Positions 1 to 64,000 of a DNA stretch of 64,000 bases are shown piece after piece (within the stretch, counting starts at the first letter, position 1; every line of letters starts with the position of its first letter). Where the stretch lies: positions 117,207 to 181,206 of the forward strand of contig URLO01000001.1 in the NCBI GenBank assembly GCA_900548625.1, read 5' to 3'. Both the position numbers and the translations under genes were made by a program. The notes beneath the pieces were generated by a model, which had not been told where the DNA came from, made no database searches, and worked only from the letters and a program-made list of their open reading frames with translations. The stretch is from an uncultured Eubacteriales bacterium (GTDB lineage: Bacteria > Bacillota > Clostridia > Oscillospirales > Oscillospiraceae).

Positions 1-1209
1 GGTCGTCCTGTGTATCGACGCCGGCCGTCAGAACAAGCACGCCCTCCGGCAGCTCGGCGGGGTATTCCTCCCGGCGCGCCATCAGACTGTCCTCGTCCTC
101 CAGGTCGCCGCGATCCTCCCACAGCTCGCCGAAGCAGGTGTTGTAGACGACCTGCATCTTGCGGGTACTGCCGATGGCGTTCAGATATTTCAGAATGATG
201 GATTCCCAGCTCGCCCACTGGCTGACAAAGGCGTTCAGCCAGAACGAGCGCGTGCCCTGCTCATAGGCGGCGGGGTTGTCCGCCTCCCATCTTGCCGGGG
301 CGCGCTTCATTTCCGCCTCGGTGGAGATGCAGCCGCAGCCGGGGCAGGCATAGCAGACGCTGCGGACCTTGTAGGTCTTTTTCCCCGCGACGATGATCTC
401 GTCGTGCTCAAAGCGGATGTCCGCCCATTGGATCTCGTGATACTCGCCGCAATGAGGGCAGCGGGATTTCCACCGTTCCATCGTGCCTGTCGCGTAGGCG
501 GCTTCAATGGCGCTGGCGTTTTTGACGGTGGGCGTGGACACCTCAGCGCTTTTCGCGTTGTAGAATGTCGTCTGCCGCGCCATCGCCAGATCCCACGGGT
601 CGCCCTCGTTACCGGCGGACAGCGCCCAGCGGTCGCGCTCGTCACCCAGCACATAGCGGATAGGCTTTGACGCCAGAGCGTGGGCCTCGGTGGAGCCGCA
701 CATCGTGAGGATGCCTCCGGGGTAGGTCTTTTGCAGGATGGTATTGCCGCTGTCACGGCTCTTGGGGTCACTGACCTTTTTTCGCAGCGTGGGGCAGTCG
801 CGGATCATCGGCGCGATGCGGAGCTTGGAATACTCCTTTGCGTCAATGGTGGTAGGGTGGACAAACAGAATCGAGCCAGGGTCCTGGTCAATCACATAGC
901 CGATGCAGTTATTGAGAAATTCAGACTTGCCGACCTGGGACGCGGCCACCATGACGATGTGCCGTATCTTTGGGTCGGTCCATGCATTCATCGGCTCGCG
1001 GAGATAGGGGGTGCGCTCGGTGCGCCACGGTCCGGGCTCTGCGGCGCTCTCGGCAGACAGGCGGCGATTCTGCTCCGCCCATTCGGTCACGGTCAGGTCG
1101 TCCGGCGGCTTCATGCCGGCCAAGACTTTCCCGATGACGGCATTCAGCCTCTTTACCCGCTCGCGGGCCTCTTTCTCCTCTATGAGCCGGCGCGTTTCCT
1201 TATCCGTCA
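1..1209 (-). CDS. phage terminase large subunit (GpA-like), 3' end beyond window
   Basis: Minus-strand translation from the ATG at 1209 gives MTDKETRRLIEEKEARERVKRLNAVIGKVLAGMKPPDDLTVTEWAEQNRRLSAESAAEPGPWRTERTPYLREPM..., matching the lambda gpA-family terminase N-terminus. The start overlaps the upstream terS stop. The ORF runs off the window edge and is therefore absent from the ORF track. Confidence 0.8.
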
Positions 1210-1769
1210 TCGGCATCACGCCCGCTGTCAGCTTCCCAGGCCCTCCGCTCCCGGACGCGCTCCTCGTATTTCTTTGGGTCATAGCGGTAATTGGAGAGCT
1301 CCCGCATGGCCTTGTTGACCTCGCGGCGGATAATCTCGGCGGCCTCCGCTGGGGAGTTCGCCGAGGCCACGTCCACGGCCAGGCGGCCGGGCAGGGCCAT
1401 CATCGCCCCGCGAATGGCATAGATCAAGTCGGTAGTCATCGCGGCCACGTCCTCGCTCCGGTGCATGGTACCTTTCAGCTCCTCGGCCTCCAGCTTGGCG
1501 ATGGTGGCCTTGGACGCTTTCATCGTCGTTTCCGCCACGCGGCGGGTCTTCTCCAGCTTCTTGTCCTCCTCGTCCATCGGACCGTCAGATAGGAACTTGA
1601 TATATCGCTGGACGGAATCAGCCAGCCGGAAGAAACCCTTGCGGCAGGTCGGCACGGTGCCGTCCTGCGCCATCTGCTGCACGCGCCGGGCAGACACGCC
1701 CAGCACCGTCGCCAGCTCTGTTGTGCTGACCTCAGTCTCGTCGGTAATCTTCTCGCTTTGTCCAGCCAT
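1200..1769 (-). CDS. phage terminase small subunit (N-terminal HTH)
   Basis: Internal ATG at 1769 (MAGQSEKITDETEVSTTELATVLGVSARRVQQMAQDG...) preceded by AAGGAG. HTH then coiled/charged C-terminus. Sits immediately upstream of and overlapping terL. Confidence 0.65.
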   Translation of the reverse strand: MAGQSEKITDETEVSTTELATVLGVSARRVQQMAQDGTVPTCRKGFFRLADSVQRYIKFLSDGPMDEEDKKLEKTRRVAETTMKASKATIAKLEAEELKGTMHRSEDVAAMTTDLIYAIRGAMMALPGRLAVDVASANSPAEAAEIIRREVNKAMRELSNYRYDPKKYEERVRERRAWEADSGRDADDG

Positions 1770-2219
1770 ATAGCAAACTCCTTTCCGTGGCGATGGAGCG
1801 GGACTCACCAGAATTGCACTGGAGCACCGCCCAGAGGCGGCGAGACCATTATCCCGCGCTGTGGTCTTATCTTCATAGGAGGCCTTTATCGAAACTCTCC
1901 CCACATTCTCGCGGAGAAGAGCGGATAAAGCAGAGGGAATTACGGCAGATACCGCCGCAGGTGCCTCGATTGGCACCAAAAGCATCGGCTGGTGCGTAAC
2001 GAAATGCCTGATTTTTGCCTTGGTAACTACGCTTTTTTCGGGGTCGGCGAGCCCGCGGCGTGTGGGGCGGGGGTCGTCACAGTACCTTTTGCCGTCGTCG
2101 CCTGTTGCAATGCATTTCCCCGCCCTCAGCGCGACGATGCCGAGAGGGGGAGGGAGCAACACAGCCAGACGCAGATACGCCGCTCTCGTGCGATGTATGC
2201 GCCTGGCTGTGGTATTGTG

Positions 2220-2744
2220 TTATAACTTCGTCAGCAATTCCGCATGGCTATACCCCTTAACGCCCTTGGTCATCATGCCGAGGAAGTCATCACGCGAGAA
2301 ATCAGAGAGCCGGAATACTTCTTCAGGTTTCATTCCGAGCTGTTTGCCGATCTCCTGAACGGACTTGCCCTCGTCCAGCAGCCGCTTTACGATGGCTTTC
2401 ATCGGCTCAAGCAGATGTGTACCACGAGCACGGTTGTGTGTGACGGTGCCGTAAATATCCTCGGTCGCGTCATCATGCCGCACGATCACCACCGGCACCT
2501 TGCCTTTGAGCATGGTGTGCAGCGGCTCCTCTCCGGCCACGGTCCAGCGGTGAAAGCCGTCGATGATGGTGTAGTCGGGACGCACGACGATGGGAAGCGT
2601 CCAGCCATTGGTCATGATCGATTGCACCAGCAGTTTCAGATTTTCACGGTTGACCTTGTTGGGGTTGTAGTCATTGGGCTTGAGCTGCTCCCGGTCTACC
2701 CATTGCAGGGAGGATAACGGGGCGAACAGATCCGCGTCAGCCAT
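2220..2744 (-). CDS. ParB-like nuclease domain protein (IbrB-like)
   Basis: ParB N-terminal/Srx fold motifs (LQWVDREQLKPNDYNPNKV...IIDGFHRW). ATG at 2744 with GGGAGGTG RBS. Paired with the upstream PAPS-reductase-like gene. Confidence 0.65.
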   Translation of the reverse strand: MADADLFAPLSSLQWVDREQLKPNDYNPNKVNRENLKLLVQSIMTNGWTLPIVVRPDYTIIDGFHRWTVAGEEPLHTMLKGKVPVVIVRHDDATEDIYGTVTHNRARGTHLLEPMKAIVKRLLDEGKSVQEIGKQLGMKPEEVFRLSDFSRDDFLGMMTKGVKGYSHAELLTKL

Positions 2745-3891
2745 TTGCCTCACCTCCCTTCCGGAAGCGCTTGGCGTAATCGGCGTAGGCGCAGGATATG
2801 TCCTGATAGATGGCGCGCAGGGTGCGGAGCTTGGGATCTCCAGCAGTCAGACCGCCGTACATTTTCTTGTAGTCGCGCGGCCGCGCCATTCCGTCCATCT
2901 GAATGAACATCTTGCGGTACTGCTTGGCGATCTTGCGCTTATGCTCCGTATTGAAGAAGTCTCCCGGGCGGACGAACAGCATCTCCTTCAGGAGCGCACG
3001 GTAGTCCTTGGTGTCCTCGCCCTCCAGCTCCCGGCGCTTCCTTGTGGTGCGGTGGAACATTTCGCTGTCCCAGTACAGCATGGCAAGGTAGGCATTCGGC
3101 TCGCGCCGAAGGACGCGCTCCATGAGAGATGGGTCATATTCGCCCAGGTGTACCAGCACGGGTACGGTATCAACGGAGAAGAACTGCGACACGCGCAGCT
3201 GATTCCGATTGACGCCGACCTGATACATCTGCAGGTAGACCTCGGGGACTTCGATGCGCTGGTCTCGCAGGTACAGCCAGACGTCCGCCGTCTTCCAGTC
3301 GTAGATGGGATAGATGGTGTTCGTGCCGGTGATGCCCTTTGCGCCCATATTCAGTGCCGCCATGTATTGGAGCCGCTGAATGGACTCTGCCGCGCGGACG
3401 CCGGTGATCATGATGCCGTCCATCGTCACGCGAGGCAGGAAGGATTGATAGTTGTCGATCCTTGGCCGGAGCTGCGGGTGATTGCGGATGGCAAAGGGCG
3501 GCGGCTGCCGCACCCAAGCATCGCGCTTGCGTCGATCCCAGCAGACGAAGGTTTCATCGCTGGACAGCTCATTGAGACAGCTGAAATGCTTGACCTCGAT
3601 ACACCACCATTGAAACTTGGCACCGGCAAGCAGGAACTTCTTCCGCCACGCCTTGGTCGTTGCTTCAATGGAATCGAAGATTGCCTCCTCGTCCACGAAA
3701 AGGACGGTCAACTGCGAGGGATTGATCTCTCCAGCCTGGATCAGCTTATAGGTCAGGTCGGCAAGGACGATGCTGTCCTTGCCGCCGGAAAACGAGAGGT
3801 ATACGGGGACGCCGTTGGAAAATACGTTCTTGATCCGCTGGCGCGCCGCAGTCACAACGTCGATGTCTGAGCTGATGCGCTTTACAGCCAT
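2737..3891 (-). CDS. phosphoadenosine phosphosulfate (PAPS) reductase family protein (IbrA/DndC-like PP-loop ATPase)
   Basis: PP-loop motif SFSGGKDS near the N-terminus; 384 aa. Overlaps both flanking genes (translational coupling). Confidence 0.7.
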   Translation of the reverse strand: MAVKRISSDIDVVTAARQRIKNVFSNGVPVYLSFSGGKDSIVLADLTYKLIQAGEINPSQLTVLFVDEEAIFDSIEATTKAWRKKFLLAGAKFQWWCIEVKHFSCLNELSSDETFVCWDRRKRDAWVRQPPPFAIRNHPQLRPRIDNYQSFLPRVTMDGIMITGVRAAESIQRLQYMAALNMGAKGITGTNTIYPIYDWKTADVWLYLRDQRIEVPEVYLQMYQVGVNRNQLRVSQFFSVDTVPVLVHLGEYDPSLMERVLRREPNAYLAMLYWDSEMFHRTTRKRRELEGEDTKDYRALLKEMLFVRPGDFFNTEHKRKIAKQYRKMFIQMDGMARPRDYKKMYGGLTAGDPKLRTLRAIYQDISCAYADYAKRFRKGGEANG

Positions 3892-4487
3892 ATCCGCTCA
3901 CCACATTTCGGGCAGAGGATAAACCTCTTAGCGGGCTCGGTGGAAGACGCCGTGCCGCTCTGTGCGGGTGCGACTTCCTCAGCCTGCGCCGCAGCAGCTT
4001 CTTCCCGGGCGGCGTATTTCTCGCGCGTCTCGGTGATGGCCGCAGCCTGCTCCGGCTCAATGGTGCCGTACTCAAGCAGGGCGTCGCTGGCTTCGTCAGC
4101 CTCCATCACCATCGCACGGAGAAGATCCTCTTCGTAGCCGGGAATGTCCAGGTCGTCTTTCAGCTCAAGGATAAAAGCGTCCAGCGCGGCCAGATCGTCA
4201 ACGCCCAGGTCAAAGACGCGGTTATCAGCCAGCATGAGCTTTTTCTTCTCCGCCTCAGTCAGTCCAGACACGACATAGCAGTCCGCCTCTGTGCGGCCGA
4301 GGGACAGCAGCGTTTCATACAAGCCGTTGCCGGCGAGAATAACGCCGTCCTCGTCGACCACGATGGGGCGGATCTGGCCGAACATTTCGACAGAGCGTCG
4401 GAACTCCTTCAGCTGCTTGTCGGTGTGCATTCGGACATTCCGATCCGGTCGCCGCAGCTCGGTCAGAGGCTTCTTTATGACCTTCAT
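3882..4487 (-). CDS. ParB-like nuclease domain protein with C-terminal zinc ribbon
   Basis: KKPLTELRRPDRNVRMHTDKQLKEFRRSVEMFGQIRPIVVDEDGVILAGNGLYE (ParB/Srx N-domain); C-terminal CPKCGERIW; acidic middle. Confidence 0.6.
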   Translation of the reverse strand: MKVIKKPLTELRRPDRNVRMHTDKQLKEFRRSVEMFGQIRPIVVDEDGVILAGNGLYETLLSLGRTEADCYVVSGLTEAEKKKLMLADNRVFDLGVDDLAALDAFILELKDDLDIPGYEEDLLRAMVMEADEASDALLEYGTIEPEQAAAITETREKYAAREEAAAAQAEEVAPAQSGTASSTEPAKRFILCPKCGERIWL

Positions 4488-5266
4488 GCCTGCACCCCCT
4501 TCAAAAAGGCGCGAGCACTGTCGATCTTTTCAGCTGCCGCAAGGACGATGCCGGGGTCGATATCGTAGACCTCACGCCAGCCGTTCTCGATGCCGCCCGT
4601 CCATTGGCGGGCGGGCCACGGGTGAGTGCCGCACAGATATCCGTTCTTCCAGCCGTAGATCGGCGGAAGCGGGAGCTGATGGTAGTGAATATAGGCAAGG
4701 ATGTGCTCATGCTTCCACGCAGCGAGCGGGCTGAATCGCGTAACACCTTTGCCATCGGTATAGATATTGCTGTTGCGACCGACATAATTGCCGTCCGCAC
4801 GGCGGCGGCCGAGAATGATGACGTCCAGCTCGTGCGCCTTGAAGTATTCACGCTGCGCTCGGTGCTGCACGATAGAAAACCATCGTCCGGCCGCGGCGGA
4901 GTCCTTGGGGAAAAGCATCTCTTGATGCTTCACCAGCCAGTCGATATCCTGATGCGTGTTGATGACTTCGCAGCCTGCCGGCTTATGCTTCTCGATCCAT
5001 GCGGCAAAGGCGGGGTATTCCAGGTCGCACACGCCGATCATGCTATCGGTGACGCCGGCCGCTTCACAGAGTTTGCCAAGGACAATGCTGTCCTTACCAG
5101 CGCTCCATGCGTAGGCAGCACACTTCCCAGCCGTCACGGCCTTGATGTCCGCCACGGTCGCGGCAGTAAGTTCGTCCAGCTCTGCGCGGGAAACGGCTTC
5201 TTCGATAGTTGCAACGGCTTCCAGCCATGCACTGTTGTCGATCCTCTGCTTCCTTCCGAGGCTCAT
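4484..5266 (-). CDS. PAPS reductase family protein (second copy)
   Basis: SAGKDS PP-loop motif. Start chosen at the internal ATG 5266 (MSLGRKQRID...), which forms an ATGA overlap with the upstream symporter stop. The 5' extension in the track looks non-coding. Confidence 0.65.
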   Translation of the reverse strand: MSLGRKQRIDNSAWLEAVATIEEAVSRAELDELTAATVADIKAVTAGKCAAYAWSAGKDSIVLGKLCEAAGVTDSMIGVCDLEYPAFAAWIEKHKPAGCEVINTHQDIDWLVKHQEMLFPKDSAAAGRWFSIVQHRAQREYFKAHELDVIILGRRRADGNYVGRNSNIYTDGKGVTRFSPLAAWKHEHILAYIHYHQLPLPPIYGWKNGYLCGTHPWPARQWTGGIENGWREVYDIDPGIVLAAAEKIDSARAFLKGVQA

Positions 5267-6645
5267 GCTCTCACCGCCTTTCTCGAGGCGATAACAGCGA
5301 CAAGACCGCTGGACAGGACGGTCGTCAGACTGCCTGCCGCTTTCACAGCCGGAATGCCGGCGAGATTGCCGTAGGCGAAGATCGGAAGCCCGACACACAG
5401 CGCGGTCAGCACACCGGCAAAAACGCCCTTGCCCGTCAGTTTCTTACCGAGCAGTGTCATGACCGTCGGCAGCAGCGTCGAAGCGCGGAGCGTTCCGTAG
5501 AACAGGAACAGGTATGTCACCGTCAGGCCGGGAATGTTGGCGATGGCGATAGCCACGATCAGCAGGCAAAGCATGGTGCGGCGCGAAGTCTGCACCGTGT
5601 CCTTCCCAATGCCGAGCCAGTCTGTCGTGAGCGACGCTGCCGCGCAAAGGTTGCTATCCACCGTGGAGAGCAGGCCGGAGATAATCATAAACAAGAACGG
5701 GACCAGCACCCATGTCGGAAGCAGCGAGGAAACGAATTCAAAGTTGACCATGCCGGTGTTGCTGGCCGCAAAGCCGGAGCCTGCGGCAAGGAAGCCCACC
5801 GTTCCCATGCAGATCGGAACGAGCGCAAACAAAAGCGCACCGGCAAAAAACGATCTGCCGATGCGGTCGCGCCTGATTGCGAAAGCTCGTTGCCAGAAGC
5901 ACTGATCCCCGAACGGGCCGGAGATCAGACCGACAGCCATCGGCAGACCATAGCCCAGCAGGACCTCAATGCCCGTGGAGGAGGTGAGCGAAGTATATTC
6001 TCCGGAGACAGCACCGAGCCCTGCCCGTACCGTGTCAAAGCCGCCGGTCATGCGAAGGCTCAGAACGACCAGCAGAGCGCCACCCATGAGAATAATGCCC
6101 AGCTGGACGACATCGGTGATGATGGAGGCTTTCAGCCCGGAGAAGCGGGAGTAGGAATATGCGATAGCTGCCAGGGCGAGCGTCATGCTCCAGAATGGCA
6201 GCCCCGTAATGAGGGCCAGCGTCTTTCCCCCGGCGAGCAGCTGCACCGCCGTTGAAAGAACGGCCAGCGCGCCGAGCTGGAAGGAGTAGACGCCCTTGAC
6301 CTTGCCGGAGTGATAGCGCTCCGCCATGTAGCCGGTCAAGGTGATGCCCTCCGGGTACTGCGCCCGGATCCTTTTTGCAAAGGGGATAAACAGGATCAGG
6401 CACAGCACATTCGGTACCGTAAACCAGAACATCCCCGGGATGCCGCGCGTATAGGCCATCTCCGAGGAAGTGAACAGTGAGGGAGCCCAAATCCAAGTGG
6501 CGGCGATGCTCATGGCGGCAATCACCGAGCCGATGCGCCGGTCCGCCACATGGAAGCCCTCTGCGTCGGTCGTCTTTCGGGTGAACATCAGCGTGACGCC
6601 GATCATCAGCACCGCATAGACGGCCAGAATGACAATTCCGAACAT
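5263..6645 (-). CDS. sodium:solute symporter family (SSF) transporter
   Basis: 460 aa with ~13 predicted TM helices and an SSF-like glycine/proline-rich helix pattern; AAAGGAG RBS; stop overlaps the next gene start (ATGA). Confidence 0.75.
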   Translation of the reverse strand: MFGIVILAVYAVLMIGVTLMFTRKTTDAEGFHVADRRIGSVIAAMSIAATWIWAPSLFTSSEMAYTRGIPGMFWFTVPNVLCLILFIPFAKRIRAQYPEGITLTGYMAERYHSGKVKGVYSFQLGALAVLSTAVQLLAGGKTLALITGLPFWSMTLALAAIAYSYSRFSGLKASIITDVVQLGIILMGGALLVVLSLRMTGGFDTVRAGLGAVSGEYTSLTSSTGIEVLLGYGLPMAVGLISGPFGDQCFWQRAFAIRRDRIGRSFFAGALLFALVPICMGTVGFLAAGSGFAASNTGMVNFEFVSSLLPTWVLVPFLFMIISGLLSTVDSNLCAAASLTTDWLGIGKDTVQTSRRTMLCLLIVAIAIANIPGLTVTYLFLFYGTLRASTLLPTVMTLLGKKLTGKGVFAGVLTALCVGLPIFAYGNLAGIPAVKAAGSLTTVLSSGLVAVIASRKAVRA

Positions 6646-6875
6646 TTTGGAAATCTCCTTTTATGATGTCACCGCTGCCCTCTGCTGGCGAACATCGGAC
6701 CCGGCGCATGACCGGCGCGCAAGGAGTAACGCGCAGGCCTCAACCTCCTTCCCAAACGAATGACGGCCACCCCGCGAGGGATGGCCGCCTGGCTTATGTA
6801 GGATTTTACGAGTCTAATCCTAATACATGGTGCGGGGAATATCAAGAAACGAGTTGCAACAGCGAAGAACAGCTT

Positions 6876-7253
6876 TTAACTACCGAGGTAGCGGTAACAC
6901 ACCATCTTTACCGAATCCTCCGAATTGCGGCCTCCTATGACCGCTGCGACCTCTTTCCATGCGAGCCCTCTCAGGAAGCGCAGCCGGAAGATCAGGCGCG
7001 TCTGGTCATCGTCGATGCCTTGAATGAACGGCATGATCTGCCCCTCGCTGGCCTTGACCTCTTCCTCCAGAAAGCCGACACGCGCATCCATATCCACGAT
7101 CTCAGCTGCGAGGTCGCCGACCTTATCCTTTATGCCGGGAGTATGCGGCATACCTGTGAGGGCAGCCGCGCCGGGGCAAGCCGCGTCACGCAAGGACTGT
7201 AGCATCTCCCTTGCCCTTGCCAGTTTCTCTATCAGCTCAAAATGCTGATTCAA
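6876..7253 (-). CDS. phage late-gene transcriptional regulator, sigma-70 region-4-like (ArpU/DUF1492-type)
   Basis: 125 aa with C-terminal HTH (RLIFRLRFLRGLAWKEVAAVIG). Position and size are typical of Firmicutes phage regulators upstream of packaging genes. Confidence 0.45.
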   Translation of the reverse strand: MNQHFELIEKLARAREMLQSLRDAACPGAAALTGMPHTPGIKDKVGDLAAEIVDMDARVGFLEEEVKASEGQIMPFIQGIDDDQTRLIFRLRFLRGLAWKEVAAVIGGRNSEDSVKMVCYRYLGS

Positions 7254-7290
7254 TTCCGAAAGCGTCGTAATAGCTCACCCCAATCTGTTC

Positions 7291-7479
7291 TTACTTCCTC
7301 TTGCCACCCTGTCGGCTGACAGTCTCTCCAATCTGCATTTGCCGGTATGTTGGCTGCACTACCTCTACCGACACCACACGGGTATCTCCGTATCGCTCCA
7401 AATCCTGAGCGATCTGCTCCTTTATGCCAATGGCCTGCCCCGCCGGGGCGTTCACATGAACGGTGATGACGAGCATCAT
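7291..7479 (-). CDS. hypothetical small phage protein
   Basis: 62-aa ORF packed between flanking genes with overlapping stops. Confidence 0.3.
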   Translation of the reverse strand: MMLVITVHVNAPAGQAIGIKEQIAQDLERYGDTRVVSVEVVQPTYRQMQIGETVSRQGGKRK

Positions 7480-8177
7480 CGCACCGTCTGATAGGCGCGA
7501 GCTTTCTTGTTATAGGCCAGATCGACCGGCGCGCCGCAGGAAAGGCAGCTGTAGGTGAAGACGTCCTCCTCGAAATTCGTCCGGTATTTGAAGTGCTTTC
7601 CGCACTTGCAGCGGATGTGCGCCGACGTGAGATCGTGCAGCGGCGTCTCTCCGTTGCAGGTTGCGCACCGATAGGACGAGATAGGCTGTTTTGCACAAAA
7701 GCCGCGCAGCTCGCCGCATTGTGCGCACCGAATAAGCAGAAATCCCTTGTATGTCTTCGGCGTGGTCTCCTCGGCTTCCGCTCTATCAGGGATAGCCCAG
7801 GCCTCTTTCGGCCCGAACATAGTCTCCGCACGGCTGGGCTTTGCACGAAGCAAAGTCGGCTCTGCCTTGTGTATCTCCGGCAGGGAGGCCTTCGTTGCAG
7901 CGCCGCGCCACACAGGGCGGCAGTCTATGCCGTTTCCGAGACGGCAATGCCATCTGTTCGCGCCGCTGAACTCCTCTTTCTCTCCGTGCTCACAATATTC
8001 GCAGTTGCCGTTCAGCCACAGCAGGGCGGCAATATCGGTCGCGGCGGCGTTGATTGCCTCCTCCGCTCCTGCGAACTCCTGCACCAAGTCAAAAAGGCGG
8101 CTGTAATCGTCATACTGAATACGCCCGTTCTCATTCAGCTCATTGATAAAATCGAGCAGGTTTTCAAATCGTTCCAT
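7476..8177 (-). CDS. cysteine-rich zinc-finger protein, hypothetical
   Basis: Multiple CxxC pairs (CEYCEH, CAQCGE, CATCNG, CKCGKH, CLSCGA); 233 aa. Confidence 0.4.
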   Translation of the reverse strand: MERFENLLDFINELNENGRIQYDDYSRLFDLVQEFAGAEEAINAAATDIAALLWLNGNCEYCEHGEKEEFSGANRWHCRLGNGIDCRPVWRGAATKASLPEIHKAEPTLLRAKPSRAETMFGPKEAWAIPDRAEAEETTPKTYKGFLLIRCAQCGELRGFCAKQPISSYRCATCNGETPLHDLTSAHIRCKCGKHFKYRTNFEEDVFTYSCLSCGAPVDLAYNKKARAYQTVR

Positions 8178-8189
8178 AGAAGCTCCTTT

Positions 8190-8594
8190 TCATTCCATCA
8201 CCACGCAACCACAGACTGTACATTGACCGTGAAAGTGTCCGTTGCTGCGCGCCCTTGCCCCGACCATCGTGCTCTTTCCTCCGCAGGAGGGGCAGTCCAT
8301 GCGAACTTCCTCCGGCGGCTTGCTCCATTCCTCCGTAAGCGCGTCGGGCAGAAACCTTTGACCGCAGAAGACACACCGCTCCAAGCTGTACGGCATATTC
8401 CCGCAGGAGGGGCATTCGGGATATCTGCCGCTCCAATAATCCTCAGCCCAGCGAATATGTACCGGCTCAGCCTTGCCGTTTTCCTTATCATCGGCGGCGG
8501 GCTGGTGTTCGCAGGTATCGCAGTAAAACTCCTTCTTGCAGACCAAGCCCTTATCCCAATGGCAGTACATAGTGAGATCTCCGGTATCAATCAT
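8190..8594 (-). CDS. cysteine-rich zinc-ribbon protein, hypothetical
   Basis: Start taken at internal M (MIDTGDLTMYCHWDK...). Has CxxC x4 (CDTCEH, CPSCGN, CVFCGQ, CPSCGG, CTVCGC). Confidence 0.35.
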   Translation of the reverse strand: MIDTGDLTMYCHWDKGLVCKKEFYCDTCEHQPAADDKENGKAEPVHIRWAEDYWSGRYPECPSCGNMPYSLERCVFCGQRFLPDALTEEWSKPPEEVRMDCPSCGGKSTMVGARARSNGHFHGQCTVCGCVVME

Positions 8595-9006
8595 TTCTGT
8601 CGTCCTCCTTCGGCGGCGCAGGCAGCGGCATCCAATAGACAACTGCAACATCGCTTCTATCTCCGATACCGACATGGACGCTCCATTCCGCCCTTTCGGG
8701 AGCGCACCAGCCCATATAGACGCCCCATCTTTCGTGCCAATACGCGACAACGAGGACATTGCTACGATCTTCCGGTAACCTCTCTTTTACAGATACCCAT
8801 TTTGGCATCCGTTTTGTCGCAGCATTCAGCTTCAATTCGAGCCGGCCGGAATAGCGCTTGCTATCCTCGAACATCATCCCCATCTTTACGATTTCGTCCG
8901 GCATCAACTCTGTTGCTTCGTAGGAGGCAAGCCGCGCCAGTGCAACCTCGTACCCACGGCGGCAGTAAAGCCGCCCATCCTCGTCATACCATGTCAGCTT
9001 ATCCAT
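8587..9006 (-). CDS. DUF551 domain phage protein
   Basis: Motif KWVSVKERLPE...VLVV...W is the hallmark of DUF551. ATG at 9006 with GGGAGG RBS. Confidence 0.5.
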   Translation of the reverse strand: MDKLTWYDEDGRLYCRRGYEVALARLASYEATELMPDEIVKMGMMFEDSKRYSGRLELKLNAATKRMPKWVSVKERLPEDRSNVLVVAYWHERWGVYMGWCAPERAEWSVHVGIGDRSDVAVVYWMPLPAPPKEDDRND

Positions 9007-9268
9007 TGTGTTCCTCCCTCGACTTGAAGCTGCCTGCCGCCCGGCAGCTCCCCCAGTGGGGAGCGAAGCCGGTGCCGGTGGCCTTGTGCGGATCTTCGGT
9101 ATACTCACAGGAGATAACCTCGCCGTTCGGCGTCACGATCTTTTTACTGCCGGAACGGGGCTTTTCGATGTAATAGCGCGGGGTGGCGTCACACGGCATA
9201 GACTTCCCGCCGGGTGTTCTGATCCAGACGATAGCCGCGCCGCAGCCTTTGCAGGTAGACGCTCTCAT
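8999..9268 (-). CDS. small zinc-ribbon protein, hypothetical
   Basis: 89 aa; CKGCGA...C...C pattern. Confidence 0.3.
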   Translation of the reverse strand: MRASTCKGCGAAIVWIRTPGGKSMPCDATPRYYIEKPRSGSKKIVTPNGEVISCEYTEDPHKATGTGFAPHWGSCRAAGSFKSREEHNG

Positions 9269-10638
9269 TCGTCGGTCACCTCCCCGAAAAGCTCATGTGT
9301 TCCGTCCTGGAGAGCCTTTTCATCGTCGGACATCTCGTAGCCCAGCTTGACGAGCAACGCATAGATGCGGTCCAGCTTCTCGTTTTCCTCATGCTTCATG
9401 GTGTAGCTGTTCCAGTAGCTGCGGAAATAGCCCTCGGACTTTCCGTCACCCAGGCGCGCATAGATCATTCGCAGGAGTGCCTTTTCGGGCGTCTTGCCGA
9501 TCGCGTCGGTCACGGCCTGGAGCGTAAATGCGGCATCGTCCTCGCCGTCCTCGTCATCTTCGGCAAGGGTCTCGGCGCCAGTAGCCTGCGCGATCTCCTC
9601 TTCGGTGAGCCAACCGGTATCGTCCCAGTATTCGGCGTAGGCCCACAGCGCCACGATGTCCGCAAGGCGCTTTTTGATGGCGGCTGTGGAAACGGTAGCC
9701 ACGAAGTCGGCGCGAAGCTCGTAGGCGCGGGCGGTTGCTTCGGACAGCGCCTTTTCTGCGGCGTCCTTTCGCTCCTGCTTCAGCTGCTCCTCGCGCTCTT
9801 TCGCTTCTTCCTCCGGGGTAAGGGCGGTAGGCTCATCCTTGACCATCAGCACAATATAACCCCATGTTTCGACGAAGAAGAAATACTCAATGGTATCGGC
9901 ATCCTCCGGGCGATCCACTTTGACTTCGCCGTTAGTATAGAAGCTATTGACTCTCTTATATCCGGTCTTGTCGGTGATCTGCGTCGCAAAGGTACTCAGC
10001 TGCTCTACCCATAGGGCTTTACGCGCTTCTGCGGCTTCATCATTGATGGCCTGTTTCAGCTTGTACTTGAAGTTCTCGGTGCCGATGTAATCAAGCATTT
10101 CGTTCTTGCGCTCCGGGCTTTTCAGCTTGTCCAGCTCCATGTACTCGAAAAGGCTGACGCCGCGCTCCTCGGACTTCTTGAATTTGTCCTTATCCAGCTC
10201 CAGGAGCTTCACACGGCGCCGGACGGTGGTGGCGGAAAAACCGGACTTTTCCGCGATGTCCTCGACGGTATCGCCCATGTCAAGCATCATCTGGAAGCCC
10301 TGCGCCTGCTCATAGACCGTCAGATCGGACCGCTGCATATTCTCCGTGAGCATCGTACTCAGCTGCTCCCGCTCCGACATCTCGACCACGACGCAGGGAA
10401 GCTCCTCCAGACCGGCCAGCTTTGCGGCCGCAAGACGGCGGTGGCCGATGATAACGCGGTAGCTTTCTCCGTCCCACTTCTTTGTGATTTCCCCGATCAG
10501 CGGAACAACGGTGAGGTTTTGGAGTACGCCGTTGACCTTGATGCTCTCAGCCAGCTCGGTCACATCGCCCAGGTCCTTACGGGGGTTATCGGGATGCCTC
10601 CACAGTTTACTGACCGGAATGTACTTGATTTCTGCCAT
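9265..10638 (-). CDS. ParB/Srx-domain protein with ParB-type HTH (partition/nuclease-like)
   Basis: Start at internal ATG 10638 (MAEIKYIPVSKLWRHPDNPRKDLGD... = ParB box) with AAAGGAG RBS. HTH DIAEKSGFSATTVRRRVKLLEL. Long acidic C-terminal extension. Confidence 0.7.
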   Translation of the reverse strand: MAEIKYIPVSKLWRHPDNPRKDLGDVTELAESIKVNGVLQNLTVVPLIGEITKKWDGESYRVIIGHRRLAAAKLAGLEELPCVVVEMSEREQLSTMLTENMQRSDLTVYEQAQGFQMMLDMGDTVEDIAEKSGFSATTVRRRVKLLELDKDKFKKSEERGVSLFEYMELDKLKSPERKNEMLDYIGTENFKYKLKQAINDEAAEARKALWVEQLSTFATQITDKTGYKRVNSFYTNGEVKVDRPEDADTIEYFFFVETWGYIVLMVKDEPTALTPEEEAKEREEQLKQERKDAAEKALSEATARAYELRADFVATVSTAAIKKRLADIVALWAYAEYWDDTGWLTEEEIAQATGAETLAEDDEDGEDDAAFTLQAVTDAIGKTPEKALLRMIYARLGDGKSEGYFRSYWNSYTMKHEENEKLDRIYALLVKLGYEMSDDEKALQDGTHELFGEVTDE

Positions 10639-10688
10639 AAAACGCTCCTTTCTTATGCCGAGCTTTGCCCCTCGGCTGGGACAGTTTA

Positions 10689-11888
10689 TTATTTTCGGCT
10701 CATGCCGTTCACGCGGCACCAGTGCCGCTGGGCCTGCTTCTTCCTCGCGGTGCGGCAGGCCGCGCAGAAGCGGTTTTCCTTGCGCTCGTAGAAGGTACCG
10801 CCGCACCGTGCGCAATACTGAGGCTGAATACGCCGGAATGCTGTGCAGCTGTCGCAATCCGTACACCCTGCGGAGCATCCGCCAATGTCGTCCCAATTCA
10901 TGCACATAAACCTCTGCCAGTAAGGATCGTAGCCGAGATCGTTCATGCGCTTACGAAGGACCGTTGCCAGCGCGGACAGGTCGCGCCTGACCTGATGGCG
11001 GGTGCGGGAGATATAGAAGCCATGACGGACGTCCATTTCCGGCGCACCGTGCCCCCACGCGCCATCACCGAGCATTTCCCGCACCTTGTCGGCGTTCTCG
11101 GTCAGATAATCGTTGTAGACCTTGGATCGGACGCACTTTTCGGAACGGCCGACCGCCTTGCCTATGGCAGCGTAGCTGTCGCCGTGGCGGATGCCGTCTG
11201 CCAGTATTTCAAAATCCTCGCTGGTCCATGTGCCACGCTTGCCAGTCAGTTCCATCGCAACGGGGCGATCCTTGATGCCGAGGTCGCGGCAGCGGCGCGC
11301 AATCGCACCGTGAGAACGATGCATCATCTCGGAAATTTCCGCCCATGAGTACCTGTGCTTGCTGAGCAGCATCTTCAGCCGAGAGTCCTCGTCCTCGCCC
11401 CATGGGTCTTTCCTCTGAATGGCGTATGCCTCGAAGTCTTTCTTGCGCTGCTCGACTACCCACTCAGGCTCCTCACCAAGCGCCAACGGCTCCATCTTGG
11501 AAAAGTCGATGAAGCTGCGGTATCGCTCGGCCCATTCCCAGAATTCATCAATGTAGACCACCCGAAAGCTGCAGCGGTCAACCTTCTTCGTATGGACGGG
11601 GAGGCCCCTGTTTTCCACCCAGCTTTTCATCTTGTAGCCGTAGGAGCTGCTTCCTCCCGTCACTGCCAGCAGGAGTTGATTTAGAGTGACATACTCACCG
11701 GCCATCAGCACCGCGCCCAGGCCAAGACGCTGCGCTCTGACCTTGACGGCATTTGTTGTACGGTTGAGCTTCTTTGCGATGGCCGGGACAGAAATCTGCC
11801 CCCACTTTTCCATCAAATAATCTTCTTCCTCGGGCTTCCATGTCCGACTCCCGAGCGGCGGCTGCTGCCGCATTCCGTTTCCTCCCAT
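10689..11888 (-). CDS. DNA-binding protein with Myb/SANT-like repeats and C-terminal Cys cluster
   Basis: Three W-x-EE/W-x-x-E SANT-like repeats (WKPEEEDYL, WAEISEMM, WTSEDFEIL). C-terminal CxxC x4. The track start at 11891 is a TTG; the ATG is at 11888. Confidence 0.45.
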   Translation of the reverse strand: MGGNGMRQQPPLGSRTWKPEEEDYLMEKWGQISVPAIAKKLNRTTNAVKVRAQRLGLGAVLMAGEYVTLNQLLLAVTGGSSSYGYKMKSWVENRGLPVHTKKVDRCSFRVVYIDEFWEWAERYRSFIDFSKMEPLALGEEPEWVVEQRKKDFEAYAIQRKDPWGEDEDSRLKMLLSKHRYSWAEISEMMHRSHGAIARRCRDLGIKDRPVAMELTGKRGTWTSEDFEILADGIRHGDSYAAIGKAVGRSEKCVRSKVYNDYLTENADKVREMLGDGAWGHGAPEMDVRHGFYISRTRHQVRRDLSALATVLRKRMNDLGYDPYWQRFMCMNWDDIGGCSAGCTDCDSCTAFRRIQPQYCARCGGTFYERKENRFCAACRTARKKQAQRHWCRVNGMSRK

Positions 11889-12745
11889 CAAAATAGAGTG
11901 AGCTGGCCGGTTTTCGTTTCCGCCAGCGGTTGAGACTGTTCCAGCGGCGAGGCAGGCACCGGCGGATCTGCCGGTACCTGCTCGGCCGCGTTCCGAAACA
12001 GAAGATCCATTTGCGCCCCGATGCGGCGGTAATGCCAGACATCTCGGAAATACATCGGCGTGTACCAGACCTGTGGGCCGTCCTTTGGCAGCAGGCCGTG
12101 AGCATCATAACTGGTAGTCGGCCGCACGATGGAGTCATCAATGACAACATAGCCGGGGCAGCCGAGCAAGCTAAGTTGGATGTAACACATACACCCGGCA
12201 AGAAAGTCTATGTCCTGCGCCACGAACAACACCGAAGTCTGATAGTTGATGTGCTGTCTCCGGCACTCGTTGGCAAATGCGATCAGCAGCGCACCAGCGC
12301 CGCAGGCGGGATCGCTCACGGATATCCAACCCTGCTTTTCTATCCGCGCCGCCATATCGGGGCCATAGGTGATTGCGGACATCGCCCTGCAGATATCGTA
12401 CGGAGTGAAGAATTGTCCTTTCCATTCGTTTCCGAGGCCGAGTGCCATAAAAAGCTCACCGAGGAAGTCCTGCTCGGGATCGCGCTCCAATTCGGCTACG
12501 ACCTCAAGCAACATATCTGCAAAGACTTCCAGCTCCTTAGCGGAATACTTCTCTGCGCGACTGCGGTACATTTCTTCCCTGGCCTTGGCCTGCGGGCCTC
12601 CCATCGTGTTGGCGATTGCGATGGCCGACATGATGATGAAGTCCTGCCAGATGTCCCAGCGGGAATACTTCCCACTCAGCCCTTCTATGAAGCGGACGAT
12701 ATTCTTCTGACTTTCCCCTCTGACGTGCCGCAGGGCGTTTCCCAT
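11888..12745 (-). CDS. N6-adenine DNA methylase-like protein (HsdM-type AdoMet motifs, no NPPY/DPPY motif found)
   Basis: Motif X GQFFTP and motif I DPACGAGALL are present. No (D/N/S)PP(Y/F/W) catalytic motif in the remaining ~150 aa. Only 285 aa. Confidence 0.55.
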   Translation of the reverse strand: MGNALRHVRGESQKNIVRFIEGLSGKYSRWDIWQDFIIMSAIAIANTMGGPQAKAREEMYRSRAEKYSAKELEVFADMLLEVVAELERDPEQDFLGELFMALGLGNEWKGQFFTPYDICRAMSAITYGPDMAARIEKQGWISVSDPACGAGALLIAFANECRRQHINYQTSVLFVAQDIDFLAGCMCYIQLSLLGCPGYVVIDDSIVRPTTSYDAHGLLPKDGPQVWYTPMYFRDVWHYRRIGAQMDLLFRNAAEQVPADPPVPASPLEQSQPLAETKTGQLTLF

Positions 12746-12748
12746 GAC

Positions 12749-12982
12749 TTAGCCCTCCTTGTCCGCTGCTTTCAGTTCTGCGGCTTCGCGCAGCTGCGGA
12801 GCGACTGACTTAACGGCGGCTTGATACCCGGCGTCATACCCGCGTTTCCACACGCGGCTGAGGTAGGCCGCAAGCGTCGCCTTGTCCATGTGCTTGATTG
12901 TCTTGTAATCCTCGCGGCGCATCTGACCGGCAAGCTGCAGGTCGTGCGCGGTATGCTTATTGGCATTTACGGTCGGCATCAA
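12749..12982 (-). CDS. hypothetical phage protein
   Basis: 77-aa ORF in operon context. Confidence 0.3.
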   Translation of the reverse strand: MMPTVNANKHTAHDLQLAGQMRREDYKTIKHMDKATLAAYLSRVWKRGYDAGYQAAVKSVAPQLREAAELKAADKEG

Positions 12983-13662
12983 TCTTCACCGCCTTCCGTG
13001 TCGTCAGGCTCGTCGGTAGGGAGGACCTCGCGGCCATCGGAGCCGTTATACGGACCGACGACACCCAGCTCCTCCAGTGCGTCAATCAGACGCGCAGCCT
13101 TTGCGTAGCCAACGCTCATACGGCGTTGCAACAGCCCCACAGTCGCTTTATTCTCTGCCCGAACAATGGTAATGGCCTGCTGAATGTCGGGGTCGTCCAG
13201 GTCAACCTCGGGGCCATCCTCGCCCTGCATATCCCCCTCGTCCTCCGGCTCCTCGTCGGTATCGCCAGCCTCGTCCTCGTCAATGACCGGCATGAGGCCG
13301 CTGCGCAATGCGTTCTTTTCCAGCACATCGCGGAAGAAATACTGCTGCCAGTAGGTAATCATCTTCACCAGAATGGACTCGATCTTGGTGCGGAGCGTCT
13401 TGCTGATGGTAAAGGTGCCGCCCGTTACCTTCGTGTCCAGACCGCCGTCCTCGAAGATCCAGGACATGGAGGCGTCGGGGCTGCGGTAGCCGACCTCCTC
13501 GACATTCTCCAGCATGGAAATCTGCGCATCCATGCCCTGTACGGGCTTGATGGTAAAGATGATTGGGTATCTGTCTTTTTCAAAGCGATAGACGAGATCG
13601 TGCTCATCGCACAGGCCCTGCATCTTCTTCTTTTGGGCTTCATACATGGAAATTTCGCTCAT
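12979..13662 (-). CDS. protein with C-terminal FtsK-gamma (KOPS-binding winged-helix) domain
   Basis: C-terminus DIQQAITIVRAENKATVGLLQRRMSVGYAKAARLIDALEELGVVGP matches the FtsK gamma domain. ATG at 13662 with AAAGGAG RBS. Confidence 0.5.
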   Translation of the reverse strand: MSEISMYEAQKKKMQGLCDEHDLVYRFEKDRYPIIFTIKPVQGMDAQISMLENVEEVGYRSPDASMSWIFEDGGLDTKVTGGTFTISKTLRTKIESILVKMITYWQQYFFRDVLEKNALRSGLMPVIDEDEAGDTDEEPEDEGDMQGEDGPEVDLDDPDIQQAITIVRAENKATVGLLQRRMSVGYAKAARLIDALEELGVVGPYNGSDGREVLPTDEPDDTEGGED

Positions 13663-13681
13663 GGTGGTAACTCCTTTCAAT

Positions 13682-14194
13682 TCAGTTGAGCAGGAGCAGC
13701 GTGCCATTCCACGCCGTCTGCACTTGATATTTCTCCAAGTCGGCCTCCGTCACATACTTGCGGCCGAAGTGGTCTTTCATGGTCTTCCAGATGTCCCAGG
13801 GGACGCAATAGACCATGCCGGAGCTGAAACCGGCGATGACAAAGCAGCGAGCGCCGAGCGCCTGATGCCTGTCCATATAGTCCTGCTGGCTCTGGAGGAC
13901 GCGGCTCTGCTCCATTCGGTCGGCGGCGGTGAATTTCGCCTCGAACATGACCGTCCTGCCGCCCTTGATGGTGCCTTTATAGTCCGGCTGTGCCTGCTTT
14001 TCGTAGTAGGCGATGAACTTGCCATTGCCGAGATTTTTCGTGGGGTGCATCGGCTCCGGCGTCTTTTCGATGATCGCAAAGCCTTTCTGTGCGTAGTAGG
14101 CAAAGGAATCGTCGATGCGGCTCTCAAACTGCTTACCGCGGGCTTTTGCGATCTTGCCGAGCAGCTGGCGCTTCGGGTCTTTCTTCACAGTCAT
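13682..14194 (-). CDS. putative Holliday-junction resolvase (RecU-like PD-(D/E)xK nuclease)
   Basis: Real start at internal ATG 14194 (MTVKKDPKRQLLGKIAKARGKQFESRIDD...) with GGGAGGG RBS. FEAK ... Q motif consistent with RecU-type resolvases. The upstream 5' extension in the track is non-coding-like. Confidence 0.45.
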   Translation of the reverse strand: MTVKKDPKRQLLGKIAKARGKQFESRIDDSFAYYAQKGFAIIEKTPEPMHPTKNLGNGKFIAYYEKQAQPDYKGTIKGGRTVMFEAKFTAADRMEQSRVLQSQQDYMDRHQALGARCFVIAGFSSGMVYCVPWDIWKTMKDHFGRKYVTEADLEKYQVQTAWNGTLLLLN

Positions 14195-14373
14195 GAGAGA
14201 TACCCTCCCAGCCATAGCCCGCTGGCGAGCATTCCCAGCCCGATGCAACCTTGCCGGAGTATCTGGCTCATGGGGATAAGGTCGCAATCGCTGGCGCCGG
14301 CAGTTCCGAGGACCAGGAGGAAGCCGAGCGCGGCGATGATGCCGCAGGCTTGCCGAAATCTCTTTCGCGTCAT
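14191..14373 (-). CDS. small two-TM membrane protein (holin-like?)
   Basis: 60 aa with two hydrophobic helices; GGAGGT RBS; ATGA overlap with the resolvase start. Confidence 0.35.
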   Translation of the reverse strand: MTRKRFRQACGIIAALGFLLVLGTAGASDCDLIPMSQILRQGCIGLGMLASGLWLGGYLS

Positions 14374-14378
14374 GCTCG

Positions 14379-14996
14379 TTACCTCCAGATGTATTCGCGG
14401 CAGAAGATGTGATCTCCGATCTGCCCCCATACGCGGTCATTCTCTCCATTGCGGGAGAAGAAAACCACGTCGGCGTCAAGGATCGTGTCTCCATACAGAG
14501 CGCCGTTGATGGCGTCATACTGCGCTTGCGCCGGCGTCGCGGTGCTGACCGCGTAGATGGTGGAGAACTGGGGAACATCGCCGTCTTCTCCTTGGTGCAG
14601 CACATCGTGTACTGAGTCCGGGAAAGCGGAGTGCAGCACGCGGTTGAAAACGACTTCGACAACGGCCTGCTGCCCCTCGGCGCTCTGATTGCCGGCTTCG
14701 AGGAATACGACCGCAGCCAGTTCTGCCAGCTCCTCGTCAGTCATTTCGATGTTGACATACCGAGCTGCACGGGCGGGACGATCTTCGGCCCTGGTAACTT
14801 GCTCAGCCTCGGTCATTTCTGCTTCTAAAAGCCGGACAGGTGCTGTCGTTGCTGGGTTTTCTAACTTGCCGGTCATTTGTGCCGACGCTGCGGCTTCCTC
14901 GCTAACACTGATGCGGAGAGCCACGATGCAGGCTAAAACTGCGAGCAGGCAGATAAGCGGCGCCGGCGAAGCCCTCCTTTTTCTTCTTCGTTTCAT
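14379..14996 (-). CDS. SleB/CwlJ-like cell-wall hydrolase with N-terminal signal anchor
   Basis: Arg-rich N-terminus plus hydrophobic helix. C-terminal Hydrolase_2-like motifs (VVFNRV...SAFP...VLHQ...QF). TAGGAGGG RBS. Confidence 0.6.
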   Translation of the reverse strand: MKRRRKRRASPAPLICLLAVLACIVALRISVSEEAAASAQMTGKLENPATTAPVRLLEAEMTEAEQVTRAEDRPARAARYVNIEMTDEELAELAAVVFLEAGNQSAEGQQAVVEVVFNRVLHSAFPDSVHDVLHQGEDGDVPQFSTIYAVSTATPAQAQYDAINGALYGDTILDADVVFFSRNGENDRVWGQIGDHIFCREYIWR

Positions 14997-15547
14997 GTTT
15001 TCCCTCCTATCTGCTTCATGCCCGGCCCGACCGCTTTTCGCGGCCCGCTGTTGAGCGCGCTTGTCTGCCGGATGATCGTTTCATATGCGGACTTGAAACC
15101 GTCGTAGTTGTAATACTCGTATGTCTTTACGGTGCCGTCGCCAAAGGTGCGCTCTCCTGTTGCAATCAACCGAGAGGGGCCACCCATAGCCTCAATGACG
15201 CGCCTGATATCCGTTCCCTCCGACAATCTTGCCACAGCCTCCTCTGGTGTTTTCCCAAAGTCCATATCGAGCTTGAGGTAATTCCACGCCTGGTCAATCC
15301 GCGCCCTCACTTCGGCCTGCACCTTTTCGGCTTTTTCCTTGAATTCTGCGATAGTCGGCGGGAATTTACACTCGCGTACCAACTTTACAACAGCCTGCTG
15401 CCCCGTCCAGAAGTCGATCTCCGGCAAGCAGGTCACCCACAGATTGATGGTAGGGCCGAGCTTTGCGATGCCGCCCTTGAAAACCTCTGCATTCGGATAG
15501 GCAAGGAGCATCACGGCGAATATCTCGCTCATTTCCTTGTGCGTCAT
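14993..15547 (-). CDS. putative helicase loader/replication protein (G39P-like N-terminus)
   Basis: N-terminus MTHKEMSEIFAVMLLAYPNAEVF resembles phage helicase-loader N-domains. Lies in the replication module next to the replisome organizer. Confidence 0.35.
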   Translation of the reverse strand: MTHKEMSEIFAVMLLAYPNAEVFKGGIAKLGPTINLWVTCLPEIDFWTGQQAVVKLVRECKFPPTIAEFKEKAEKVQAEVRARIDQAWNYLKLDMDFGKTPEEAVARLSEGTDIRRVIEAMGGPSRLIATGERTFGDGTVKTYEYYNYDGFKSAYETIIRQTSALNSGPRKAVGPGMKQIGGKT

Positions 15548-16275
15548 AGGCTTTCCTCGCTGGCGTACATCTGGTGGAGCTGCTGCAGGTCGTCCATAGC
15601 ACTCCCGCTGGCGCTTGGTCGGCTGCCGTTGCCGCCACGGATGCCCCAGCGTTCACGGCTACACTTCCGAATGACAAGATTCCAGTCGCGCCACTTGTTC
15701 TTGTTGCCGTGCATTTGAGCGGACTCGTCTATGTAGTCGATGCAGCGCGTCAACTCTTCTTCGCCGAGGTCGTCGATCAGCCGGGCGTATTCCTCTTCAG
15801 TGAGCCGCACCCATCCATGCGCGCCGTGCTTATGGCGGGGGACCTCGTGGTGGCCATCTTCTGCAGCGTTATACTGCGCCGTTACGGTAGAACGCTCGTT
15901 GTAGCGCGCTGCCAGGTACTCGCGGAAACGATCGTTCTTGACCTTGCGAATCTCGCTCAGCAACGGCTTGTTGAGCTTTTCGGACGTCGACCAGTTGTAT
16001 CGACACCAGTTAAGGATCAGCAGCTCCTTGGTCTGCGCGCTGTACCGAATGACATTGTGCGCGCTATCCAGGCGTTTCAGCAGGCGTTCCACGGAATCGT
16101 TGTTGTACCCTGTCTCGTTGGCAATTTGCTTGATGCTGACCTCGTAACAGCCGCAGAGATTGGTGTGCGGATTGGTCATGCAGTAGAGATAGATGTACCG
16201 ATCCTCGGGCGTAAAGTCATCGACGACCTTGCTGTCCGTCCAAAAGTCCATGCTGATATTCCGATAGCTCGCCAT
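15544..16275 (-). CDS. phage replisome organizer / DnaD-like replication initiation protein
   Basis: DFWTDSKVV...PEDRYIYLYCMTN (Phage_rep_org_N-like) followed by a DnaD-like C-domain. ATG at 16275 with GAAGGAGG RBS; the track start 16284 is a GTG. Confidence 0.6.
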   Translation of the reverse strand: MASYRNISMDFWTDSKVVDDFTPEDRYIYLYCMTNPHTNLCGCYEVSIKQIANETGYNNDSVERLLKRLDSAHNVIRYSAQTKELLILNWCRYNWSTSEKLNKPLLSEIRKVKNDRFREYLAARYNERSTVTAQYNAAEDGHHEVPRHKHGAHGWVRLTEEEYARLIDDLGEEELTRCIDYIDESAQMHGNKNKWRDWNLVIRKCSRERWGIRGGNGSRPSASGSAMDDLQQLHQMYASEESL

Positions 16276-16325
16276 AGTGTTCACCTCCTTCGGTGGGCTG
16301 TCGCCCGGTTTCCCGGGCGACCATA

Positions 16326-16832
16326 TCAGAACGGAAGCTCGCCGTCGTCCTCACTGACTTCCGCAAAGTCACCGCCGTAATCCGACGCAGGATAGCCTCC
16401 GGAGGCCGCGCCATAGGAGGAGCCGCCCGGCGCACCGTAGCTCGGTCCCCGCTGGGGGTAGCCTCCCTGCGGAGCATAACTACCTTGCGGATAACCGCCG
16501 CCGTCACCGTCGCGTTTGGAATCCCCAAAGTAAACATTGTCGGCTACAATTTCGGCGGATCGGCGCTTGTTGCCGTTGTTGTCCTGCCAGTCGCGGATCT
16601 GCAGTCGCCCCTCGACGACCGCCATGCGTCCCTTGCTGAAATATTTGCAGACGAATTCAGCGGTAGTTCGCCAGGCAACGATGTCGATGAAATCCGTTTC
16701 CTTTTCCCCGGACTGGCTTTTGAAATCGCGGTCGCAGGCGACGGAGAAGCTGGTCACAGAAAGACCGGACTGCGTACGCCGCAACTCTGGGTCGCGGGTC
16801 AATCGACCCATGACGATGATCTTATTCAGCAT
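16326..16832 (-). CDS. ssb: single-stranded DNA-binding protein
   Basis: OB-fold motifs (IIVMGRLTRDPELR..., TDFIDIVAWR), Gly/Tyr/Pro-rich linker and acidic tail DDGELPF. Confidence 0.9.
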   Translation of the reverse strand: MLNKIIVMGRLTRDPELRRTQSGLSVTSFSVACDRDFKSQSGEKETDFIDIVAWRTTAEFVCKYFSKGRMAVVEGRLQIRDWQDNNGNKRRSAEIVADNVYFGDSKRDGDGGGYPQGSYAPQGGYPQRGPSYGAPGGSSYGAASGGYPASDYGGDFAEVSEDDGELPF

Positions 16833-17091
16833 CGGCCGTAGCCTCCGGCTCGTCAGCGTTTCGCAGCACCAACATCTTCATGCGGTACAGCGCACTGCGC
16901 GCCTGCTGAATGGCGTCGAGAACTCTTTCGACATTGTAGCTGTTCTCACCCTTGATGGTCGCTTCCAGCACATCACGCTCAGTTTCGGCGCGGATCAGCT
17001 CCTCGTAGCGATCCTGCGGAACGAGGACAAAGCCGGGGTCAAGCATCAGGTCAGCGACCAGCTCAGCGGGGGTCTTTTTGGTATCTTCCAT
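16822..17091 (-). CDS. hypothetical phage protein
   Basis: Internal ATG 17091 (MEDTKKTPAELVADL...) with AAAGGAG RBS; the 5' part of the track ORF is Arg/Ala-rich and non-coding-like. Confidence 0.3.
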   Translation of the reverse strand: MEDTKKTPAELVADLMLDPGFVLVPQDRYEELIRAETERDVLEATIKGENSYNVERVLDAIQQARSALYRMKMLVLRNADEPEATADAE

Positions 17092-17473
17092 AACGGTCTC
17101 CTTTCGTTTCTTTCTCAATGATTTCGATGGCCTTGCGGCACTGGCCGACATCAAACATTCCGATGTGGGTCTTCTCCACGGGCAAGCCCATCTTCTGAGC
17201 CAGCCACGCATAGGCCGCGTTGCGGTGGCCGCGAAAGCGGCCGTACTTCCACAGAGGGTCAAATACGGCGTGTGCAGCCTTTTTCCAATTCCGCAGTTCC
17301 GCATTGGCGAGGCGGCCAAGGGGCTTATCCGTCCCCTTATGAACACCGACATACGCCATGCAGTTCCGGCAGAGATAGATTTTGCCGTAGCTCTTGCCGT
17401 AGATGACCTTGCTGTCGACATACTCGGTCTCTCGACCGCAGTAGTCGCAATAGACTTTCCTCACGGATGCCAT
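17063..17473 (-). CDS. zinc-ribbon phage protein (DUF3268-like)
   Basis: Internal ATG 17473 (MASVRKVYCDYCGRETEYVD...CRNCMAY) with AAGGAGG RBS. Confidence 0.4.
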   Translation of the reverse strand: MASVRKVYCDYCGRETEYVDSKVIYGKSYGKIYLCRNCMAYVGVHKGTDKPLGRLANAELRNWKKAAHAVFDPLWKYGRFRGHRNAAYAWLAQKMGLPVEKTHIGMFDVGQCRKAIEIIEKETKGDRYGRYQKDPR

Positions 17474-18000
17474 GCCTCCTTGTATCTGGCGATCTGCTCG
17501 GGGGTGTCGGTTTCGATGCCGACCTCCTGGCACTCGGAAATGATGCCGTCCAGAAAGACGCTCATTTCTTTCGTGGAATATTCGCTGGTGCCTTTGATCG
17601 CCCGGTAATGAATGAACTTCTTCCCCTCGACATAACCGACGCCGGTTTCGGCGTAGTGCCGCGCCACCAGCGCGGGTGGTACGCCCTCTCGCAGGGAGAA
17701 CAGCACCTTGCACTCGTTTCCGGCCTCGTCGGTGTATGTCTCGCCGGTGCCGTAGCGCCGGAGCATTTCCTCGTAAACGGAGTCCTTGTCCGACTTCACA
17801 GCGACGGCCAGTTTCTCAATCAGCGACCATGCGTAGTTGTTCGCGTTGAGACTTCGGGGGACGACGCGTCTTTTGATGGAGAATGTAATCTCCTGATCGC
17901 CGAGCGCGTCCCACAGCTTCTTGCAGCTCTCTCTGGTCGTGATGGTCAGCACGCTTTCTCCGGTGCGGGAGAACGACCAGTCTTTCAGCTTGCCGTTCAT
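17461..18000 (-). CDS. NinB/Orf-family recombination mediator
   Basis: RSLNANNYAWSLI matches the lambda NinB RSLDQNRKLWA motif. ATG 18000 forms an ATGA overlap with the upstream stop. Confidence 0.5.
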   Translation of the reverse strand: MNGKLKDWSFSRTGESVLTITTRESCKKLWDALGDQEITFSIKRRVVPRSLNANNYAWSLIEKLAVAVKSDKDSVYEEMLRRYGTGETYTDEAGNECKVLFSLREGVPPALVARHYAETGVGYVEGKKFIHYRAIKGTSEYSTKEMSVFLDGIISECQEVGIETDTPEQIARYKEAWHP

Positions 18001-18608
18001 AGCGTCGCCCACTTCTCCTGGTATACCTGCATCAGATCGGTCGCGCGCAGCCAGTCGAGGAAATCGGAAATGACAGGAAAAATACTGGGTGCTTCCTCAC
18101 GGCGGTACGTTTCCGGCCATACTGCACTCCCGTTGCTGGCAAGATAGGTGAACTGCCGCGCTTCAGGAATCAGCTCGAAGTAGGTGGGGTGCTGTGTGCT
18201 GGAAAAGAACTTTCCGGTGTCGTAGCTCTTGGTAAATTTGATGTCGATGATCTCCCCGGCTTTCAGGCAGTCCAGACGGCCATACAGAAGCAGGCTCACG
18301 CCGCCGACCTCGATGGTCTTTTTGACCTTGTACTGGAGGACGCCTCCGGCGCAGCGCCGGGCGACCTTTTCTGCGGCGGCATACCACGGATCGTTGGGAT
18401 CGGCGCAACCGTTGATGATGTCCGTCACCATATCCTCGAACTTGATGCCGTTCTGCATGGCCTCCGTGGTCGGCGTCGGATCACGGCGCAGCGTCTGCAT
18501 GAATTCACTCATCGGATCGCGCTCTGTCGTCATGTCCTCGTAGGGGTTTTCCTTCATGGTGTAGAGCCAGGACGCCAACAGGGAATGGGTCATCAGATAG
18601 CGTCCCAT
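17997..18608 (-). CDS. PD-(D/E)xK-family nuclease, hypothetical
   Basis: GRLDCLKAGEIIDIKFTKS fits a D...E-x-K pattern; AAAGGAGG RBS. Confidence 0.35.
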   Translation of the reverse strand: MGRYLMTHSLLASWLYTMKENPYEDMTTERDPMSEFMQTLRRDPTPTTEAMQNGIKFEDMVTDIINGCADPNDPWYAAAEKVARRCAGGVLQYKVKKTIEVGGVSLLLYGRLDCLKAGEIIDIKFTKSYDTGKFFSSTQHPTYFELIPEARQFTYLASNGSAVWPETYRREEAPSIFPVISDFLDWLRATDLMQVYQEKWATL

Positions 18609-19565
18609 TTACTCCGCCTCCTTTGCCTCCTCGGGCGCAGGCGTGTATTTCTTCAAAACCTTGTCGAAGAACAGGCCGCATTCCTTGATCTTTTTGTTCC
18701 AGAGAACGCCCAACTCCTTGTTGGAGGTCAGCGCGTGCTTAATGGCCTGATATTTCGGCATGGCGGCGTTGGCGGTGTCTGCATCGACAATGTCGGCGAT
18801 GATGGCCGTGCCCTCAACCATCGCGGCCTCGTATGCCGCCTGATCGACTGCGTTCTGCTCGACCTCGGCGGTGGCCTTGGCGTTGTACTCGGCGAACAGC
18901 TTCGTCAGGAAGTCGTTAGGGCTGGTCGGGCCGAGTGCGGGGATCTTGCGAATGCCGGAGATACCGCGCGTCCCCTTGGCGAAATACCTCTCGCAGTTGG
19001 AGAAGCCGATGGTGCGGTCATTGCCGTAGATTTCCACGAAGCCGCCCAGGTCCATAGGCTCCCAGACGTTGTTTTTCGTCTGGCCCTCGACCTTGATGCG
19101 GAGGCGGGTGTTGTCGCCGTCCTTTTCCTCCGTGGCGTGGAACACGATGACGATGTTTTTCTGCAGCTCATAGAAGCAGTAGTCCATCAGCCGGACGAAT
19201 TCCTTGCCAACAAAGCCGTAGCCTTTGAGGGAGAGGCTGCCGTCGCGCTGACCATACTTCGGGTCTTTCTTGATGGCCCACAGGGACATCAGCGAGATCA
19301 GCTTGCCGCCGGTATCGAAAACCAGCGTGTCGAAGTCCTGAAGATTGATGGGGGTGAGATCGCCGAGGATCTCGTCGTAGCTCTGGGGCTGGATGTACGG
19401 CTTGCGGTAGCGCGGCTCGATGCGGTCGATACCGAAGTCAACGTCGATGTGCAGGGGATTGGGGGCGGACAGCGCCAGAGTGGATTTCCCGATGCCGGGA
19501 TAACCGGCGATCAGCATGCGGATTTTCTTCGCGCCCTCCTGGATGTCGTTCGGGTTTCTAATCAT
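18609..19565 (-). CDS. Sak4-like AAA_24 ATPase (phage RecA-like annealase/recombinase)
   Basis: Walker A MLIAGYPGIGKSTLA and Walker B VFDT. ATG 19565 with AAAGGAG RBS. Confidence 0.65.
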   Translation of the reverse strand: MIRNPNDIQEGAKKIRMLIAGYPGIGKSTLALSAPNPLHIDVDFGIDRIEPRYRKPYIQPQSYDEILGDLTPINLQDFDTLVFDTGGKLISLMSLWAIKKDPKYGQRDGSLSLKGYGFVGKEFVRLMDYCFYELQKNIVIVFHATEEKDGDNTRLRIKVEGQTKNNVWEPMDLGGFVEIYGNDRTIGFSNCERYFAKGTRGISGIRKIPALGPTSPNDFLTKLFAEYNAKATAEVEQNAVDQAAYEAAMVEGTAIIADIVDADTANAAMPKYQAIKHALTSNKELGVLWNKKIKECGLFFDKVLKKYTPAPEEAKEAE

Positions 19566-19579
19566 GGTGATAGCTCCTT

Positions 19580-19837
19580 TCAGTTGGTAGCGGCTTCGCG
19601 CCGCAGAGTGATGATTTCGTGGCACCGGAAACCGAAATTGCTTTCCCGGTACATTTCGGTCAGCTTGAAGTGCTCCTCATCATAAACGCTGGAACAGTTC
19701 AGCAAGCCCTCGGTCTTGTCCGGGTGATAGGCGCGGAATGCGGAGCAGGCCGAGCGACGGTCCGGGGCGTCAACCTCAGTCCAGCCGCCGAAAAACGGCT
19801 GGCCGTCCGTGCCGTAGGTAAAATAGAACTTTGCCAT
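19580..19837 (-). CDS. hypothetical phage protein
   Basis: Internal ATG 19837 (MAKFYFTYGTDGQPFFGGW...). Upstream Arg-rich translation looks non-coding. Confidence 0.3.
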   Translation of the reverse strand: MAKFYFTYGTDGQPFFGGWTEVDAPDRRSACSAFRAYHPDKTEGLLNCSSVYDEEHFKLTEMYRESNFGFRCHEIITLRREAATN

Positions 19838-20217
19838 TATCGCGCCTCGCTTTCCCACTTGATACCGCCGCCGCTCAGACTGACGGCCATTGCGCCGAGG
19901 AATTTGATGTCGTCCTCGTCCAGCCCGATAAAGTCTCTCTCGCCGGGCGTGGTGAAGCCTTCTTTGAGAATCACGATGTCTCCGACAATGGGATTTCCGT
20001 GGCGCACGGTATCGTAGAGAATGCAGCCAAACAGGTTGAGCGGCAGACCGTGCAGCAACCCCTCTTCGTTGACGACCATGCAGAACGGACCGGGCAGGCC
20101 CTTCGGGTGCACGACCTCGATCCATCCACCGACAGCCTTTCCGATGGTCTCATAAGCAGGCTCGTTGAACTCCCTGACCTGCATCTTGTTTTCGGTGGTG
20201 ATAACCAGTCCTTTCAT
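19837..20217 (-). CDS. DUF3846-like protein
   Basis: MKGLVITTENKMQVREFNEPAYETIGKAVGGWIEVVHP pattern; ATG at 20217. Confidence 0.4.
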   Translation of the reverse strand: MKGLVITTENKMQVREFNEPAYETIGKAVGGWIEVVHPKGLPGPFCMVVNEEGLLHGLPLNLFGCILYDTVRHGNPIVGDIVILKEGFTTPGERDFIGLDEDDIKFLGAMAVSLSGGGIKWESEAR

Positions 20218-20435
20218 CAATACTCCTTTCCGGGGAAGCACTCCGGCTCCTCCCATGCGTCGGACTGCTTGATGCAGATATCGCAGCCGACGATATTCAA
20301 ATCTTTGTCTCTGAAAATTTCCTCGCACTCTTCACCACAGACGGGGCAAATCGGGAAGGTCGGCTCCTTGCCGTCCGGGTAGCCGGTGCGCTCCATGTTT
20401 TGGATAACGGGGTGGTCTGGCAGATCGTAGCTCAT
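20217..20435 (-). CDS. small zinc-ribbon protein
   Basis: 72 aa with CPVCGEEC...CDIC. Confidence 0.3.
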   Translation of the reverse strand: MSYDLPDHPVIQNMERTGYPDGKEPTFPICPVCGEECEEIFRDKDLNIVGCDICIKQSDAWEEPECFPGKEY

Positions 20436-20809
20436 TCGGTTTCACCTGCCTCTGTGATGTAGCGGCGGACGGTGGCGGTCAGCCAGTCCTGTGTGGTGGC
20501 GTAGCCCTCAGCCTCTATCAGCCGTTGCAACGCCTCGTAGTCAGCGGTTTCAAGCCTTGCCGAGATACGACAGGTCAGCCGGTGTGCGTCCTTTTTGGCC
20601 GTCTTGCGGCTCTCTGCCAGTTCCGGTGCGAAGTGCGAATAAAGCGCCGCCATCGCGTCCGGCCGCAGGCTCACGCCGTAGGCATCTCCGTTCTCGCACT
20701 TGCTTTGAACGGTCTTGTCGTACTTGGGGTAGATGGCTTGTACCACCGCGACCATATCCTTGGCCGGTATCTGCTTGGAAAGCCGGAGCTCTCTCAACTC
20801 TTCTGCCAC
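20432..20809 (-). CDS. hypothetical phage protein
   Basis: 125-aa ORF in the operon with overlapping stops. Confidence 0.3.
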   Translation of the reverse strand: MAEELRELRLSKQIPAKDMVAVVQAIYPKYDKTVQSKCENGDAYGVSLRPDAMAALYSHFAPELAESRKTAKKDAHRLTCRISARLETADYEALQRLIEAEGYATTQDWLTATVRRYITEAGETE

Positions 20810-21009
20810 GGTAGCACCCCCTCACCTCTTGACTTCGCACAGAGCGGTTGGTAAACTGACTGTGGGTAAGCATTTGCCCGAGGTCGTTCCCGATGCAGCG
20901 GGGCGACCTCTTTTTTCGTTTCGCGGCAATCACAGGCTTCGCCCGGGTCATTATTGCTCCCGCAAAGCGGGCAAGTCCGGTAATATGCCATTCTTTCAAC
21001 TCCCTTCAT
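20794..21009 (-). CDS. small Cys-containing hypothetical protein
   Basis: 71 aa with CPLCGS...CDC. Confidence 0.25.
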   Translation of the reverse strand: MKGVERMAYYRTCPLCGSNNDPGEACDCRETKKEVAPLHRERPRANAYPQSVYQPLCAKSRGEGVLPWQKS

Positions 21010-21212
21010 TTTGCGGATCTGCCTGCGCGTCTGGCTGCGGTTTTTGCGTCCAGCGCTTCGCGCCCACCTGGCTGCCGAAGTATTCCGTGGATCAGATCCA
21101 GCGTCGCTGCGGCGAGGTTGTCCCGTACAAAATCAGGAATCTCCGCCGTGTTGATATGTACTTCGTTCACCAGCTCGCTTTCCTCGGTTGGCGTAAACCT
21201 TGCGACCTGCAT
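21006..21212 (-). CDS. hypothetical phage protein
   Basis: 68-aa ORF. Confidence 0.25.
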   Translation of the reverse strand: MQVARFTPTEESELVNEVHINTAEIPDFVRDNLAAATLDLIHGILRQPGGREALDAKTAARRAGRSAK

Positions 21213-21242
21213 CGGAACCTCCTCTCTCCCATTAGTTCAAAG

Positions 21243-21461
21243 CTATTGAACTTCAATGGTAAAAAAATAAGCAGGAATGTCGGAATCGCCAATCTCCAGC
21301 AGAGAACAGGCCTTGGAAATCTCCGGCTGCTTAAACGGTACTTTGCTGTTGAGCTTCAGAGAAAGACTGCGCTCAGACATTCCCATCGCGCCGGAAAAGC
21401 GAGCCTGCGTTCCAAACTTTTCGGTGATGCGACCCAAGAGCTTGCTGTAATCGTACGCCAT
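21243..21461 (-). CDS. Cro-like early regulator (DUF739 family HTH)
   Basis: MAYDYSKLLGRITEKFGTQARFSGAMGMSERSLSLKLNSK is DUF739-like. Divergent from the CI-like gene. AGGAGG RBS. Confidence 0.5.
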   Translation of the reverse strand: MAYDYSKLLGRITEKFGTQARFSGAMGMSERSLSLKLNSKVPFKQPEISKACSLLEIGDSDIPAYFFTIEVQ

Positions 21462-21475
21462 TTTTATCCTCCTTT

Positions 21476-21613
21476 CAGCTTGTTCAAAAGTTCAATTTCC
21501 TTGAACCTGTCGTTAGAATACCATACGCCTTGATGATTTGCAACACATTTTTTCAAAAAAGTTGAACTTTTTTTCTTTTCGCTATTGAACTTTTGTTCAA
21601 AGCCCTTTATAAT
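21476..21613. promoter_or_regulatory. lysogeny switch region: TTGAAC/GTTCAA operator repeats and a sigma-70-type promoter for the CI-like gene
   Basis: Perfect inverted repeat TTGAACttttGTTCAA (21585-21600). Further GTTCAA/TTGAAC copies at ~21480-21505 and 21561. TTGAAC-N17-TATAAT at 21585-21613. AT-rich 180-bp divergent intergenic region. Confidence 0.5.
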
Positions 21614-21642
21614 GATGTCATCTGCAAGGGGAGGATAGACCA

Positions 21643-22014
21643 ATGAAAGAGTACAGCACTTCTCAGCGTTTGAAGCAAATCATGGACATCAAGAAGATGC
21701 GCCAGGTCGATATTCTTCACGCTGCAGAGCCTTATTGCAAACGGTTTGACGTAAAGCTCAACAAGAACGATTTGAGCCAGTATGTTTCAGGGAAGACCCT
21801 TCCTGGGCAGGACAAGCTTACAATCCTCGGCCTCGCACTCGGCGTTTCCGAGGCCTGGCTTATGGGGTATGATGTCAGCATGGAAAGAAGCGTAACGCCC
21901 ACCGCTGAAACGAGCGATGGGCGCACAAAAGAGTATATTGAGCTATTCGAGCTGCTGACCCCGGAAAAGCAAGATATCATCATCAATGTGATAAAAGGGC
22001 TTTTAGCTGGCTGA
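21643..22014 (+). CDS. XRE-family HTH repressor (CI-like; no peptidase S24 domain)
   Basis: HTH near the N-terminus, 123 aa; GGGGAGG RBS. Confidence 0.7.
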   Translation: MKEYSTSQRLKQIMDIKKMRQVDILHAAEPYCKRFDVKLNKNDLSQYVSGKTLPGQDKLTILGLALGVSEAWLMGYDVSMERSVTPTAETSDGRTKEYIELFELLTPEKQDIIINVIKGLLAG

Positions 22015-22276
22015 TTATCATATCCTGCTGGCTTTCGGAAAGCTTTGAAAACAGCTCGGCCGCGAGCAGCGTTTTTAATATACTCCTCGCTGCTGCTTCC
22101 GATTGATGATCGTGTCCCATGCCCGGACTCCTTTCTTTGCAAAATTGCCATCTACGGCATCGTTATTCTATCAAAATTTATGCAGTTTCGCTTTGAAAAG
22201 ATATATTATCACTTTCGACTGACTTCGCATCGTGGTATGGTGTAGGAGCGGGAGTTTGAGAAGCGAGGAGGTAAAC

Positions 22277-22792
22277 ATGAAAAGAGTGTTCAAAGGCTGG
22301 TCAGTTTTCTTATGCTGTGTATTGGCATTATCATTAGCTGGGTGCTCGTCCGAAGTCCAAGAAAGTGCCTCTGTCGATCAGGAGCTACAAGCCCACGAAG
22401 ATAGCCTTTCTTCTATGCTGTCCGGAGATGTACCTGTTTTATCTTTGTCCGTTGGAGAAGAAGACGGGATATATAGCCTCCGTGTTTCCGTTGGAGCCTC
22501 CGGGAAAGTATCGTCTTTCGGGGACTATGTACTGGCAACGCGCGAAGCATTTGAAACTGAGTTCGATGCCGATTCTCGAGATTGTTTTTCTGTTAGCATG
22601 GCTGTGACTGGAAATTCAATGCTTCGCTTCAGCAGCGATGGCTATTCTGATGAGGCTGATACAATAAGTGGTCTATTTTCTGATACGAGATCCGGCTCTG
22701 TGGTAACCACCCAGATTTCCAGTCTCGACGATTTATTCGAGAAGTTCCCCGCAGCGCGCTTATATGCGGAAAACCATAAAATCGAACAATAG
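22277..22792 (+). CDS. lipoprotein (prophage moron)
   Basis: Signal peptide with lipobox LAGC; Ser/Asp-rich mature part. ATG 22277 with GAGGAGG RBS. Confidence 0.55.
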   Translation: MKRVFKGWSVFLCCVLALSLAGCSSEVQESASVDQELQAHEDSLSSMLSGDVPVLSLSVGEEDGIYSLRVSVGASGKVSSFGDYVLATREAFETEFDADSRDCFSVSMAVTGNSMLRFSSDGYSDEADTISGLFSDTRSGSVVTTQISSLDDLFEKFPAARLYAENHKIEQ

Positions 22793-22800
22793 ATACCCTA

Positions 22801-22960
22801 TGGATATGGTATCTATACCGTATCTATAGGGTAGCGATACATCGCGTGCGCGCGTGCGTGTGCGCGCGATCGTGCGCGCACTGTCTCTGTACCTGTATCT
22901 GTATCTGAAACTGTATCTGTAATCTGTTTCTGATTCTGAATATCTACTACTGCAAATCTA
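22801..22960. repeat. low-complexity tract: direct GTATCTATA repeats, alternating (GC/GT)n purine-pyrimidine run, CTGTATCTG repeats
   Basis: Seen directly: ggtatctataccgtatctatagg; gcgtgcgcgcgtgcgtgtgcgcgcgatcgtgcgcgcac; ctgtatctgtatctgaaactgtatctgtaatctg. Lies immediately upstream of the LSR gene. Confidence 0.5.
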
Positions 22961-22973
22961 TCGTTAGAAGGGG

Positions 22974-24542
22974 GTGGCGCTGTTGCCGAGAAAACCTGCA
23001 AAGCACCCGGCGAAGCCGAAGCGGGGCAAGAAGCTGGAAATCGAAGAGCCGGGCGTTCTCTATGGCCGGTACAGCAGCCACAACCAGAAGGACATTTCCG
23101 TAGAGCAGCAGTTCGAAAAGGGCTACGAGCTGGCGGCGGAGTATGGCATCAGGATCATTGACACCTATGCCGACCGCGCCGTTTCTGGCCGCACCGACAA
23201 GCGCCGTGACTTCCAGCGCATGATGACTGACGCTGCAAAAGGGAAGTTCCGCTATGTAATCGCGTGGAAGTCTAACCGCATGGGGCGCAATATGCTGGAG
23301 GCTCTGATCAACGAAGCTCGGCTTCAGGATCTGGGCGTTCGCGTTCTCTATGTGGAGGAGGATTTCGACGATACTGCGGCTGGACGCTTCGCCGCCCGCT
23401 CGATGATGAATGTCAACCAGTTCTATTCCGAGAACATGGCCGAGGACATCAAGCGCGGCCTATATGACAACGCCGCGAATTGCATGGTGGCGAACGGCCA
23501 TCTGCCCTACGGCTATAAAGCGGACGAAACGCTGCACTATGCCATCGACGAGCCGAAGGCTGCGGTTATCCGGGAGATATTCACTCGCGTTTCCTGCGGT
23601 GAGGCTTTCGTTGATATCATGGCCAGCCTGAATGTCCGGGGAATCAAGACCTCGTACGGTCGCCCGTGGGGGCGGTCGAGCTTTCAGAAGATCCTTTCCA
23701 ACGAACGGTATCGCGGCATCTATATCTACGGCGATGTCCGCAAAGAGGGCGGCATCCCGAGGATTATCAGCGACGAGCTTTACTTCAAGGTCCAGGAGGT
23801 GATCACCACGAAGAAGAATCCGCAAGGGCGTCACCGCGTCAATGGTGACTATCTGCTTACCGGCAAGCTGTTCTGCGGGCATTGTAAAAGCCCCATGACT
23901 GGCGTCTCCGGCACCGGACGCTCCGGCAACCTGCATTACTACTACGTCTGCCAGAAGCGTCGAACGGAAAAGACCTGCGATAAAAAGAATGTACGCCGAG
24001 ATGAAATTGAGCTGCAGGTCGCCCAGGCCATCAAAGACTATGCTCTGAAGGACGATGTTATCGAGTGGATCGCCGACAGCACGGTCGCCTACAATGAGCG
24101 CAAGGAAGCCGAGAGCAAGGTCGGCATTTTGGAAGACCAACTCGCCGGCACGGAGCATGGCAAAAAAAACATCATGTCCGCCATCGAGCAGGGCATCATC
24201 ACCGAAACCACGAAAAGCAGGCTGGTCGAGCTGGAGTCTGAGCGTGCTACCATCAAAGCTAATATCGCAGCGGCTCGGGCAGACATCGTGACTGTCAGCC
24301 GCGATGACATTATATCCGGCTTGGAGATGTTCCGAGATGGCGATGTTCACGATAAGAAGTACCAAGCGCGCCTATTTGACACATTCCTGGTCGCGGTGTA
24401 TGCTTATGACGATGATCTGCGGCTGGTGTTCAGCTTCTCCGGCAATAAAAATACAATCCAAATCCCAATAGAATCCGCAGTTAACGCAGTAGAGAATAAC
24501 GAGGCTGAGTGTTCGTTTAAGCTCTGCTCTGCTCCACCATAA
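22974..24542 (+). CDS. large serine recombinase (phage integrase)
   Basis: Resolvase catalytic domain (YGRYSS..., RD...R), recombinase domain, Zn-ribbon (CGHCKS...C...C) and coiled-coil. Lys-rich N-terminal extension. Start is GTG/TTG near 22974-22986. Confidence 0.85.
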   Translation: MALLPRKPAKHPAKPKRGKKLEIEEPGVLYGRYSSHNQKDISVEQQFEKGYELAAEYGIRIIDTYADRAVSGRTDKRRDFQRMMTDAAKGKFRYVIAWKSNRMGRNMLEALINEARLQDLGVRVLYVEEDFDDTAAGRFAARSMMNVNQFYSENMAEDIKRGLYDNAANCMVANGHLPYGYKADETLHYAIDEPKAAVIREIFTRVSCGEAFVDIMASLNVRGIKTSYGRPWGRSSFQKILSNERYRGIYIYGDVRKEGGIPRIISDELYFKVQEVITTKKNPQGRHRVNGDYLLTGKLFCGHCKSPMTGVSGTGRSGNLHYYYVCQKRRTEKTCDKKNVRRDEIELQVAQAIKDYALKDDVIEWIADSTVAYNERKEAESKVGILEDQLAGTEHGKKNIMSAIEQGIITETTKSRLVELESERATIKANIAAARADIVTVSRDDIISGLEMFRDGDVHDKKYQARLFDTFLVAVYAYDDDLRLVFSFSGNKNTIQIPIESAVNAVENNEAECSFKLCSAPP

Positions 24543-24543
24543 A

Positions 24544-24592
24544 AGGACTCTTATTTTGATAGAATGGCTATCAAGATAAGAGCCCTTTTTCT
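24544..24592. terminator. long hairpin + T-run after int (intrinsic terminator; alternatively an att-like imperfect inverted repeat)
   Basis: aaaaggactcttattttgatag-aatgg-ctatcaagataagagcccttttt. The 18-bp arms match 16/18; followed by TTTTT. Confidence 0.45.
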
Positions 24593-24746
24593 CGCGTTTT
24601 CAACGAAAACTAGACAATATCAGAACTTTTTGAGTATCTTTGCCTGTTCCGGCTTTTCCGCTGGGGCGGGCTTTTTTATTATCGGGGAAAACGCTTTTTT
24701 GATGCGTTTCGTTTTATGGGGATTCGTTTTACTTTGTTGATGTTCG

Positions 24747-24776
24747 TTGAGCGAATTGCGCTGTGCTGAAATAATG
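24747..24776 (+). promoter_or_regulatory. putative sigma-70 promoter of the riboswitch leader
   Basis: TTGAGC-N17-AATAAT about 65 nt upstream of the P1 stem. Confidence 0.3.
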
Positions 24777-24838
24777 GAACATCGATAGAAATTCTTCACA
24801 TTTCATGCTACAATAAAAATCCAAGATCATAGAAAGAG

Positions 24839-25057
24839 TCTCAGGTTTGCCGCGCTGAGGGTGCGGCAATCAAACGGAATCGGGTGAGAGTCCCGGCGAA
24901 CTGGTCACTGTGAAGCTCCCGTGGAGGAGATTAGTCAGACACGCGCCTGAGAGAGCTACAAGAGCAGCCGCCAAGTCAACGGCCTGCGGACGATACTGTG
25001 CGCCCATTTTTAAGGGATACGTCCGCCATTACTGAAAGGTACTGCGGGCGTTTTTTG
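24839..25057 (+). ncRNA. cobalamin (AdoCbl) riboswitch-like leader with terminator
   Basis: P1 TCTCAGG...CCTGAGA; P2 hairpin TTGCCGC...GCGGCAA. Core CGGAATCGGGTGAGAGTCCCGGCGAACTGGTCACTGTGAAG matches the consensus GGGAA..GGTGAGAATCCC..GC.ACTGTGAGGG. GC hairpin + TTTTTT at ~25035-25057, then a second hairpin (acgtgtcgtaaag...ctttacgacacgtttt) to ~25105. Confidence 0.65.
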
Positions 25058-25292
25058 CGTAAAAAAACGTGTCGTAAAGCATTCTTTCCTTTACGACACG
25101 TTTTCGAGTTTCTTAACACCTGAAATTATATCCTATTAAAAAGAAAAGTCAACCTGTTTTGGAGAAAACCGTAGTTTTTTGTTGGGTATTTAGGCACATA
25201 CGTTCCAATATTTGAAATATAGCTGAAATTAGGCTGCAAAAAGGCATAGCTCTTTCGCTTAACGCCGTCAGAAGCGCCGTCAAGGAGGAACA

Positions 25293-26318
25293 ATGGCAAA
25301 GTGTGGAGAGAACATTTATAAACGCAAAGACGGAAGATGGGAAGGCCGCTTTATTCGCAGCCGCAGGGAAAATGGTCACGCGATATACGGTTATGTCTAT
25401 GGCCGGAGTTATACAGAATGCAAAGGCAAATTAAAGGAAGCCGCCATAGCGCCGCCTCGTATGATGTGCGGCTGTCGTCTGACGGCGAAAGAGCTTTTTT
25501 CTTCCCTGCTGCGGAAAAAATGCGCGGAGGTCAAACCATCTACCGCCCAGCGCTATCGCTTTTTGATTGAAAAACACATTCTCCCGGAACTGGGGCATCT
25601 CCGGGTCGAACAGCTGACGGCGAAAAAACTCCAAGCCTTCCTCCAACGAAAGCGTGTAAACGGAGGCCTGAAAGGCGGTGGGCTTTCGGTCAAAACCGTC
25701 CGGGACATCGGGACTCTGATAAAATCGGCGCTGAAATACGCACAAGCGGAGTTTTCGATCCCCTGTGATGCAGATGCGCTGCGGCTTCCGTCGCCTGCAC
25801 AACCGGATATTCGCGTTTTTACCGAAGATGAACTGCGGCGTATCGGCGAGCAGGTCACACGCCAGCCGCATTTGATGGAAATCGGCATACTGCTGGCGCT
25901 GAACACCGGTCTTAGAATTGGAGAATTGTGTGCGCTGCAACGGCAAGATGTCGATTTTGCTGCCGGAACCGTCTCTGTCCGCCACACGGCGCAGCGAATC
26001 AATTACGGCGGCAGGACGGAATTGGTCGTTCAAACACCGAAAAGTGCCGCTTCCAACCGCGTCATTCCCATTCCGGCTGGAATGCTGGCGCTGCTGCGGC
26101 AGTATGTATATGCCTTTGCACCGGGCGCGCAGCTGGAAGCCTACCGCACGATCACCCGGCAGTCCGATATGGTGCTGGCCGTCTATGACCCTGCATCGGC
26201 GCGCGGCGACGATACGGACGCGGCGATCCAATATGCGCGGGAGCTGAAGCGCCCCATCCTGAGTATCCACCCGGATACGCTGCGTACTAGCTGCCTGACT
26301 GAATTTGAGTTTATGTAA
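25293..26318 (+). pseudogene. tyrosine recombinase/integrase remnant (N-terminal arm-binding and core-binding regions; catalytic H-x-x-R...Y region absent)
   Basis: N-terminus YKRKDGRWEGRF is AP2-like arm-binding; box I R present (LRIGELCALQRQDVDF). The C-terminal 60 aa do not match HxLRHT...Y; no alternative frame supplies it. Confidence 0.5.
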
Positions 26319-26424
26319 ACCAGCACTTATTCAAAGATAAACTATCATTTTCTGCTCTTGTTCAAAAAGGTATTGCAAAAAACAGAAAGAATAGGTAGAA
26401 TAGAATCAAATTGCAGAGAGTTAT

Positions 26425-26469
26425 CGAGAAGGGTGTACACCCTTCTCGTCCGTAGGTACCTACGGACGA
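26425..26469. repeat. two adjacent 24-bp perfect palindromes
   Basis: cgagaagggtgtacacccttctcg and tcgtccgtaggtacctacggacga, overlapping by tcg; each equals its own reverse complement. Confidence 0.7.
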
Positions 26470-26954
26470 TTTCCTTCTGTAAAACTGAATATTGAGATAC
26501 CGTAATACACGCCGATTCCGCACACCCTCGGGCAGGATAGGCTCAGAAGAAGGCATTTATGCCGACACGAAACGGTGCTGTGCGCGTGAGGCCACGCCAA
26601 AGCGGTTTTGACCGCCGGGACGAAAGTCCGCCATTGCAGGGACGACCTGTGAGAAGGTAGGACGTGGGCGCAGGAGAAAAAATATCTCCCTAACGCAAGT
26701 CAGAAGATCTGTATTACCACGGCTTTTTCGCCGTGTAGGGTATGTGCAGCGGTGAGCGATTTCCTGTTGCATCCGGCATGATGTGCGTCATGCCGGTGTT
26801 TTGCCGCTGATTTCAGATTCTGAAATCGGCGTATTTTGCTTTATGGGCAAGGTGCGCCGGTTTTGATCGGGGATCGGCTTTTTTGCGCCGAAAAACCGGT
26901 GCGCCGAGCGGCGGCCTTCATATAGAGAAACAAGAAATTTACAGGAGGAAAAAC

Positions 26955-27329
26955 ATGAGGAAGAGAATTTTGTCGTTGCTTCTCATACTGGTGATGATCG
27001 TGGGGCTGCTGCCCACCGTCGCGCTGGCGAAAAATGATGACTTTACGGTCACCATTTCCATGGAGGGGCTGACACTCGGACAGGGCTACTACCTGGAGCC
27101 GAGAACATACACATTGGATCAGATCAACAAACTGGTCGAGGGCGAGCCCTGGGCCAGGACCTTTACCGCCGACGATCTGACGGCAGACGTTGTGACGATC
27201 GCGATGCTCAAGGATGCAAATCGCAAGTACACCAATACCGGCACGGTGCAGAGCGACTTCTATCTGTCCCGTGTCAGTGGGATTCCCGCGTACTCCGCTG
27301 CCGCAACAGCATTCCGCAGATCATTTTGA
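26955..27329 (+). CDS. N-terminal fragment of surface protein: signal peptide + first half of DUF4430 (transcobalamin-like B12-binding) domain
   Basis: ATG 26955 with GGAGG RBS; signal peptide MRKRILSLLLILVMIVGLLPTVALA. The domain is cut by a frame change at ~27320. Confidence 0.55.
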   Translation: MRKRILSLLLILVMIVGLLPTVALAKNDDFTVTISMEGLTLGQGYYLEPRTYTLDQINKLVEGEPWARTFTADDLTADVVTIAMLKDANRKYTNTGTVQSDFYLSRVSGIPAYSAAATAFRRSF

Positions 27330-30300
27330 AGAAAAGCGGCAAAACGGCAGAAGCGCTGACGGCAGACCCTGTTCAAAAGGAAGGCTGGCTCGGCGAGAGG
27401 GATTATAACAGCATGTCGGGCTGGATGTTTACGGCCCGGAACAGCATGCCGAATGTGGGCTGCGCCCAATTCAAGGTTCAAAGCGGCGATGTGATCCGCT
27501 GGCAGTTTTCGCTCTATGACTACGGTGCCGATCTTGGCTACGATAACAACTGGGGCACGGGAGCTGGTCCGTATTTTACAGCGGCGAACAAGGACGAACT
27601 GTGCCGGAAATACGCCGCGAGCACGGACGAAACGTTCCGCGCGAACGCGAAGACGGTGCTTGAAAATCTGACGGCAACGGAGGCGGATATCGCTGCCGCG
27701 CTCAAGGGCGAGACGCCCGAAATCTCCACCAAGCCGACCGGCATCAAAATCACGGCGCCAACAACAAAGCAAGCGGAAATCGGATACAATGAGCTGGAAA
27801 ACTTCAAGCCGGAACAGTTGGAGTATCACGTTCAGACGACGACGCAGAAAACAAGATGGATGGGGCCAATGACGGTAACTGTGGTGCATCCAGATGAAAA
27901 AGCCACGGTCAAGTTGGAAATTCAGCAAGATGCGGATGGCGGTACATCGACCGTAGACAGGACGGCTTCCGGTTCTGTAAACAATGCTATAAAAATCATG
28001 GCAACACAGCCGATGCAAACTTATCTGAGCAAACTGACTGTCAAGGTTGCCTCGCAGGGCGAAACGACAACGTATACGATCTGGCTGCATTCCGGTAAGC
28101 CATATCCTGTCACCAACCCGTCTTACACCTGGGACGGCGGCGAATGCGCGAAGGCAAATTATAAAACCGACAGGACGAAAAAGATTGTGCAGATCTTCCT
28201 TTCGGCGGATACGCCGGATGACGCGCTGCTTACCGTTGACCCCAAGCTCGGCTATCAGATCAAAACAACCTGGGACGGAAAGGTACAGCTGAAAGATGGT
28301 GCGGCAACCGTCAGCGCGATGGCTTATGTCGGCAATGCAGCCAACACCACCAATGTCACATTCCAGTTCCTGCGTGATCCCGATGTCTCCATCAAGAGCA
28401 TCCGCGCAAACAACACCGCGCTGACCAATGTAAAGGGCACGCAGGCGTCTCCCGCGTGGGTCTATCAGACCTATATAGAGGGTGATAAGCTGGAGCTGAA
28501 CGTGGTTCCAACCTCCGAATTCGCGACAGTCACGTATCAGAACGGGACACCCGATAAAAACGGCGTTATCGTATCCACGGCGACCGTGACGGCGGGCGAT
28601 GCACGCACCACCCGAACCTATACGGTGTACGGCTATCCGAAAACCGGCAGTTCGGACAAGCTGGCTGATTTGCAATTGTATCTCTGCCGGTTCGCTGCAT
28701 CGAGCTCGGAGTCTTCTAACGCCATCGCTCTGGATTTCGGCTTTGACCCGGACAAAACAGAATACAGCATCGAATTCCAGCGTCCCCAATACTATCAGCT
28801 TTATGCGCAGGCAATCGCCGCAAACGCGGAGTCGAAGATTACAGCGCGCACGGTGAACCGTACCGGCGACACACAGACCAACGATACTGTCGAGCTTTCG
28901 ACCGGGATGCTTCAGATTGTCAGCAACCTCAATGAATTTGATTATTGGGCAAAGCTGGTCATTACTGTGACGCCCACGGATGGCGAGCCTCGTGATTATA
29001 CGATTTATCTCAAGGACAAGGACCTACCGCTTTCTGCGGAGGCCGCGCTTTCCTCGCTCTCCTATCAGATCGGTACCGGTGAGGCAATCAGCGTGCCGGA
29101 CTTCAAGACCTCCAAGCGCGAGTACAGCGTAACGCTTCCGTACGGCACGGAGCAGGTTCGGCTGCTGCCGAAGACCAGTAATCCCGGCGCCGTCCTGTCC
29201 GGTGAAACAGAGCTGACACTGGTAAACGGCACGGCGGAGGCGGTCTTCAACATTACCTCTGCGGATGGAACGGTCAACAGCACCTATACAGTCCGTTTTA
29301 CCACAGCGGAACACTCCAAATATCTGTCCAGCCTGAGCTACAAGGTCGGCGCGGCGGAGCCCGCCGCTGTCGAGGGCTTTAACAAGGAAACAGATGCGTT
29401 TGCTGTCATTCTTCCGCAGGATACGGCAGACGGGCAGGAACTTACGCTTGTCGGCACTCCTGAAAACCCGGCAGCACAGGTATCCTCTCAGCCGGTTCAG
29501 GTCAGCGGCGGCAAGGCCGTAGCCACGATCACGGTGACGGATAACGAGCTCACACGCACCTACAGCGTCTATTTCTATGTCGGCGCAGTCCGTCAGGAAA
29601 ACAATGAGCTGGCCGACCTGCGCTTTGAAAGCGAGCAGCTGAAATCCAGCGAGCTGGATCAGTTTATCTCCGGCAAAACGGAATATACCCTCTATTTTAT
29701 GCCCAGCGGCACGGGAGAGGTCACGGACGGCACTATTACAGCGACACTCCCGGAGGGCAGCGACGCGGAAATTACTGTCCATTACCACAGAAATTCCTTC
29801 ACGCTCCCGCAGTGCGTCAATGAGACGCTGCAAAGCGGCGTTCCGTTCCAGATGACGAGCAATTCTACGCATCAGATTCTCAAGAGAAATACCCACCAGG
29901 TGGTAACAATTACCGTAACTCCGTCTGAGGGCGAACCGAAAAGCTACTCGCTGAACCTGATCAACGGCGACGGAAGCGTGGACATGGTCGATTTCAGTAT
30001 GCACATCCCGGAAATTGTTGTTCTCGACAAAGAAGGCAATGTGAAGGGTACGGTATCAGAGGGCAGTTGGAACATGTTCTTCCAGGACCGGGAGCGGACC
30101 TTCAATATTACACACGGCCTTGCTGAAACCGGCGATACGGTCAGAATCCGGTGCAATCTGGAGGACTACCTCGTTCATCCGGTACAGCCGTATTTCACGG
30201 GCATCCTCAGTGAGACGGAAGATATCACGGTTCCGATGACCTTTATCAACCAGAAGGGCGAGACCGGAACCAACTATTATACCTTCCACCTGTGCTCGGA

Positions 30301-33160
30301 GGTCGAATCCGTCCACACCTTCGAAGCAATCAGCTATCATGTAGGGGATGGTGCGGAGATCAGCATTCCGATGAGCAGCTTCCGCGCAGGCGGCAAGAAC
30401 GGCGATGACGACGTAATGGTCACAGACGATATTATCCTTCCGGAAGGCACGTCTGATTCCGAAGAAATCCAGATCACGACCATGCGCAGCATAAACGGTA
30501 GCATCAGCACATTTACGTACCATCTGGACAAGGGTGCGGTGCAGGCAAGCGTGACATGCCGCGCACGCTCCGGTGAAGGCACAGTCTACCGGATCAATTT
30601 CAAGGTTGCTTCGGCTACTGCGGCCAATGCGCAGCTTGCAATGGCAAATTACACTGTGAACGGCGGCGAGATACAGAATGTTCCGGATTTCGCATCCGAT
30701 GTCTACAGTTATCAGTGCCTTGTTCCGAGCCTGCAGGACGGCGATGAAGTCAAATTGACCGTACTTCCCAAATTCAGCGACGCAGCCGTAACGGGCACGC
30801 TGAGCGCAGCTGCGGAAAATGGCTATGTATATCTCGAAGCGAACGTAACCTCGGCAGACGGAACGGCCAGCCATACCTATGGTTTTGAATTCGCAGATCA
30901 TTTTGACGCTACAACGCAGAAGGGCCTCACCGACCTCACCTACAGCATCGGCAGCGAGACCACGCGCCGCAGCATCAAGGGTTTCAGCAGCAACGGCTCT
31001 CTCTTCACGGTTACACTGCCATATGGAACGCCGGATAACGAGACCATTCACTTCTATCCGACGCTTGGCAGCGCTTCGGACGCAGAGATCGTAGGTGATA
31101 CCGATATTCAGCTGGAAAACGGCAGCGGCATGCTGCGCCTCACGCTCAGCTACCCGCACGGGAAGCCTAAGACGATTTCGGTTACGATCAGGCGCGAGGG
31201 CAAGATCATGTCTGTCTATGAGTATCTGCCCATCGGCTCGCAGTATACCAACAAGAGCTTCGGCAGCTCGCCCATTGTCTATGACGGCACGCATAAGCTG
31301 ATCGCGCCGCCCAACAACTGGATGAACTGCCAGACCTGCGGCAACTTCGGCGGCTACATGACCTATAAGCTCACAAATCCGCTGAAAAATGACCCGGCAA
31401 ACCCCTACGGTATTGACTTCATCGTCTACGGCAACAGCCAGGGCGGCTACGGCTACGGCGAGCCCGCCAGCATCTGGGTCGCGCAGGACAAGGACAACGA
31501 CGGCCAGCCCGACAAGTGGTACGAGCTTGCCGGCAGCGCGCACTATGACGCGGAGACCACCTGGAACTATCAGGTCACGTACATCAAGGAAAACGACGGC
31601 TCCACCGCCTATGAAACCTCCAAGGGCGAGACCGGGGCGTTCCCGGGATATGAGTATCCGGACATCGACAGGTACGGCTCGCAGGGCGTGGTCGTTGACC
31701 CGGTCAAGATGACCCTCACCGGCACGCTGCTCGATGAAAAGACACGCGAGCCGCTCTTTGGCTACGGTGACGTGCACGCAAACGACGAAGGCGGCATCGA
31801 GACCCCGATGAACCCCTACCGCCCCGGCAGCGATCAGGACAGCTTCAGCGATGTCCACAACCGCGGCGACGCGATGGATATCTCCTGGGCCGTCGATGAA
31901 AACGGCCTGCCTGTCGAGCTTGACGAGATCAGCTTCATCAAGGCTGTCAACGCCTCGTTCGTGCTGCACTCGGCTTTCGGCGAACGCTCGGCAGAGATTT
32001 ATGTTATCGTGCCGCTCTATGGCAACGCAGACAAGGAGGCTGTTGGCCAGAGCGCCGAGCTTTCCGGCATCACGCTTGAGGACGCAAAGACCGGCGCGCA
32101 GACCGCATCGCTGCCCTTCAAGTCCGGCAAGTATGTTTATACGTTTGAGGCCTCTGCACTCGCAGACCAGACGCTCAAATTGAACGCTCCAGATGGCGCG
32201 AACGTGATCGTCAACAACGCGCATTATGACGAGGACGCCGGTTATCTGCTGAAAAACGCGATCCGGATCGCGGACGACACCACCATGCTCCGCATCGTGG
32301 TGCAGGAGGGCGAGAAGGAGCCGACGCTCTACTACCTGACCATCCGCGACAGCAGCAGTGCAAGGTGGACGCTCCGCTTTGACGCGAACGGCGGTCTGAT
32401 CGACGGGGAAGAAACGCTCACGCACAGCTACTATTCTGACCAGTCCGGCGAAAAGCTCCCGGTTCCCACGCGCGCGGGATATACCTTCCTCGGCTGGTAC
32501 GACGGCGAGACCCGCTACGAAGCGCTGACCGACGCGCTTGCCAGCGGCACGACGCTGACGGCAAAGTGGCAGGAAAGTAATGATACGCCCGTCCCGCCAG
32601 TCGGCCCGTCGAAGCCCTCCAAGCCCTCGACATCCGATACCAGCAAGGATAACCTCCCGTTCACGGATGTTGCATCCGGCAGCTGGTACTATGATGGTGT
32701 GAAGTATGCTTGCGACAACGGTCTGATGAACGGCACGTCCGCGAACGCGTTCAGCCCGAACGCCGACACGACCCGCAGCATGATCGTCACGATCCTTGCC
32801 CGTATGGAGGGCGTCAATACCTCCGGCGGCGCGACATGGTACACCGCTGGCCGTGCATGGGCGATGGAAAACGGCATTTCGGACGGCACGAATATGGAGG
32901 GCAAGATCACCCGTGAGCAGCTTGCCGCCATGCTCTACCGCTACGCGAAGATGAAGGGTTACGACGTTTCCGCATCCGCTTCCCTCTCCGGCTACACCGA
33001 CGCTTCCAGCGTTTCCGGCTGGGCGAAGGAAGCCATGCAGTGGGCGGTCGGCTCCGGCCTCATCCAGGGCAGCAACAATGCGCTGACCCCGCAGGCCAAC
33101 GCCTCCCGCGCGCAGATCGCCACGATCCTCATGCGCTTTGCGCAGAACATCGCAAAGTAA
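27326..33160 (+). CDS. giant cell-surface protein: rest of DUF4430 domain, >15 cadherin-like/Ig-like beta-sandwich repeats, Listeria-Bacteroides repeat, three C-terminal SLH domains
   Basis: GWMFTARNSMPNVGCAQFKVQSGDVIRWQFSLYDYGADLG (DUF4430 C-half). Repeated L..LSY.VG.GE...V.GF.....Y.V.LP motifs. GYTFLGWYDGET (Flg_new). SLH motifs x3 at the C-terminus. Hairpin ggaggggcggatcatccgcccctcc + TTTTTT terminator at 33181-33212. Confidence 0.75.
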   Translation: MKKSGKTAEALTADPVQKEGWLGERDYNSMSGWMFTARNSMPNVGCAQFKVQSGDVIRWQFSLYDYGADLGYDNNWGTGAGPYFTAANKDELCRKYAASTDETFRANAKTVLENLTATEADIAAALKGETPEISTKPTGIKITAPTTKQAEIGYNELENFKPEQLEYHVQTTTQKTRWMGPMTVTVVHPDEKATVKLEIQQDADGGTSTVDRTASGSVNNAIKIMATQPMQTYLSKLTVKVASQGETTTYTIWLHSGKPYPVTNPSYTWDGGECAKANYKTDRTKKIVQIFLSADTPDDALLTVDPKLGYQIKTTWDGKVQLKDGAATVSAMAYVGNAANTTNVTFQFLRDPDVSIKSIRANNTALTNVKGTQASPAWVYQTYIEGDKLELNVVPTSEFATVTYQNGTPDKNGVIVSTATVTAGDARTTRTYTVYGYPKTGSSDKLADLQLYLCRFAASSSESSNAIALDFGFDPDKTEYSIEFQRPQYYQLYAQAIAANAESKITARTVNRTGDTQTNDTVELSTGMLQIVSNLNEFDYWAKLVITVTPTDGEPRDYTIYLKDKDLPLSAEAALSSLSYQIGTGEAISVPDFKTSKREYSVTLPYGTEQVRLLPKTSNPGAVLSGETELTLVNGTAEAVFNITSADGTVNSTYTVRFTTAEHSKYLSSLSYKVGAAEPAAVEGFNKETDAFAVILPQDTADGQELTLVGTPENPAAQVSSQPVQVSGGKAVATITVTDNELTRTYSVYFYVGAVRQENNELADLRFESEQLKSSELDQFISGKTEYTLYFMPSGTGEVTDGTITATLPEGSDAEITVHYHRNSFTLPQCVNETLQSGVPFQMTSNSTHQILKRNTHQVVTITVTPSEGEPKSYSLNLINGDGSVDMVDFSMHIPEIVVLDKEGNVKGTVSEGSWNMFFQDRERTFNITHGLAETGDTVRIRCNLEDYLVHPVQPYFTGILSETEDITVPMTFINQKGETGTNYYTFHLCSEVESVHTFEAISYHVGDGAEISIPMSSFRAGGKNGDDDVMVTDDIILPEGTSDSEEIQITTMRSINGSISTFTYHLDKGAVQASVTCRARSGEGTVYRINFKVASATAANAQLAMANYTVNGGEIQNVPDFASDVYSYQCLVPSLQDGDEVKLTVLPKFSDAAVTGTLSAAAENGYVYLEANVTSADGTASHTYGFEFADHFDATTQKGLTDLTYSIGSETTRRSIKGFSSNGSLFTVTLPYGTPDNETIHFYPTLGSASDAEIVGDTDIQLENGSGMLRLTLSYPHGKPKTISVTIRREGKIMSVYEYLPIGSQYTNKSFGSSPIVYDGTHKLIAPPNNWMNCQTCGNFGGYMTYKLTNPLKNDPANPYGIDFIVYGNSQGGYGYGEPASIWVAQDKDNDGQPDKWYELAGSAHYDAETTWNYQVTYIKENDGSTAYETSKGETGAFPGYEYPDIDRYGSQGVVVDPVKMTLTGTLLDEKTREPLFGYGDVHANDEGGIETPMNPYRPGSDQDSFSDVHNRGDAMDISWAVDENGLPVELDEISFIKAVNASFVLHSAFGERSAEIYVIVPLYGNADKEAVGQSAELSGITLEDAKTGAQTASLPFKSGKYVYTFEASALADQTLKLNAPDGANVIVNNAHYDEDAGYLLKNAIRIADDTTMLRIVVQEGEKEPTLYYLTIRDSSSARWTLRFDANGGLIDGEETLTHSYYSDQSGEKLPVPTRAGYTFLGWYDGETRYEALTDALASGTTLTAKWQESNDTPVPPVGPSKPSKPSTSDTSKDNLPFTDVASGSWYYDGVKYACDNGLMNGTSANAFSPNADTTRSMIVTILARMEGVNTSGGATWYTAGRAWAMENGISDGTNMEGKITREQLAAMLYRYAKMKGYDVSASASLSGYTDASSVSGWAKEAMQWAVGSGLIQGSNNALTPQANASRAQIATILMRFAQNIAK

Positions 33161-33180
33161 TCCTGCAAACGGTTTTTCCC

Positions 33181-33212
33181 GGAGGGGCGGATCATCCGCC
33201 CCTCCATTTTTT
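33181..33212 (+). terminator. intrinsic terminator of the surface-protein gene
   Basis: GGAGGGGCGG-atcat-CCGCCCCTCC followed by ATTTTTT. Confidence 0.6.
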
Positions 33213-33230
33213 ATTGCAGAGGAGACGAAC

Positions 33231-33458
33231 ATGGAAGAAGCACGATTGACAGAGTATTTGTTTCAACGGCTGCTGGACGCAGTTTTTCTGACAAAACACA
33301 ACATGGCCCGGCAGCTCGGCCTGTCGTACAAAGCGCTGCGGCAGGTCCAGACAGCACAGCGCATGACCCAGAAAACCGCGGATGCCATGGAGCGTCTGCT
33401 GCAATACTGTGTGCGCAACCAGATTCCATTAGACCGTTACCTCTCGGAATACCGGTAA
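33231..33458 (+). CDS. small HTH-domain protein
   Basis: 75 aa; AGGAGA RBS. HNMARQLGLSYKALRQV is paralogous to the N-terminus of the 34498 gene. Confidence 0.4.
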   Translation: MEEARLTEYLFQRLLDAVFLTKHNMARQLGLSYKALRQVQTAQRMTQKTADAMERLLQYCVRNQIPLDRYLSEYR

Positions 33459-33465
33459 GGAGAAA

Positions 33466-33512
33466 ATCCCCCTGTGACAGAAAATACTCTGTCACAGGGG
33501 GATTTTTTCGTT
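33466..33512. terminator. bidirectional intrinsic terminator
   Basis: aaaatccccctgtgacag-aaaatact-ctgtcacagggggatttttt between convergent genes. Confidence 0.6.
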
Positions 33513-33762
33513 ATAGCAGGCCGAGACTTCGGCGCAGATAATACTGTCCAACCTCGGAAAAGCGTTTTTGCAGATTGCCCGGCGTTGGCTCTTGCCCTTC
33601 CGCCAGCAGCCGGAAAATGGCGGCATCCACCACGTCCATATCCAGCGCAGTATACTCGTCGGTAAACATCCGGTCGATCAAGTCCAACAGTTTCTGCCGC
33701 GAGAAGCTGCGGCGCATATCCCGCAGGTCCTGCACGGTCAAGTCAGCGGCGTTTTGTGACAT
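33511..33762 (-). CDS. hypothetical protein
   Basis: 83 aa; convergent with the upstream gene and shares the terminator. Confidence 0.35.
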   Translation of the reverse strand: MSQNAADLTVQDLRDMRRSFSRQKLLDLIDRMFTDEYTALDMDVVDAAIFRLLAEGQEPTPGNLQKRFSEVGQYYLRRSLGLL

Positions 33763-33931
33763 GAGAGCTTCCTCCTATCCGACTGTATGCGGCAGAATGT
33801 GCCTCATAACGGAAGATTATTTTGTAAAATACGGCGTTATAAGGGAAGATGTTCCGTTATAGGCTTCTGTATCAAATCCGGGGTCTTCGGTAAAATATCT
33901 GTACAGATACTGAGGAAAAAGAGGTGCGCGT

Positions 33932-34291
33932 ATGCCCATATCCTATAAAGTCATCGGCAGGCATATCCGGGACGCACGAAAGCGCGCAGGTCTTACGCAG
34001 GAAGCAGCTGCCAATCAGCTGGGCCTGTCGCCGGAGCATTACGGCAAGGTCGAGCGCGGAGAGCGCACGGTCAATCTGGAACGGCTGGTGCAGATCAGCC
34101 ATCTGTATGGGACGACGGTCTGTGCGCTGCTGGAAGGCTTTGATACCGACGCAGCGCCCGTGACCCAGCGGCCAGCGGAAATGGATGCGTTTCTGTCCGC
34201 CATGCGCGAAATTGCAGGCGGCTGCACGGAACAAAGCCGCGCGCTCATGCTGCGCGTCTGCGCAGAGATCGCAGCCAGCGACAAAAACTGA
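33932..34291 (+). CDS. XRE-family HTH transcriptional regulator
   Basis: RHIRDARKRAGLTQEAAANQLGLSPEHYGKVERGER is a canonical HTH_3. Terminator GCCCGCTC-cttgt-GAGCGGGC + TTTTT at 34303-34329. Confidence 0.7.
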   Translation: MPISYKVIGRHIRDARKRAGLTQEAAANQLGLSPEHYGKVERGERTVNLERLVQISHLYGTTVCALLEGFDTDAAPVTQRPAEMDAFLSAMREIAGGCTEQSRALMLRVCAEIAASDKN

Positions 34292-34497
34292 ACACCTTGG
34301 ATGCCCGCTCCTTGTGAGCGGGCTTTTTCTTTCTCTACTATACCATAGATTTTCAGAAAAACGTCAAGGAAAGGATGAAAAATCTTTCGCCATTTTCAAG
34401 GGTTTTATGCCCGCAGGGGTGACAAATTTATCACGTTCCCGAATCGCAGAATTGCTTGTAAAATAGGAATCGTCGAAACGAGAAGGGAGATAAATCT

Positions 34498-35025
34498 ATG
34501 GAGAAGGGGCTAACGTCCTATGTGCTGAACTATCTTCTGAGTACCTGTTTTGACAGCAAAGCAGATATGGCACGACAGCTGGATATGAGCAAGCGCGCCC
34601 TGCAGCGCGTGATGAACGAGCCGCAGCTGAGTAAAGGCGGCAGCGTCGCGCTGGTCAAGGCGCTGTGCTACTGCGCTCGGCACCATGTCCCCGTGGACCC
34701 GATCCTGCGCGAATATGCGGCACATGATACGGATGAACAGAAAGATTTGATCTACGACCCCAGTACCGTCAATCTCGCAGCCTACACCCGCCTGACCCTG
34801 CCCATGCCGGAGCATTTGACCGCAGAGGGCGCGGAGGTGTTTGTATCCATGCTCCGCTTTCTACAGCGGGCCTCGGCGCACATCTGCCCGAACTGCATGG
34901 TCTGGTGCAACCCATGGGACGGAACGGCACGATTTATGGAAAGCAGCTGCTACCTTGCGCGGATGGCGCGGTGTATCTGCCGGGAGGTCGCCTCATTATA
35001 CACAGAAAGCTGGAACAAGCTATGA
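34498..35025 (+). CDS. HTH-domain protein with Cys-rich C-terminal region
   Basis: N-terminal HTH paralogous to 33231; C-terminus has CPNCMVWC...C...CIC. GAAGGGAG RBS; stop overlaps the next start (ATGA). Confidence 0.4.
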   Translation: MEKGLTSYVLNYLLSTCFDSKADMARQLDMSKRALQRVMNEPQLSKGGSVALVKALCYCARHHVPVDPILREYAAHDTDEQKDLIYDPSTVNLAAYTRLTLPMPEHLTAEGAEVFVSMLRFLQRASAHICPNCMVWCNPWDGTARFMESSCYLARMARCICREVASLYTESWNKL

Positions 35026-35834
35026 TTTATGAAACAGATTTGTTTTCGTTCTCCTTTGTCCCGAACTGGTATTTACAGCTGGATGCGCTGGCAGAGCTGG
35101 CGCTCCCGGAGCCGTGGCGTTTCCGCAGCGGCAGCTATTCCGAGAAAAATTATGATACACCGATCTTAGAGCGATACATTCAATCTATTTTTCGCAAACA
35201 GGTCATCGACTACAATGCTGCAACTGACATGGCTGAGAAGGACCGGATCATCCTCATGCGCAACGAATACGCCTGCTTTCATACCGGCCTTTATACCAAG
35301 CGATATAAGCCCATCTATGCCTGCTTCGGCAGAAATAAAAAACTGGATTCTTTATTAAAGTGGTGCTTCCGGGGCTTCGCGGATGAAAACTCTGCGCTGC
35401 TGCGCTATATTTCCCCACTGCCGGAAAAGCCTCTCTACTCAATGCCGCTGCAAGGTATTCATTACGTTCCAGACTGGCCGGTGCGCGTCAACGTGGAGCA
35501 CATCCTCGGAGACCCGGCCAATGTCGCAAGATTGCCTACCGAACTGCAAAGCGCCCGCAATCTGCCTCTCCTTCTGGAAACGGCGGTTGAGCTGGCGCGC
35601 CGAAAAGCCATCGTCTCTCCCGGCGACGCTGTCCCGCAGATTTATCAGCAGAGGCTGCAATACCTCCTGCCGCTGTGTCTGACGGATATGGAGACGCCGG
35701 ACCTCGCCATCACCCTCCGGCCCATGGACGGGTATTACATGGGATATACCTGCCTGACCTTGGAGATGGCCTATCTGAACGCACGGCTTCTGGCACGGCC
35801 CACAGCCAAATGGCTGCTGGATTTGGTGGAATAG
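35022..35834 (+). CDS. hypothetical protein (DUF3825-like?), translationally coupled to the upstream HTH gene
   Basis: 271 aa, no TM; ATGA overlap at 35022-35025. Confidence 0.35.
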   Translation: MIYETDLFSFSFVPNWYLQLDALAELALPEPWRFRSGSYSEKNYDTPILERYIQSIFRKQVIDYNAATDMAEKDRIILMRNEYACFHTGLYTKRYKPIYACFGRNKKLDSLLKWCFRGFADENSALLRYISPLPEKPLYSMPLQGIHYVPDWPVRVNVEHILGDPANVARLPTELQSARNLPLLLETAVELARRKAIVSPGDAVPQIYQQRLQYLLPLCLTDMETPDLAITLRPMDGYYMGYTCLTLEMAYLNARLLARPTAKWLLDLVE

Positions 35835-35908
35835 CGATTCTGGAATGTACATAGAGAGGTCCAATCGCCCCGTGCTCTGCGGGACGTGGATATAAATATT
35901 ATGGTGTG

Positions 35909-35951
35909 AGCCTGCTGCACGGCACTTGAGTGTCGTGCGGCGGGCTTTTTT
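35909..35951 (+). terminator. intrinsic terminator
   Basis: GC-rich hairpin gcctgctgcacggcac...gtcgtgcggcgggc followed by TTTTTTT. Confidence 0.4.
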
Positions 35952-35999
35952 TCGTTTTGCGGCCAGAGTGCCGCCATGCAGGCCCCGAAAGGAGTCCGC

Positions 36000-36389
36000 A
36001 TGAAAATTCAGTACAAATTTGCAACCGAAACCGTGACCATTGAGGTCGATGACCGTTGGGGTGAACTCCTGGTGGATCTGAACCGCCAAGAGTACAACAA
36101 CGACCACAAGGAGACTCGACGCCACAGCAGTATGGATGCTCTGGCAGAACAGGGCGTCCAGTTTGCGGCGGAGCAGGACGCGCTTGCCGCGCTGTTCCAG
36201 GAGTCGAGCCGCACAGATATGCTCCGCGAGGCGGTCAAAACGCTGAAGCCCGCACAGCAGAGGCTTGTGCAGGCGGTCTATTACGACGGTATCAGCGTGA
36301 AGGACTACGCTGCGCGGGAGGGCGTTGACCCCTCGGCCATCACGCATCGCCTGCGCACCGTTAAAAATAAGCTCAAAAAACTTCTGTGA
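36000..36389 (+). CDS. sigma-70 region-4 (HTH) protein, mobile-element regulator
   Basis: C-terminus LKPAQQRLVQAVYYDGISVKDYAAREGVDPSAITHRLRTVKNKLKK is sigma-70 r4-like. AAAGGAG RBS before the MKIQ start. Printed sequence and ORF track differ by 1 nt here. Confidence 0.5.
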   Translation: MKIQYKFATETVTIEVDDRWGELLVDLNRQEYNNDHKETRRHSSMDALAEQGVQFAAEQDALAALFQESSRTDMLREAVKTLKPAQQRLVQAVYYDGISVKDYAAREGVDPSAITHRLRTVKNKLKKLL

Positions 36390-36457
36390 GACCCTCAGTT
36401 TTCCCGCTTTCTGTGGCTTATCTGAGAAGGGCAAACCAATACCGTCCTTCAGAAAGG

Positions 36458-36667
36458 ATGAAAACGGTGAAACATGATCTGGAAGTTCGTGTCACAGGCA
36501 GACCGCAGACTGAGCGGATTGTTCGGTGCAGGATCGTCAGCCTGCGTGAAAAGCTGCTGACGCGGCTATTCGGGAGACGGGAACAGATGATGATCCTCAT
36601 TCCCGGCCCCAGCGTGGAGTCTGTGTCTATCGCCGAGGCGGCGGAAGGAGGCGTGGCGCATGAGTAA
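36458..36667 (+). CDS. hypothetical small protein
   Basis: ~70-aa ORF; start uncertain (ATG 36458 or GTG 36467). Confidence 0.25.
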   Translation: MKTVKHDLEVRVTGRPQTERIVRCRIVSLREKLLTRLFGRREQMMILIPGPSVESVSIAEAAEGGVAHE

Positions 36668-36977
36668 AGTGAAACTCCTGCTTGCTGTCACGAAGAATCT
36701 TCGCTCCCTGGCGGACAGCGTTCAGGCTGTGGCAGATACCATGCTGCAGAATGAGTCGACTGTCGATGCAGAGCCGAAGGCCCCCGCACCCGTTCCCAAA
36801 AAGGAGTTGACGCTGGAAGAAGTCCGAGCGGTACTCGGCGAAAAGAGCCGGGCCGGATTCACGGCTGAGATCCAGGCACTCCTTAAAAAGTACGGCGCTC
36901 CGAAGCTCTCCGGCATCGACCCCAAGCACTATGAGGCGCTTCTCAAAGATGTGGAGGTGCTGAAGGATGCCACCTAA
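36660..36977 (+). CDS. hypothetical protein
   Basis: 105 aa, Lys/Ala-rich; overlaps neighbours. Confidence 0.3.
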   Translation: MSKVKLLLAVTKNLRSLADSVQAVADTMLQNESTVDAEPKAPAPVPKKELTLEEVRAVLGEKSRAGFTAEIQALLKKYGAPKLSGIDPKHYEALLKDVEVLKDAT

Positions 36978-38112
36978 TCGTCACGCAGTCCTCTCGGCAT
37001 CTTCCTCCCACCGCTGGCTTCACTGCAATCCCTCCGCTCGATTGGAATTGGAGTTTGAGGACAGAGAAACGGAAGCCGCAGCCGAAGGTACCGCCGCTCA
37101 TGCGCTGGCAGAACACAAGCTCCGCAAAGCGCTGAAGATGCGATCCACCCGCCCGGTCAGCAAGTACGATTCCGATGAAATGGAGATGTACACGGACGGC
37201 TATGTGGAATTTGTTCTGGAAGCCATCGATGAATCCCGGCAGGATTGCCTGGACCCAAAGGTGCTCATTGAGCAGCGGCTGGACTTCTCCTGCTATGTGC
37301 CGGACGGTTTCGGGACCGGCGACTGCCTTATCGTGGCGGACAAGCTCCTCCACATTATTGACCTGAAATACGGGCAGGGCGTGCTGGTGAATGCCGAGGA
37401 AAATCCGCAGATGATGCTGTATGCGCTCGGTGCGCTCCGCATCTTCGATTGTCTCTACGACATTGAGACAGTTTCTATGACCATCTACCAGCCGCGCCGA
37501 GAGAATGTCAGCACCTAGGTCATTTCCGTTGCCGAGCTTCGGGATTGGGCGGAAAAGACGCTGAAACCCAAAGCAGAGCTTGCCTTCAAAGGCGAAGGCG
37601 AATACTGCCCCGGAAGCTGGTGTCAGTTCTGCAAGGCGGCTGTCAAGTGCCGTGCCAGAGCCGATGCCAAGCTCCAACTTGCCAAATACGAGTTTGCCCA
37701 GCCGCCTCTGCTCTCCGATGCAGAGATTGGCGACATTCTCGGCAAGCTGGATGACCTCACTAAATGGGCAAATGAACTCATGGCCTACGCCCAGGAAGCA
37801 GCGGTCAATCACGGAAAGCAGTGGCTCGGCTACAAGCTGGTGGAGAGCCGCACCAATCGCAAGTACACCGATGAGGATGCCGTTGTTGCTGCCGCCCGTG
37901 CGGCCGGTTACACCGACATTTTCAAAAAGTCCCTCATTCCCATCACCGAGATGGAGAAGCTCATGGGCAAAAAGACCTTTGCCGAGGTGCTCGGCGGTCT
38001 GGTCGTCAAGCCCGTAGGAAAGCCGACGCTCGTTCCCGCATCTGACCGGCGTCCGGCTATTACGACCACGGGTGCAAAACAAGACTTTACTGACTATAAA
38101 GGAGAACTGTAA
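36967..38112 (+). pseudogene. DUF2800-like PD-(D/E)xK nuclease interrupted by an in-frame TAG (37516-37518)
   Basis: N-part SHRWLHCNPSA...DLKYG and C-part with 4-Cys cluster YCPGSWCQFCKAAVKC are in the same frame (36967 and 37780 both = 1 mod 3). They are separated by a single amber codon with no other stop. Confidence 0.5.
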
Positions 38113-38155
38113 TTATGGCTATTATCGAAGTTAACCTGAATTGGTGGTGGAATAA

Positions 38156-38614
38156 ATGACAAAGCTAAAAAACTGGATATGGATAGGTTTAGTATTAGTA
38201 TTGTCAATTGGAGTATCTATTATATTATTTAAAAGCGCTTTCTTCGATATAAGCAAGTTTGAAGAATTGGCTCCGGATTTTCATTATAATGCAATATCTA
38301 TGTCCGCGATAATTGGAGGCTTTTTATTTACAGGGATTAGCATTCTGATTTCTGTGATTGACAAAGAGCGCATTGAACGATTATGGAATAACAGCTATTT
38401 AGACAATCTCTATCGGTCAGCCTTCGTGGGAATGATTGCAAATATCATCACGATTATTGTTGCGTTTTCATTAGTCTTTTTAGACATTCCCTCAAAAGCG
38501 GAAGACATCTTTGTTGAGATCGAAATTGCAGCACTAATAATTGGTGTTGTATTCTTTGCGTGGTGTATAAAGTACTTGTTGCTTATAATTTCTAAGCTTA
38601 AAACCGAAAAATAA
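38156..38614 (+). CDS. AT-rich four-TM membrane protein, hypothetical (possible Abi/toxin-like cargo)
   Basis: 152 aa, 4 predicted TM helices. Gene GC content is visibly far below the 60% background. Confidence 0.5.
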   Translation: MTKLKNWIWIGLVLVLSIGVSIILFKSAFFDISKFEELAPDFHYNAISMSAIIGGFLFTGISILISVIDKERIERLWNNSYLDNLYRSAFVGMIANIITIIVAFSLVFLDIPSKAEDIFVEIEIAALIIGVVFFAWCIKYLLLIISKLKTEK

Positions 38615-38667
38615 ATTTGAGATTGTTGCGAGTCCCTACTGTTCACACAAGAGTTTCAAAATCCGGG

Positions 38668-38696
38668 TTGACATCTGCTCGGATTTTGATTATACT
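38668..38696 (+). promoter_or_regulatory. consensus-like sigma-70 promoter upstream of the XRE gene
   Basis: TTGACA-N17-TATACT. Confidence 0.45.
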
Positions 38697-38726
38697 ATGC
38701 TTAACCCAAATTGGAGGTTGAATGAC

Positions 38727-39083
38727 ATGAAGCAACTGGGTATGCGTCTTCGCGCATTGCGGGAAGGTATTGGCTTATCCCAATCAAAATTTGCCGACCT
38801 GATCGGCTCTACGCAGTCCAGCATCAACCGCTATGAAAACGGTCAGGCAACGCCGTCAGTTGAGCTTCTGCGCAAGTATGCGGACTATTTTGACGTTTCA
38901 ATGGACTATATCTTTGCCCGCTGCGATGACCCGCACGGCAAGCTGTATGAGGCAAAACCTCCGGTTGACGCGAACAATCCTGAACTGAGGAAGTTCGTTG
39001 AGATGTGCTTCGATCCGGAATCACCGATGAACGAAAAACTGAAAGAGGCAATGCTGAAAATGCTTGGGGAGGCGAGGACATGA
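38727..39083 (+). CDS. XRE-family HTH regulator
   Basis: LRALREGIGLSQSKFADLIGSTQSSINRYENGQATP HTH_3; GGAGG RBS; ATGA overlap with the next gene. Confidence 0.65.
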   Translation: MKQLGMRLRALREGIGLSQSKFADLIGSTQSSINRYENGQATPSVELLRKYADYFDVSMDYIFARCDDPHGKLYEAKPPVDANNPELRKFVEMCFDPESPMNEKLKEAMLKMLGEART

Positions 39084-40102
39084 GCAATGAATTAACCCAT
39101 AATCCGGGACAGTTCGATGAAGTCATCCATATCATCGACAACGCCCGCAGCCGCGCCATGAAAGCAGTCAATGCAGAGCTTATTCAGATGTATTGGAGCG
39201 TCGGTGCGTATTTGTCAGAGCTTTGTTCTGCATCAAGCTTTGGCGATAAGATCATTGACGAAGTTGCCGCATACATTGCGCAAGAGAACCCCAACATCAA
39301 AGGTTTCAATCGTCGCGGTCTCTATCGTATGAAGCAATTCTACGAGACCTACAAGGACGATGAATTTGTGACACCACTGGTGACACAAATCAGCTGGACA
39401 AACCATCTGCTTATTATGTCTGGCTCCAAGACGGCAGACGAACGGTATTTTTACATGGCGCTCTGTGCGAAGGAACATTATTCCAAACGCGAGTTGGAGC
39501 GTCAGATCGGCACATCGTACTATGAGCGTTCAATGATTTCTGCCAAGAAGCCGATGCCTGAATCCGTTTCGCATGATGTGCGTGAAAGCATCCTCGATAC
39601 CTATGTGCTTGAGTTTCTGGACTTGCCGGAGCAATTTTCTGAAAAGAATCTCCGTAAAGCAATCATCGAAAATCTGAAGCAGTTTATACTTGAATTTGGC
39701 CGGGACTTTACCTTTATCGGTGAGGAGTACCGCGTTCAGATTGGCAATACAGATTTCTTCATCGACTTGCTGTTTTATAACCGTGCGCTTTCCTGCCTTG
39801 TCCCGATTGAACTGAAAATCGGAAAATTCAAGCCGGAACACATTGGGCAGATCAATTTTTATCTCGAAGCACTTGACCGCGATGTGAAGAAGCCAAACGA
39901 AAACCCAAGTGTAGGCGTCATTCTTTGCGCCAGCAAGGATGACGCGGTTGTCGAATATGCTTTAAGCCGCAGTATGTCGCCCACACTTGTTGCAGATTAT
40001 CGGCTTTGTCTTCCCGACAAGACGCTTCTACAAAACAAGCTGCGTGAACTGACAGAGCTTGCGTTGGAAAGCGGCGAAGGCAACGAGGGTGATGAAGAAT
40101 GA
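39080..40102 (+). CDS. DUF1016/YhcG-family PD-(D/E)xK nuclease
   Basis: KGFNRRGLYRMKQFY...FIGEEYRVQIGNTDFFIDLLFYNRALSCLVPIELKIGKFKPEHIGQINFYL...DRDVK...NPSVGVILCASKDDAVVEYAL is YhcG-like. ATGA overlap with the LSR start. Confidence 0.6.
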   Translation: MSNELTHNPGQFDEVIHIIDNARSRAMKAVNAELIQMYWSVGAYLSELCSASSFGDKIIDEVAAYIAQENPNIKGFNRRGLYRMKQFYETYKDDEFVTPLVTQISWTNHLLIMSGSKTADERYFYMALCAKEHYSKRELERQIGTSYYERSMISAKKPMPESVSHDVRESILDTYVLEFLDLPEQFSEKNLRKAIIENLKQFILEFGRDFTFIGEEYRVQIGNTDFFIDLLFYNRALSCLVPIELKIGKFKPEHIGQINFYLEALDRDVKKPNENPSVGVILCASKDDAVVEYALSRSMSPTLVADYRLCLPDKTLLQNKLRELTELALESGEGNEGDEE

Positions 40103-41865
40103 ACGCTGTCATCTATGCCCGCTATTCCTCAGACAGCCAGCGCGAGGAATCCATTGAAGGTCAGCTCCGCGAGTGCCGGGAATATGCTGAACGCAATAAT
40201 ATGACCATCGTTGGAACGTATATTGACCGGGCATTATCTGCAAAAACAGCAGATCGACCGGAGTTCCAGCACATGATCAAGGACAGCGCAAAAGAGTTGT
40301 TCGAGATTGTGCTTGTATGGAAACTCGACCGCTTTTCCCGCGACCGTTACGACAGCGCTCACTACAAGCACATTCTGAAAAAGAATGGTGTAAAGGTTGT
40401 TTCTGCGAAAGAGCATATCTCCGAAGGTCCGGAAGGAATCATTCTGGAAGCAATGCTGGAGGGCTATGCTGAGTTCTATTCTGCTGAGTTATCAGAGAAG
40501 ATCCATCGTGGGCAGAAAGAGAATGCATTGAAAGGAAAAAACAACGGCGGTGGCGTTCCGCTCGGCTATCTGTTGGACAAGAAAGCGCAGAAGCTTGCGA
40601 TTGATCCCGTGACTGCACCATTAGTGGTTGAGATATTTGAAAAGTATGCTGACGGCAAATCGGTTCGTTCTATTGTGGAAGATTTCAATGTCCGTGGACT
40701 CAGAACGAAAAAGGGACAGCCCCTCAATATCAATAGTTTCAGCTCTCTTCTGAAAAACCGCAAATACATTGGCGAGTACCGTTATCAGGATGTTGTGATT
40801 GAGGGCGGCGTTCCCGCCATCATTCCGGAAGAACTGTTCAACCGTGTGCAGGAACGCATGGAGAAGAACCGCCATGCTCCCGCAATGGCAAAAGCAAAAG
40901 AGGACTATCTGCTGACAACAAAGCTGTTCTGCGGTAAATGTGAGCGCATGATGGTTGGTGAAAGCGGCAAGAGCCATACCGGCGCTATGCACTATTATTA
41001 CAAATGCAGCGGTGCGAAGCGCCTGAAGGATTGCGACAAGAAGGCTGTTCGCAAAGACTGGATTGAGCGTGTTGTTGTCCGCCTGACCATGCAGCGCGTC
41101 ATGGATGAAGAAAAGATCAACAGGCTCATTGACGCAATTCTTGTTATGCAGGAGCAGGAAGACACAACAACCCCTGCGCTTCGCTCACAGCTTGCGGAAA
41201 CCGAGTCCTCCATTGGAAACATTCTGAAAGCAATCGAGCAGGGCATTTTCACGCCGTCCACCAAACAGCGGCTTGATGAGCTGGAAGCACGGAAAGAAGA
41301 AATCCTTGCGAATATTCAGACCGCCGAACTGCAAAAGCCAAAGCTGACCCGCGAACAGATGACGGCATGGTTTGAGCAGTTCCGTCATGGCGATCCAGCA
41401 AACCGTGAGTTTCAGAAACGCCTGATTGACACGTTTGTGAACGCAGTGTATGTGTTCGATGATAAACTGGTCTTGACCTATAACTATCAACATGGGACGC
41501 AGACGATCTCGCTTGAAGAGATCGAGTCGGCGTTGAGTTCGGATTTTGATGGGGCTACTCCACCAATAAAAAAGGACGTTCCGTTTGGAACGTCCTTTTT
41601 TATTGGTCGTAGACGAGCGGCGCGAGAAACGCTGCGGTTCGACTGCAAGCATTTTGCCATCGCCAGATGGCGGCTGCGCATCGCGCAGCCAAGCCATGCT
41701 GTGCTGCGGCACGGCAAATGCGCCGCAGCACGCCGCCAACAGCGTTGGCGGCGTATTCCCCGCAGCTTTGCAAAACATGAAAAAACGGCATTTCTGTCAA
41801 TCGCCGAACCAGCGCTTGAATTGTTGCGATTGTGTTGCATTTTCGATGGACATATTGATTTTTGA
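40099..41865 (+). CDS. large serine recombinase (second copy); C-terminal ~90 codons possibly read-through
   Basis: AVIYARYSSDSQ catalytic-Ser motif, recombinase domain, Zn ribbon CGKCER...C..C, coiled-coil. The ORF continues through a terminator hairpin at 41569-41601 into low-complexity Arg/Ala-rich sequence. Confidence 0.8.
   Translation: MNAVIYARYSSDSQREESIEGQLRECREYAERNNMTIVGTYIDRALSAKTADRPEFQHMIKDSAKELFEIVLVWKLDRFSRDRYDSAHYKHILKKNGVKVVSAKEHISEGPEGIILEAMLEGYAEFYSAELSEKIHRGQKENALKGKNNGGGVPLGYLLDKKAQKLAIDPVTAPLVVEIFEKYADGKSVRSIVEDFNVRGLRTKKGQPLNINSFSSLLKNRKYIGEYRYQDVVIEGGVPAIIPEELFNRVQERMEKNRHAPAMAKAKEDYLLTTKLFCGKCERMMVGESGKSHTGAMHYYYKCSGAKRLKDCDKKAVRKDWIERVVVRLTMQRVMDEEKINRLIDAILVMQEQEDTTTPALRSQLAETESSIGNILKAIEQGIFTPSTKQRLDELEARKEEILANIQTAELQKPKLTREQMTAWFEQFRHGDPANREFQKRLIDTFVNAVYVFDDKLVLTYNYQHGTQTISLEEIESALSSDFDGATPPIKKDVPFGTSFFIGRRRAARETLRFDCKHFAIARWRLRIAQPSHAVLRHGKCAAARRQQRWRRIPRSFAKHEKTAFLSIAEPALELLRLCCIFDGHIDF
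41569..41601. terminator. perfect intrinsic-terminator hairpin inside the annotated 3' end of LSR-2
   Basis: AAAAAGGACGTTCC-gttt-GGAACGTCCTTTTTT. Confidence 0.55.
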
Positions 41866-42018
41866 ATCAAACTTTCGTACAATACCATTAGAAGAAGTCG
41901 CTGCGGCTTGCAGGATGCTGGGGAATTGTACCCATTCACCTGCAAGCGTGGCGGCTTTTTCCGTCACATAGAAAATGCTGTTCTCGCCAGAATTAAATTG
42001 CGCGATACCCTCGCCTCC

Positions 42019-42393
42019 TTACTCCACGCGCGCGACGTTCCCGCTTGCAAGCGTCGTTTTGTCTCCGTGCGTGTACAAAATGTCGTATCGGTACAGCCCC
42101 CGCGGGAACTTCCCGCTCACGTCCTCCGTGAAGTCGAGCGTCACCGTGTTTCCCACAATGCCGGAAAACACGAACTGCTGCACCTGCGTCCGCATCCGGT
42201 CGTAGAACGTGATCTTCACACTGTCCGACGCGCCGACCGTGACGGCCGCGCCGTCCTGGTCCTCCAGCTCCAGCCGGAGGCGGAGGGAGAACGTGTCTCC
42301 CTCATACCAGCAAATACACCCGTTCGCAATGCGCGGGCTGACCCGCGCCGCCGGAATCACATTGCTTGCGCTCACTTCTGCGCCTCCTCCCAT
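42019..42393 (-). CDS. hypothetical protein
   Basis: 124-aa ORF; beta-rich composition; no recognisable motif. Confidence 0.3.
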   Translation of the reverse strand: MGGGAEVSASNVIPAARVSPRIANGCICWYEGDTFSLRLRLELEDQDGAAVTVGASDSVKITFYDRMRTQVQQFVFSGIVGNTVTLDFTEDVSGKFPRGLYRYDILYTHGDKTTLASGNVARVE

Positions 42394-42884
42394 TTCTTGA
42401 TCTTGTTCTCCGCTTCCTTCTTGGAAAGCCCGCTCGCCATAAACGCGTTCCGCAGGTATCCCTTTAGCCGTGCCTTCCCGGCTGTGTCTGCCGCCAGATA
42501 TTCCTCGCGGAACATCTCCGTGATCGCCTCGCGGATCATTTTCGGCTCATACCCGGCCTTCTCCAGCTCCTTGAGCGTGCTGCGCAGATCCTTTCCGGTC
42601 GAAACGGCCTTGTACAGCCTGTCGTGGTTTTCCGTCCACGGCTCAAACCCGGTCATCGTGTAGCTGTCCGCAGCAAGCGCCGTCTTCTGCTCCGGCGTCA
42701 GATCGAGGCCATCGATCAGCTGGAGCGTCTCGTCCTTCACGCTTCCGGAGATCGTCTTGCCGTCGGCGTCCTTCTCGCCGGTCACCCCGGCAGCCGCCTG
42801 AATGTAGCGCAGATACTCTCCAACGTCCGCGCCGTCCGCCAGCAGCTTGTCGATCTGTGCCTTTTCCTTTTCAGTCGCCATCAT
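42372..42884 (-). CDS. hypothetical protein (Lys/Glu-rich, alpha-helical)
   Basis: Start at MMATEKEK...; 170 aa. Confidence 0.3.
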   Translation of the reverse strand: MMATEKEKAQIDKLLADGADVGEYLRYIQAAAGVTGEKDADGKTISGSVKDETLQLIDGLDLTPEQKTALAADSYTMTGFEPWTENHDRLYKAVSTGKDLRSTLKELEKAGYEPKMIREAITEMFREEYLAADTAGKARLKGYLRNAFMASGLSKKEAENKIKKWEEAQK

Positions 42885-42900
42885 GTTGTAGTAGTACAAC

Positions 42901-43104
42901 AAGCTGCCCACCATCAAGGCGCTGAATACCGAGTACGCCGAGCTGCTGGCGGAGAAGAAATCCGTCTACACCGACTACCGCAAGACCCGCGAGGAAATGA
43001 AAGAGCTGCTGACGGCCAAGGCCAATATCGACCGTATTCTGGAGCTGGATAAGGAGCAGGAGGAAGCGAATGAACGACGGGAAAAAGAGGCGGAGCAGCG
43101 CTGA
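42901..43104 (+). pseudogene. orphan 3' gene fragment (coiled-coil C-terminus, possibly of a mobilisation/relaxase-type protein)
   Basis: In-frame codon-like stretch KLPTIKALNTEYAELLAEKKSVYTDYRKTREEMKELLTAKANIDRILELDKEQEEANERREKEAEQR* with no start. The upstream frame is antisense to the 42372 gene. Confidence 0.3.
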
Positions 43105-43389
43105 GCTGCCTGCCCATAAGCGATTTGAAAAATCGCGCAGCCGATGGATTTATCCATCGTTCCAGAACACAGTTTTTGTGTTCTGCGGGGATTGGGGCAG
43201 CGCCCCAACAAGCATGAAACAGGCGGGTCCCGTGTGGACGGAATCCGCCTGTTTTCGCAAAGTGGGTACCGCTTTGCATTGCTTGCCGCTTTCTTGCCCC
43301 CGTTCGCAGCCCCACCAAAACCGTGATCTTCAAGGCCAAGGCAGCGAAAGCAGTTGAGGTATTTATTTGAAAATTTTACTCCAGACGGA

Positions 43390-43418
43390 TTGACAATGTG
43401 CATTGCACGTTGTATAAT
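43390..43418 (+). promoter_or_regulatory. consensus sigma-70 promoter with embedded palindrome upstream of the TetR gene
   Basis: TTGACA-N17-TATAAT. The spacer contains GTGCAtTGCAC. Downstream inverted repeat cttgattatacataatgcaag. Confidence 0.5.
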
Positions 43419-43460
43419 CTTGATTATACATAATGCAAGTTATAAATTGGAGGTGTGCGT

Positions 43461-44033
43461 ATGCCCGCAAAAGCAAAAGTCACAAAAGAAATGATTGTTG
43501 ACGCAGCCTTTGCGGTCGCCCGTGAAGCAGGAGTGGAAAACATCAACGCAAGAACTGTATCGGAAAGGCTCCATTGCTCCACACAGCCCGTCATGTATCA
43601 TTTTGCGACGATGGAAGAACTGAAAAGAACAGTCTATGCGAAGGCAGACCTTTATCATTCGGAATACCTTATGACCATGAAGAAACCGCCAAAGGGCGCT
43701 GCCCTTGGGATCGGAATGAATTATATCCGCTTTGCCATCGAAGAACCCCACCTGTTCCGCTTCCTTTTCCAGTCGGATTATTTTAACGGAAAGACTTTGC
43801 TTGAACTGATCGATGCGGAGGAACTTCTCCCTGTTCTCTCGGCGATGCAAAGTGCTTTAGGCGTCAGCATGGAGCAGACGAAAACGGGTTTTATCACGGT
43901 GTTTCTGTTTGCCCACGGGTATGCAAGCATGATTGCCAACAATGCGCTGAAATACGATGAGGACACGATCAGCTCCCATTTGGAGCGGGCATACAGAGGC
44001 GCAATATTGGCCGCGCAGGAGGAAATGGCATGA
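43461..44033 (+). CDS. TetR/AcrR-family transcriptional regulator
   Basis: N-terminal HTH (AAFAVAREAGVENINARTVSERLHCSTQPVMYHF), ~190 aa all-helical; GGAGG RBS. Confidence 0.8.
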   Translation: MPAKAKVTKEMIVDAAFAVAREAGVENINARTVSERLHCSTQPVMYHFATMEELKRTVYAKADLYHSEYLMTMKKPPKGAALGIGMNYIRFAIEEPHLFRFLFQSDYFNGKTLLELIDAEELLPVLSAMQSALGVSMEQTKTGFITVFLFAHGYASMIANNALKYDEDTISSHLERAYRGAILAAQEEMA

Positions 44034-44272
44034 AAGAATGTGCAGGCGCTGTCGGCACATTGGCTGACAAGCGAAGCGAGGGGCCGCGGATGGATGAAAC
44101 TCTGAAATTGCGTTGGCTTTGCTGCCCAAGATGCGGTGGCAAAACAAGAACGCAGATCCGGCCACATACGGTGTTGGAGGATTTTCCGCTATTTTGCCCA
44201 AAGTGCAAATACACCTGCGTAATTCGTTTCAAGCACGGAAAAATTGAAGAAATCAAAATGCCAGACGCTTAG
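44030..44272 (+). CDS. cysteine-rich KTR-type zinc-ribbon protein
   Basis: CCPRCGGKTRTQ...FCPKCKYTC; ATGA overlap with the TetR stop. Confidence 0.45.
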   Translation: MKECAGAVGTLADKRSEGPRMDETLKLRWLCCPRCGGKTRTQIRPHTVLEDFPLFCPKCKYTCVIRFKHGKIEEIKMPDA

Positions 44273-44340
44273 ACGCAGTGTAAAACCTGATGATGCAGGG
44301 TTGCTCTGCGTCTTTTTGTATGATCTATGGAGATGAGCCA

Positions 44341-45123
44341 ATGATAAATTGCCTGTCGAGCAGTAAATTTGCAAACCTGCTGTTTGTAAACGTCCAAATT
44401 GGGGACGTGAGAGCCACCGCGTTGTTTGACACAGGCGCGGGTATGACGGTCATCGCACAAAGCCTTCTGCGCAGGCTTCGTGCTGCGCCGGAAAAAGAAG
44501 TGCTCCGCGCCGGAAACAATAACGGCGTGGTTCGTGCGCTCCAGACTGCCGTCATTCCCAATATCCGGCTGGGAGATGTTTGCATGGAAAGCTGCAAAGT
44601 GCTCGTGACGGATGACGCAGATTTTGCGCTCAGCGATGAAAGCGGCAGGATTTTTCCGGCTGAAATGCTGCTGGGATGGGACGTGATCTCCCGGTATCGC
44701 TGGAGTTATTCCGCAAAAGATGAATCCTTATCGGTCAGCTTACCGGAAAAGACGGCTGAACATCGAAGTCCCGAAATCAAACAAGGCCCTGTCGTTTACC
44801 CGGAGTATGCCGGGCGGTGCTTTATGGCCAGAGTGGATACTGGGCATACCGGCTCCATCCTCAGTGCATCTTGGTATTCCCGACTCTCTGACATTGCATA
44901 TCACGAAACCGAAATTGCCGGTGTCGGTGCTTCGCAATATAAACGGCTTCCCTATGTGCGGGTGCTGCAGCTTCGGTTTCAAAACCAGACGATTTATTTG
45001 CAGGATGTCGATATTTGCGACAAGCTATACGGTCAACCGGCGGAGATAGAGGCGCTGCTCGGATACGATTTTCTGGAAGGCCGCGACTGGCTGCTGGAGC
45101 AGGCGTTCAAGCTGCTGTCATAA
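44341..45123 (+). CDS. retropepsin-like (clan AA) aspartyl protease, two-lobe
   Basis: Two D-T/S-G-A/H motifs: LFDTGAGMTVI and RVDTGHTGSIL. Confidence 0.55.
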   Translation: MINCLSSSKFANLLFVNVQIGDVRATALFDTGAGMTVIAQSLLRRLRAAPEKEVLRAGNNNGVVRALQTAVIPNIRLGDVCMESCKVLVTDDADFALSDESGRIFPAEMLLGWDVISRYRWSYSAKDESLSVSLPEKTAEHRSPEIKQGPVVYPEYAGRCFMARVDTGHTGSILSASWYSRLSDIAYHETEIAGVGASQYKRLPYVRVLQLRFQNQTIYLQDVDICDKLYGQPAEIEALLGYDFLEGRDWLLEQAFKLLS

Positions 45124-45203
45124 GCAACAAGGCTCGGGAGATTCTGATTCCCTGATGTAAACGCCGCCGTACAGCGGAACATGAATTTATGGAGGAAAAC
45201 AAT

Positions 45204-45698
45204 ATGAAAAACAGTGCATTGGTCGTGATCGACCTGCAAAATGACATCACGAAAAACTACAAGGAAATCATTACAAAAGTCAACGAGGCGATCGACTGGG
45301 CAGAGCAAAAGGGACTTTGGATCGTTTACATTCAGCACAACAACCTTTCTGCGGGAACGAGAACCTTCAAGCCCGGCACCCGTGGTGCAGAGCTGGTGCC
45401 GGAGCTGAACGTCGTATCCGATCATATCTTTACGAAGGTAAAGAGCAACGCCCTGACCAGCGAGGCGTTTGCCACTTTTATTCAGGAGCGTGGAATTTCC
45501 GAGTTTTACGTTGTCGGTGCGGACGCCGCGGCCTGCATCAAATCCACCTGCTACAACATGGCAAAAAGCGGCTATACCGTTCATGTACCGTCGGACTGCA
45601 TCACGAGTTACGATAAAAAGAAACTGCCGGAGCTGCTGACGTACTATGCAAGCAAGGGTTGCTCTGTTGTGACGCTTTCTCAGGTCACGGGGGTGTAA
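45204..45698 (+). CDS. isochorismatase-family cysteine hydrolase
   Basis: ALVVIDLQND N-terminal motif and C-terminal VVGADAAACI with catalytic Cys context; GGAGG RBS. Confidence 0.7.
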   Translation: MKNSALVVIDLQNDITKNYKEIITKVNEAIDWAEQKGLWIVYIQHNNLSAGTRTFKPGTRGAELVPELNVVSDHIFTKVKSNALTSEAFATFIQERGISEFYVVGADAAACIKSTCYNMAKSGYTVHVPSDCITSYDKKKLPELLTYYASKGCSVVTLSQVTGV

Positions 45699-45726
45699 TT
45701 GATGTAGCTGCACGGGAGGAAACGAC

Positions 45727-46520
45727 ATGAAAAAGCTATATGAGAAAAACGAGCTGACCTTTGCGATTGTATGGATCGTGGTTTACTGCGCTCTGCAATC
45801 GCTGGCGAATCCACTGAACAAGGCCATCGGGGTCGCATACGCGGCAAGTGCCGCTTTCTGCGTGTTGCAGACGGTCGTGCTTTTCGCCTTTATCCGAAAG
45901 AACCACTTGCAGAAGCGGTATGGGCTTTGTAAATCGCCCGTTCCCGCATGTCGGTTCCTTTACTATGTGCCGCTTCTTATCTTGGCATCGGGAAACCTCT
46001 GGAACGGCGCAGCGGTCAACTATACACCGTTGGAAACAGCCTGTCGGATCGTGTGTATGCTCTGCGTCGGATTCTTGGAGGAAGTGATCTTCCGTGGTTT
46101 TCTGTTTAAGGCCATTGCAAAGGACAATATCAAGTCTGCTGTTGTCATATCAAGCGTAACTTTTGGCATTGGACATATCATCAACCTGTTCAACGGCAGC
46201 GGTATGGATCTGGTCGATAACCTGTGCCAGATCGTCTTTGCAATCGCAGTCGGTTTCCTGCTGGTCACGATCTTTTATCGTGGCGGCAGCCTGCTACCCT
46301 GCATCTTCGTCCATTCCGCCATCAACACGCTCGGCACCTTTGCGAATGATATGAATCTTACCACGGAAACACACCTGCTCCATCTCGCCGCTCTGATTGT
46401 CATTATTCTGGCTGCGCTTGCTGCCTACTACCTCGTTCATGAGGGCGCACATCTGCTGTATGCCCTGCTCACCGGCGTATTTAAGCAAATTAGGCTTACC
46501 GGCAGTCCTGGGCGGCTTGC
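45727..46520 (+). CDS. CPBP-family intramembrane metalloprotease (CAAX protease/bacteriocin-immunity type); 3' end uncertain
   Basis: Motifs EEVIFRGFLF, FGIGH, FVHSAINT. The frame has no stop until 47094, but the translation degenerates after ~260 aa, where the next gene's frame takes over. Confidence 0.55.
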
Positions 46521-47653
46521 TGATAACCTTGCTGATTTCTGTATTTGTCCTGACCATATCCTGCGTGCTGGGTTGGATCGTGGCCAAAATCAGCCGGAAG
46601 CTGAAGCACAAGAGCCTGATCACGGTTCTTATTTCGTTGGTGGTTATCGGCGCATATTATTTTGTGTATTTCAAGGCACAGGGCATGATTCAGGATTTGC
46701 TGGCAAATGCCACGGTTTATGGCGCACGGATCAAAGGCGCTGCCTATCCTGTGTACCTGTTTGGAAGTGTTGGAATTGGCGATGTCCGGGCATCCGCAAT
46801 TGTTTCTGCGGCGGTTGCTGTGCTGTTTTCACTGATGCGGGTACTGCTTTCCCGCAGCTTTTTGCGGATTGCAACCGCTACGGGAAAAGTGGCACGCAGA
46901 GAATACCGGGAGACGCACAGCAGGCACCGAAGCGTCAACACAGCACTGCTGTGCCGGGAATTTTCCCGCTTCACCGCAAATCCCAACTATATGCTCAACT
47001 GCGGCCTTGGAACATTCCTGATGCCGGTTTGTGCAGTCGCTGTGCTGTGGAAGGGTGGTGCGCTGTTTTCCGTGTTGAACGCCATGTTTGCTGAAACGCC
47101 AGACAGTGTACCATTCCTATTGTGCGTGGTGTTTTGCGGTCTTGCGTCCATGAATTTAATGACAGCACCTTCTATATCCTTGGAGGGAAAAAGCCTATGG
47201 CTTCTGCAATCTCTACCGGTGGAGCCTTGGAGGATTTTTCGGGCAAAAATCGAGATGCAGCTTCTTTTAACCGGCTTGCCCCTGCTCCTGTGTATTGCTT
47301 GCACGGCGGCAGTTTATCCCCTGCATCCGATGCAGCTGCTGGTGTTTCTTCTTTTTGAAGGCTCCTTTGTACTGCTCATGGCGCTGGTTGGCTTGCTCCT
47401 TGGTGTCAAAATGCCGACATTGACATGGACAAATGAGATCGTGCCCATCAAGCAAGGAGGCGCGGTCATGCTCACATTGTTTGGCGGTTTCGGATATATC
47501 GTGCTGCTGTTCGTGGGATTTATGCTCCTGCCCGGATGGATGCTGGGCTTTTGCAGATATATGAGCTGCTTTGTGGCTGCAAATCTTTTCTTATCCGTCT
47601 TGGCCTACCTTTGGCTGCGGAAGAAAGGTGTTGCCCGCTTTTCAGCTCTTTAA
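46397..47653 (+). CDS. multi-TM membrane protein, putative ABC exporter permease (ABC_export-like); true start uncertain
   Basis: Frame 2 becomes protein-like from ~46470 (LGLPAVLGGLLITLLISVFVL...). Many TM helices. ALLCREFSRFTANPNYMLN motif region. Confidence 0.4.
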   Translation: MSLFWLRLLPTTSFMRAHICCMPCSPAYLSKLGLPAVLGGLLITLLISVFVLTISCVLGWIVAKISRKLKHKSLITVLISLVVIGAYYFVYFKAQGMIQDLLANATVYGARIKGAAYPVYLFGSVGIGDVRASAIVSAAVAVLFSLMRVLLSRSFLRIATATGKVARREYRETHSRHRSVNTALLCREFSRFTANPNYMLNCGLGTFLMPVCAVAVLWKGGALFSVLNAMFAETPDSVPFLLCVVFCGLASMNLMTAPSISLEGKSLWLLQSLPVEPWRIFRAKIEMQLLLTGLPLLLCIACTAAVYPLHPMQLLVFLLFEGSFVLLMALVGLLLGVKMPTLTWTNEIVPIKQGGAVMLTLFGGFGYIVLLFVGFMLLPGWMLGFCRYMSCFVAANLFLSVLAYLWLRKKGVARFSAL

Positions 47654-47682
47654 TGGAAAAACAACAAATTTTAGGAGGAGCT

Positions 47683-48261
47683 ATGAAACATTACAAGAAA
47701 ACAATGACGATGCTGCTGACCACAGCGGTATTGCTGGTATCTGTCTTTATGACGGGATGCACCAAACTGTCGGAAACTCCCAACAGCACCCCATCCGGGA
47801 CAGACGCGCCTGCCGAATCCGATGGATTTGGCGTATATGTCAAGCTGGAGCGCGATGATGCCAGCTCTATCGCCCTGCACGGCGGCAGCAGCTTTACAAA
47901 GGTATGTGAAAATGCGGATGGTTCGCTGTTAAAGGTCGGCGAATGGCTTTTCACCGGGGACGATATTGTGCAGCTCTCCAAGGAAGAAAACAGCTCCGTC
48001 CTCTTTACCGTTCGTGCGCATGATGCTGACGATATGCTGCTGGGAGAAGGTACGTTTCTTTACGATGTGACGCAGGAAAAGCTGTATGTCACCATTTCTG
48101 AGGACGGTGTGACCTGTTCCACCTCTGACGCAGCCGATGCCTTGGCAGATGTGCCGCCGGTGCTGACGCTCCCCATTCTGGATGAAATCGACACAAGTGT
48201 TACGGTTGGAACATCCGGTTCTTCGCTGCTGGCTGTGCAGGCGGCGGGGCTTCGCGGATGA
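47683..48261 (+). CDS. lipoprotein
   Basis: AGGAGG RBS; signal peptide with lipobox MTGC; Ser/Thr/Asp-rich. Confidence 0.5.
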   Translation: MKHYKKTMTMLLTTAVLLVSVFMTGCTKLSETPNSTPSGTDAPAESDGFGVYVKLERDDASSIALHGGSSFTKVCENADGSLLKVGEWLFTGDDIVQLSKEENSSVLFTVRAHDADDMLLGEGTFLYDVTQEKLYVTISEDGVTCSTSDAADALADVPPVLTLPILDEIDTSVTVGTSGSSLLAVQAAGLRG

Positions 48262-48297
48262 TGCAGCCAGCCAATACGAAGAAAGGAAGTCCTGAAG

Positions 48298-48843
48298 ATG
48301 AATAACAGCTTGTTTGTCATAGAGCGCGCACGGGCAGAGGATGCGGCGGCCCTCTTGGATTATCTGAAAATCGTGGGCGGCGAAACCGAAAATCTCAGCT
48401 TCGGTGCGGAGGGAGTGCCGCTCGACCTTGAAACGGAGCAAGACTATCTGCGTTCGCAGTGCGAATCAGCGGACAATGTGCAGTATCTTGCCAAGGTATA
48501 TGGCGAGATCATCGGCACGGCAAGTCTGAACCGCAAGCCCCGGCGTATGAGCCATCGCGGAGAGTTCGGCATCAGTCTGAAAAAAGCGTGGTGGGGCTGC
48601 GGCGCGGCATCTGCGCTGACGGAAGCCGTTCTTTCCTTTGCCAAGGAAAACGGCTTCGAGCAGTTGAATCTGGAGGTGCGCAGCAGCAACGCCCGCGCCA
48701 TCAGGCTTTATGAGAAGTATGGCTTTCGGAAGCTATGTACGTTTCCCCATTTTTTCAAGATCAATGGAGAATATATTGATTTTGACCTGATGAATCTCGA
48801 ACTGAACACAGCAGATGACCGCATAGAGGGAAATATGAGATGA
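48298..48843 (+). CDS. GNAT-family N-acetyltransferase
   Basis: Acetyl-CoA binding pattern (RGEFGISL...WWGCGAASALTEAV...LEVRSSNARAIRLYEKYGF). Confidence 0.7.
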   Translation: MNNSLFVIERARAEDAAALLDYLKIVGGETENLSFGAEGVPLDLETEQDYLRSQCESADNVQYLAKVYGEIIGTASLNRKPRRMSHRGEFGISLKKAWWGCGAASALTEAVLSFAKENGFEQLNLEVRSSNARAIRLYEKYGFRKLCTFPHFFKINGEYIDFDLMNLELNTADDRIEGNMR

Positions 48844-49631
48844 AAGCAATTACCGTAGAAGCATTATCAAAAACCTTTTCCGGAGGAACCGTTGCGGTTG
48901 ATAGAATCAGGTTCTCATTGAATCAGGGAGAGATCTTCGGATTCTTGGGGCCAAACGGAGCGGGAAAAACCACGACCGTGAAACTGCTTTGCGGTATGCT
49001 GACCCCATCAGGCGGAAAATGTCAGGTGCTGGGGATTGACCCCACCCAAAACCCGGAGCAGCTGCATAAAAAGGTCGGCGTAGCAACAGAACATGCCCAA
49101 ATGTACGATCACATGACAGCTTTGGAGAATCTGCAATTTTACGGCACTCTTTTTGGCATGAGCCGTTTGGAATGTGCAGATAGAGCAAAACTGCTCTTAC
49201 ATCGACTGGAACTGGCAGATGTAATGGATCGCAAGTTGGCCACTTATTCTACCGGTATGCGCCAGCGGCTTTCTTTGGCCAGAGCATTACTTCACCGTCC
49301 GCAGATTTTGTTTCTGGATGAGCCGACCTCCGGCCTTGACCCCGAAAGCGCTCAGAATGTAAATTCTCTGATTCAGGAGCAGGCTGCCGAAGGAATCACC
49401 GTATTTCTCTGTACGCATCAGTTTCGGTATGCGCAGGAAATCTGTACGACATACGGACTTATGGATAAAGGGCATTTGTTCGCTACGGAAAATATTACCG
49501 AACTACGCGCTATGGTGAGCAGAAATCGCAGGGTGCGTGTGAAAGCAAGCTGCTTGCCAAAGGACATGATATATCAAGAAATCGGAGATCACATCTATGA
49601 TAGCAGTCCAGCTGGTTTTTTAGCTTGGTGA
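48840..49631 (+). CDS. ABC transporter ATP-binding protein
   Basis: Walker A GPNGAGKTT, signature YSTGMRQRLSLA, Walker B ILFLDEPTSGLD. 3' end overlaps the convergent peptidase gene by ~120 nt. Confidence 0.8.
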   Translation: MKAITVEALSKTFSGGTVAVDRIRFSLNQGEIFGFLGPNGAGKTTTVKLLCGMLTPSGGKCQVLGIDPTQNPEQLHKKVGVATEHAQMYDHMTALENLQFYGTLFGMSRLECADRAKLLLHRLELADVMDRKLATYSTGMRQRLSLARALLHRPQILFLDEPTSGLDPESAQNVNSLIQEQAAEGITVFLCTHQFRYAQEICTTYGLMDKGHLFATENITELRAMVSRNRRVRVKASCLPKDMIYQEIGDHIYDSSPAGFLAW

Positions 49632-50589
49632 TGCCGTGTCCCTCGTCCTCATAGCAAAGGTATTCTACAGTATGACCCTTCTCACGCAGGGTGCCGACGA
49701 CCTGCTCGGCCTCCTCGGCTGGGACGCGGGGGTCGTTCCGGCCCTGAATGACCATGAGCGGCGCCTGAATGTCGTCGACCTTTGCGATGGGCGATACGGC
49801 GCGGAGGATCTCCCGGTGGTGCGCCAGAGAGCCGTATTCGCTTTCGCGGTGTGCGCGGCGGTATTCTGCCGTATTTTCAAGGAAGGTCTCGAGGTTGTAC
49901 ATACCTACGGTGTCGATGGCGCAGCACCAGCGATCCGGCAGGCGCGTGGCGCAGGAAAGCGTCATGAAGCCGCCGTAGCTCGTGCCCGTGACCGCCATGC
50001 GGGCCGGGTCTGCGATGCCCTCGCCGACCAGATAATCCACCAGACTGCCGATGTCCTTCACGCTGTCCAGACGCTTTTCCACATCGTCCAGATGCGTGTA
50101 GGTCTTGCCGTAGCCGGTAGAGCCGCGGACGTTGGGCGCTGCCACAGCAATGCCCTCGCCGACCAGATACTGGATGAAGGGCGTGAAGGTGGGAAGCTCC
50201 TGTCCTTCGGGGCCGCCGTGGATCTCCACGACCACGGGGAGGTTTTTCCGCTCAGCGCCGTGCGGCACATAGAGCCAGAAGGGGACCTCCAGTCCGTCAA
50301 AGGAGCGGAAGTGCAGAAGCTGCGGCTCTGCCAGCATGTCGGTGGACAGACCGTGCAGATCCGAATAGGTCAGCGGCCGCAGCACATCCTTGTCCAGGTC
50401 GAGCAGCCAGACGTTTTCGGGGCGCTTTCCGCTGCTGAGCGTAAAGAGCAGGCGATGCGCCGCAGGCGACCAGGAGAGGGTGCCGTAGGAGCTGACCGCG
50501 CCGGCCGGAGGCTGGGGCGCGTTGACCTCGCAGTTGCCCTCCAGATCAAAGATGTGCAGCTTGTAATAGCCGTCCTCATTGACCGTCAT
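49510..50589 (-). pseudogene. S9 (prolyl oligopeptidase) family peptidase, catalytic domain only; N-terminal beta-propeller mostly absent
   Basis: GTSYGGFMT nucleophile elbow, catalytic D and H (EDEGHG). An in-frame upstream extension hits a TGA only ~30 codons before the M. The translation begins inside a propeller blade. Confidence 0.45.
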
Positions 50590-50913
50590 GGCCAGATACT
50601 GGAAATTGATGAAAGAATACCGATTTCCTCCCAGAAGAGTGCCGCGCGATACAACGTGCGCGTAGAGCGTTTTCGCACACGACAGTGTGCGGATTCCTGT
50701 ACGGGTAAACCCCTGTTTTCATCTGCATTTCCGGGTGAAAATGGGGGTTTGAGGTTTCGGTCTGTATTTCTCCGCGGCTCTGCGGAGCGCGCTCTACCGG
50801 ATGGAGCGGCGCAGGCCCGGCATTTGGGTGCCCCATTCTCCGGAGAATGTGCTATAATCTCCGATATAAGGGCGCGATGCCCGCCGCTGATCGCAAACAA
50901 AGGAGGCAGCATG

Positions 50914-52245
50914 TCAATGACGGATATAACGCAGCTGGAGAAGAACGTGCCGGTCCTGCGCGAAATACGCGCCGGAAACGAAGTATTCTGGATGAATCCG
51001 GAGAAAACCGGCTGTGATGAGGCCATGCGGCACATCGAGCTGACCATGGAGGACGTCGAGGATGCAGAGCGGAGATTGCAGCGCTTCGCGCCGTTTATCC
51101 GGGCCTGCTTCCCGGAGACCGAGGAGACGGGCGGACTGATCGAATCGGCGCTTACGCCGATCCTGGGCATGAAGGCGCTGCTGAACGAGCGCTATGGCAG
51201 CCGGTTGCAGGGTGCGCTCCTGCTCAAGCAGGACAGCCATCTGGCGATCGCCGGCTCCGTGAAGGCGCGCGGCGGCATTTACGAGGTCCTGAAGCATACG
51301 GAGGAGCTTGCGCTGGAGCACGGTCTTCTGACGCCGGAGGACAGCTACGAACGGCTCTCGTCGGAGGAATGCAGGCAGTTTTTTAAGCAGTATACGATTC
51401 AGGTCGGCTCGACCGGCAATCTCGGCCTGAGCATCGGCATCATGAGCGCCGCCATCGGCTACCAGGTCATCGTACACATGTCGGCAGACGCAAAGCAGTG
51501 GAAAAAGGAGCTCCTGCGGAGCCACGGCGTCACGGTCCGGGAATACGCGGCGGATTACAGCGAGGCCGTGAAAAACGGCAGGGCGCTGTCTGCCCGGGAC
51601 CCGCGGAGCTATTTTGTGGACGACGAGAACTCCAGGACGCTGTTTCTCGGCTATGCAGTGGCAGCCAAGCGCCTGCAAAAGCAGCTGGAGGCGCAAAGCA
51701 TCGCCGTGGATGCCGCGCATCCGCTCTTTGTCTACATTCCGTGCGGTGTGGGCGGCGCGCCGGGCGGCGTGAGCTTCGGGCTGAAGCTCCTGTTCGGCGA
51801 CAGCGTGCATTGCTTTTTCGTGGAGCCCACGCAGGCGCCCTGTATGCTGCTGGGCATGGCGACGGGACAAAATCAGGACATTTCGGTGCAGGACATCGGC
51901 CTTACGGGGCTGACGCACGCCGATGGGCTTGCGGTGGGGCGGCCCTCCGGATTTGTGGGCAGGGTCATGAAGCACCTGCTCAGCGGCGAGTTCACCATCC
52001 GGGACGGAAAGCTCTATGATTACATGCGTGACCTGCTTGCCTCTGAGCAGATCTTCCTGGAGCCGAGCGCCTGCGCCGCCTTTGAGGGGCCTGTGCGCAT
52101 GGAGCGCGACGAGCAGACGCAGAAATACCTGCTGGACAATCACCTCATGGGCAGTATGCAGAATGCAGTGCACATCGCATGGGCAACGGGCGGCAGCCTG
52201 GTCCCGGAGGAGATTCGCGAGGAATACAAAAATACATATCTCTGA
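50914..52245 (+). CDS. dsdA: D-serine ammonia-lyase (D-serine dehydratase)
   Basis: N-terminus MSMTDITQLEKNVPVLREI...; PLP-lysine motif SGSVKARGGIYEV; 443 aa; AAAGGAGG RBS. Extended -10 TGcTATAAT upstream. Bidirectional terminator at 52261-52306. Confidence 0.85.
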   Translation, partial: SMTDITQLEKNVPVLREIRAGNEVFWMNPEKTGCDEAMRHIELTMEDVEDAERRLQRFAPFIRACFPETEETGGLIESALTPILGMKALLNERYGSRLQGALLLKQDSHLAIAGSVKARGGIYEVLKHTEELALEHGLLTPEDSYERLSSEECRQFFKQYTIQVGSTGNLGLSIGIMSAAIGYQVIVHMSADAKQWKKELLRSHGVTVREYAADYSEAVKNGRALSARDPRSYFVDDENSRTLFLGYAVAAKRLQKQLEAQSIAVDAAHPLFVYIPCGVGGAPGGVSFGLKLLFGDSVHCFFVEPTQAPCMLLGMATGQNQDISVQDIGLTGLTHADGLAVGRPSGFVGRVMKHLLSGEFTIRDGKLYDYMRDLLASEQIFLEPSACAAFEGPVRMERDEQTQKYLLDNHLMGSMQNAVHIAWATGGSLVPEEIREEYKNTYL

Positions 52246-52260
52246 GCGAACGGCATGAAT

Positions 52261-52306
52261 AAAAACCCCGTTTTCGGATGCTTTCCATCCGAAAACGGGG
52301 GTTTTT
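52261..52306. terminator. bidirectional intrinsic terminator between dsdA and LysR
   Basis: aaaaaccccgttttcggatg-ctttc-catccgaaaacgggggttttt. Confidence 0.65.
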
Positions 52307-52318
52307 GACGTATGGCCG

Positions 52319-53245
52319 TTATGGATTTGCGAACATGGAGGAGAGCAGGCCGACGTATTCCTGCGCGATCTCCGAGAACGTCTCATTGCGGCGCTTGACA
52401 TAGCCGAAGCACAGCTCCGCGCTGCGGTCTTCAAACGGAAGCTCCACGAGCGTGGTGTCCTGATGCTGGTAACGGGCGGCGTAGAGATACTTGAGGGGGC
52501 CGACGGAAAAGGCCTTGCCCTGCCGGAGGATCTCCTGCGAGAGGATGTAGTCGGGGACGTCGATCAGGGTGTGGTGGTTGATGAGCTGCTGGTAGGATTC
52601 CAGCGCACGAAGATAGACCTCCATCGGCCTGTAGAGGACAAAGGGATACATCTTGCACATGTCGAGGCTGACGGAGCGCACATGATCCTTGACGAAGGGA
52701 TGGTTGTCGCCGACAATGACGCTGAAATGGGCGTTTCCGAGCGGGACAAACTCCAGTCCAAGCGAGGAAAAGATCTTCAGATGCAGACGGCTCTGATCCT
52801 TGACAAGACCGAGGATCCCGATGTCATACTGGTGGGAGGCAACACTTTGCGGAATGTCCTCAAAGGTGACGTTTGACACGCGCATCCGCAGAGGACGGTC
52901 GGAATAAGCCATGCAGAGCTCGGCAAAGGCCCAGCGGGCGATCGTCATATGGTGGCTGCACACCTTAAACTCCTCAATCGGGGCGTTCAGACTGTTTTCG
53001 CCGATCTCCTTGAGCAGGACATATTGCTTATAATATGGCTCGGCAAAGGCCATAAAATCCTTTCCGAAAGGCGTAAGCCGGACGCCGCTGGGCGTGCGGT
53101 AAAAAATCGGCTGATGAAATTCATCCTCAATGTTCTTTACGAGCATACTGAGATTCGGCTGCTGCACGTACAGCTTTTGTGCAGCCTTTCCGATCGAACC
53201 GCATTCCACGATTTCGATCAGCTGCTCGATCTGTTCAATACGCAT
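52319..53245 (-). CDS. LysR-family transcriptional regulator (DsdC-like), convergent with dsdA
   Basis: N-terminal HTH (IEIVECGSIGKAAQKLYVQQPNLSMLVKNIEDEF) plus LysR substrate-binding domain; 308 aa. Confidence 0.8.
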   Translation of the reverse strand: MRIEQIEQLIEIVECGSIGKAAQKLYVQQPNLSMLVKNIEDEFHQPIFYRTPSGVRLTPFGKDFMAFAEPYYKQYVLLKEIGENSLNAPIEEFKVCSHHMTIARWAFAELCMAYSDRPLRMRVSNVTFEDIPQSVASHQYDIGILGLVKDQSRLHLKIFSSLGLEFVPLGNAHFSVIVGDNHPFVKDHVRSVSLDMCKMYPFVLYRPMEVYLRALESYQQLINHHTLIDVPDYILSQEILRQGKAFSVGPLKYLYAARYQHQDTTLVELPFEDRSAELCFGYVKRRNETFSEIAQEYVGLLSSMFANP

Positions 53246-53352
53246 AGGGAAGCACCTCCGGGAACAGAAATACTATTGTGCCCATTATGGCACAAAATCC
53301 GCGCCGCGTCAAAGGGTTTCCGCGCCGAAGGGCGTCGGTGCGTATAAAAAAA

Positions 53353-53647
53353 CAGGGAACTGCCGTGATGGCAGTTCCCTGCTTCAGTCTGTCAAAAAAC
53401 CTCGTAGAGTTTCGCCGCGCACGGCGAAATAAAATGTAAATCGGTTTTGTCTGGCGGCGTGTACGTCAGACAAAACACGCTACGCCCGGCAAGTGTGGAA
53501 TTTGTGCGCAAAGCGCGTACAAATTATGCGCGCAGCCGGGTGCAGCCTTTTCAAACGCGAACCCAGCTCCGCGGTTCGCGTTTGAGAGCTTGTCAAAAAG
53601 ACTTTTTGACAAGCTCAGCAGGGAACTGCCGTGATGGCAGTTCCCTG
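53353..53647 (-). ncRNA. copy A of a ~300-nt multi-hairpin repeat element (candidate structured sRNA/3'UTR element), minus-strand orientation
   Basis: Bounded by an identical palindromic hairpin at both ends (cagggaactgcc-gtgat-ggcagttccctg). On the minus strand the left hairpin is followed by TTTTTTT. Four internal stems are retained in copy B with compensatory changes. Confidence 0.6.
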
Positions 53648-53674
53648 CTTGAATCGTCAGGATATTCGGCGGCG

Positions 53675-54940
53675 TCAGGCCTGCTCACCGGTTCCGTTCA
53701 GGTAGTCGAGCATCGTGCAGATATACACCTTGGTGATGTTCACGACGTCCAGAACCTCGGCGGTCTCGTTGTAGGAGTGGATGCCGGCGGCCGTAGACGG
53801 GCCGTATTGCAGGGTGGGGATGCCTTCGTAGCGGAAGAAGCGTGCATCGCTGCTTGCCCACTGATAGGTGCGGGTGAGCGGCTCGTTCCAGATTTCCTGC
53901 ACGTTTTTCGCCAGGATCTCCACGATTTCCGCGGTACGCGGCGTGTTGTTCGGCTCGGAGCGCCAGCCGAAGGAGTACTCCACACCGCTGACACCGGCTT
54001 CACGGATGATGCGGCAGATCTCCTCCTCCACGGTCAGCGTCGAGATGCCCAGCGGAACGCGGATATCGACCTCAGCCTCGGCATAGTCGGGGACCATGTT
54101 GATCTTGGTGCCGCCGCTGATCTTGCCGATGTTCACGGTGCAATGGTTGATGACGTGCGCCGCGCCCTTTGCGCTCAGACGGCGGCGGGCGTTGTTCTTG
54201 GAGTCCTCCATGACGCGCGCGATCTGCTCATCATAGCGGGCGGGGATGTCGCGAAGCTGCGTGATGCCGGAGAGGACTCTCAGCAGCTTTTCAATGGCGT
54301 TGTCGCCGACAAAGGGAGCCAGACTGCCGTGCGCCGGCGTACCGGTGGCGCTCAGCTTCAGCCAGCAGCAGCCCTTCTGACCGATCTCACAGTTGAAATA
54401 ACCGGAGGGCTCGGCAATGAGACAGGCGTCGCCGCGGATGGTGCCGCTCTCGACCAGCCACTTCGTACCCCAGGAGCCGCTGACTTCCTCGTCGGGCACA
54501 ACGGTCAGAACGAGCTCACCGTCAAGCGGAACCTTTCCGTCTGCCAGAAGACCCATGGCAAAGAGCAGACCGGCCAGACCGCACTTCATATCAGATGCGC
54601 CGCGGCCGAAGATCGTACCGTCGCGGATGTCACCGCAGAACGGGGCGAAGTCCCACTTTTCCAGATATCCGGGAGGGACAACGTCGGCGTGACCGTTGAG
54701 GATCAGGCGGCGGCCGCCCTTGCGGCCGAGCGTTGCGACGATGTTCGGCGTCGTGGGCGTCGGGCGGAGGACTTCATAGGAAATGCCGTGCTTGTCCAGA
54801 TAGCCGCAGATGAAGGAAGTGATGGCTTCCATTTCACCGGGAGGGTTGACGCTGGGGATCTTGATGAGATCGCTGCACAGCTGGAGCAGCTCGTCCTTGT
54901 GCTGTTCCACCAGGGCGCTGAAGTGGTTATGGTCAAACAT
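53675..54940 (-). CDS. M20-family metallopeptidase (ArgE/DapE/carboxypeptidase-like)
   Basis: HADVVP, GRGASDMKCG, EE(V)SG and dimerisation domain; ATG at 54940 (track start 55009 is TTG). Confidence 0.75.
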   Translation of the reverse strand: MFDHNHFSALVEQHKDELLQLCSDLIKIPSVNPPGEMEAITSFICGYLDKHGISYEVLRPTPTTPNIVATLGRKGGRRLILNGHADVVPPGYLEKWDFAPFCGDIRDGTIFGRGASDMKCGLAGLLFAMGLLADGKVPLDGELVLTVVPDEEVSGSWGTKWLVESGTIRGDACLIAEPSGYFNCEIGQKGCCWLKLSATGTPAHGSLAPFVGDNAIEKLLRVLSGITQLRDIPARYDEQIARVMEDSKNNARRRLSAKGAAHVINHCTVNIGKISGGTKINMVPDYAEAEVDIRVPLGISTLTVEEEICRIIREAGVSGVEYSFGWRSEPNNTPRTAEIVEILAKNVQEIWNEPLTRTYQWASSDARFFRYEGIPTLQYGPSTAAGIHSYNETAEVLDVVNITKVYICTMLDYLNGTGEQA

Positions 54941-55482
54941 TTGTGCTTGCCTGCTTTCTTTGAAATTAACCGGGCAGTGCCGCAAATTAAGATAAGGTCG
55001 CCGGGTCAATTAAAACTATACACCAGTGTACCGTCAAATTTATAGAGGAATTTGCAACAAGATTTTTCGGGCCGACTTGGTGAAAGTGCGCAGTCGCAAA
55101 AGTGCAGAAAATGGAATTTGCGCGGAAAACAGCTGTTTTTTGAACAAAAAAAGCATGTACGGTGCGAAAAAACAGGCGCAGAATATGGATAGCAATATAC
55201 AGAGTAAACCGCTGTTTTTTGCGGCTTTTTTTGTGCATAATTCATGAAAAATGCATAAAAAACCAAAACGACGGACAAAAGCAAGGAAGTGTTCGCACCA
55301 TGAGAACAGGCGTGGCGCGCGAAACAGTGCTGCGGGAGACGCGCGGATATGGGAAACAATATGGAATTTCATATTAGTCAAAACTGCCACATGACGCTAT
55401 AATTTTCATATAGCCTTTCGGCAATATGACTGTTGGCATAGGCATATCGGAACACGGCTATATTTGAGGAGGGATTGAGAAC

Positions 55483-56427
55483 ATGTTATTGAAAGAAATT
55501 CTGAATGTCTACGACCTGCTGGACAGCGCGACTGCGAACGGTGATGCGGTAGCAAACTATCTGAAGAGCATCCGTGCAGACGCGAACGTCGAGGTCGTTC
55601 ACATCGACACCCCCAAGGGCTCGACCGATGTTGTCCGCGTGCTTGTCGCCGGTGCAAACGGACGCAGCGTGGGTGGTTCCGCTCCCACGATCGGCCTCAT
55701 GGGCTGGCTCGGCGGCATTGGGGCCCGTCCCGGTGCAGTCGGCTATGTTTCTGACGGCGACGGCGCTCTGGTGGCGCTGGCGATCGCGGCCAAGCTGCTG
55801 GATATGCAGAACAAGGGCGACCGTCTCGAAGGCGACGTCTATCTGGCAACGCACATCTGCCCCTGCGCACCGACCCGTCCCCACGATCCGGTGCCCCTGA
55901 TGGACTCCGAACCGTTCCGCGATCAGGTCAAGCGCGAAGCGTTCGCAAGCGCAGAGCAGATCGATGCTCTGATGTCCTGCGACACGACCAAGGGAAACCA
56001 CATCATCAACGCCCGCGGCTTTGCGATCTCCCCCACCGTCAAGGAAGGCTACATCCTGAAGGTCAGCAAGGATCTGCTGGATGTCTATCAGAATACGGTT
56101 GGAGAGCTGCCCAAGGTCTTTGCCATCACGAATCAGGACATCACGCCCTACGGAAACGGCATCGATCACCTGAACGGCATCATGCAGCCCAGCACCATGA
56201 CCTCCGCGCCGATGGTTGGCGTGGCGATCACGGCCGTATCCGCCGTCCCCGGCTGTGCCACTGGCGCGACCCATTTCACGGACGTGGAGGAAGCGGCTCG
56301 CTTCATGCTCGAGGTAGCCAAGGGCTTCGGCGCCGGCAAGGTCAAGTTCTACGATGCCGCCGAGTATGAGAAGATCCTGCACCGTTACGGTTCCCTGCGT
56401 CATCTGCAGACCATGGGAAATGCGTGA
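55483..56427 (+). CDS. DUF1177-family protein
   Basis: 314 aa, Gly/Ala-rich soluble protein. Sits in the conserved DUF1177-AroM-OPT neighbourhood. Confidence 0.45.
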   Translation: MLLKEILNVYDLLDSATANGDAVANYLKSIRADANVEVVHIDTPKGSTDVVRVLVAGANGRSVGGSAPTIGLMGWLGGIGARPGAVGYVSDGDGALVALAIAAKLLDMQNKGDRLEGDVYLATHICPCAPTRPHDPVPLMDSEPFRDQVKREAFASAEQIDALMSCDTTKGNHIINARGFAISPTVKEGYILKVSKDLLDVYQNTVGELPKVFAITNQDITPYGNGIDHLNGIMQPSTMTSAPMVGVAITAVSAVPGCATGATHFTDVEEAARFMLEVAKGFGAGKVKFYDAAEYEKILHRYGSLRHLQTMGNA

Positions 56428-56428
56428 T

Positions 56429-57121
56429 ATGATGATGCAGAAGATCAAGATCGGAGCAGTGACCATCGGTCAGTCTCCCAGAACGGATATTACAGAGGAT
56501 GCGGGGCGCTTTTTCGGCGACCGGGTCGAGCTCCTGGAATTCGGGGCGCTGGACCGTTACACGCTGGAGGAGGCCAAGCAGCTCCAACCGATCCCCGGTG
56601 ATTATGGTCTCACCAGCCGCCTGCGCGACGGCACGGAGGTGCATTTTTCAAGAGGACAGGTCATGGAGGAGATGCAGCGCGGCATTCACCTTCTGGAGGA
56701 GCGCGGCGTAAAGCTGATCCTTGTCTTCTGCACGGGCGCGCTGCATGGGCTTCATTCGAATGTACCGATGCTGGAGCCGAATCAGCTCCTGCGCGCCATG
56801 GCGCCGCTTCTGACCCAGAAACCTCGCATTCTGACGCTGACTCCGTCCGAGACTCAGGTGCAGCAGTGCGAGCGGCGCTGGAAGGAAGCGCAGCCGGACT
56901 TTGAATTTACGACCTTCCCGGCTTCCCCGTATTTGGGAGATCCCTTCACGGAGGAACTGGTCAGCCGCATCAATGCCGTTGAAGACGCAGATCTGGTCAT
57001 CATGGACTGCCTCGGCTTCTCCGCCGCGATGCGCGACCGGCTGCAAGCACGGATCAATAAAAACATCCTGCTGCCAAGGTCACTTCTGTTCCGTGTAGCA
57101 TGCGAATTGCTCGGAATATAA
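56429..57121 (+). CDS. AroM-family protein
   Basis: N-terminus KIKIGAVTIGQSPRTDI is characteristic of AroM. Confidence 0.6.
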   Translation: MMMQKIKIGAVTIGQSPRTDITEDAGRFFGDRVELLEFGALDRYTLEEAKQLQPIPGDYGLTSRLRDGTEVHFSRGQVMEEMQRGIHLLEERGVKLILVFCTGALHGLHSNVPMLEPNQLLRAMAPLLTQKPRILTLTPSETQVQQCERRWKEAQPDFEFTTFPASPYLGDPFTEELVSRINAVEDADLVIMDCLGFSAAMRDRLQARINKNILLPRSLLFRVACELLGI

Positions 57122-57155
57122 AAAATTTGAGAAGAAAAAACTACGGAGGGAAATT

Positions 57156-58862
57156 ATGAGTTCAAATGAGAACAAAGACGTTACCGCCGCAAAAGAACCG
57201 GTCATGGTTACCATTGAGGCCGGTAAGCAGGTGGACGTCCGCACGCTGAAGGCATCGGATCATGTAAAGGTATTTGACCCGATGATTCTTTTGGTCACCA
57301 TTCTTGCATCCTGCTTTGGCGCGATCATCGACCTGGAGCTGATGACCCGCGTTGGCGTAAGCCAGAACACCTCGATCATCGGCGCGCTGCTCGCCGTCGT
57401 CATCAGCATGATCCCCGGCAAGCTCTTCCGCCGCTTTAGGAACGTTCATGCACAGAACCTCGTTCAGACGTCCATCTCCGGCGCAGCTTATGCCGCCGCA
57501 AACGCAATGATCCTCCCGATCGGCATTCCCGTGCTGATGGGCAGACCCGACCTGATGCTCCCCGTGCTGTTCGGCGTGACGCTCGCCGCCATCGTGGACT
57601 GCTTCCTGGTCTACAAGGTATTTGACTCCCCCATGTTTGCCGCAACCAATCCGTTCCCGTCCGGCATCGCCACCTCTGAGACGATTCTGGCACTTGCAAA
57701 CCGCGGCAAGCGTTCCCTGCTCCTGTTCGTCGGCATGGGCGCCGGCATCGCAGGTAAGGCCGCCGGCATCCCGATGGACCTGTTCGGCGTGTCTTGGTTC
57801 GCCAACCTGCTGGCGATGATGGCGTTCGCTCTCGGCAGCATTGCCAAGGGCAGCCTGATCCCCATGTGGACGGCGGCTATCGGCGCGGACGCTGTGCCGA
57901 CCATGATCACCTACCTGCCTCACGGCATGATGGTCGGCGCGGGCCTGATCTCCCTGATTCAGGCGGCGCTCGTCCTCGGCAAGAAGAGCAAGAAGAGCGC
58001 AGAGAAGGCCGCTCAGGATACAACCGGCGAGCGCTCCGTTACCATGGAAAGCATGCGCAAGTCCCTCGGCATTGGCTTCGTGCTGTTCCTCGGCATTGCG
58101 CTCCTGCTGGCATTCATCACCGGTATCTACGCCGAAATGAGCACTGGTCAGCTCGTGGCATGGCTCCTCTTCGCAGCCTTCGCAGCCATCTCTTCCGAGC
58201 TCGTCTGCGGCCTGTCCTCGATGCACTCCGGTTGGTTCCCCGCAATGGCAACGGCTCTGATCTTCCTCGTGGTCGGCATCATGATGGGCTTCCCCGCAAT
58301 GCCGCTTGCAATTCTGGTTGCCTACACCTCTTCCACCGGCCCTGCGTTCTGCGACATGCAGACCGACCTGAAGTGCGGCTGGATCCTTCGTGGCCGCGGC
58401 GCGAACCCCGAGTTCGAAAAGGCCGGCCGCAAGCAGCAGTTCATCTGTGAGCTGCTCGGCTGTGGCGTTGCATTCGTGATGGTCCTCCTGCTGGCGAACA
58501 CCTACTTCGACCAGGGTCTGTTCGTTCCCACCACCAAGACCTTCATCGCCACCATCGACGCAGGCGCGAACGCCGAAGTCGCGAAGTGGCTGCTCATCTG
58601 GGCGATCCCCGGCGCAGTGCTCCAGCTCATCGGCGGCCCCCGCCAGCTCGGCATCATGTTTGCTACCGGCCTGCTGATCGGCAACACGCGCAACGGTCTG
58701 ACCGTGCTCGTCGCCCTCTTGATCCGTATTGTCGCGACCCGCTGGGACAAGAAGAAGGCACAGGATCTTCTGTACATCCTCGGCGCTGGCTGCATTGCCG
58801 GTTCCGCTCTGTATAGCTTCTTCGCCTCTACGCTGAAGCTGACGAACATCAACAAGAAGTAA
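57156..58862 (+). CDS. OPT-family oligopeptide transporter
   Basis: 568 aa with ~15 TM helices and an OPT-like glycine-rich helix pattern. Confidence 0.75.
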   Translation: MSSNENKDVTAAKEPVMVTIEAGKQVDVRTLKASDHVKVFDPMILLVTILASCFGAIIDLELMTRVGVSQNTSIIGALLAVVISMIPGKLFRRFRNVHAQNLVQTSISGAAYAAANAMILPIGIPVLMGRPDLMLPVLFGVTLAAIVDCFLVYKVFDSPMFAATNPFPSGIATSETILALANRGKRSLLLFVGMGAGIAGKAAGIPMDLFGVSWFANLLAMMAFALGSIAKGSLIPMWTAAIGADAVPTMITYLPHGMMVGAGLISLIQAALVLGKKSKKSAEKAAQDTTGERSVTMESMRKSLGIGFVLFLGIALLLAFITGIYAEMSTGQLVAWLLFAAFAAISSELVCGLSSMHSGWFPAMATALIFLVVGIMMGFPAMPLAILVAYTSSTGPAFCDMQTDLKCGWILRGRGANPEFEKAGRKQQFICELLGCGVAFVMVLLLANTYFDQGLFVPTTKTFIATIDAGANAEVAKWLLIWAIPGAVLQLIGGPRQLGIMFATGLLIGNTRNGLTVLVALLIRIVATRWDKKKAQDLLYILGAGCIAGSALYSFFASTLKLTNINKK

Positions 58863-58935
58863 TCAAATCCAAACCGTGCCGGCCCCGAGCAACACTGCAA
58901 AGGGCCGGCATTTCTTAGAAAGGCAGATAATCAAA

Positions 58936-59886
58936 ATGAAACAGGAAAGCTTGAAGGATATTGCAAAAAGAATGCTGGTGACCTGCCTCGGCGCAAAAGC
59001 CGGTGAGCAGGTGCTCGTGGTGACGGATGATACGCGCCTGAGCATCGGTCAGGGAATCTATGCGGCGGCGCAGGAGCTCGGCTGTGAGGCGATGCTCATG
59101 CAGATGGCGCCCCGCGAGGTGGCAGGCGCGGAGCCGCCTGCGGCGGTGGCGCGCGCCATGCAGGAGGCAGATATTGTGATCTGCCCGACGGCAAAATCCC
59201 TGACCCATACCAACGCCCGCATCAAGGCTGTGGAGCACGGCGCCAGAGTGGCGACCATGCCCGGCATCACGGAGGAGATGTTCTATCAGGGCGCCATCAC
59301 GGCTGACTATGAGCAGGTCAAGCGGATGACCGAGACCATTTCGGATATGCTGACAAAGGCAAAGACGGCGCGCATCGTCAAAGAGGACTGTGAGCTGACC
59401 ATTCAGCTCTCCGGACGCAACGGCGTCATCAGCTCCGGCGTCTACCGCAACCCCGGCGAGTCCGGCAACCTGCCCTCCGGTGAGGCGTACATCGCACCGC
59501 TCGAGACGCAGTCCGAGGGCGAAATGATCATCGACGGCACGATGGTCGGCATTGGCAGACTTTCCAGCCCGCTGCACGTCACGGTTCGTGAGGGCAAGCT
59601 CGTCGCCATCGAGGGCGAAAAGAGCGAAAAGGTCGGCATCCTTCTGGAAACGCCCGAGAACGCCACGCTCTGTGAGCTGGGCATCGGCACGAACGAGAAG
59701 GCGCTGCTGTGCGGCGTCACGCTCGAGGACGAGAAGATCTACGGCACGGTTCACATTGCCTTTGGCACGAACACGTCCTTCGGCGGCATCAACAAGGCGG
59801 CATGCCACATGGACGGCATCATCCTGAAGCCGACGCTCTATCTCGACGACAAGATGGTCATCTCCGACGGCGAATTTACGCTGTAA
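58936..59886 (+). CDS. putative aminopeptidase (M29/AmpS-like)
   Basis: 316 aa; belongs to the conserved peptide-utilisation neighbourhood; motif-level assignment is weak. Confidence 0.4.
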   Translation: MKQESLKDIAKRMLVTCLGAKAGEQVLVVTDDTRLSIGQGIYAAAQELGCEAMLMQMAPREVAGAEPPAAVARAMQEADIVICPTAKSLTHTNARIKAVEHGARVATMPGITEEMFYQGAITADYEQVKRMTETISDMLTKAKTARIVKEDCELTIQLSGRNGVISSGVYRNPGESGNLPSGEAYIAPLETQSEGEMIIDGTMVGIGRLSSPLHVTVREGKLVAIEGEKSEKVGILLETPENATLCELGIGTNEKALLCGVTLEDEKIYGTVHIAFGTNTSFGGINKAACHMDGIILKPTLYLDDKMVISDGEFTL

Positions 59887-59897
59887 AGCAAAGACAA

Positions 59898-60197
59898 AGA
59901 GCCCAACCCGAACGGGTTGGGCTCTGAGCGTGTCAAAATAGTCTTTTTGACACGCTCTCAAACGCGAACCGCGTGGCTGGGTTCGCGTTTGAAAGGGCCG
60001 CGCCCGCCTGCGCGCATAATTTGTGCGCAGTGTGCGCACAAATTCCACACTTGTCGGGCGTTTTGTGTTTTGTCCGATGTACACGCCACCGGACAAAACA
60101 AATTGACATTTTATTCGCGCCTGCGGGCGCGAACTCTACGAGGTTTTTTGACAGTCTAAGAGCCCAACCCGAACGGGTTGGGCTCTTGCTTTTTTTG
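59898..60197 (+). ncRNA. copy B of the ~300-nt multi-hairpin repeat element, plus-strand orientation
   Basis: Reverse complement aligns to copy A at ~85% over ~250 nt. Terminal palindromic hairpins agagcccaaccc-gaac-gggttgggctct at both ends, the 3' one followed by TTTTTTT. Confidence 0.6.
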
Positions 60198-60222
60198 TGA
60201 AGGGAAGCGGTGCAAAAGGCGC

Positions 60223-60642
60223 TCAGATCTCCGCCTTCGTCTCGCAGTACAGGCAGCGGTAGGTGCGCTTTTCGCGGTCGGTCAGTGTAAAGACCTGCGG
60301 AAGCTCCTGCTCGACCGAGGTGATGCAGCGGGGGTTCTTGCAGCGGATCACGTTCGTGATGCGCTCCGGCAGCTTCAGCTGGCGCTTTTCCACGCGCTGG
60401 CCGTCCTTGATGAAGTTGACGGTGATGCCGGGATCGACATAGCCGATCACGTCCCAGTCGAGATCCAGAATGCGGTCGATCTTGATGATGTCCTTGCGGA
60501 CGAGCTTGTTGCTGACCACGTTTTTCAGCAGCGCCACGGTGCAGTCGAGCTTGTCCAGACCCAGAATGTTGTAGAGATCCATGGCCTTGCCGGCGGTGAT
60601 GTGGTCAATGACGATACCATTGGAAATTGCATCAATAATCAT
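60223..60642 (-). CDS. pyrI: aspartate carbamoyltransferase regulatory subunit
   Basis: 139 aa; C-terminal Zn-binding CKNPRC...CLYC. Confidence 0.85.
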   Translation of the reverse strand: MIIDAISNGIVIDHITAGKAMDLYNILGLDKLDCTVALLKNVVSNKLVRKDIIKIDRILDLDWDVIGYVDPGITVNFIKDGQRVEKRQLKLPERITNVIRCKNPRCITSVEQELPQVFTLTDREKRTYRCLYCETKAEI

Positions 60643-60657
60643 CTGTATAATCCTCCC

Positions 60658-61572
60658 TTATTCGATGCCAAGCAGCTTCAGAATCAGCGCCATGCGGATG
60701 TAGCGGCCGTTGCGGACCTGTCTGAAATAGCAGGCGCGCGGATCGTCGTCCACGGCGACGGAGATCTCGTTGACACGGGGCAGCGGATGCAGGATGCAGA
60801 GGTCCTGCTTTGCCGTTCTCAGCTTCTCCGGCGTCAGAATGTAGCTGTCCTTCAGACGCAGATAGTCTTCTTCGTTGAAGAAGCGCTCGCGCTGCACGCG
60901 GGTCATGTAGAGAATGTCGAGCTCGGGCATGACCGCCTCGAGATCGGTGGTCTGCTCGTAGGGGATGTTGTTCTTCTTGAGCGCCTCGTTCTTTACATAG
61001 CTCGGCAGCTTCAGCTCCTCCGGGGAGATCAGGACGATCTTGATGCCGGTGTAGCGGCTGAGGGCGCTGATGAGCGAGTGGACAGTGCGGCCGAACTTCA
61101 GGTCGCCGCAGAAGCCGACGGTCAGGTCGTTGAAGCGGCCCTTTTCACGCTGGATGGTGAGCAGGTCGGTCAGCGTCTGGGTGGGGTGGTTGTGGCCGCC
61201 GTCACCGGCGTTGATGACCGGCACCTCGGAGTGCATGGAGGCCACCAGCGGCGCGCCTTCCTTCGGATGACGCATGGCAATGATGTCGGAGTAGCAGCTG
61301 ACGGTGCGGATGGTATCTGCAACGCTCTCGCCCTTGGCGGCGGAGGAGCTGTTGGCGGACGAGAAGCCCAGCACCTGTCCGCCGAGGGACAGCATGGCGG
61401 ACTCGAAGCTCAGTCTCGTGCGCGTCGAGGGCTCGAAGAACAGTGTGGCAAGAATTTTTCCGTCACACTTGTGGGCATAGGCCTCGGGTCTTGCGATCAT
61501 GTCGTTCGCAGTGGCGACCAGCTCGTCGATCTCCTGCGTGCTGAGCTGCAAAATGTCAATCAGATGGTTCAT
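60658..61572 (-). CDS. pyrB: aspartate carbamoyltransferase catalytic subunit
   Basis: STRTR carbamoyl-phosphate motif, HPTQ, HPLP. ATG 61572 with GGAGG RBS; the 5' extension in the track is Ser-rich junk. Confidence 0.85.
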
Positions 61573-61573
61573 G

Positions 61574-62221
61574 TTAGTGGTTTCCTCCAATCCAAGATTC
61601 GTCTGCGGGGTTGTTGCGGAACTGGATGAGTCTTGCAACGTCCTCCGGCTGGATATACTTCTGTTCTGCCGCAACGGCGGCGATGACGTCAAAATTCGTC
61701 AGACTGCGATTTTTGACATTGGCCTCTGCCAGACGGGTCAGACCCTTCTGCATACCGTAGGTGAAAATGCTCGACACGCCGAGCACGTCTGCACCGGCCT
61801 CGCGCAGGACGTTGACCACGTCCAGAACGCTTCCGCCGGTGGAGATCAGGTCCTCGATGACGACGACCTTCTGCCCCGGCTCCAGCTTGCCCTCGATCTG
61901 ATTCTTGCGGCCATGGTCCTTGCCGGACGCGCGGACATAGCCCATCGGCAGGTTCATCATCTGCGCGACGATCGCCGCGTGCGCGATGCCCGCCGTGCTG
62001 GTGCCCATCAGCACCTCAACCTGCGGATATTCCTCGCGGACGACCTGCATCAGCGCCGTTTCCACGGCGGTGCGCACCGCGGGCGCAGTCAGAATCAGGC
62101 GGTTGTCACAATAGACCGGGCTCTTGATGCCGCTTGCCCAGATGAACGGCTCGTCCGGGCGAAAGAATACGGCGCGAATGGACAAAAGTCCCTCCGCAAT
62201 GCGGCGTTCCAAATTTTCCAT
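61574..62221 (-). CDS. pyrE: orotate phosphoribosyltransferase
   Basis: PRPP-binding [13 protein letters not shown]; ATG 62221 with AAAGGAG RBS. Confidence 0.8.
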
Positions 62222-62232
62222 AGCAGCTCCTT

Positions 62233-62883
62233 TCATATCGACGACAAAATCAGTTTTTTTACTTCCTCCGGCGTGGCGGCGATCGCCGCTGCGCCGGCTG
62301 TTTCCAGTTCCTCGCGGCTTCCGTAGCCGTAGAGCACGCCGACCGTCTCCAGACCGGCCAGCCCGGCGCCCTGAACGTCGTGCCTGCGGTCTCCGACCAT
62401 CACGGTGCGGCCAGGCTCCGTGCAGCGCGCGCTCCGCAGCGCCGCCTTGACCACGTTCACCTTTTTTCCTGCCTCCGGGTCGCCCTCCGGCGCGCCGCAG
62501 ACAGCCTCAAAATAGCCGGACAGGCCGAAGTGCTCCAGCACCCGGACGGCCATCGCCTCGGGCTTGGACGTGGCGACATAGAGCTTGCAGCCCGCGTCCC
62601 GCAGCCCTTGCAGCATCTCCGGCACGCCGGGGTAGGGCGCGTTGTCGAGCCAGCCGTCCGTCCGGTAATATTCGCGGAATTTTTCCACGATGGCGGGGAT
62701 ATCCTCCGCCGGGACGAACGAGGCAAACGTCTCGTTCAGCGGCGGGCCGACGAAGAAGGAAAGCGACTGCCACGGCTTTTCGATGCCGTAGGCGCGCAGC
62801 GCGTACTGCGCCGCCTTCATAATGCCGGGGCCGGACTCGGTCAGCGTCCCGTCCAGATCGAACAGTACGGTGTTCCAGCGCAT
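62233..62883 (-). CDS. HAD-IA family hydrolase (phosphatase)
   Basis: DLDGTL motif I, ATSKP motif II, GD...D motif III. Confidence 0.7.
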   Translation of the reverse strand: MRWNTVLFDLDGTLTESGPGIMKAAQYALRAYGIEKPWQSLSFFVGPPLNETFASFVPAEDIPAIVEKFREYYRTDGWLDNAPYPGVPEMLQGLRDAGCKLYVATSKPEAMAVRVLEHFGLSGYFEAVCGAPEGDPEAGKKVNVVKAALRSARCTEPGRTVMVGDRRHDVQGAGLAGLETVGVLYGYGSREELETAGAAAIAATPEEVKKLILSSI

Positions 62884-62886
62884 CGC

Positions 62887-63585
62887 TTACCCCACGAATT
62901 CCTGCACGCAGCGGCGGTAGGCGGCGACCGGGTCGTCTGCCTGCGTGATCGGGCGGCCGACAACGATGTAGTCGGAGCCGATCTCTCTGGCCTTTGCGGG
63001 CGTGGTGATGCGCACCTGATCGTCTGCCTTGCTGTCGGCAAAGCGGATGCCGGGCGTCACGGTGACGAAGCGATCAGAGCAGGCCTCATGGATCTTGCCG
63101 GCCTCCAGCGGCGAGCAGACCACGCCGTCAAGCCCTGCCAGCTTTGCATTTTTGGCGTAGTCAATGACGACATCGGCAAGCGGCTTGCAGATCCCGATCT
63201 CCTCCTCCATGCTCTGCTGGCTGGTGGAGGTGAGCTGGGTCACGGCGATGAGCAGCGGGCGCGTGCCATCCGCGCGGGTGAGCCCCTCCAGCGCCGCCGT
63301 CATCATGGCGCGCGTGCCTGCCGCGTGCAGGTTCACCATGTCCACGTCGAGCGCCGACAGCACCGCCATCGCCTTTTTGACGGTGTTGGGAATGTCGTGC
63401 AGCTTCAGATCGAGGAAGATCTTGTGGCCTCTTGCCTTGATGTCCCGGACGATCTGCGGTCCCTCCGCATAAAAAAGCTCCATGCCGATCTTGACGAACG
63501 GCTTTTCTCCGGTGAAGCGGTCGAGAAACGCGAGCGTTTTCTCCCGTCCGTCAAAGTCCAGTGCGATGATGACGTCCTTACCCAT
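62887..63585 (-). CDS. pyrF: orotidine 5'-phosphate decarboxylase
   Basis: IIALDF...DLKLHDIP...K motifs; 232 aa. Confidence 0.85.
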
Positions 63586-64000
63586 GATGTGCGCCTCCTA
63601 TGATTTGTGTCAGATTTGTGATGTGATATTGTTCCATTGTCTGCGGCAGCGCGCGGACGATATCGCGGCAGGCATAGGGATCGACCAGATTTGCCGCGCC
63701 GACCTCGACGGCCGTGGCGCCTGCCAGCATCAGCTCCAGCACGTCCTGCGCCGACTGCACACCGCCCATGCCGATGATGGGGAGCTTCACCGCCTCGTAC
63801 ACCTGCCAGACCATCCGCACGGCCAGCGGGAAAATGGCGGGGCCGGACATGCCGCCGGTCTTGTTTGCAAGCAGCGGACGCTTGGTGCGCAGGTCGATGC
63901 GCATACCCATCACGGTGTTGATGAGGCTCAGCGCGTCTGCGCCTGCGTCCTCACATGCGCGCGCGATGTCGGTGATGCTCGTGACGTTCGGGGAGAGCTT
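63578..64000 (-). CDS. pyrD: dihydroorotate dehydrogenase, C-terminal part (5' end beyond window)
   Basis: [25 protein letters not shown] is the class-1 DHOD C-terminus. The ORF runs off the window edge. Confidence 0.7.

Follow-up and report, generated by a model that had tools for sequence, protein, structure and literature searches.

Why would a prophage encode two PAPS-reductase-like enzymes and two ParB-like proteins, in alternation, beside its terminase genes? The question was raised by a 64,000-nucleotide stretch of a contig from an uncultured Eubacteriales bacterium (hereafter the window), in which the original prediction described a duplicated IbrAB-like pair of ParB and PAPS-reductase genes, with either two specificities of a DNA-modification or packaging-associated activity or a recent duplication under selection.

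Organization of the cassette and its terminase neighborhood

Four intact, overlapping ORFs lie on the minus strand at 2220-5266, and their predicted succession of PAPS reductase, ParB, PAPS reductase and ParB was borne out by the ORFs and by Pfam and PHROG matches. They are PAPS-B (4484..5266; 260 aa), ParB-B (3882..4487; 201 aa), the IbrA-like PAPS-A (2737..3891; 384 aa) and the IbrB-like ParB-A (2220..2744; 174 aa), with start-stop overlaps of 4, 10, and 8 nt (ATGA, ATGGCTGTAA, and ATGGCTGA) that agree with the translational coupling proposed for them. The ParB-A start was placed at an ATG with an upstream GGGAGGTGAGG, which gives the 174 aa product, while the automatic ORF list puts a GTG at 2753. 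The unit extends beyond these four genes, as a symporter of the SSF family (5263..6645, minus strand; 460 aa), missed originally, heads the cassette, its stop overlapping the PAPS-B start (ATGA). Start-stop overlaps through all five genes indicate one operon.

The cassette is followed by a 450-nt spacer (1770..2219), the terminase small subunit gene (TerS; 1200..1769, minus strand; phrog_57, 6.7e-32), whose ATG is preceded by an RBS-like GGAAAGGAG, and the N-terminal 405 codons of the large subunit (TerL; 1..1216, minus strand), an open frame that runs off the window. The four genes thus adjoin the terminase genes as predicted, although the spacer makes "immediately upstream" approximate. Within the spacer there was no separate ORF and no Rfam match; an inverted repeat was present at 2160-2173/2198-2211 (93% complementary), and the linear record of phage Pioen stops ∼520 bp past its IbrB homologue. 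The spacer probably contains the cos/termini region. TerL is lambda GpA-like, related loci encode GpA-type TerL (PF05876/PF20454), and the DNA of the TerL region was 70% identical to that of FP_Taranis. Upstream of the cassette is a gene for a RinA-like late transcriptional activator (6876..7253, minus strand; phrog_36, 6.7e-6); many related loci have one at this position too, and in Taranis the orthologue likewise carries the annotation RinA-like activator. The most likely explanation is that the cassette forms the head of the late (packaging) operon, presumably expressed late, of a Taranis-like prophage in a Faecalibacterium/Oscillospiraceae-type host.

Families and motifs of the cassette proteins

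Both enzymes retain a canonical PP-loop, SAGKDS in PAPS-B and SGGKDS in PAPS-A, as predicted. In profile searches PAPS-B matched PF01507 (8.7e-10) and phrog_424 (1.3e-26). It is a stand-alone PP-loop enzyme with the PAPS-reductase fold, belonging to a small family of its own, with 539 representatives after clustering at 50% and a uniform length of about 260 aa, in which SGGKDS is near-invariant and no cysteine is conserved anywhere in the alignment. The best PDB folds for its AF2 model (pLDDT 95.8) were PAPS/APS reductases, TtuA, the ATPPase subunit of GMP synthase and CysD, with TM-scores, normalized to query length, of ∼0.37-0.53. PAPS-A, the orthologue of which is annotated IbrA in Taranis, matched PF01507 (5e-13) and phrog_2302 (1.4e-85), and carries a C-terminal helical extension of ∼125 aa that is absent from PAPS-B. 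Invariant across phyla were SGGKDS, D67, E69, C97, W118, R128 and GxRxxES..R; C97, in the N-terminal core, is the sole invariant cysteine and is kept from Firmicutes to Actinobacteria phages. Of the relatives suggested for the enzymes, BrxP (4.7e-13) and DndC (3e-8) were matched by PAPS-A in PADLOC over the core only, while Pfam DUF3440, the marker of E. coli-type IbrA, was not detected in PAPS-A even at E<=1. The structural model of PAPS-A was poor (pLDDT 66.5), and its fold matches to LarE, TtuA, and TilS (TM about 0.3) are not diagnostic.

ParB-A matched PF02195 above the cut-off (6.8e-8) and phrog_2159 (2.3e-70), and combines a ParB N-terminal domain, with DGFHRW and GxxR retained, with a helix-turn-helix (HTH); its matches to Spo0J/ParB structures (E ∼2e-3) included the HTH region. 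Conservation was high, the 58 homologues being at least 69% identical. ParB-B matched phrog_620 ("ParB-like"; 9e-45), scored 12.3 bits against Pfam ParB_N, under the 26.3 cut-off, and had PDB matches to sulfiredoxin and ParB (E ∼5e-3). It aligned with the N-terminal part of phrog_498 ("DNA methyltransferase"; 5.5e-27) and with PADLOC MTase_II (4.8e-15). In Bacillus phage M2, a ParB-B-type domain is part of a 236-aa protein whose gene directly precedes the PAPS gene and has the annotation DNA adenine methyltransferase. Judged by these matches, ParB-B is a ParB/Srx-fold protein like those that form the N-termini of phage DNA methyltransferases. It has a degenerate P-motif (AGNGL, lacking the Arg), an acidic linker and a C-terminal CPKCG; the GNG and CPxCG motifs were conserved across 67 homologues. 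The P-motif arginine is required for NTP binding in tested ParB-fold proteins (bioRxiv 10.1101/2025.10.10.680097).

The symporter matched PF00474 (7e-23), TIGR00813 (1e-34, below its cut-off) and phrog_20720 (1e-171), and its closest solved relatives were DUR3, CHT1, and SMCT1 (E 3e-15 or weaker).

Conservation of the cassette and the duplication reading

Some 200 loci in prophages of Clostridia and Bacteroidota share the order transporter-(PAPS-B)-ParB-B-PAPS-A-ParB-A, with hosts in the Oscillospiraceae, Lachnospiraceae, C. difficile, Anaerovorax, Sedimentibacter, and Bacteroidales. Among PAPS-B-anchored loci from GTDB genomes and IMG/VR, together with three SSF-anchored loci without PAPS-B, 116 had the full set with the SSF symporter and 14 had a transporter of the Taranis gp35 type in its place (hhalign E 7.8e-5). 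The remainder were mostly truncated or split variants; L199 and L202 were divergent, and L240 had no detectable ParB-B or PAPS-A. The transporter accompanied PAPS-B in 143 of 146 loci, and its slot was filled, by the SSF or the divergent gp35 type, in every locus with enough upstream sequence. In the Bacteroidales-type version ParB-A precedes PAPS-A, so that order varies while gene content is unchanged. In four loci of this type, two assigned to Bacteroidales and two binned as Oscillospiraceae/Eubacteriales MAGs, the symporter and PAPS-B genes are separated by one for a β-rich protein of ∼200 aa with a signal peptide, which would fit genuine uptake that includes a step across the outer membrane.

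Far from being unusual, as had been supposed, the four-gene arrangement is the majority state of a conserved and widespread cassette, found in 31 of 41 de-duplicated PAPS-A-anchored loci of this phage lineage. PAPS-B is an optional member: ParB-B occurred without it in FP_Taranis, Pioen, L125-L127, PJN03, mycobacteriophage LestyG and a Riemerella-type phage, as well as in 10 of 41 viral loci. The occurrence pattern is nested, from the trio ParB-B/PAPS-A/ParB-A alone (PJN03, LestyG, and Bacillus phage M2), to the trio with the transporter (Taranis, Pioen, and L125-L127), to the full cassette with PAPS-B. In L240 and the divergent L199 and L202, PAPS-B was present and no ParB-B was detected.

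This pattern bears on whether an IbrAB-like pair was duplicated in tandem and then diverged into two specificities of one activity. Both pairs are drawn from the same two superfamilies in alternating order, and the enzymes are detectably homologous beyond the PP-loop (hhalign probability 97.6%, E 3.9e-12, 213 columns); pairwise BLASTP gave 27/76 identities around the PP-loop (E 1e-4) and E 0.017 for the ParB proteins. Nevertheless, at profile level the enzymes are 18% identical, and the ParB proteins are alignable over 44 columns only, at a probability of 28%. The C-terminal extension and the invariant Cys of PAPS-A are both missing from PAPS-B; an HTH and GxxR are present in ParB-A, whereas ParB-B shows an acidic tail, a CxxC and no Arg. 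Furthermore, ParB-B lacks PAPS-B in many lineages and phyla, and PAPS-B with ParB-B stands as a lone pair only in four loci (L176, L194, L278, and L034) whose sequence ends at that point. Duplication of the pair, whether recent or as a unit, is accordingly improbable, and the divergence of the copies rules out a near-identical assembly artefact. The enzymes are remote superfamily relatives only, from different PHROG families, and an ancient duplication may have involved the enzyme gene alone. The IbrAB-like designation holds for PAPS-A/ParB-A, while a partnership of ParB-B with PAPS-B is not supported, given that ParB-B occurs without that enzyme; nor did the PP-loop proteins fall into unrelated families without ParB linkage.

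Candidate functions

PAPS-A and ParB-A are homologous to IbrA/IbrB of E. coli and to gene pairs annotated as IbrA/IbrB, or as a PAPS reductase with a ParB-like nuclease, in many phages of Streptococcus thermophilus, Flavobacterium, Mycobacterium cluster B, Arthrobacter, and Bacillus; hmmsearch recovered IbrA (1.6e-33) and IbrB (1.3e-34) of Streptococcus phage CHPC877 and gp4 (4e-30) and gp5 (2.9e-35) of LestyG. Phage IbrAB pairs are likewise adjacent, overlapping and often beside the terminase, a module that is uncharacterized, whereas here the pair belongs to a bigger fixed unit that also includes ParB-B, an SSF-type transporter and another PP-loop enzyme. To our knowledge, the IbrAB pair from which the name comes has been studied genetically only in work that indicates activation of genes rather than modification. 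A role of the cassette in gene regulation would agree with this homology, with the HTH of ParB-A and with a position between the RinA-like activator and terS, and ParB-fold proteins can regulate transcription, as in KorB and the effect of N15 SopB on late genes. It is rather unlikely, since two putative ATP-pyrophosphatases with conserved catalytic motifs and a dedicated importer would be superfluous for a regulator; modification of DNA could itself produce the IbrAB activation phenotype as a side effect, and no binding sites were identified here. We consider it unlikely, too, that the ParB-fold proteins are terminase site-recognition or nicking factors, a part that HNH proteins play in cos phages, with the enzymes and transporter supplying a cofactor or counter-ion. 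An ORF of >=380 aa lies within 2.5 kb downstream of the cassette in 123 of 129 loci, the ParB-A-type gene of LestyG abuts the terminase directly with no TerS annotated there, the spacer after ParB-A probably holds cos, and DUR3, the symporter's nearest solved relative, belongs to a group that also takes up polyamines. However, these downstream ORFs group by sequence into seven clusters, represented by large terminases from at least five unrelated families, cos and headful, which ties the cassette to late/packaging timing and not to one packaging mechanism, as would be expected of a mechanism-specific accessory. The IbrAB pair of CHPC877 is far from the terminase, a normal TerS is present in the window, and the two PP-loop enzymes would be left without a role.

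In true CysH the PP-loop is degenerate, whereas both cassette enzymes have the canonical ATP-binding SGGKDS form. This argues against their being auxiliary metabolic genes, cysH-like PAPS reductases that would enhance sulfur assimilation by the host while a symporter brings in a sulfur compound, and so do identities to CysH of 13-20%, scores far below every curated CysH/APS-reductase cut-off (TIGR02057 20.9 vs 254, TIGR00434 20.3 vs 165), the absence of a conserved cysteine from PAPS-B and of a catalytic C-terminal ECGLH-type Cys from PAPS-A, and the tight, consistent linkage to two ParB-fold proteins and terminase genes across phyla. Both enzymes do share the fold and Pfam PAPS_reduct (PF01507) with CysH, PAPS/APS reductases are the closest solved sequences and structures to PAPS-B, and the cassette includes a transporter; published lists place such genes with sulfur or host metabolism (Kieft et al., bioRxiv 10.1101/2021.01.05.425418; PMC11318856), as illustrated by ORFs 40 and 42 of the C. 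clostridioforme LM41 prophage phi14, which are phrog 424 and 2302 (PMC11318856). On balance, such a metabolic role is very unlikely.

Closer parallels come from DNA modification. BrxP and DndC are DNA phosphorothioation enzymes (PMC12914056), and the Dnd (DndB-DndC), Ssp (SspD) and BREX type 4 (BrxP) systems likewise join a PP-loop ATP-pyrophosphatase of the PAPS-reductase fold with a ParB-fold protein (DndB). DndB and DpdB are ParB-fold proteins that work with DNA-modifying enzymes (PMC12839542, PMC10164549, bioRxiv 10.1101/2025.10.10.680097), and in phage ParB-domain/DNA-methyltransferase fusions and in the 7-deazaguanine Dpd system a ParB-fold module is attached to, or lies beside, the modifying enzyme. 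There are differences. The likeness of PAPS-A to BrxP and DndC spans a core of ∼60 residues, far under family cut-offs (TIGR03183 DndC 23.5 vs 290), which counts against modification, as does the missing P-motif arginine of ParB-B. Unlike Dnd, Ssp, and BREX, the cassette has a transporter, resides in a phage and not in a defense island, and is without a DndD/SspC/BrxC NTPase, a cysteine desulfurase and the Fe-S cluster cysteine set; neither a cysteine desulfurase nor a DndD/SspC-type NTPase was annotated in bases 1-29,198 of FP_Taranis, which cover its early region, its cassette and its head genes, a further point against modification. The partner is a PP-loop ATPase instead of a methyltransferase or transglycosylase, and no TGT/DpdA homologue was annotated in the same FP_Taranis bases.

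We tentatively favor a putative module, expressed late, for modification of DNA with an imported precursor. The symporter would import a small molecule, although in other phyla the trio does without a phage transporter, which means that import would not be universal. PAPS-B, optional, encoded directly after the transporter and without a conserved Cys, may pre-activate or tailor that precursor. PAPS-A, with its canonical SGGKDS and one invariant cysteine, would be the catalytic ATP-pyrophosphatase, adenylating a DNA position and then transferring sulfur or another nucleophile, the chemistry of DndC/SspD/BrxP and of tRNA-thiolating PP-loop enzymes. ParB-A, with its NTP-binding GxxR and HTH, and ParB-B would be the DNA-targeting subunits, in roles like those filled by DndB, by DpdB or, in ParB-methyltransferase fusions, by the ParB domain. 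A role in DNA modification or linked to packaging, as originally suggested, stays the most plausible class of function, still putative, and the cassette would modify replicated phage DNA just before it is packaged.

Gene array and the element that carries it

A tight array was found on the minus strand of window 1-7300. In the order of transcription, it comprised genes for a RinA-like activator (6876-7253), an SSF-family symporter (5263-6645), the PAPS-reductase-like enzyme PAPS-B (4484-5266; PP-loop SAGKDS), the ParB-like protein ParB-B (3882-4487), a second PAPS-reductase-like enzyme, PAPS-A (2737-3891; PP-loop SGGKDS), and ParB-A (2220-2744), followed by a 450-nt non-coding spacer (1770-2219), TerS (1200-1769) and a GpA-like TerL (from 1216, continuing beyond the window). 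The five genes from the symporter to ParB-A are referred to here as the cassette. ATGA overlaps joined the symporter to PAPS-B and PAPS-B to ParB-B, the overlap was 10 nt between ParB-B and PAPS-A and 8 nt between PAPS-A and ParB-A, and a purine-rich ribosome-binding site preceded each start. The four PAPS-reductase and ParB genes of the original prediction were thus borne out with their coordinates, coupling and PP-loops, but the symporter, part of the same translationally coupled string, had been missed.

Sequence comparison identifies the element as a prophage related to Faecalibacterium phage FP_Taranis, whose DNA was ~70% identical over the TerL-to-ParB-B region. The element also encodes Sak4, together with a large serine recombinase. 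Two human faecal virome contigs (MT836198 and MT837417) were 94–96% identical to the window phage, which is therefore a real circulating phage and not an assembly artefact. The end of the prophage is probably marked by the large serine recombinase gene (22974-24542). Close by lay an ORF resembling a tyrosine integrase and another large serine recombinase (25293-26318 and 40099-41865), which suggests stacked mobile elements; between these two, at 27326-33160, was a surface protein of 1944 aa carrying SLH, cadherin-like and Listeria-Bacteroides repeats.

An Rfam scan of window 1-12000 gave zero matches at E ≤ 0.1, and a promoter and terminator scan gave counts not above those in shuffled sequence. 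A GC-rich 12-bp hairpin (GGCGGCCATCCC-TCGC-GGGGTGGCCGTC) at 6762-6789 (minus strand), in the gap separating the symporter from the RinA-like gene, may serve for termination or anti-termination at the cassette entry; such sites were no more numerous than expected from shuffling.

Distribution, transporter and position of the cassette

Searches anchored on PAPS-A, PAPS-B, a 40-sequence PAPS-B family alignment and the symporter drew some 280 loci out of IMG/VR, GTDB genomes and GenBank phages, and these were classified with family HMMs; the PAPS-B-anchored set was scanned jointly with three SSF-anchored loci lacking PAPS-B. The order SSF-PAPSB-ParBB-PAPSA-ParBA occurred in 116 loci of the PAPS-B-anchored set, and 14 had an otherwise identical order in which a membrane protein resembling FP_Taranis gp35 replaced the SSF protein. 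The remaining loci were mostly truncated or split forms of that order, except that L199 and L202 were divergent and L240 was without detectable ParB-B or PAPS-A. Locus L199, from a Pyrinomonadaceae MAG (Acidobacteria), carried, after PAPS-B, a tandem pair of PAPS-A-like genes and one ParB-A-like gene (6929-11666), with neither transporter nor ParB-B detected, and could represent a truly distinct form of the system.

The PAPS-A-anchored viral set, which was unbiased, held 41 distinct loci with enough upstream sequence. ParB-B and a transporter were present in all 41, while PAPS-B was present in 31 and absent from 10, such that the double arrangement, thought unusual in the original prediction, is the state of most of these loci. 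FP_Taranis and Pioen, both isolated on Faecalibacterium hosts, had cassettes with one component fewer than the window phage, namely PAPS-B; likewise, an SSF homologue heads a cassette without PAPS-B in Vallitaleaceae and Eubacterium prophages. Outside these lineages, genes of the ParB-B, PAPS-A and ParB-A types formed a trio without a transporter in PJN03, Bacillus phage M2 and mycobacteriophage LestyG, where they are genes 1, 4 and 5, followed by the terminase. Streptococcus phage CHPC877 had the IbrA/IbrB pair only, distant from the terminase. The pattern is nested, from the trio, to the trio with a transporter, to the trio with a transporter and PAPS-B. Hosts included Oscillospiraceae, Lachnospiraceae, Clostridioides difficile, Anaerovorax, Sedimentibacter and Bacteroidales (Mediterranea, Bacteroidaceae). 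We found no published description of the five-gene unit, its transporter or its nested distribution.

A transporter accompanied 143 of the 146 PAPS-B genes with enough upstream sequence. The window symporter matched the SSF domain over its full length (PF00474, residues 31-413; 81.6 bits, cut-off 22.8), and scored 120 against TIGR00813, below the cut-off of 184, which limits its assignment to the family level. The gp35 type had no Pfam match but aligned to the SSF type (hhalign E 7.8e-5, probability 61%), and is therefore probably a divergent, shortened form of the SSF transporter; this alignment softened an earlier view that two unrelated transporter families alternate in one slot. In the Bacteroidales-type cassette, the last two genes were swapped and an extra gene of ~200 aa lay between the symporter and PAPS-B (L203:6377-6982, L205:2996-3616, L206:6366-6986 and L207:4578-5198). 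Two of these four loci were binned as Oscillospiraceae and Eubacteriales MAGs. The extra protein was beta-rich, with an N-terminal signal peptide and an end of the form ..QF[ND]; it gave only a marginal Pfam match to Porin_2 (E 0.065) and no PDB sequence match. Possibly it forms a channel in the outer membrane that works with the symporter; such a protein would fit the outer-membrane step of genuine solute import by diderm hosts.

An ORF of at least 380 aa started within 2.5 kb downstream of the cassette in 123 of the 129 loci with enough downstream sequence. These ORFs formed seven sequence clusters, the representatives of which were large terminases of the GpA, Terminase_6, Terminase_3, TerL_ATPase/nuclease and phrog_2/phrog_5902 types. 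The link between the cassette and the head of the packaging operon therefore holds across packaging chemistries, which favours action on DNA immediately before packaging, or late timing generally, over a mechanism-specific terminase accessory. In the window, the ParB-A stop codon was immediately followed by an inverted repeat (2160-2173/2198-2211; 14 nt, 93% complementary). For phage Pioen, the linear record stops about 520 bp past the IbrB homologue, and the cos site or genome termini are thus probably within the spacer. The TerS frame was open for 131 codons upstream of its ATG.

The PP-loop enzymes and the ParB-like proteins

The downstream pair was IbrA/IbrB-like. PAPS-A matched PF01507 (5e-13) and the adjacent, overlapping ParB-A matched PF02195 (6.8e-8; 32.9 bits, cut-off 26.3), both above cut-off, and their PHROG matches were phrog_2302 (1.4e-85) and phrog_2159 (2.3e-70), respectively. 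The FP_Taranis orthologues are annotated as IbrA and IbrB, and the family HMMs matched IbrA and IbrB of CHPC877 at 1.6e-33 and 1.3e-34. PAPS-A shared the PAPS_reduct/ParB adjacency and homology of the IbrA/IbrB-like phage module, but not a C-terminal DUF3440, which was absent in a Pfam search at E ≤ 1 (PAPS_reduct and noise only). Its homologues bear the JGI name ‘predicted phosphoadenosine phosphosulfate sulfurtransferase’. The SGGKDS motif was invariant, as was Cys97 of the N-terminal core, the sole invariant Cys, kept from Firmicutes to Actinobacteria phages. The C-terminal extension of ~125 aa was helical; the AF2 model (pLDDT 66.5) rendered this domain too poorly to interpret, and Foldseek matches to LarE, TtuA and TilS folds (TM about 0.3) were set aside as non-diagnostic. 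Searches on IbrA/IbrB, PAPS reductase with ParB, and DUF3440/COG3969 turned up no study of how the phage module works; the IbrAB-like pair is already known, yet uncharacterised. A database protein of 555 aa (P0393, from an ENA contig; homologue of window 2220-3891) combined PF01507 and PF02195, was 100% identical to PAPS-A and is apparently a PAPS-A/ParB-A fusion call. Given the 8-nt overlap, a single-base indel would fuse both genes; the fusion is probably an artefact, but might serve as a Rosetta-stone hint.

Like the phosphorothioation enzymes DndC, SspD and BrxP, PAPS-A has a PAPS-reductase fold with a canonical PP-loop, but its PADLOC matches (BrxP 4.7e-13, DndC 3e-8) were confined to residues 156-219 in the core, and it scored 23.5 against the curated DndC model (TIGR03183; cut-off 290.4). 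Neither a P-loop NTPase (DndD/SspC/BrxC) nor a cysteine desulfurase was found in the cassette, the scanned window phage genes or the FP_Taranis annotation (bases 1-29,198); a host enzyme could substitute for the missing desulfurase.

PAPS-B was compact (260 aa), optional in the cassette and always directly after the transporter. Its family was small and distinct, with 539 representatives (50% clustering, E ≤ 1e-3) out of 1.84 billion proteins, and tblastn against 50,697 phage records returned only one near-identical virome contig, and therefore no annotated relative. In virome surveys, genes of this kind are tallied as cysH AMGs (bioRxiv 10.1101/2021.01.05.425418), and in C. clostridioforme LM41 prophage phi14 phrog 424 and phrog 2302 are ORFs 40 and 42 under ‘host metabolism’ (PMC11318856), two ORFs apart as in the window cassette. 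Unlike assimilatory PAPS/APS reductase (CysH), the window enzymes fell ~10-fold below the cut-offs of all curated CysH/APS-reductase models (PAPS-B: TIGR02057 20.9 vs 254.2, TIGR00434 20.3 vs 165.1, NF002537 26.3 vs 154; PAPS-A: NF002537 21.5 vs 154), and family alignments revealed no C-terminal ECGLH-type catalytic Cys in either. The 40-sequence PAPS-B alignment had no conserved Cys; Cys212 in the window enzyme (‘YLCGTHPWP’ motif) was rejected as a CysH-like catalytic residue because it varies across the family. The canonical ATP-binding SGGKDS motif was kept in both enzyme families. The confident PAPS-B model (pLDDT 95.8) matched PAPS/APS reductases, TtuA, the GMP-synthase ATPPase subunit, CysD and FAD synthase about equally (TM, normalised to query length, about 0.37–0.53; identity 13–20%), and predicts a PP-loop ATP-pyrophosphatase fold of generic type, without any close relative of solved structure.

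ParB-A kept the GxxR motif (DGFHRW, GFHR) and an HTH. As to membership of partition ParB (ParABS), its features point both ways: the ParB_N domain, intact P-motif and HTH are present, the TIGR00180 score lies below its cut-off (29.1 vs 58.45), and no parA gene was found within or adjoining the cassette. ParB-B scored below the ParB_N cut-off (12.3 bits), had AGNGL where GxxR is expected, and was without the arginine needed for nucleotide binding; it carried an acidic tail with a terminal CPxCG motif and resembled the N-terminal ParB module of phage DNA methyltransferases (phrog_498 5.5e-27, PADLOC MTase_II 4.8e-15). A second conserved neighbourhood of ParB and DNA-modification type lay at 9265-12745 (minus strand), with an N6_Mtase-like short protein (11888-12745), a Myb/HTH regulator (10689-11891) and a large ParB_N+HTH_ParB protein (9265-10632, ORF to 10905). 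FP_Taranis gp23 and gp25 correspond to its N6_Mtase-like gene and large ParB, and a Vallitaleaceae prophage (L125) has all three genes.

The two pairs were not mutually closest copies of one architecture. BLASTP aligned PAPS-A and PAPS-B around the PP-loop alone (27/76 identities, 36%; E 1e-4), and ParB-A and ParB-B at E 0.017. Homology of the enzyme family profiles was recognisable by hhalign (97.6% probability, E 3.9e-12) at 18% identity, and the ParB profiles shared a 44-column core at 28% probability. Lengths, motifs and PHROG families differed between the pairs, with PAPS-B in phrog_424 and ParB-B in phrog_620. Nor was the upstream pair a co-occurring unit: ParB-B occurred without PAPS-B in FP_Taranis, Pioen, L125-127, PJN03, LestyG and the 10 viral loci, and the two occurred without PAPS-A and ParB-A in four loci only, the sequence ending at that point in each. 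The claim of an unusual tandem duplication is wrong.

Candidate functions and significance

Our preferred reading, a tentative one that is plausible rather than probable, is a late DNA-modification cassette. PAPS-A would be a DNA-directed PP-loop enzyme, given that its nearest defence-library models are BrxP and DndC, which are DNA phosphorothioation enzymes (PMC12914056). ParB-A and ParB-B would act as DNA-loading or targeting subunits, with DndB, DpdB and the ParB modules of phage methyltransferases as proposed analogues (PMC12839542; PMC10164549; bioRxiv 10.1101/2025.10.10.680097), while the symporter would import a precursor that PAPS-B would tailor or activate. This reading is weakened by the missing desulfurase and DndD-like NTPase, the restriction of BrxP/DndC similarity to the core, the arginine lacking in ParB-B, and the trio functioning without a phage transporter in other phyla. 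A bolder reading, rather unlikely as it stands, is that the cassette writes an undescribed modification on phage DNA from a phage-imported metabolite. Once DNA is loaded with ParB, one PP-loop enzyme would adenylate a position in its backbone or on a base, and sulfur or the imported compound, the latter pre-activated by the second PP-loop enzyme, would then be substituted at that position. A 7-deazaguanine (Dpd-like) route was rejected, as neither a TGT/DpdA homologue nor Que genes were found in the FP_Taranis annotation (bases 1-29,198) or the window's phage genes.

A late-gene co-activator is a role that we consider unlikely; the genetic phenotype that goes with the IbrA/IbrB-like module is activation in trans of prophage gene expression. 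The position before the terminase genes brings to mind a packaging accessory; the many terminase types that follow the cassette speak against a mechanism-specific role, and this explanation is distinctly unlikely. An ancient duplication giving two specificities, between enzymes of recognisable homology and differing PHROG families, is improbable. Most improbable is a sulfur AMG, the label given to such genes in virome surveys: CysH scores were far short of cut-offs, PAPS-B had no conserved Cys and PAPS-A no C-terminal catalytic Cys, both kept a canonical ATP-binding PP-loop, the PAPS-B model matched several PP-loop fold classes about equally, and the PAPS-B family was small and distinct.

Pairs of ParB and PAPS reductase (IbrAB-like) are among the commonest unexplained phage genes, and are routinely booked as sulfur-metabolism AMGs. 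These results show that, in abundant phages of the human gut, such a pair forms the core of a fixed unit of five genes that includes its own importer, that the unit is firmly bound to the beginning of the packaging operon, and that its enzymes lack the hallmarks of CysH, which together argue against that bookkeeping. A vague module thus becomes a testable system, and the locus merits attention because the function of a very common module becomes approachable by experiment in isolated Faecalibacterium phages. If an undescribed modification is indeed written from an imported metabolite, phages would have a DNA-modification system of a new class, equipped with uptake machinery of its own, consisting of the symporter and, in the Bacteroidales-type version, the putative outer-membrane protein, and widespread IbrAB-like modules would gain a function. 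If the cassette modifies DNA, it would bear on phage–host range, evasion of restriction in the gut and the sequencing-based detection of these phages.

Follow-up and report, generated by a model that had tools for sequence, protein, structure and literature searches.

A probable divergent cobalamin riboswitch bordering a decayed invertible switch upstream of a giant DUF4430 surface-protein gene

Introduction

The locus described here raises the question of what a cobalamin riboswitch regulates when the next coding sequence encodes a truncated tyrosine integrase and the first gene with a link to vitamin B12 starts about 1.9 kb downstream. It lies in a 64-kb stretch of DNA (hereafter, the window) from an uncultured member of the Oscillospiraceae, for which an earlier note had proposed that an integrative element inserted between riboswitch and target and then decayed, orphaning the regulator. 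The explanation that we regard as probable is instead that a real, divergent B12 riboswitch, named RS1, borders a self-contained inverton, which has decayed in this window.

In a group of human-gut Oscillospiraceae, the composite control region follows closely on the tmRNA gene. The body of the tmRNA is absent from the 64-kb window, which holds the end of the gene:

24527..24539, plus strand: last 13 nt of the tmRNA gene 3' end, forming the attR core of an upstream serine-recombinase prophage

Homology to the relative L002 begins at window position 24527, the left homology boundary against prophage-free strains, and the corresponding point in L002 is where a tmRNA scoring 145 bits has its 3' end. 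The differing upstream DNA of another relative, L011, was considered as proof that RS1 moves with the module, an argument that was withdrawn, as a different mobile element occupies the same tmRNA locus there.

The cobalamin riboswitch leader

The leader comprises three elements:

24786..24814, plus strand: predicted RS1 leader promoter, TAGAAA-17-TACAAT with the extended -10 TGcTACAAT (consensus scan)
24826..24964, plus strand: RS1 aptamer (RF00174, 33.2 bits; core invariant in 24 unique sequences)
25019..25056, plus strand: T1, predicted intrinsic terminator of the RS1 expression platform, hairpin 25019-25051 followed by U6 (folds)

In a scan of 331 nt, the Rfam model RF00174 (Cobalamin) matched the plus strand at 24826..24964 with an E-value of 5.7e-07. 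The match spans the whole model (1-189) and is marginal, exceeding the gathering score of 31.5 bits by only 1.7 bits. The 64-kb window gave no RF00174 match with the Rfam default filters at the gathering threshold, and permissive scans over stretches of 2.6 and 1.25 kb did not recover the cobalamin match either. Since RS1 is recovered in the 331-nt scan alone, a verdict of "no Rfam hit" is a false negative, and both the aptamer and the terminator read from the letters by the earlier note are borne out.

The core GGGTGAGAGTCCCGGCGAACTGGTCACTGTGAAG lies at 24882-24915, P1 is formed by UCUCAGGU/GCCUGAGA (8 bp) and P2 by UUGCCGC/GCGGCAA (7 bp). P4 (4 bp), GGUGAGAGUCC and CACUGU are all found, two of the three P3 pairs form, and the B12 box (AGUCAGACACGCGCC) is degenerate. 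At 15 nt, against 66 in the model, the P6 extension is so short that the aptamer can be described as class-II-like, with AdoCbl as a putative ligand. The arms of the T1 stem, ACGUCCGC...GCGGGCGU, precede the U6; this stem exchanges U.G for U-A between lineages and its U-run is conserved. The kissing loop (L5-L13) and the details of an antiterminator could not be settled from the sequence and are not claimed.

Natural variation among the 24 unique sequences is compatible with the fold, including a compensatory change from C-G to U-A in P2 and changes in P6 that are confined to the loop, and these sequences are 97% identical, so that covariation is too sparse for statistics. Within lineage I, the DNA of RS1 is 93.7-100% conserved, against 84-100% for that of the recombinase described below, and the promoter motif TGnTAYAAT is kept at all lineage-I and lineage-II loci, even with different upstream DNA. 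Judged by sequence conservation, RS1 is under purifying selection at its present position, and window positions 24786-25056 are identified as a genuine but divergent cobalamin riboswitch with a short P6, its own predicted promoter and a predicted intrinsic terminator.

This aptamer is not present everywhere. It has been deleted in L059 and L067 (two ~50% lineages that share this tmRNA locus), and lineage II retains promoter, terminator and recombination site without it. In L033 and L065 the aptamer is split by a small inverted-repeat insertion, and it is absent from lineages at other loci. The aptamer is not integral to the switch that follows it.

An invertible cassette between riboswitch and cargo

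Downstream of T1, the window carries the remains of a cassette:

25067..25101, no strand assigned: left recombination site, lox/FRT-like, with 13-bp inverted arms ACGTGTCGTAAAG/CTTTACGACACGT and an asymmetric 9-bp core CATTCTTTC
25125..25152, minus strand: Pout, predicted outward sigma-70-type promoter, TTGACT-16-TATAAT, 11/12 consensus (scans)
25293..26128, plus strand: truncated tyrosine recombinase gene, residues 1-278 of 372 (Pfam; alignment to the intact L011 protein)

The nature of this cassette becomes apparent in the relatives. About 45 related contigs from human-gut Oscillospiraceae share one constant layout, in which RS1 is followed by a lox-like site, Pout with an intact 372-aa recombinase, the inverted site, a leader of ~230 nt (L2) and the DUF4430/SLH genes. 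The 1.4-kb cassette, whose orientation was read from assembled contigs, is found both ways round with base-exact junctions: Pout faces away from the cargo genes (state A) in ~16 contigs and towards them (state B) in ~19. The second copy of the site is inverted (core GAAAGAATG) and lies ~1414 bp away, and the inversion junction falls exactly at the end of CTTTACGACA. L011 carries the intact recombinase between 30-nt perfect inverted repeats, and L010, from the same metagenome, is 100% identical in flanks and interior, with the interior inverted. L013, a species-representative MAG, is in the flipped state beside a DUF4430 giant gene 94.7% identical to that of the window, and three near-identical lineages were seen in both states. 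At 42 metagenome loci found via the site, RS1 and L2 have the same orientation without exception (42/42), and the cassette lies either way.

Because either orientation is found among relatives, the cassette can be understood as an invertible phase-variation switch with its own recombinase and promoter. The repeats are inverted rather than direct and the segment flips in place, which is the behavior of an invertase and not of an integrase. Both features by which invertons are recognized, inverted repeats and the presence of both orientations in natural populations, are found in this locus family. The same spacing thus recurs in relatives with an intact gene in between, the observation that the earlier note itself had named as evidence against its insertion hypothesis, and the recombinase, being intact, flanked by sites and found in both orientations, is the engine of a native switch and not an intruder.

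Several elements are conserved well beyond the closest relatives. In four further lineages the site pairs are 1372-1407 nt apart, with conserved arms and lineage-specific cores, and the Pout hexamers are kept at the same position in five lineages, with a variable spacer and with recombinase identity as low as 38%. An orientation-dependent U-tract is conserved to the same depth: it follows the right-hand site in neither state, and in state B it is missing behind the left-hand site too. The left-site hairpin (-20.5 to -24 kcal/mol) is followed by T7 on the minus strand, hence its prediction as a terminator for Pout in the orientation of the window. On the plus strand it is followed by UUUUC and could itself halt read-through from RS1 in state A. 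The hairpin at 25058-25103 was also considered as a bidirectional terminator; it is primarily the recombination site, doubling as a minus-strand terminator.

A large family of ~1.4-kb tyrosine-recombinase invertons is revealed in this way, with recombinase homologues in the thousands. Scanning a genome collection with the recombinase returned two loci only. A 1467-bp contig is bounded by both sites, and in many recombinase clusters the longest contig reaches only ~1.45 kb. Tools designed for short invertons, and assemblers that break at repeats, likely miss invertons of this size.

Decay of the switch in the window

In the window, Pout faces away from the DUF4430 gene, and the right-hand part of the cassette is replaced:

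26129..26487, no strand assigned: foreign segment, without homology to the intact modules, shared with L002 and L033

This segment of 360 bp took the place of the 3' end of the recombinase gene, of the right-hand site and of the 57 bp that follow. Within it are a YpsA/SLOG-like C-terminal fragment, a promoter-like TTGCAA-17-TAGAAT (26373-26401) and hairpins (26421-26469), and its last ~88 bp also occur in L018, where they adjoin phage-like DNA. The "mobile-element debris" once described over ~1.9 kb is therefore foreign DNA in this segment only, and the remainder is native to the locus.

The earlier identification of the next coding sequence as a truncated tyrosine integrase was correct. The window ORF is identical to the intact recombinase through residue 278 and DNA homology stops at 26128, beyond which the ORF (25293-26318) runs into foreign sequence and is fused to the YpsA/SLOG-like fragment. 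It matches only positions 2-59 of the 172 in PF00589, leaving the catalytic domain incomplete; the recombinase of an intact relative matches positions 2-170 with 99 bits. The catalytic Arg and Lys are kept, and HxxR, the second His and the Tyr nucleophile are lost, the motifs HSTRH, LLGHS and RRYMH being missing in the alignment to the intact 372-aa protein. No second copy of the site was found in the 64-kb window with up to 3 mismatches allowed, and no consensus plus-strand promoter was detected by scan between the left site and the recombinase ORF.

With one site and a truncated recombinase, the window lacks the two inverted sites and active recombinase of a working inverton. Its features identify a dead switch, locked in state A with the predicted Pout pointing toward the riboswitch. 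RS1 has no working target here, since the recombinase C-terminus is gone, the right site has been replaced and the DUF4430 gene is frameshifted. RS1 may therefore be functionally orphaned in this strain, through decay of its most probable target, the recombinase/inverton. For annotation, the lesson is that what reads as a truncated integrase beside an orphan riboswitch may be a regulatory switch in fossil form and not mobile-element debris.

The cargo and its own leader

The genes that the switch precedes encode secreted proteins, among them giant proteins anchored by SLH domains. In the window, a DUF4430 gene of this kind has a leader of its own:

26488..26722, plus strand: L2, multi-helix RNA domain with closing P1 GUAAUACA (26502-26509) / UGUAUUAC (26710-26717) (consensus fold)
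26805..26840, plus strand: hairpin and U-run after L2, presumed L2 expression-platform terminator (terminator scan; all lineage-I copies)
26955..33160, plus strand: giant surface-protein gene, with signal peptide, DUF4430, cadherin-like, Flg_new and SLH domains (ORFs, Pfam)

The gene does start at 26955 with its DUF4430 domain, as had been noted, but a 1-nt deletion (AAA to AA) near 27305 has made a pseudogene of it in the window, dividing it into the frames 26955-27329 (124 aa) and 27326-33160 (1944 aa). L002 and L004 carry it intact, as a protein of 2082 aa. PF14478 (DUF4430) scores above its gathering score of 23.8 both in the window-type protein (32.2-33.3 bits) and in the L011-type cargo (30.9 bits), and the cargo of relatives always contains DUF4430 plus SLH.

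A search of PDB sequences with the DUF4430 region returned nothing, which made a fold search necessary. The domain model (pLDDT 79.9) has as its top 19 PDB fold matches transcobalamin, intrinsic factor, haptocorrin and 3u7z (R. gnavus), with probabilities up to 0.99, TM-scores of 0.60-0.66 against the isolated beta domain and foldseek E-values of ~1e-2. The modeled fold matches the type of the transcobalamin/intrinsic factor B12-binding beta domain, and the DUF4430 link drawn by the earlier note holds across the cargo variants. Homologues of the DUF4430 N-terminal region are all short and at most 46% identical, and are for this reason of no use for synteny.

L2 lies directly upstream of the DUF4430 cargo and is conserved in all lineages. 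Its consensus fold has 59 pairs, with 99.5% of cells paired against 33-46% when the alignment is slid, and its covariation score was reached by 0 of 500 shuffles; adding the divergent lineages reveals double-sided changes at 19 of 61 pairs. The presumed terminator is flanked by two hairpins, 26773-26796 and 26856-26878, that likewise have U-runs. L2 resembles RF00174 in its P1/P2 topology, in GCCAUUG-hairpin-GAGAAGG and in a B12-box-like AAGUCAGAAGA, and lacks the GGUG..UCC hairpin. Matches to RF00174 remain below the gathering score of 31.5: the window copy reaches 12.5 bits, the copy of L061, which is the most divergent, reaches 15.9 bits (E 0.071), and none was obtained at E<=5 for the L011 copy. 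L2 was also considered as the "real" cobalamin riboswitch of the DUF4430 gene, and with sub-threshold matches only it cannot be filed as RF00174. It is rather a candidate new or variant riboswitch, and a well-supported candidate structured RNA for ligand testing.

Proposed mechanism of regulation

In state B, the transcript starting at Pout would cross a site hairpin with no U-tract behind it and continue into L2 and the cargo. In state A, the same hairpin would be followed by U6-7 and work as a terminator. The least certain step is the contribution of RS1, which would gate the transcription entering the cassette from the left. This transcription would be sense to the recombinase in state A, the recombinase being the next ORF downstream and lacking a consensus promoter. 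With the cassette in state B, the same transcription would be antisense to the recombinase and codirectional with the cargo. Because the sense/antisense relation flips with the cassette, low B12 would favor and stabilize the ON state. Transcription into the cassette, and hence recombinase expression, would be the most likely target of RS1.

A broader proposal, which we put forward as speculative, is that B12 scarcity could bias the population, through RS1 and the inverton, to giant S-layer-anchored transcobalamin-like B12-capture proteins, with L2 as an undescribed cobalamin-related riboswitch class gating the same genes. Phase variation is usually described as stochastic. If the riboswitch modulates recombinase expression, nutrient status would be linked directly, at the molecular level, to a bias in switching, with a bearing on the competition for B12 in the gut.

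Alternative explanations

The insertion hypothesis holds that RS1 was once directly upstream of the DUF4430 gene and was orphaned by an element with a tyrosine integrase that inserted and decayed. The truncation of the window recombinase and its junction with foreign DNA agree with it. Moreover, cassette, L2 and cargo occur without RS1 at other loci, which makes RS1 and the cassette separable units, and an ancient placing of the cassette between RS1 and the cargo could have happened. However, all relatives with RS1 have an intact invertible cassette at this position, no locus among them has RS1 directly upstream of the DUF4430 gene, and the cargo has a conserved leader of its own in all lineages. 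Together with inverted repeats around a segment that flips in place, and with purifying selection on RS1 where it now stands, this makes such an insertion very unlikely. RS1 could also control mainly the surface-protein operon, by T1 read-through over ~1.9 kb via cassette and L2, with the inverton adding a B12-independent promoter in state B. RS1, L2 and cargo are always co-oriented, no U-tract intervenes after the right-hand site in either state or after the left-hand site in state B, and a transcobalamin-like domain is a plausible object of B12 regulation. Nevertheless, to reach a cargo that L2 already gates, the transcript has to traverse T1, the site hairpin with UUUUC behind it in state A, the recombinase sequence of 1.1 kb and the L2 terminator, and lineages without RS1 would express similar cargo from inverton and L2 alone. 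We therefore consider this arrangement unlikely.

Two further explanations concern RS1 itself. Its function as a standalone B12-responsive small RNA or sponge, already suggested as an option by the earlier note, would be served by the discrete ~230-nt transcript that B12-bound RS1 and T1 would give, and B12-riboswitch-controlled non-coding RNAs occur in Enterococcus and Listeria. Yet neither target complementarity nor a protein-binding motif was identified for RS1, sister lineages lose the aptamer while retaining promoter, terminator and site, and RS1 is always within 20 nt of the recombination site, an attachment that points to a role in cis; a small RNA is thus highly improbable. It is quite improbable, too, that RS1 is no functional cobalamin sensor, whether as a match due to chance or decay, or as a leader useful for its terminator alone. 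The score barely above threshold, the degenerate B12 box and P3, and a lineage II that keeps promoter, terminator and site without aptamer would all fit this idea, but they have to be set against a full-length match with its low E-value, a core that is invariant in 24 unique sequences while the neighboring DNA falls to 84%, the compensatory change in P2 and the genomic tie to a B12-binder-like cargo. A divergent riboswitch bordering an inverton remains the explanation that we favor.

Comparison with known systems

Compared with short-P6, class-II-like forms of RF00174 (clan CL00101), RS1 shares P1, P2, P4, the GGUGAGAGUCC/CACUGU core and the platform of a transcription terminator, and differs in having CGGAA for GGGAA, in the degeneracy of its B12 box and in a P6 hairpin of 15 nt. 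It also departs from the family norm in what adjoins it downstream, a recombination site and a recombinase gene instead of a gene for B12 transport or biosynthesis.

The general architecture recalls the H segment of Salmonella and the Gin/Cin/Pin-type systems, where a segment of ~1 kb with a recombinase gene and an outward promoter turns a surface-protein operon on in one orientation. Hin is a serine invertase that acts on hix sites with an enhancer bound by Fis, whereas the enzyme described here belongs to the tyrosine recombinases (PF00589), has an N-terminal SAM-like/arm-type region and acts on lox/FRT-like sites. In fimS and similar elements, a tyrosine recombinase such as FimB or FimE inverts the promoter element of a surface structure, and the genes for these recombinases are located outside the element of ~300 bp. 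The present locus differs in having the recombinase inside the segment, and every flip therefore alters the transcriptional context of the recombinase itself.

As for the cargo, DUF4430 corresponds to the beta domain of transcobalamin and intrinsic factor (PMC4350170), and BtuG from Bacteroides is a surface B12-capture protein of gut bacteria (PMC6143338). The likeness consists of a DUF4430-containing cargo at a locus associated with a B12 riboswitch. BtuG, however, is an unrelated beta-propeller lipoprotein, while the proteins described here are SLH-anchored Gram-positive proteins of ~2000 aa with putative B12 binding.

The literature search found no work combining a cobalamin riboswitch with an invertible element. 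To our knowledge, the c-di-GMP riboswitch of C. difficile is the only well-studied one that has its leader in common with an invertible switch. In the flgB leader of this species, the c-di-GMP riboswitch Cd1 lies upstream of the flagellar switch inverted by RecV (PMC7446863, PMC5914908). In both systems, a riboswitch and terminator separate a promoter from an invertible element and precede cell-surface genes of a gut Firmicute, and both rely on a tyrosine recombinase for inversion. The flgB switch has c-di-GMP as its ligand, measures ~150 bp and has no promoter, with RecV encoded elsewhere, whereas the switch described here is associated with B12, measures 1.4 kb, holds its recombinase gene and promoter and is followed by a second structured leader.

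A second parallel is cwpV (Emerson et al. 2009), for which the summary in PMC5914908 describes an intrinsic terminator that forms in one orientation only. On that account, both loci use an orientation-dependent terminator for a cell-wall protein, which here would be the U6-7 after the site hairpin when the promoter faces away. The cwpV promoter is situated outside the switch, and its terminator arises within the inverted leader. In the present locus, each flip carries the promoter along, and the U-tract is part of the flank that stays in place. The present locus would add to these examples a vitamin-sensing riboswitch that abuts an inverton for very large transcobalamin-like surface proteins, in hosts that are uncultured but common human-gut Oscillospiraceae.

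An invertible cassette between riboswitch and cargo

In loci related to the window, the cobalamin riboswitch RS1 is separated from the cargo, genes for secreted proteins that include SLH-anchored DUF4430 surface proteins, by an invertible cassette holding a tyrosine recombinase gene and an outward promoter. Two IMG/VR contigs from one metagenome (L010 and L011) were retrieved with a degenerate riboswitch pattern. L011 has the layout of the window, except that its 372-aa recombinase (2442-3560; PF00589, 99 bits) is intact, and the gene lies between two copies of the "hairpin". The copies are perfect inverted repeats, 30 nt long, whose core is asymmetric, and the sites are therefore lox/FRT-like in sequence.

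Recombination sites of L011 (arm-core-arm)
Left site: GTCGTAAAG-CATTCTTTC-CTTTACGAC
Right site: GTCGTAAAG-GAAAGAATG-CTTTACGAC

L010 is 100% identical to L011 in flanks and interior, with the interior inverted. The flipped state is also found in L013, a species-representative MAG of an uncultured Oscillospiraceae bacterium, where the cassette adjoins a giant DUF4430 gene 94.7% identical to that of the window. Scanning metagenomes with the site pattern yielded 42 human-gut loci, in all of which RS1 and leader 2 (L2, the structured leader before the cargo) are co-oriented, while the intervening cassette lies either way round: state A, in which the outward promoter points away from the cargo, is represented by about 16 contigs, and state B, in which it points at the cargo, by about 19. 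Both states occur within three near-identical lineages, and the inversion junctions are base-exact at the end of CTTTACGACA. Several loci, the window among them, are locked by deletions. In L067, an IS110-family transposase gene (2506-3681) lies within a cassette of the divergent lineage II, placing the sites about 2.9 kb apart.

Loci locked by deletion
State A: the window, L002, L033
State B: L018, L020
Internal deletion: L041, L048

The sole strong consensus promoter of the module, TTGACT-16-TATAAT, is located within the cassette, from where it reads outward across the recombinase-proximal site. In state B, the transcript would pass the site hairpin, there followed by CAAAUGACC, and continue through L2 into the cargo. 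In state A, U6-7 comes directly after this hairpin (-24 kcal/mol), which would then act as an intrinsic terminator, standing back-to-back with RS1's own. The position of the promoter, its hexamers and the orientation-dependent U-tract are kept in five lineages, the lowest identity being the 38% of a Ruminococcus recombinase; in all of them, the paired sites are separated by 1372-1407 nt and combine conserved arms with cores of 8-9 bp that differ between lineages.

The riboswitch RS1 and its probable target

The cobalamin aptamer and terminator that the earlier note had recognized, proposing a check against RF00174, are both borne out. In a scan of 331 nt, RF00174 (Cobalamin) gives a full-length match that is real but marginal (33.2 bits, gathering score 31.5, E 5.7e-07).

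RS1 features in the window
24786-24814: predicted promoter with an extended -10, upstream of the aptamer
24826-24964 (+): cobalamin aptamer
25019-25056: predicted terminator (hairpin and U6), downstream of the aptamer

With default settings, Rfam reported nothing for the whole window, and permissive scans over 2.6 kb and 1.25 kb missed RS1 as well. The above-threshold aptamer, like its counterpart in L002 (3391-3530), is discarded by the Rfam speed filters in scans of at least about 1.2 kb, and would therefore go unmarked in routine annotation. Helices P1 (UCUCAGGU/GCCUGAGA), P2 (UUGCCGC/GCGGCAA) and P4 are found, as is the core GGUGAGAGUCC / CACUGU; the weak points are P3, with two of three pairs, and a degenerate B12 box. 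The RF00174 model has a P6 extension of 66 nt; in RS1 this is reduced to a hairpin of 15 nt, and the aptamer therefore looks class-II-like. The AdoCbl label given in the earlier note is provisional. Throughout lineage I, the window-type loci, RS1 lies at most 20 nt from the left site and its DNA is 93.7-100% conserved, versus 84-100% for the recombinase, the few substitutions all being compatible with the fold.

Across the loci compared, RS1 is dispensable for the switch. Two lineages of about 50% identity at the same tmRNA locus have the aptamer deleted, retaining the promoter, a B12-box/P1-3' remnant, the terminator and the site, and cassettes at other loci lack RS1. A separate, independent way of inactivating the riboswitch is found in L033 (~560-640) and L065 (355-440), where a miniature inverted-repeat insertion of about 70 bp (terminal inverted repeats GTATCTGAAAACT / AGTTTTCAGATAC), at the equivalent of window position ~24838, breaks the 5' strand of helix P1.

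As to what RS1 controls, the first same-strand ORF past it in state A is the recombinase, which has a strong RBS and for which promoter scans of the module found no consensus promoter of its own; in state B, read-through from RS1 would give RNA antisense to the recombinase and would share the direction of the cargo. For these reasons, the favoured reading is that RS1 would serve as a B12-responsive gate on transcription into the cassette, acting chiefly on recombinase expression. The main rival is direct control of the cargo by RS1 at long range.

Leader 2

L2 (about 230 nt) is a multi-helix domain with the closing stem P1 (GUAAUACA/UGUAUUAC), occupying 26488-26722 in the window, with a conserved hairpin and U-run downstream at 26805-26840.

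Leader 2 with its predicted terminator
Window: 26488-26840
L011: 3720-4060
L059: 5281-5622
L067: 5317-5716
L066: 3135-3474
L056: 3261-3660 (-)
L061: 3276-3660 (-)

Within lineage I, the 59 predicted pairs have 99.5% of cells paired, versus 33-46% in slid registers, and the covariation score was reached by none of 500 shuffles. When lineages II-IV are included, double-sided compensatory change is seen in 19 of 61 pairs, P1 among them. L2 accompanies this type of cassette and cargo (nhmmer 31-448 bits) at all loci found except L012, and is conserved before surface-protein cargo in four recombinase lineages. It is a solid candidate for a cis-regulatory RNA, possibly a cobalamin-related variant or a new riboswitch. 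Matches of RF00174 to L2 are full-length and sub-threshold (12.5 bits in the window; 15.9 bits, E 0.071, in the most divergent copy), and a scan of the L011 copy gave no match; all being below threshold, membership of L2 in RF00174 is not demonstrable.

The cargo proteins

Two arrangements are found downstream of L2: a secreted protein of ~690 aa followed by an SLH protein of ~1945 aa with an internal DUF4430, or a single protein of ~2080 aa with an N-terminal DUF4430 and cadherin-like, Flg_new and SLH domains. In the transcobalamin/intrinsic factor family of B12 binders, DUF4430 forms the C-terminal domain (PMC4350170). A model of the N-terminal DUF4430 domain (pLDDT 79.9) has transcobalamin, intrinsic factor, haptocorrin and a DUF4430 crystal structure from R. 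gnavus as its top 19 PDB matches, with TM 0.60-0.66 as measured against the isolated beta domain and E ~1e-2. The bacterial cargo proteins are putative B12 binders.

Decay in the window

The ORF at 25293-26318, previously described as a truncated tyrosine integrase, is indeed one, covering just positions 2-59 of the 172 in the integrase catalytic profile. It is in register and identical to the intact protein to residue 278, diverges thereafter into a C-terminal YpsA/SLOG-like fragment, and lacks HxxR, the second His and the Tyr nucleophile. At the DNA level, the match to intact modules ends at 26128 and restarts at 26488, 57 bp past the expected right-hand site. The foreign 360 bp in between contain the YpsA-like fragment, a promoter-like TTGCAA-17-TAGAAT and hairpins, and their last ~88 bp are also present in L018, there joined to phage-like DNA. 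Since only one copy of the site is present in 64 kb, the switch of the window is, as read from its sequence, dead: it is fixed in state A, and its outward promoter points towards RS1.

The promoter-like element (26373-26401) is directed at L2 and the DUF4430 gene, and could drive the cargo in locked strains with an intact gene (L002, L004). The YpsA/SLOG fragment hints at recombination between paralogous switch loci. In the window (26127-26318), it is the C-terminal piece of the gene, joined in frame to the truncated recombinase; in lineage IV, an intact YpsA/SLOG-family gene adjoins the cassette (L061-L064, 5263-5805 (-)).

The DUF4430/SLH gene begins at 26955, where the earlier note had placed it, though it is frame-split: a 1-nt deletion (AAA to AA) near 27305 leaves frames of 124 aa and 1944 aa. 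The same split is present in contigs from two samples (L001, L005), and the gene is intact, at 2082 aa, in L002 and L004. The window's cargo gene is a pseudogene, and its RS1, though intact, probably has no working target.

Strains with and without the upstream prophage were found via exact-protein look-ups. In prophage-free strains the order is smpB, a PPIase gene, the tmRNA gene (145 bits), two terminator hairpins, promoter, riboswitch, the 341-aa chimera that the window also has, and the DUF4430 gene. Because their homology to the window begins only at 24527, with the final 13 nt of the tmRNA gene, positions 1-24542 are by sequence comparison a serine-recombinase prophage sitting in the tmRNA 3' end. 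This region encodes a large serine recombinase (22974-24542, PHROG integrase), a ParB-like protein and a PAPS reductase. At the junction (24527-24539), the attR core CTCTGCTCCACCA is overlapped by the stop codon of the serine recombinase, and the tmRNA body of the prophage-carrying locus is outside the window.

The recombinase family

The recombinase family comprises 6025 proteins at E<=1e-40, with thousands of homologues in gut metagenomes. In many of its clusters the longest contig is just 1.43-1.47 kb, and L057 (1467 bp) has both ends exactly in the two inverted sites. Contigs of ~1.45 kb are the mark of assemblies broken at inverted repeats with both orientations coexisting, which suggests that recombinase-carrying invertons are a widespread family that fragments assemblies.

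In L012 (7778-9179), from an uncultured Ruminococcus sp., the 38%-identical recombinase lies between 37-nt inverted repeats of the type GTCGCTTAG..CTTAGCGAC, with an outward predicted promoter (TTGACT-17-TAAAAT) and downstream genes for a 186-aa protein and a secreted 1190-aa protein. Neither riboswitch nor L2 was found at this locus, which by sequence has the same cassette design in a different genus.

GCCGTCA repeats occur just before the recombinase start codon, within the ORF and just past the stop codon, and are kept across lineages whose recombinases share ~50% identity. The recombinase may bind them through its N-terminal domain, as arm-type sites.

GCCGTCA repeats
Window: 25264-25270, 25276-25282
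L011: 2404-2420, 2629-2646, 2764-2780, 3560-3576
L059 and L061: equivalents

Comparison with known systems

The individual parts, including the cobalamin riboswitch and the tyrosine-recombinase inverton, are all of known kinds. The searchable literature yielded no case in which a B12 riboswitch is combined with a self-contained inverton of the tyrosine-recombinase type, a second structured leader and S-layer proteins that are transcobalamin-like. The window copy is a decayed example of this combination. As in the Hin system of Salmonella, the invertible segment contains both recombinase and promoter. The orientation-dependent terminator predicted in the cassette loci resembles that of cwpV in C. 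difficile (PMC5914908), and the position of RS1 before the cassette resembles flgB of the same species, where a riboswitch lies upstream of an invertible switch (PMC7446863).

Follow-up and report, generated by a model that had tools for sequence, protein, structure and literature searches.

Mobile elements that use DNA hairpins as targets have been described in Staphylococcus. IS1272 and TnSha1, a unit based on IS1272, insert into such hairpins (frequently terminators) in either orientation and repeatedly at the same hairpin, and IS1272, a member of the IS1182 family, targets terminator hairpins of any sequence (PMC4923244; PMC5678879). A hypothetical model, model (b) of PMC5678879, predicts a duplication of the stem-loop if its 5' feet are attacked. 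IS1272 is autonomous, 1.9 kb long, codes for a DDE transposase, and removes or replaces the stem-loop with no target duplication. In contrast, the MITE analyzed here is ~233 bp long and non-coding, and the entire stem-loop is duplicated at its insertion sites; still, its termini (GAGnCTGTCAAAAA) are of the same type as those of IS1272 (GAGTCTGGGACATAAA). For IS1182, duplications of 0-60 bp are given in ISfinder.

The known bacterial MITEs (Correia/NEMIS, RUP, BOX, SPRITE, ERIC, MITEAba12) are small, non-coding, multi-copy intergenic elements with terminal inverted repeats and target duplications; if transcribed they are highly structured, and they can change 3'UTRs and termination (PMC10969869). 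Their duplications are short and of fixed length (2-9 bp), whereas here a whole palindrome of 15-44 bp is duplicated. SPRITE has a terminator-like sequence of its own, while the hairpins of this element are duplicated host hairpins. The 2024 review of these elements makes no mention of a MITE that duplicates a target hairpin (PMC10969869).

DNA or RNA stem-loops at gene ends (terminators, REPs, attC) also take part in the target choice of group IIC introns and of IS110/IS1111, but those elements produce no target duplication. Those systems need a ribozyme and a reverse transcriptase, or a DEDD transposase with a guide RNA for one sequence; for our element we found no match to an intron or RNA family, and the targeted hairpins are unrelated in sequence. 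REP/BIME/REPIN sequences were considered and rejected as a class, being palindromic units of 20-40 nt without target duplication (an associated RAYT gene is part of their definition), while the element has ~233 nt with terminal inverted repeats and a target-site duplication (TSD), and no RAYT gene was noticed close to any of its copies.

The window, i.e. the whole 64,000-nt stretch of DNA that was analyzed, contains two copies of the element, A and B. A repeat search and alignment showed that they align over 222 nt at 85% identity, in agreement with the positions and identity given in a preliminary description of this DNA (Table 1). Its account of the ends was accurate as well: each copy has the same palindromic hairpin at both ends, the hairpin differs between the copies, and a T-run follows the distal hairpin in both. 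In copy A, the M20 peptidase gene's terminator palindrome forms the proximal hairpin, with its T-run now split off, and the distal hairpin with the T-run would, judging by its sequence, make a still functional intrinsic terminator. For copy B, the distal hairpin and T-run were called an intrinsic terminator by a terminator scan.

Table 1. Positions in the window of copies A and B, their parts, and neighboring features.
Feature	Positions	Strand	Basis or remark
Unoccupied target, bidirectional terminator palindrome AAAAACCCCGTTTTCGGATG...CATCCGAAAACGGGGGTTTTT	52261-52306	.	sequence; filled in other strains
LysR promoter-like site	53312-53284		beyond copy A distal hairpin
Copy A TSD copy 2 (distal) and original T-run	53346-53384	-	TSD 53353-53384; T-run 53346-53352
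Copy A element body, 233 nt	53385-53617	-	nhmmer full-length match
Copy A right terminal repeat	53385-53401	-	
Copy A H5	53412-53427	-	stems backed by covariation
Copy A H4	53444-53476	-	stems backed by covariation
Copy A H3, outer and inner stem	53483-53543	-	covariation; inner palindrome 53499-53525
Copy A H2	53551-53585	-	stems backed by covariation
Copy A IRL/H1	53586-53616	-	stems backed by covariation
Copy A TSD copy 1 (proximal target hairpin), AAGCAGGGAACTGCCATCACGGCAGTTCCCTG	53619-53650	-	exact 32-nt direct repeat of 53353-53384
M20 peptidase gene	53675-54940	-	copy A neighbor
M29-family aminopeptidase gene	58936-59886		directly followed by copy B proximal hairpin
Copy B TSD copy 1 (proximal target hairpin), AAGAGCCCAACCCGAACGGGTTGGGCTCT	59897-59925	+	exact 29-nt direct repeat of 60158-60186
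Copy B element body, 232 nt	59926-60157	+	T at 59925 common to body and TSD
Copy B IRL/H1	59926-59957	+	
Copy B H2	59958-59992	+	
Copy B H3	59999-60060	+	inner palindrome 60018-60044
Copy B H4	60067-60099	+	
Copy B H5	60115-60132	+	
Copy B right terminal repeat	60142-60157	+	
Copy B TSD copy 2 (distal) and T-run	60158-60196	+	TSD 60158-60186; T-run 60190-60196
pyrI	60223-60642	-	converges on copy B distal terminator

Copies A and B are members of a large family of dispersed repeats that reaches tens of copies per genome in gut bacteria of the Oscillospiraceae. An exact 20-mer from H3 was found in at least 86 genome loci, almost all from Oscillospiraceae/Clostridiales gut MAGs, with at least 7-12 loci from each of several genomes among the matches listed; within the loci found by this 20-mer nhmmer detected 127 copies. 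An exact 23-mer from the 3' end occurred in at least 120 metagenome loci, all MITE-like, and Vescimonas fastidiosa MM35 has the element in 20 places. Vescimonas also has REP-like families alongside the element. Lengths of family members vary from 200 to 310 nt. The ORFs that overlap the element are spurious, with no conserved coding capacity; the family alignment has indels of lengths not divisible by three, and palindromes make up the sequence. Internal modules were seen to be swapped between copies.

The element has imperfect terminal inverted repeats, IRL GAGnnTGTCAAAAA and IRR TTTTTTGACAGnCTG; the reverse complement of IRR, CAGnCTGTCAAAAAA, has ~12-14 matches to IRL over 15-16 nt. Every well-preserved copy has the layout hairpin X, TGAGC..TGTCAAAAA...TTTTTGACAGnCTG, hairpin X, where X is different at each site.

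We found that the hairpin on each side of the element is a duplicate of its target site, the terminator palindrome of the host gene, with a length that tracks the palindrome. The repeat is kept in 40 of 63 near-complete copies (median 29 bp, range 15-44), ends within ~2-3 nt of the palindrome ends, and correlates in length with the palindrome (r = 0.77). The terminator hairpins are the target and are not carried by the element, since their sequence changes from copy to copy and matches the one hairpin present in the empty allele. Thus, of the earlier suggestion of a MITE-like element carrying a terminator, the MITE-like part stands, while the hairpins turn out to be duplicated target. We also observed that hairpin loops flip between alleles.

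Empty and filled alleles were found at several sites. Loci L011 and L063 are reciprocal, empty versus filled, at two sites. The copy B site is empty in L216, with one hairpin, identical to the proximal hairpin of copy B; L211, L212, and L215 have the element there as the window does, and in L213, L214, and L217 the site holds an element in the opposite orientation that is 94% copy-A-like. The peptidase protein is identical in all these strains (L211-L217), whether the site is empty, filled, or inverted. The unoccupied palindrome in the window sits between a convergent PALP-domain gene and a LysR gene. At this terminator L352 has a reverse-orientation element with a ~36-bp hairpin duplication, L354 has the element with one hairpin copy lost, and L345 and its relatives have the element plus a nested 1.2-kb cargo, while in L347 and L353, as in the window, the site is unoccupied.

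These alleles bear directly on the idea that no mobile DNA is involved, and that a terminator was duplicated locally, or a REP/BIME-like palindromic array formed, through recombination or gene conversion. Palindromes are recombinogenic, and the loop flips, the module swaps, and the REP-like families of Vescimonas would all fit such an origin. However, at dozens of loci the element has sharp, invariant boundaries beside site-specific hairpins that are unrelated to one another; it also has terminal inverted repeats, and REP elements have no target duplications. Moreover, empty alleles are clean, and one site received independent insertions of both orientations. With its empty, filled, and inverted alleles, the copy B site effectively refutes this explanation, which we hold to be extremely improbable. 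We consider it likely that copies A and B are two insertions of a non-autonomous DNA transposon, a MITE with IS1182-family-type ends that duplicates terminator hairpins. It is small and non-coding, with terminal inverted repeats, many copies, and a site-specific TSD that is single in the empty alleles.

With respect to the internal stems, we observed covariation well beyond chance. Across 35 pairs in 72 family members, 96.7% of the cells were paired compared to 83.5% in shuffles; double changes were seen in 273 cells, compared to 65 in shuffles and 17-69 with partners slid, and compensatory changes occurred in 21 of the 35 pairs. Between the two copies, both arms of the stems quoted in the preliminary description (H1, H4, and H5) are indeed changed, and compensatory changes beyond chance are likewise seen in copies elsewhere; instead of four stems, though, there are at least five internal stems and an outer stem around H3. 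The stem cells comprise 2386 Watson-Crick pairs, 22 G-U, 38 A-C, and 44 other mismatches (2490 cells). With G-U at 22 against 38 and 44, there is no strand signature; stems with Watson-Crick pairs only and no G-U excess on either strand are expected for DNA palindromes. The covariation had been described as typical of a selected RNA structure; the covariation itself is real, and neither strand shows an excess of G-U.

The alternative in which the fold is selected as RNA is that of a structured small RNA or 3'UTR cis-regulator that acts in trans or on the mRNAs of the peptidases upstream. Besides the strong covariation, several features would suit it. In 58 of 72 copies the loop of H5 reads TGCG (TCCG and TTCG occur as variants), and on one strand several loops of H1 resemble UNCG, which could reflect an RNA-level function on the + strand of the element; the distal hairpin and T-run would set a defined 3' end, and the invariant unpaired TTCCACACTTG could act as a seed. 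On the other hand, a promoter scan found no sigma-70-type promoter inside the element, and Rfam gave no match (best 29.9 bits versus a gathering score of 55, E = 0.065). Genes adjoining the copies are unrelated (transporters, FtsH, rlmB, a sigma factor, LysR/PALP, pyrI, and others), and orientation with respect to terminated and neighboring genes is unbiased, the element being antisense about as frequently as sense. Such diversity of neighbors and unbiased orientation mean that there is no link to peptidases. In addition, within one species and with identical neighboring proteins, some strains have the element and others lack it, and its flanking hairpins derive from the target. Together with the lack of G-U enrichment, these observations go against the proposed regulator of peptide catabolism, and we find an RNA of this kind very unlikely.

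The ends of the MITE match those of the IS1182 family both in terminal sequence and in the left-end hairpin. The comparison used annotated IS1182-family elements and 34 IS1182-family copies from IMG/VR; the relatives were ISKpn6, ISSau3, and members from Enterococcus, Aerococcus, Rhizobium, and Phocaeicola. The family consensus G(A/G)GGCTG(T/G)..A-rich is common to the MITE, and ~30 of the 34 copies begin with [GC][AG]G[GA][CG]TG, as the MITE does. For example, termini such as GAGGCTGTGTGAAAAC and CAGACTGTGTAAAAAC compare to GAGGCTGTCGAAAAAC and CAGACTGTCAAAAAAC in the MITE, and 13-14 of 16 positions are identical to copies L421, L415, and L360, a likeness that spans ~14-16 nt only. In both groups the left end folds on itself, the terminal repeat pairing with its complement to form a hairpin (H1 would be the counterpart of this hairpin in the MITE), and the flanks favor palindromes or contexts of an A-run next to a T-run.

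The differences concern the target and the coding capacity. In copies of IS1182-family elements, the flanking sequence is a split palindrome or a 4-bp repeat (GGCC or GACC) instead of two whole hairpins; in the characterized members the hairpin is replaced or split, or a duplication of 0-4 bp is made, while the MITE duplicates the hairpin whole. Duplication of a whole palindrome was absent from all of the ~40 IS1182-family copies inspected. Since no characterized member, among those examined here and in the literature, duplicates the hairpin, this behavior has no verified precedent in the IS1182 family. The family members encode a DUF772/DDE_Tnp_1/DDE_Tnp_1_6 transposase; the MITE encodes nothing, and no such gene was found beside any copy. 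We found no autonomous partner or transposase in the window, in ~3 Mb of copy-flanking DNA, in 376 kb of the Vescimonas replicon, or in IMG/VR, and tblastn with the IS1272 transposase detected no homologue in any locus carrying a copy; a gene that acts in trans may lie in other parts of the genomes.

The lack of an IS1182-type gene near any copy and the absence of whole-palindrome duplication in the inspected family copies speak for movement by another structure-specific enzyme, with the likeness of the termini coincidental. Candidates would be a different IS family, a Cas1/casposase-like integrase, or an unknown cruciform-specific integrase. CRISPR repeat lengths overlap the range of 15-44 bp, and a CRISPR repeat duplication is of similar length. 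Cas1-type integration makes a duplication of fixed length; here the length varies with the palindrome. Against another enzyme, no cas1 or other integrase gene was seen linked to the copies. Furthermore, the fit of termini and left-end hairpin to the IS1182 consensus would have to be accidental, IS1272 already targets hairpins independently of sequence, and the possession of defined terminal inverted repeats points to a dedicated transposase. We rate another enzyme as unlikely.

For an IS1182-type MITE, we propose that a trans-acting transposase binds to the imperfect terminal inverted repeats. The insertion point would be the foot of a G+C-rich palindrome, in most cases an intrinsic terminator, with the structure rather than the sequence being read and either orientation allowed. 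One strand transfer would occur on each side of the palindrome, in the simplest case at the 5' feet of a cruciform-like target. Gap repair would then leave a copy of the whole stem-loop on each side of the element, so that the hairpin makes up the target-site duplication, with a duplication length set by that of the hairpin (15-44 bp). The distal hairpin copy, which retains the T-run, should still terminate; the proximal copy has no T-run, so transcripts should read through the element, and in older copies this hairpin would decay. H1-H5 would be conserved as Watson-Crick DNA palindromes, probably required for transposition, possibly as binding sites for the transposase or a host factor.

A further proposal joins two parts: an undescribed mode of transposition, in which a structure-reading transposase, IS1182-type or not, attacks both feet of a cruciform-extruded terminator and so copies a stem-loop of any length, and a strongly conserved hairpin core with UNCG-like loops that is more than DNA for transposase binding and acts as a functional RNA, installed by the element in the 3'UTRs of many genes. 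We think this combination unlikely. If the functional-RNA core were true, the element might serve, e.g., as a stabilizer, or as a dsRNA-forming module at convergent genes.

The element belongs to a new family of MITEs with IS1182-type ends, in which the target-site duplication is an entire terminator hairpin. Reading both strands and aligning the copies bore out the two diverged copies of the preliminary description, copy A after the M20 peptidase gene and copy B after the M29-family aminopeptidase gene, as a ~233-nt sequence with 85% identity over 222 nt. The stem differences on both arms listed in that description are real. So is its observation of one hairpin at both ends of each copy, differing between the copies and with a U-run at the 3' one: the T-run follows the distal hairpin only, and in copy B this hairpin scored as an intrinsic terminator. 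Besides the palindromes H1 to H3 (table), the element has two further ones, H4 and H5.

Features of the element family and of repeats on the Vescimonas replicon (window positions unless a locus, L, is named)
Feature	Sequence	Position or loci	Strand
Copy A, element body		53385-53617	-
Copy A, site-specific 32-nt hairpin, direct repeat		53619-53650 and 53353-53384	
Copy B, element body		59926-60157	+
Copy B, site-specific 29-nt hairpin, direct repeat		59897-59925 and 60158-60186	
LysR/PALP terminator, empty in the window		52261-52306	
H1 palindrome	GAGCTTGTCAAAAAGTCTTTTTGACAAGCTC		
H2 palindrome	TCAAACGCGAACC...GGTTCGCGTTTGA		
H3 palindrome, inside outer stem	AATTTGTGCGC-n4-GCGCACAAATT		
MITE left terminus	GAGGCTGTCAAAAAG or GAGCGTGTCAAAAAAG		
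MITE right terminus, as reverse complement	CAGACTGTCAAAAAAC or GAGGCTGTCGAAAAAC		
~310-nt variant		L225, L252, L254, L258, L260, L288, L321, L326	
REP-like repeat sites		L090 23709-23745; L223 7383-7412	

Every well-preserved copy had the arrangement hairpin X-(T)GAGC..TGTCAAAAA ... TTTTTGACAGnCTG-hairpin X, in most cases with a T-run after it; the sequence of hairpin X was unrelated between sites. The hairpin repeat was kept in 40 of 63 near-complete copies, with a median length of 29 bp (range 15-44 bp); its ends fell ~2-3 nt or less from the palindrome ends, and its length followed that of the palindrome (r = 0.77). In older copies the proximal hairpin was partly or wholly gone. The hairpins on either side of the element arose as target-site duplications of terminator palindromes, and the existence of empty alleles proves the direction of events, the hairpin first and then the insertion. 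Of the suggestion that a MITE-like element carries a terminator, the MITE therefore stands, while the terminator is target, not cargo. Retrotransposition with the terminator carried along was rejected, as the hairpins originate from the target. IS1202-type elements make fixed duplications of 24-29 bp; this type was rejected because the lengths here vary with the palindrome. The IS200/IS605, REPIN and IS110 mechanisms are not known to leave a target duplication, and they were rejected for this reason.

We compared alleles of the copy-B site (the M29-peptidase/pyrI terminator) among contigs encoding an identical M29 peptidase protein. The site was empty in locus L216, with one hairpin and a T-run, and L211, L212 and L215 had the same insertion as the window. 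In L213, L214 and L217 the occupant was another member of the family, with 94% identity to copy A; it was inserted in the reverse orientation, and its hairpin duplication was slightly longer. The LysR/PALP terminator, empty in the window, was filled in L352, filled with the loss of one hairpin in L354, and filled in L345 and its relatives by an element with an extra 1.2-kb cargo. The orthologous loci L011 and L063 were reciprocally empty and filled at two sites. Given these polymorphic sites, the family has recently been active in the window's own species.

The cargo in L345 (~3580-4790; also in L346 and L348-L351) is an AT-rich segment inside the MITE. Promoter-like and terminator-like signals lie within it, as does an ORF of 157 aa that has a hydrophobic segment at its N-terminus. 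The cargo had no Pfam or Rfam match and no obvious terminal repeats or duplication. In L352 the same MITE lacks this cargo, and the arrangement in L345 is reminiscent of a mobile insertion cassette bordered by the MITE ends. In L354 (~3430-3450) the proximal hairpin and the element tip are missing, apparently through a deletion that joined CGTCAAAAACC of the flank to the terminal TGTCAAAAAACC of the element; here target flank and terminal repeat share microhomology. The loop of a terminator hairpin was inverted between the alleles of L347 and L353 (GGAAAGC vs GCTTTCC, ~3440-3485); in the flanks of L023 7364-7130, the two hairpin copies bordering a single MITE differed in the same way. Such inversions suggest frequent loop flipping or templated repair inside terminator palindromes.

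Exact-word scans, a profile search and blastn revealed a dispersed repeat family rather than a pair. The H3 20-mer matched at least 86 loci in a one-genome-per-species collection; among the matches listed, the hosts were nearly all Oscillospiraceae or Clostridiales gut MAGs, and single genomes had 7-12 or more matches. A profile made from full copies gave 127 matches in the loci listed for this 20-mer, and the 3'-end 23-mer was found in at least 120 metagenome loci. In the cultured Vescimonas fastidiosa MM35, one replicon had the element at 20 places. Two copies, in L004 and L008, came from contigs of MAGs with the labels Bacteroidaceae and Muribaculaceae, the other hosts listed being exclusively Oscillospiraceae or Clostridiales; mis-binning or rare transfer is the likely cause.

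The family is modular. A ~200-nt subfamily has no H2, another variant has the H3 module swapped out, and in a ~310-nt variant the 3' half of H4 is exchanged for a different segment of ~90 nt, which holds its own terminator-like hairpin, AAAAAGTGCCGGCGGCACTTTTTT. Two loci with this last variant, L254 and L326, are orthologous to the copy-A site, where the variant sits on copy A's hairpin; its presence there in other strains suggests that copies exchanged modules or that the variant inserted independently. A ~60-nt foldback adjoining a terminator in L024 (7588-7650), made of two inverted element 3' ends around the H5 loop, is a mini-derivative or a rearrangement product of the element.

Pairing was analyzed by RNAalifold and pair counting in 72 copies, for 35 pairs in H3 (outer and inner), H4 and H5. 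Paired cells made up 96.7%, compared to 83.5% in shuffles, and there were 273 double-change cells compared to 65 in shuffles and 17-69 in slid controls; pairing is therefore maintained. Substitution in copies elsewhere was compensatory rather than random, at 21 of the 35 pairs across the 72 copies. The pairs were almost purely Watson-Crick (2386, along with 22 G-U, 38 A-C and 44 other), with G-U no commoner than A-C, the mismatch that equals G-U on the opposite strand. A rough, ORF-based census placed 40 copies between convergent genes, 13 in sense only (to the gene reading into the copy) and 19 in antisense only, with 11 undetermined; reading of the flanks made L048 a clear antisense case. 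The element is tied to no single transcriptional orientation. Near-pure Watson-Crick pairing and unbiased orientation fit palindromes maintained at the DNA level, and fit an RNA helix less well. Such palindromes could bind proteins or be extruded as structures, or intra-palindrome templating could homogenize them.

An RNA role would suit the H5 loop, which is TGCG in 58 of the 72 copies though the H5 stem varies, and several H1 loops, which are TTCG, TCCG or TACG; we give such a role a low probability. The Rfam scan of the element gave no match, and the promoter scan detected no sigma-70-type promoter within it; a candidate made of TTGACA in H1 and CATAAT in H3, spaced 20-23 nt, was rejected, as the scan finds none. 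With no Rfam match, no promoter, nearly pure Watson-Crick pairing and unbiased orientation, the proposed sRNA is not supported. Nor is the proposed link to peptidases and peptide catabolism, since the neighbors are diverse: those annotated in Vescimonas include inorganic diphosphatase, a sigma factor, FtsH/RlmB and NhaC, among others.

IS1272 of the IS1182 family targets terminator hairpins whatever their sequence, inserts in either orientation and can hit one hairpin repeatedly, but it deletes or replaces the stem-loop, leaving no duplication (PMC4923244; PMC5678879). In a model in PMC5678879, the stem-loop would be duplicated by attack on its 5' feet; except as this model, hairpin duplication is absent from both papers, and a 2024 review of prokaryotic MITEs does not describe a hairpin-duplicating variant. 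The transposition mechanism of IS1182-family elements is given as unknown (PMC6199540). With the IS1272 transposase, taken from plasmid pC02 of S. aureus, we assembled annotated IS1182-family elements and 72 IMG/VR loci encoding relatives. Common to these elements were termini of the form G(A/G)GGCTG(T/G)..A-rich, for example GAGGCTGGGACAAAAG, GAGGCTGTGTGAAAAC, CAGACTGTGTAAAAAC and GAGGGTGTGTCAAAATG, the last from an element whose name is IS1182-family transposase of Phocaeicola and which has DUF772, DDE_Tnp_1 and DDE_Tnp_1_6 domains. The MITE termini match these at 13-14 of 16 positions. The left repeat of many IS1182 members can fold back onto the sequence immediately internal to it, exactly as in H1 of the MITE.

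Copies of IS1182-family IS in IMG/VR were flanked by split palindromes, by an A-run and a T-run (A-run, IS, T-run), or by 4-bp GGCC/GACC repeats. In L362, L410, L415, L429, L405, L387 and L392 the IS typically lay between palindrome halves or between a left A-run and a right T-run, as expected if the IS replaced the terminator stem-loop; L411 and L412 had a 4-bp GACC repeat instead. The family resemblance is thus good, while duplication of the whole hairpin distinguishes the MITE from these copies.

A partner IS would be recognized by termini of the type GAGnCTGTCAAAAA. No transposase or autonomous element with the MITE's ends was found in any data searched (loci, part of the Vescimonas replicon, IMG/VR, metagenomes). 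In the fetched loci, no terminal-repeat pair 500-5000 bp apart marked a partner; palindromic direct repeats around segments of 0.5-6 kb were REP-like repeats only, a Y-R-E-K motif screen of long ORFs returned housekeeping genes only, and tblastn of the IS1272 transposase against all loci found no partner. The annotation of Vescimonas pMM35_01 over 0-376 kb had no transposase, and the element copies on this replicon were decayed. In IMG/VR, the 16-nt left terminal repeat gave chance matches only and the H3 20-mer gave 0. Blastn against plasmids and phages hit only Vescimonas and one unannotated phage contig; the metagenome loci listed for the 3'-end 23-mer (at least 120) held only MITEs and deletion derivatives, and a protein search from the IS1182 copy with the most similar terminus led only to close relatives of Phocaeicola type. 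Our inferences are the enzyme, the cruciform geometry and the effects of insertion on transcription.

Vescimonas fastidiosa NZ_AP023416.1 also has several abundant REP-like palindromic repeat families unrelated to the MITE (L087, L090, L221-L224), such as CGTAGGGGCCGATGCCTACATCGGCCCG, GGGCGGGCGGACAGAGGCGTCCGCCCCTACG and the 52-nt unit GAATCCCCCAGTCACGGCTTCGCCGTGCC... This 861-kb record (L223, L224) is labelled plasmid pMM35_01. Its gene content includes dnaA, dnaN, recF, gyrB, gyrA, rnpA, rpmH and numerous genes for tRNA synthetases, so that it behaves as a chromosome or chromid would, not as a plasmid.

The false lead of a peptidase-linked riboregulator is removed. The same family will turn up again in scans of Oscillospiraceae genomes, where it is also a cause of broken MAG assemblies. 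How DNA structure directs target choice is poorly understood, and the family supplies natural insertion junctions by the dozen; with alleles of one hairpin that are empty, filled or inverted, the cut positions relative to the palindrome can be read directly, and the duplication outcome formerly drawn only as a model is seen. Each insertion should lengthen a 3'UTR by ~260 nt, and insertion between convergent genes should create overlapping antisense 3' ends, with termination restored. Since the insertions are polymorphic, terminator function in these abundant gut commensals can be studied as a natural experiment.
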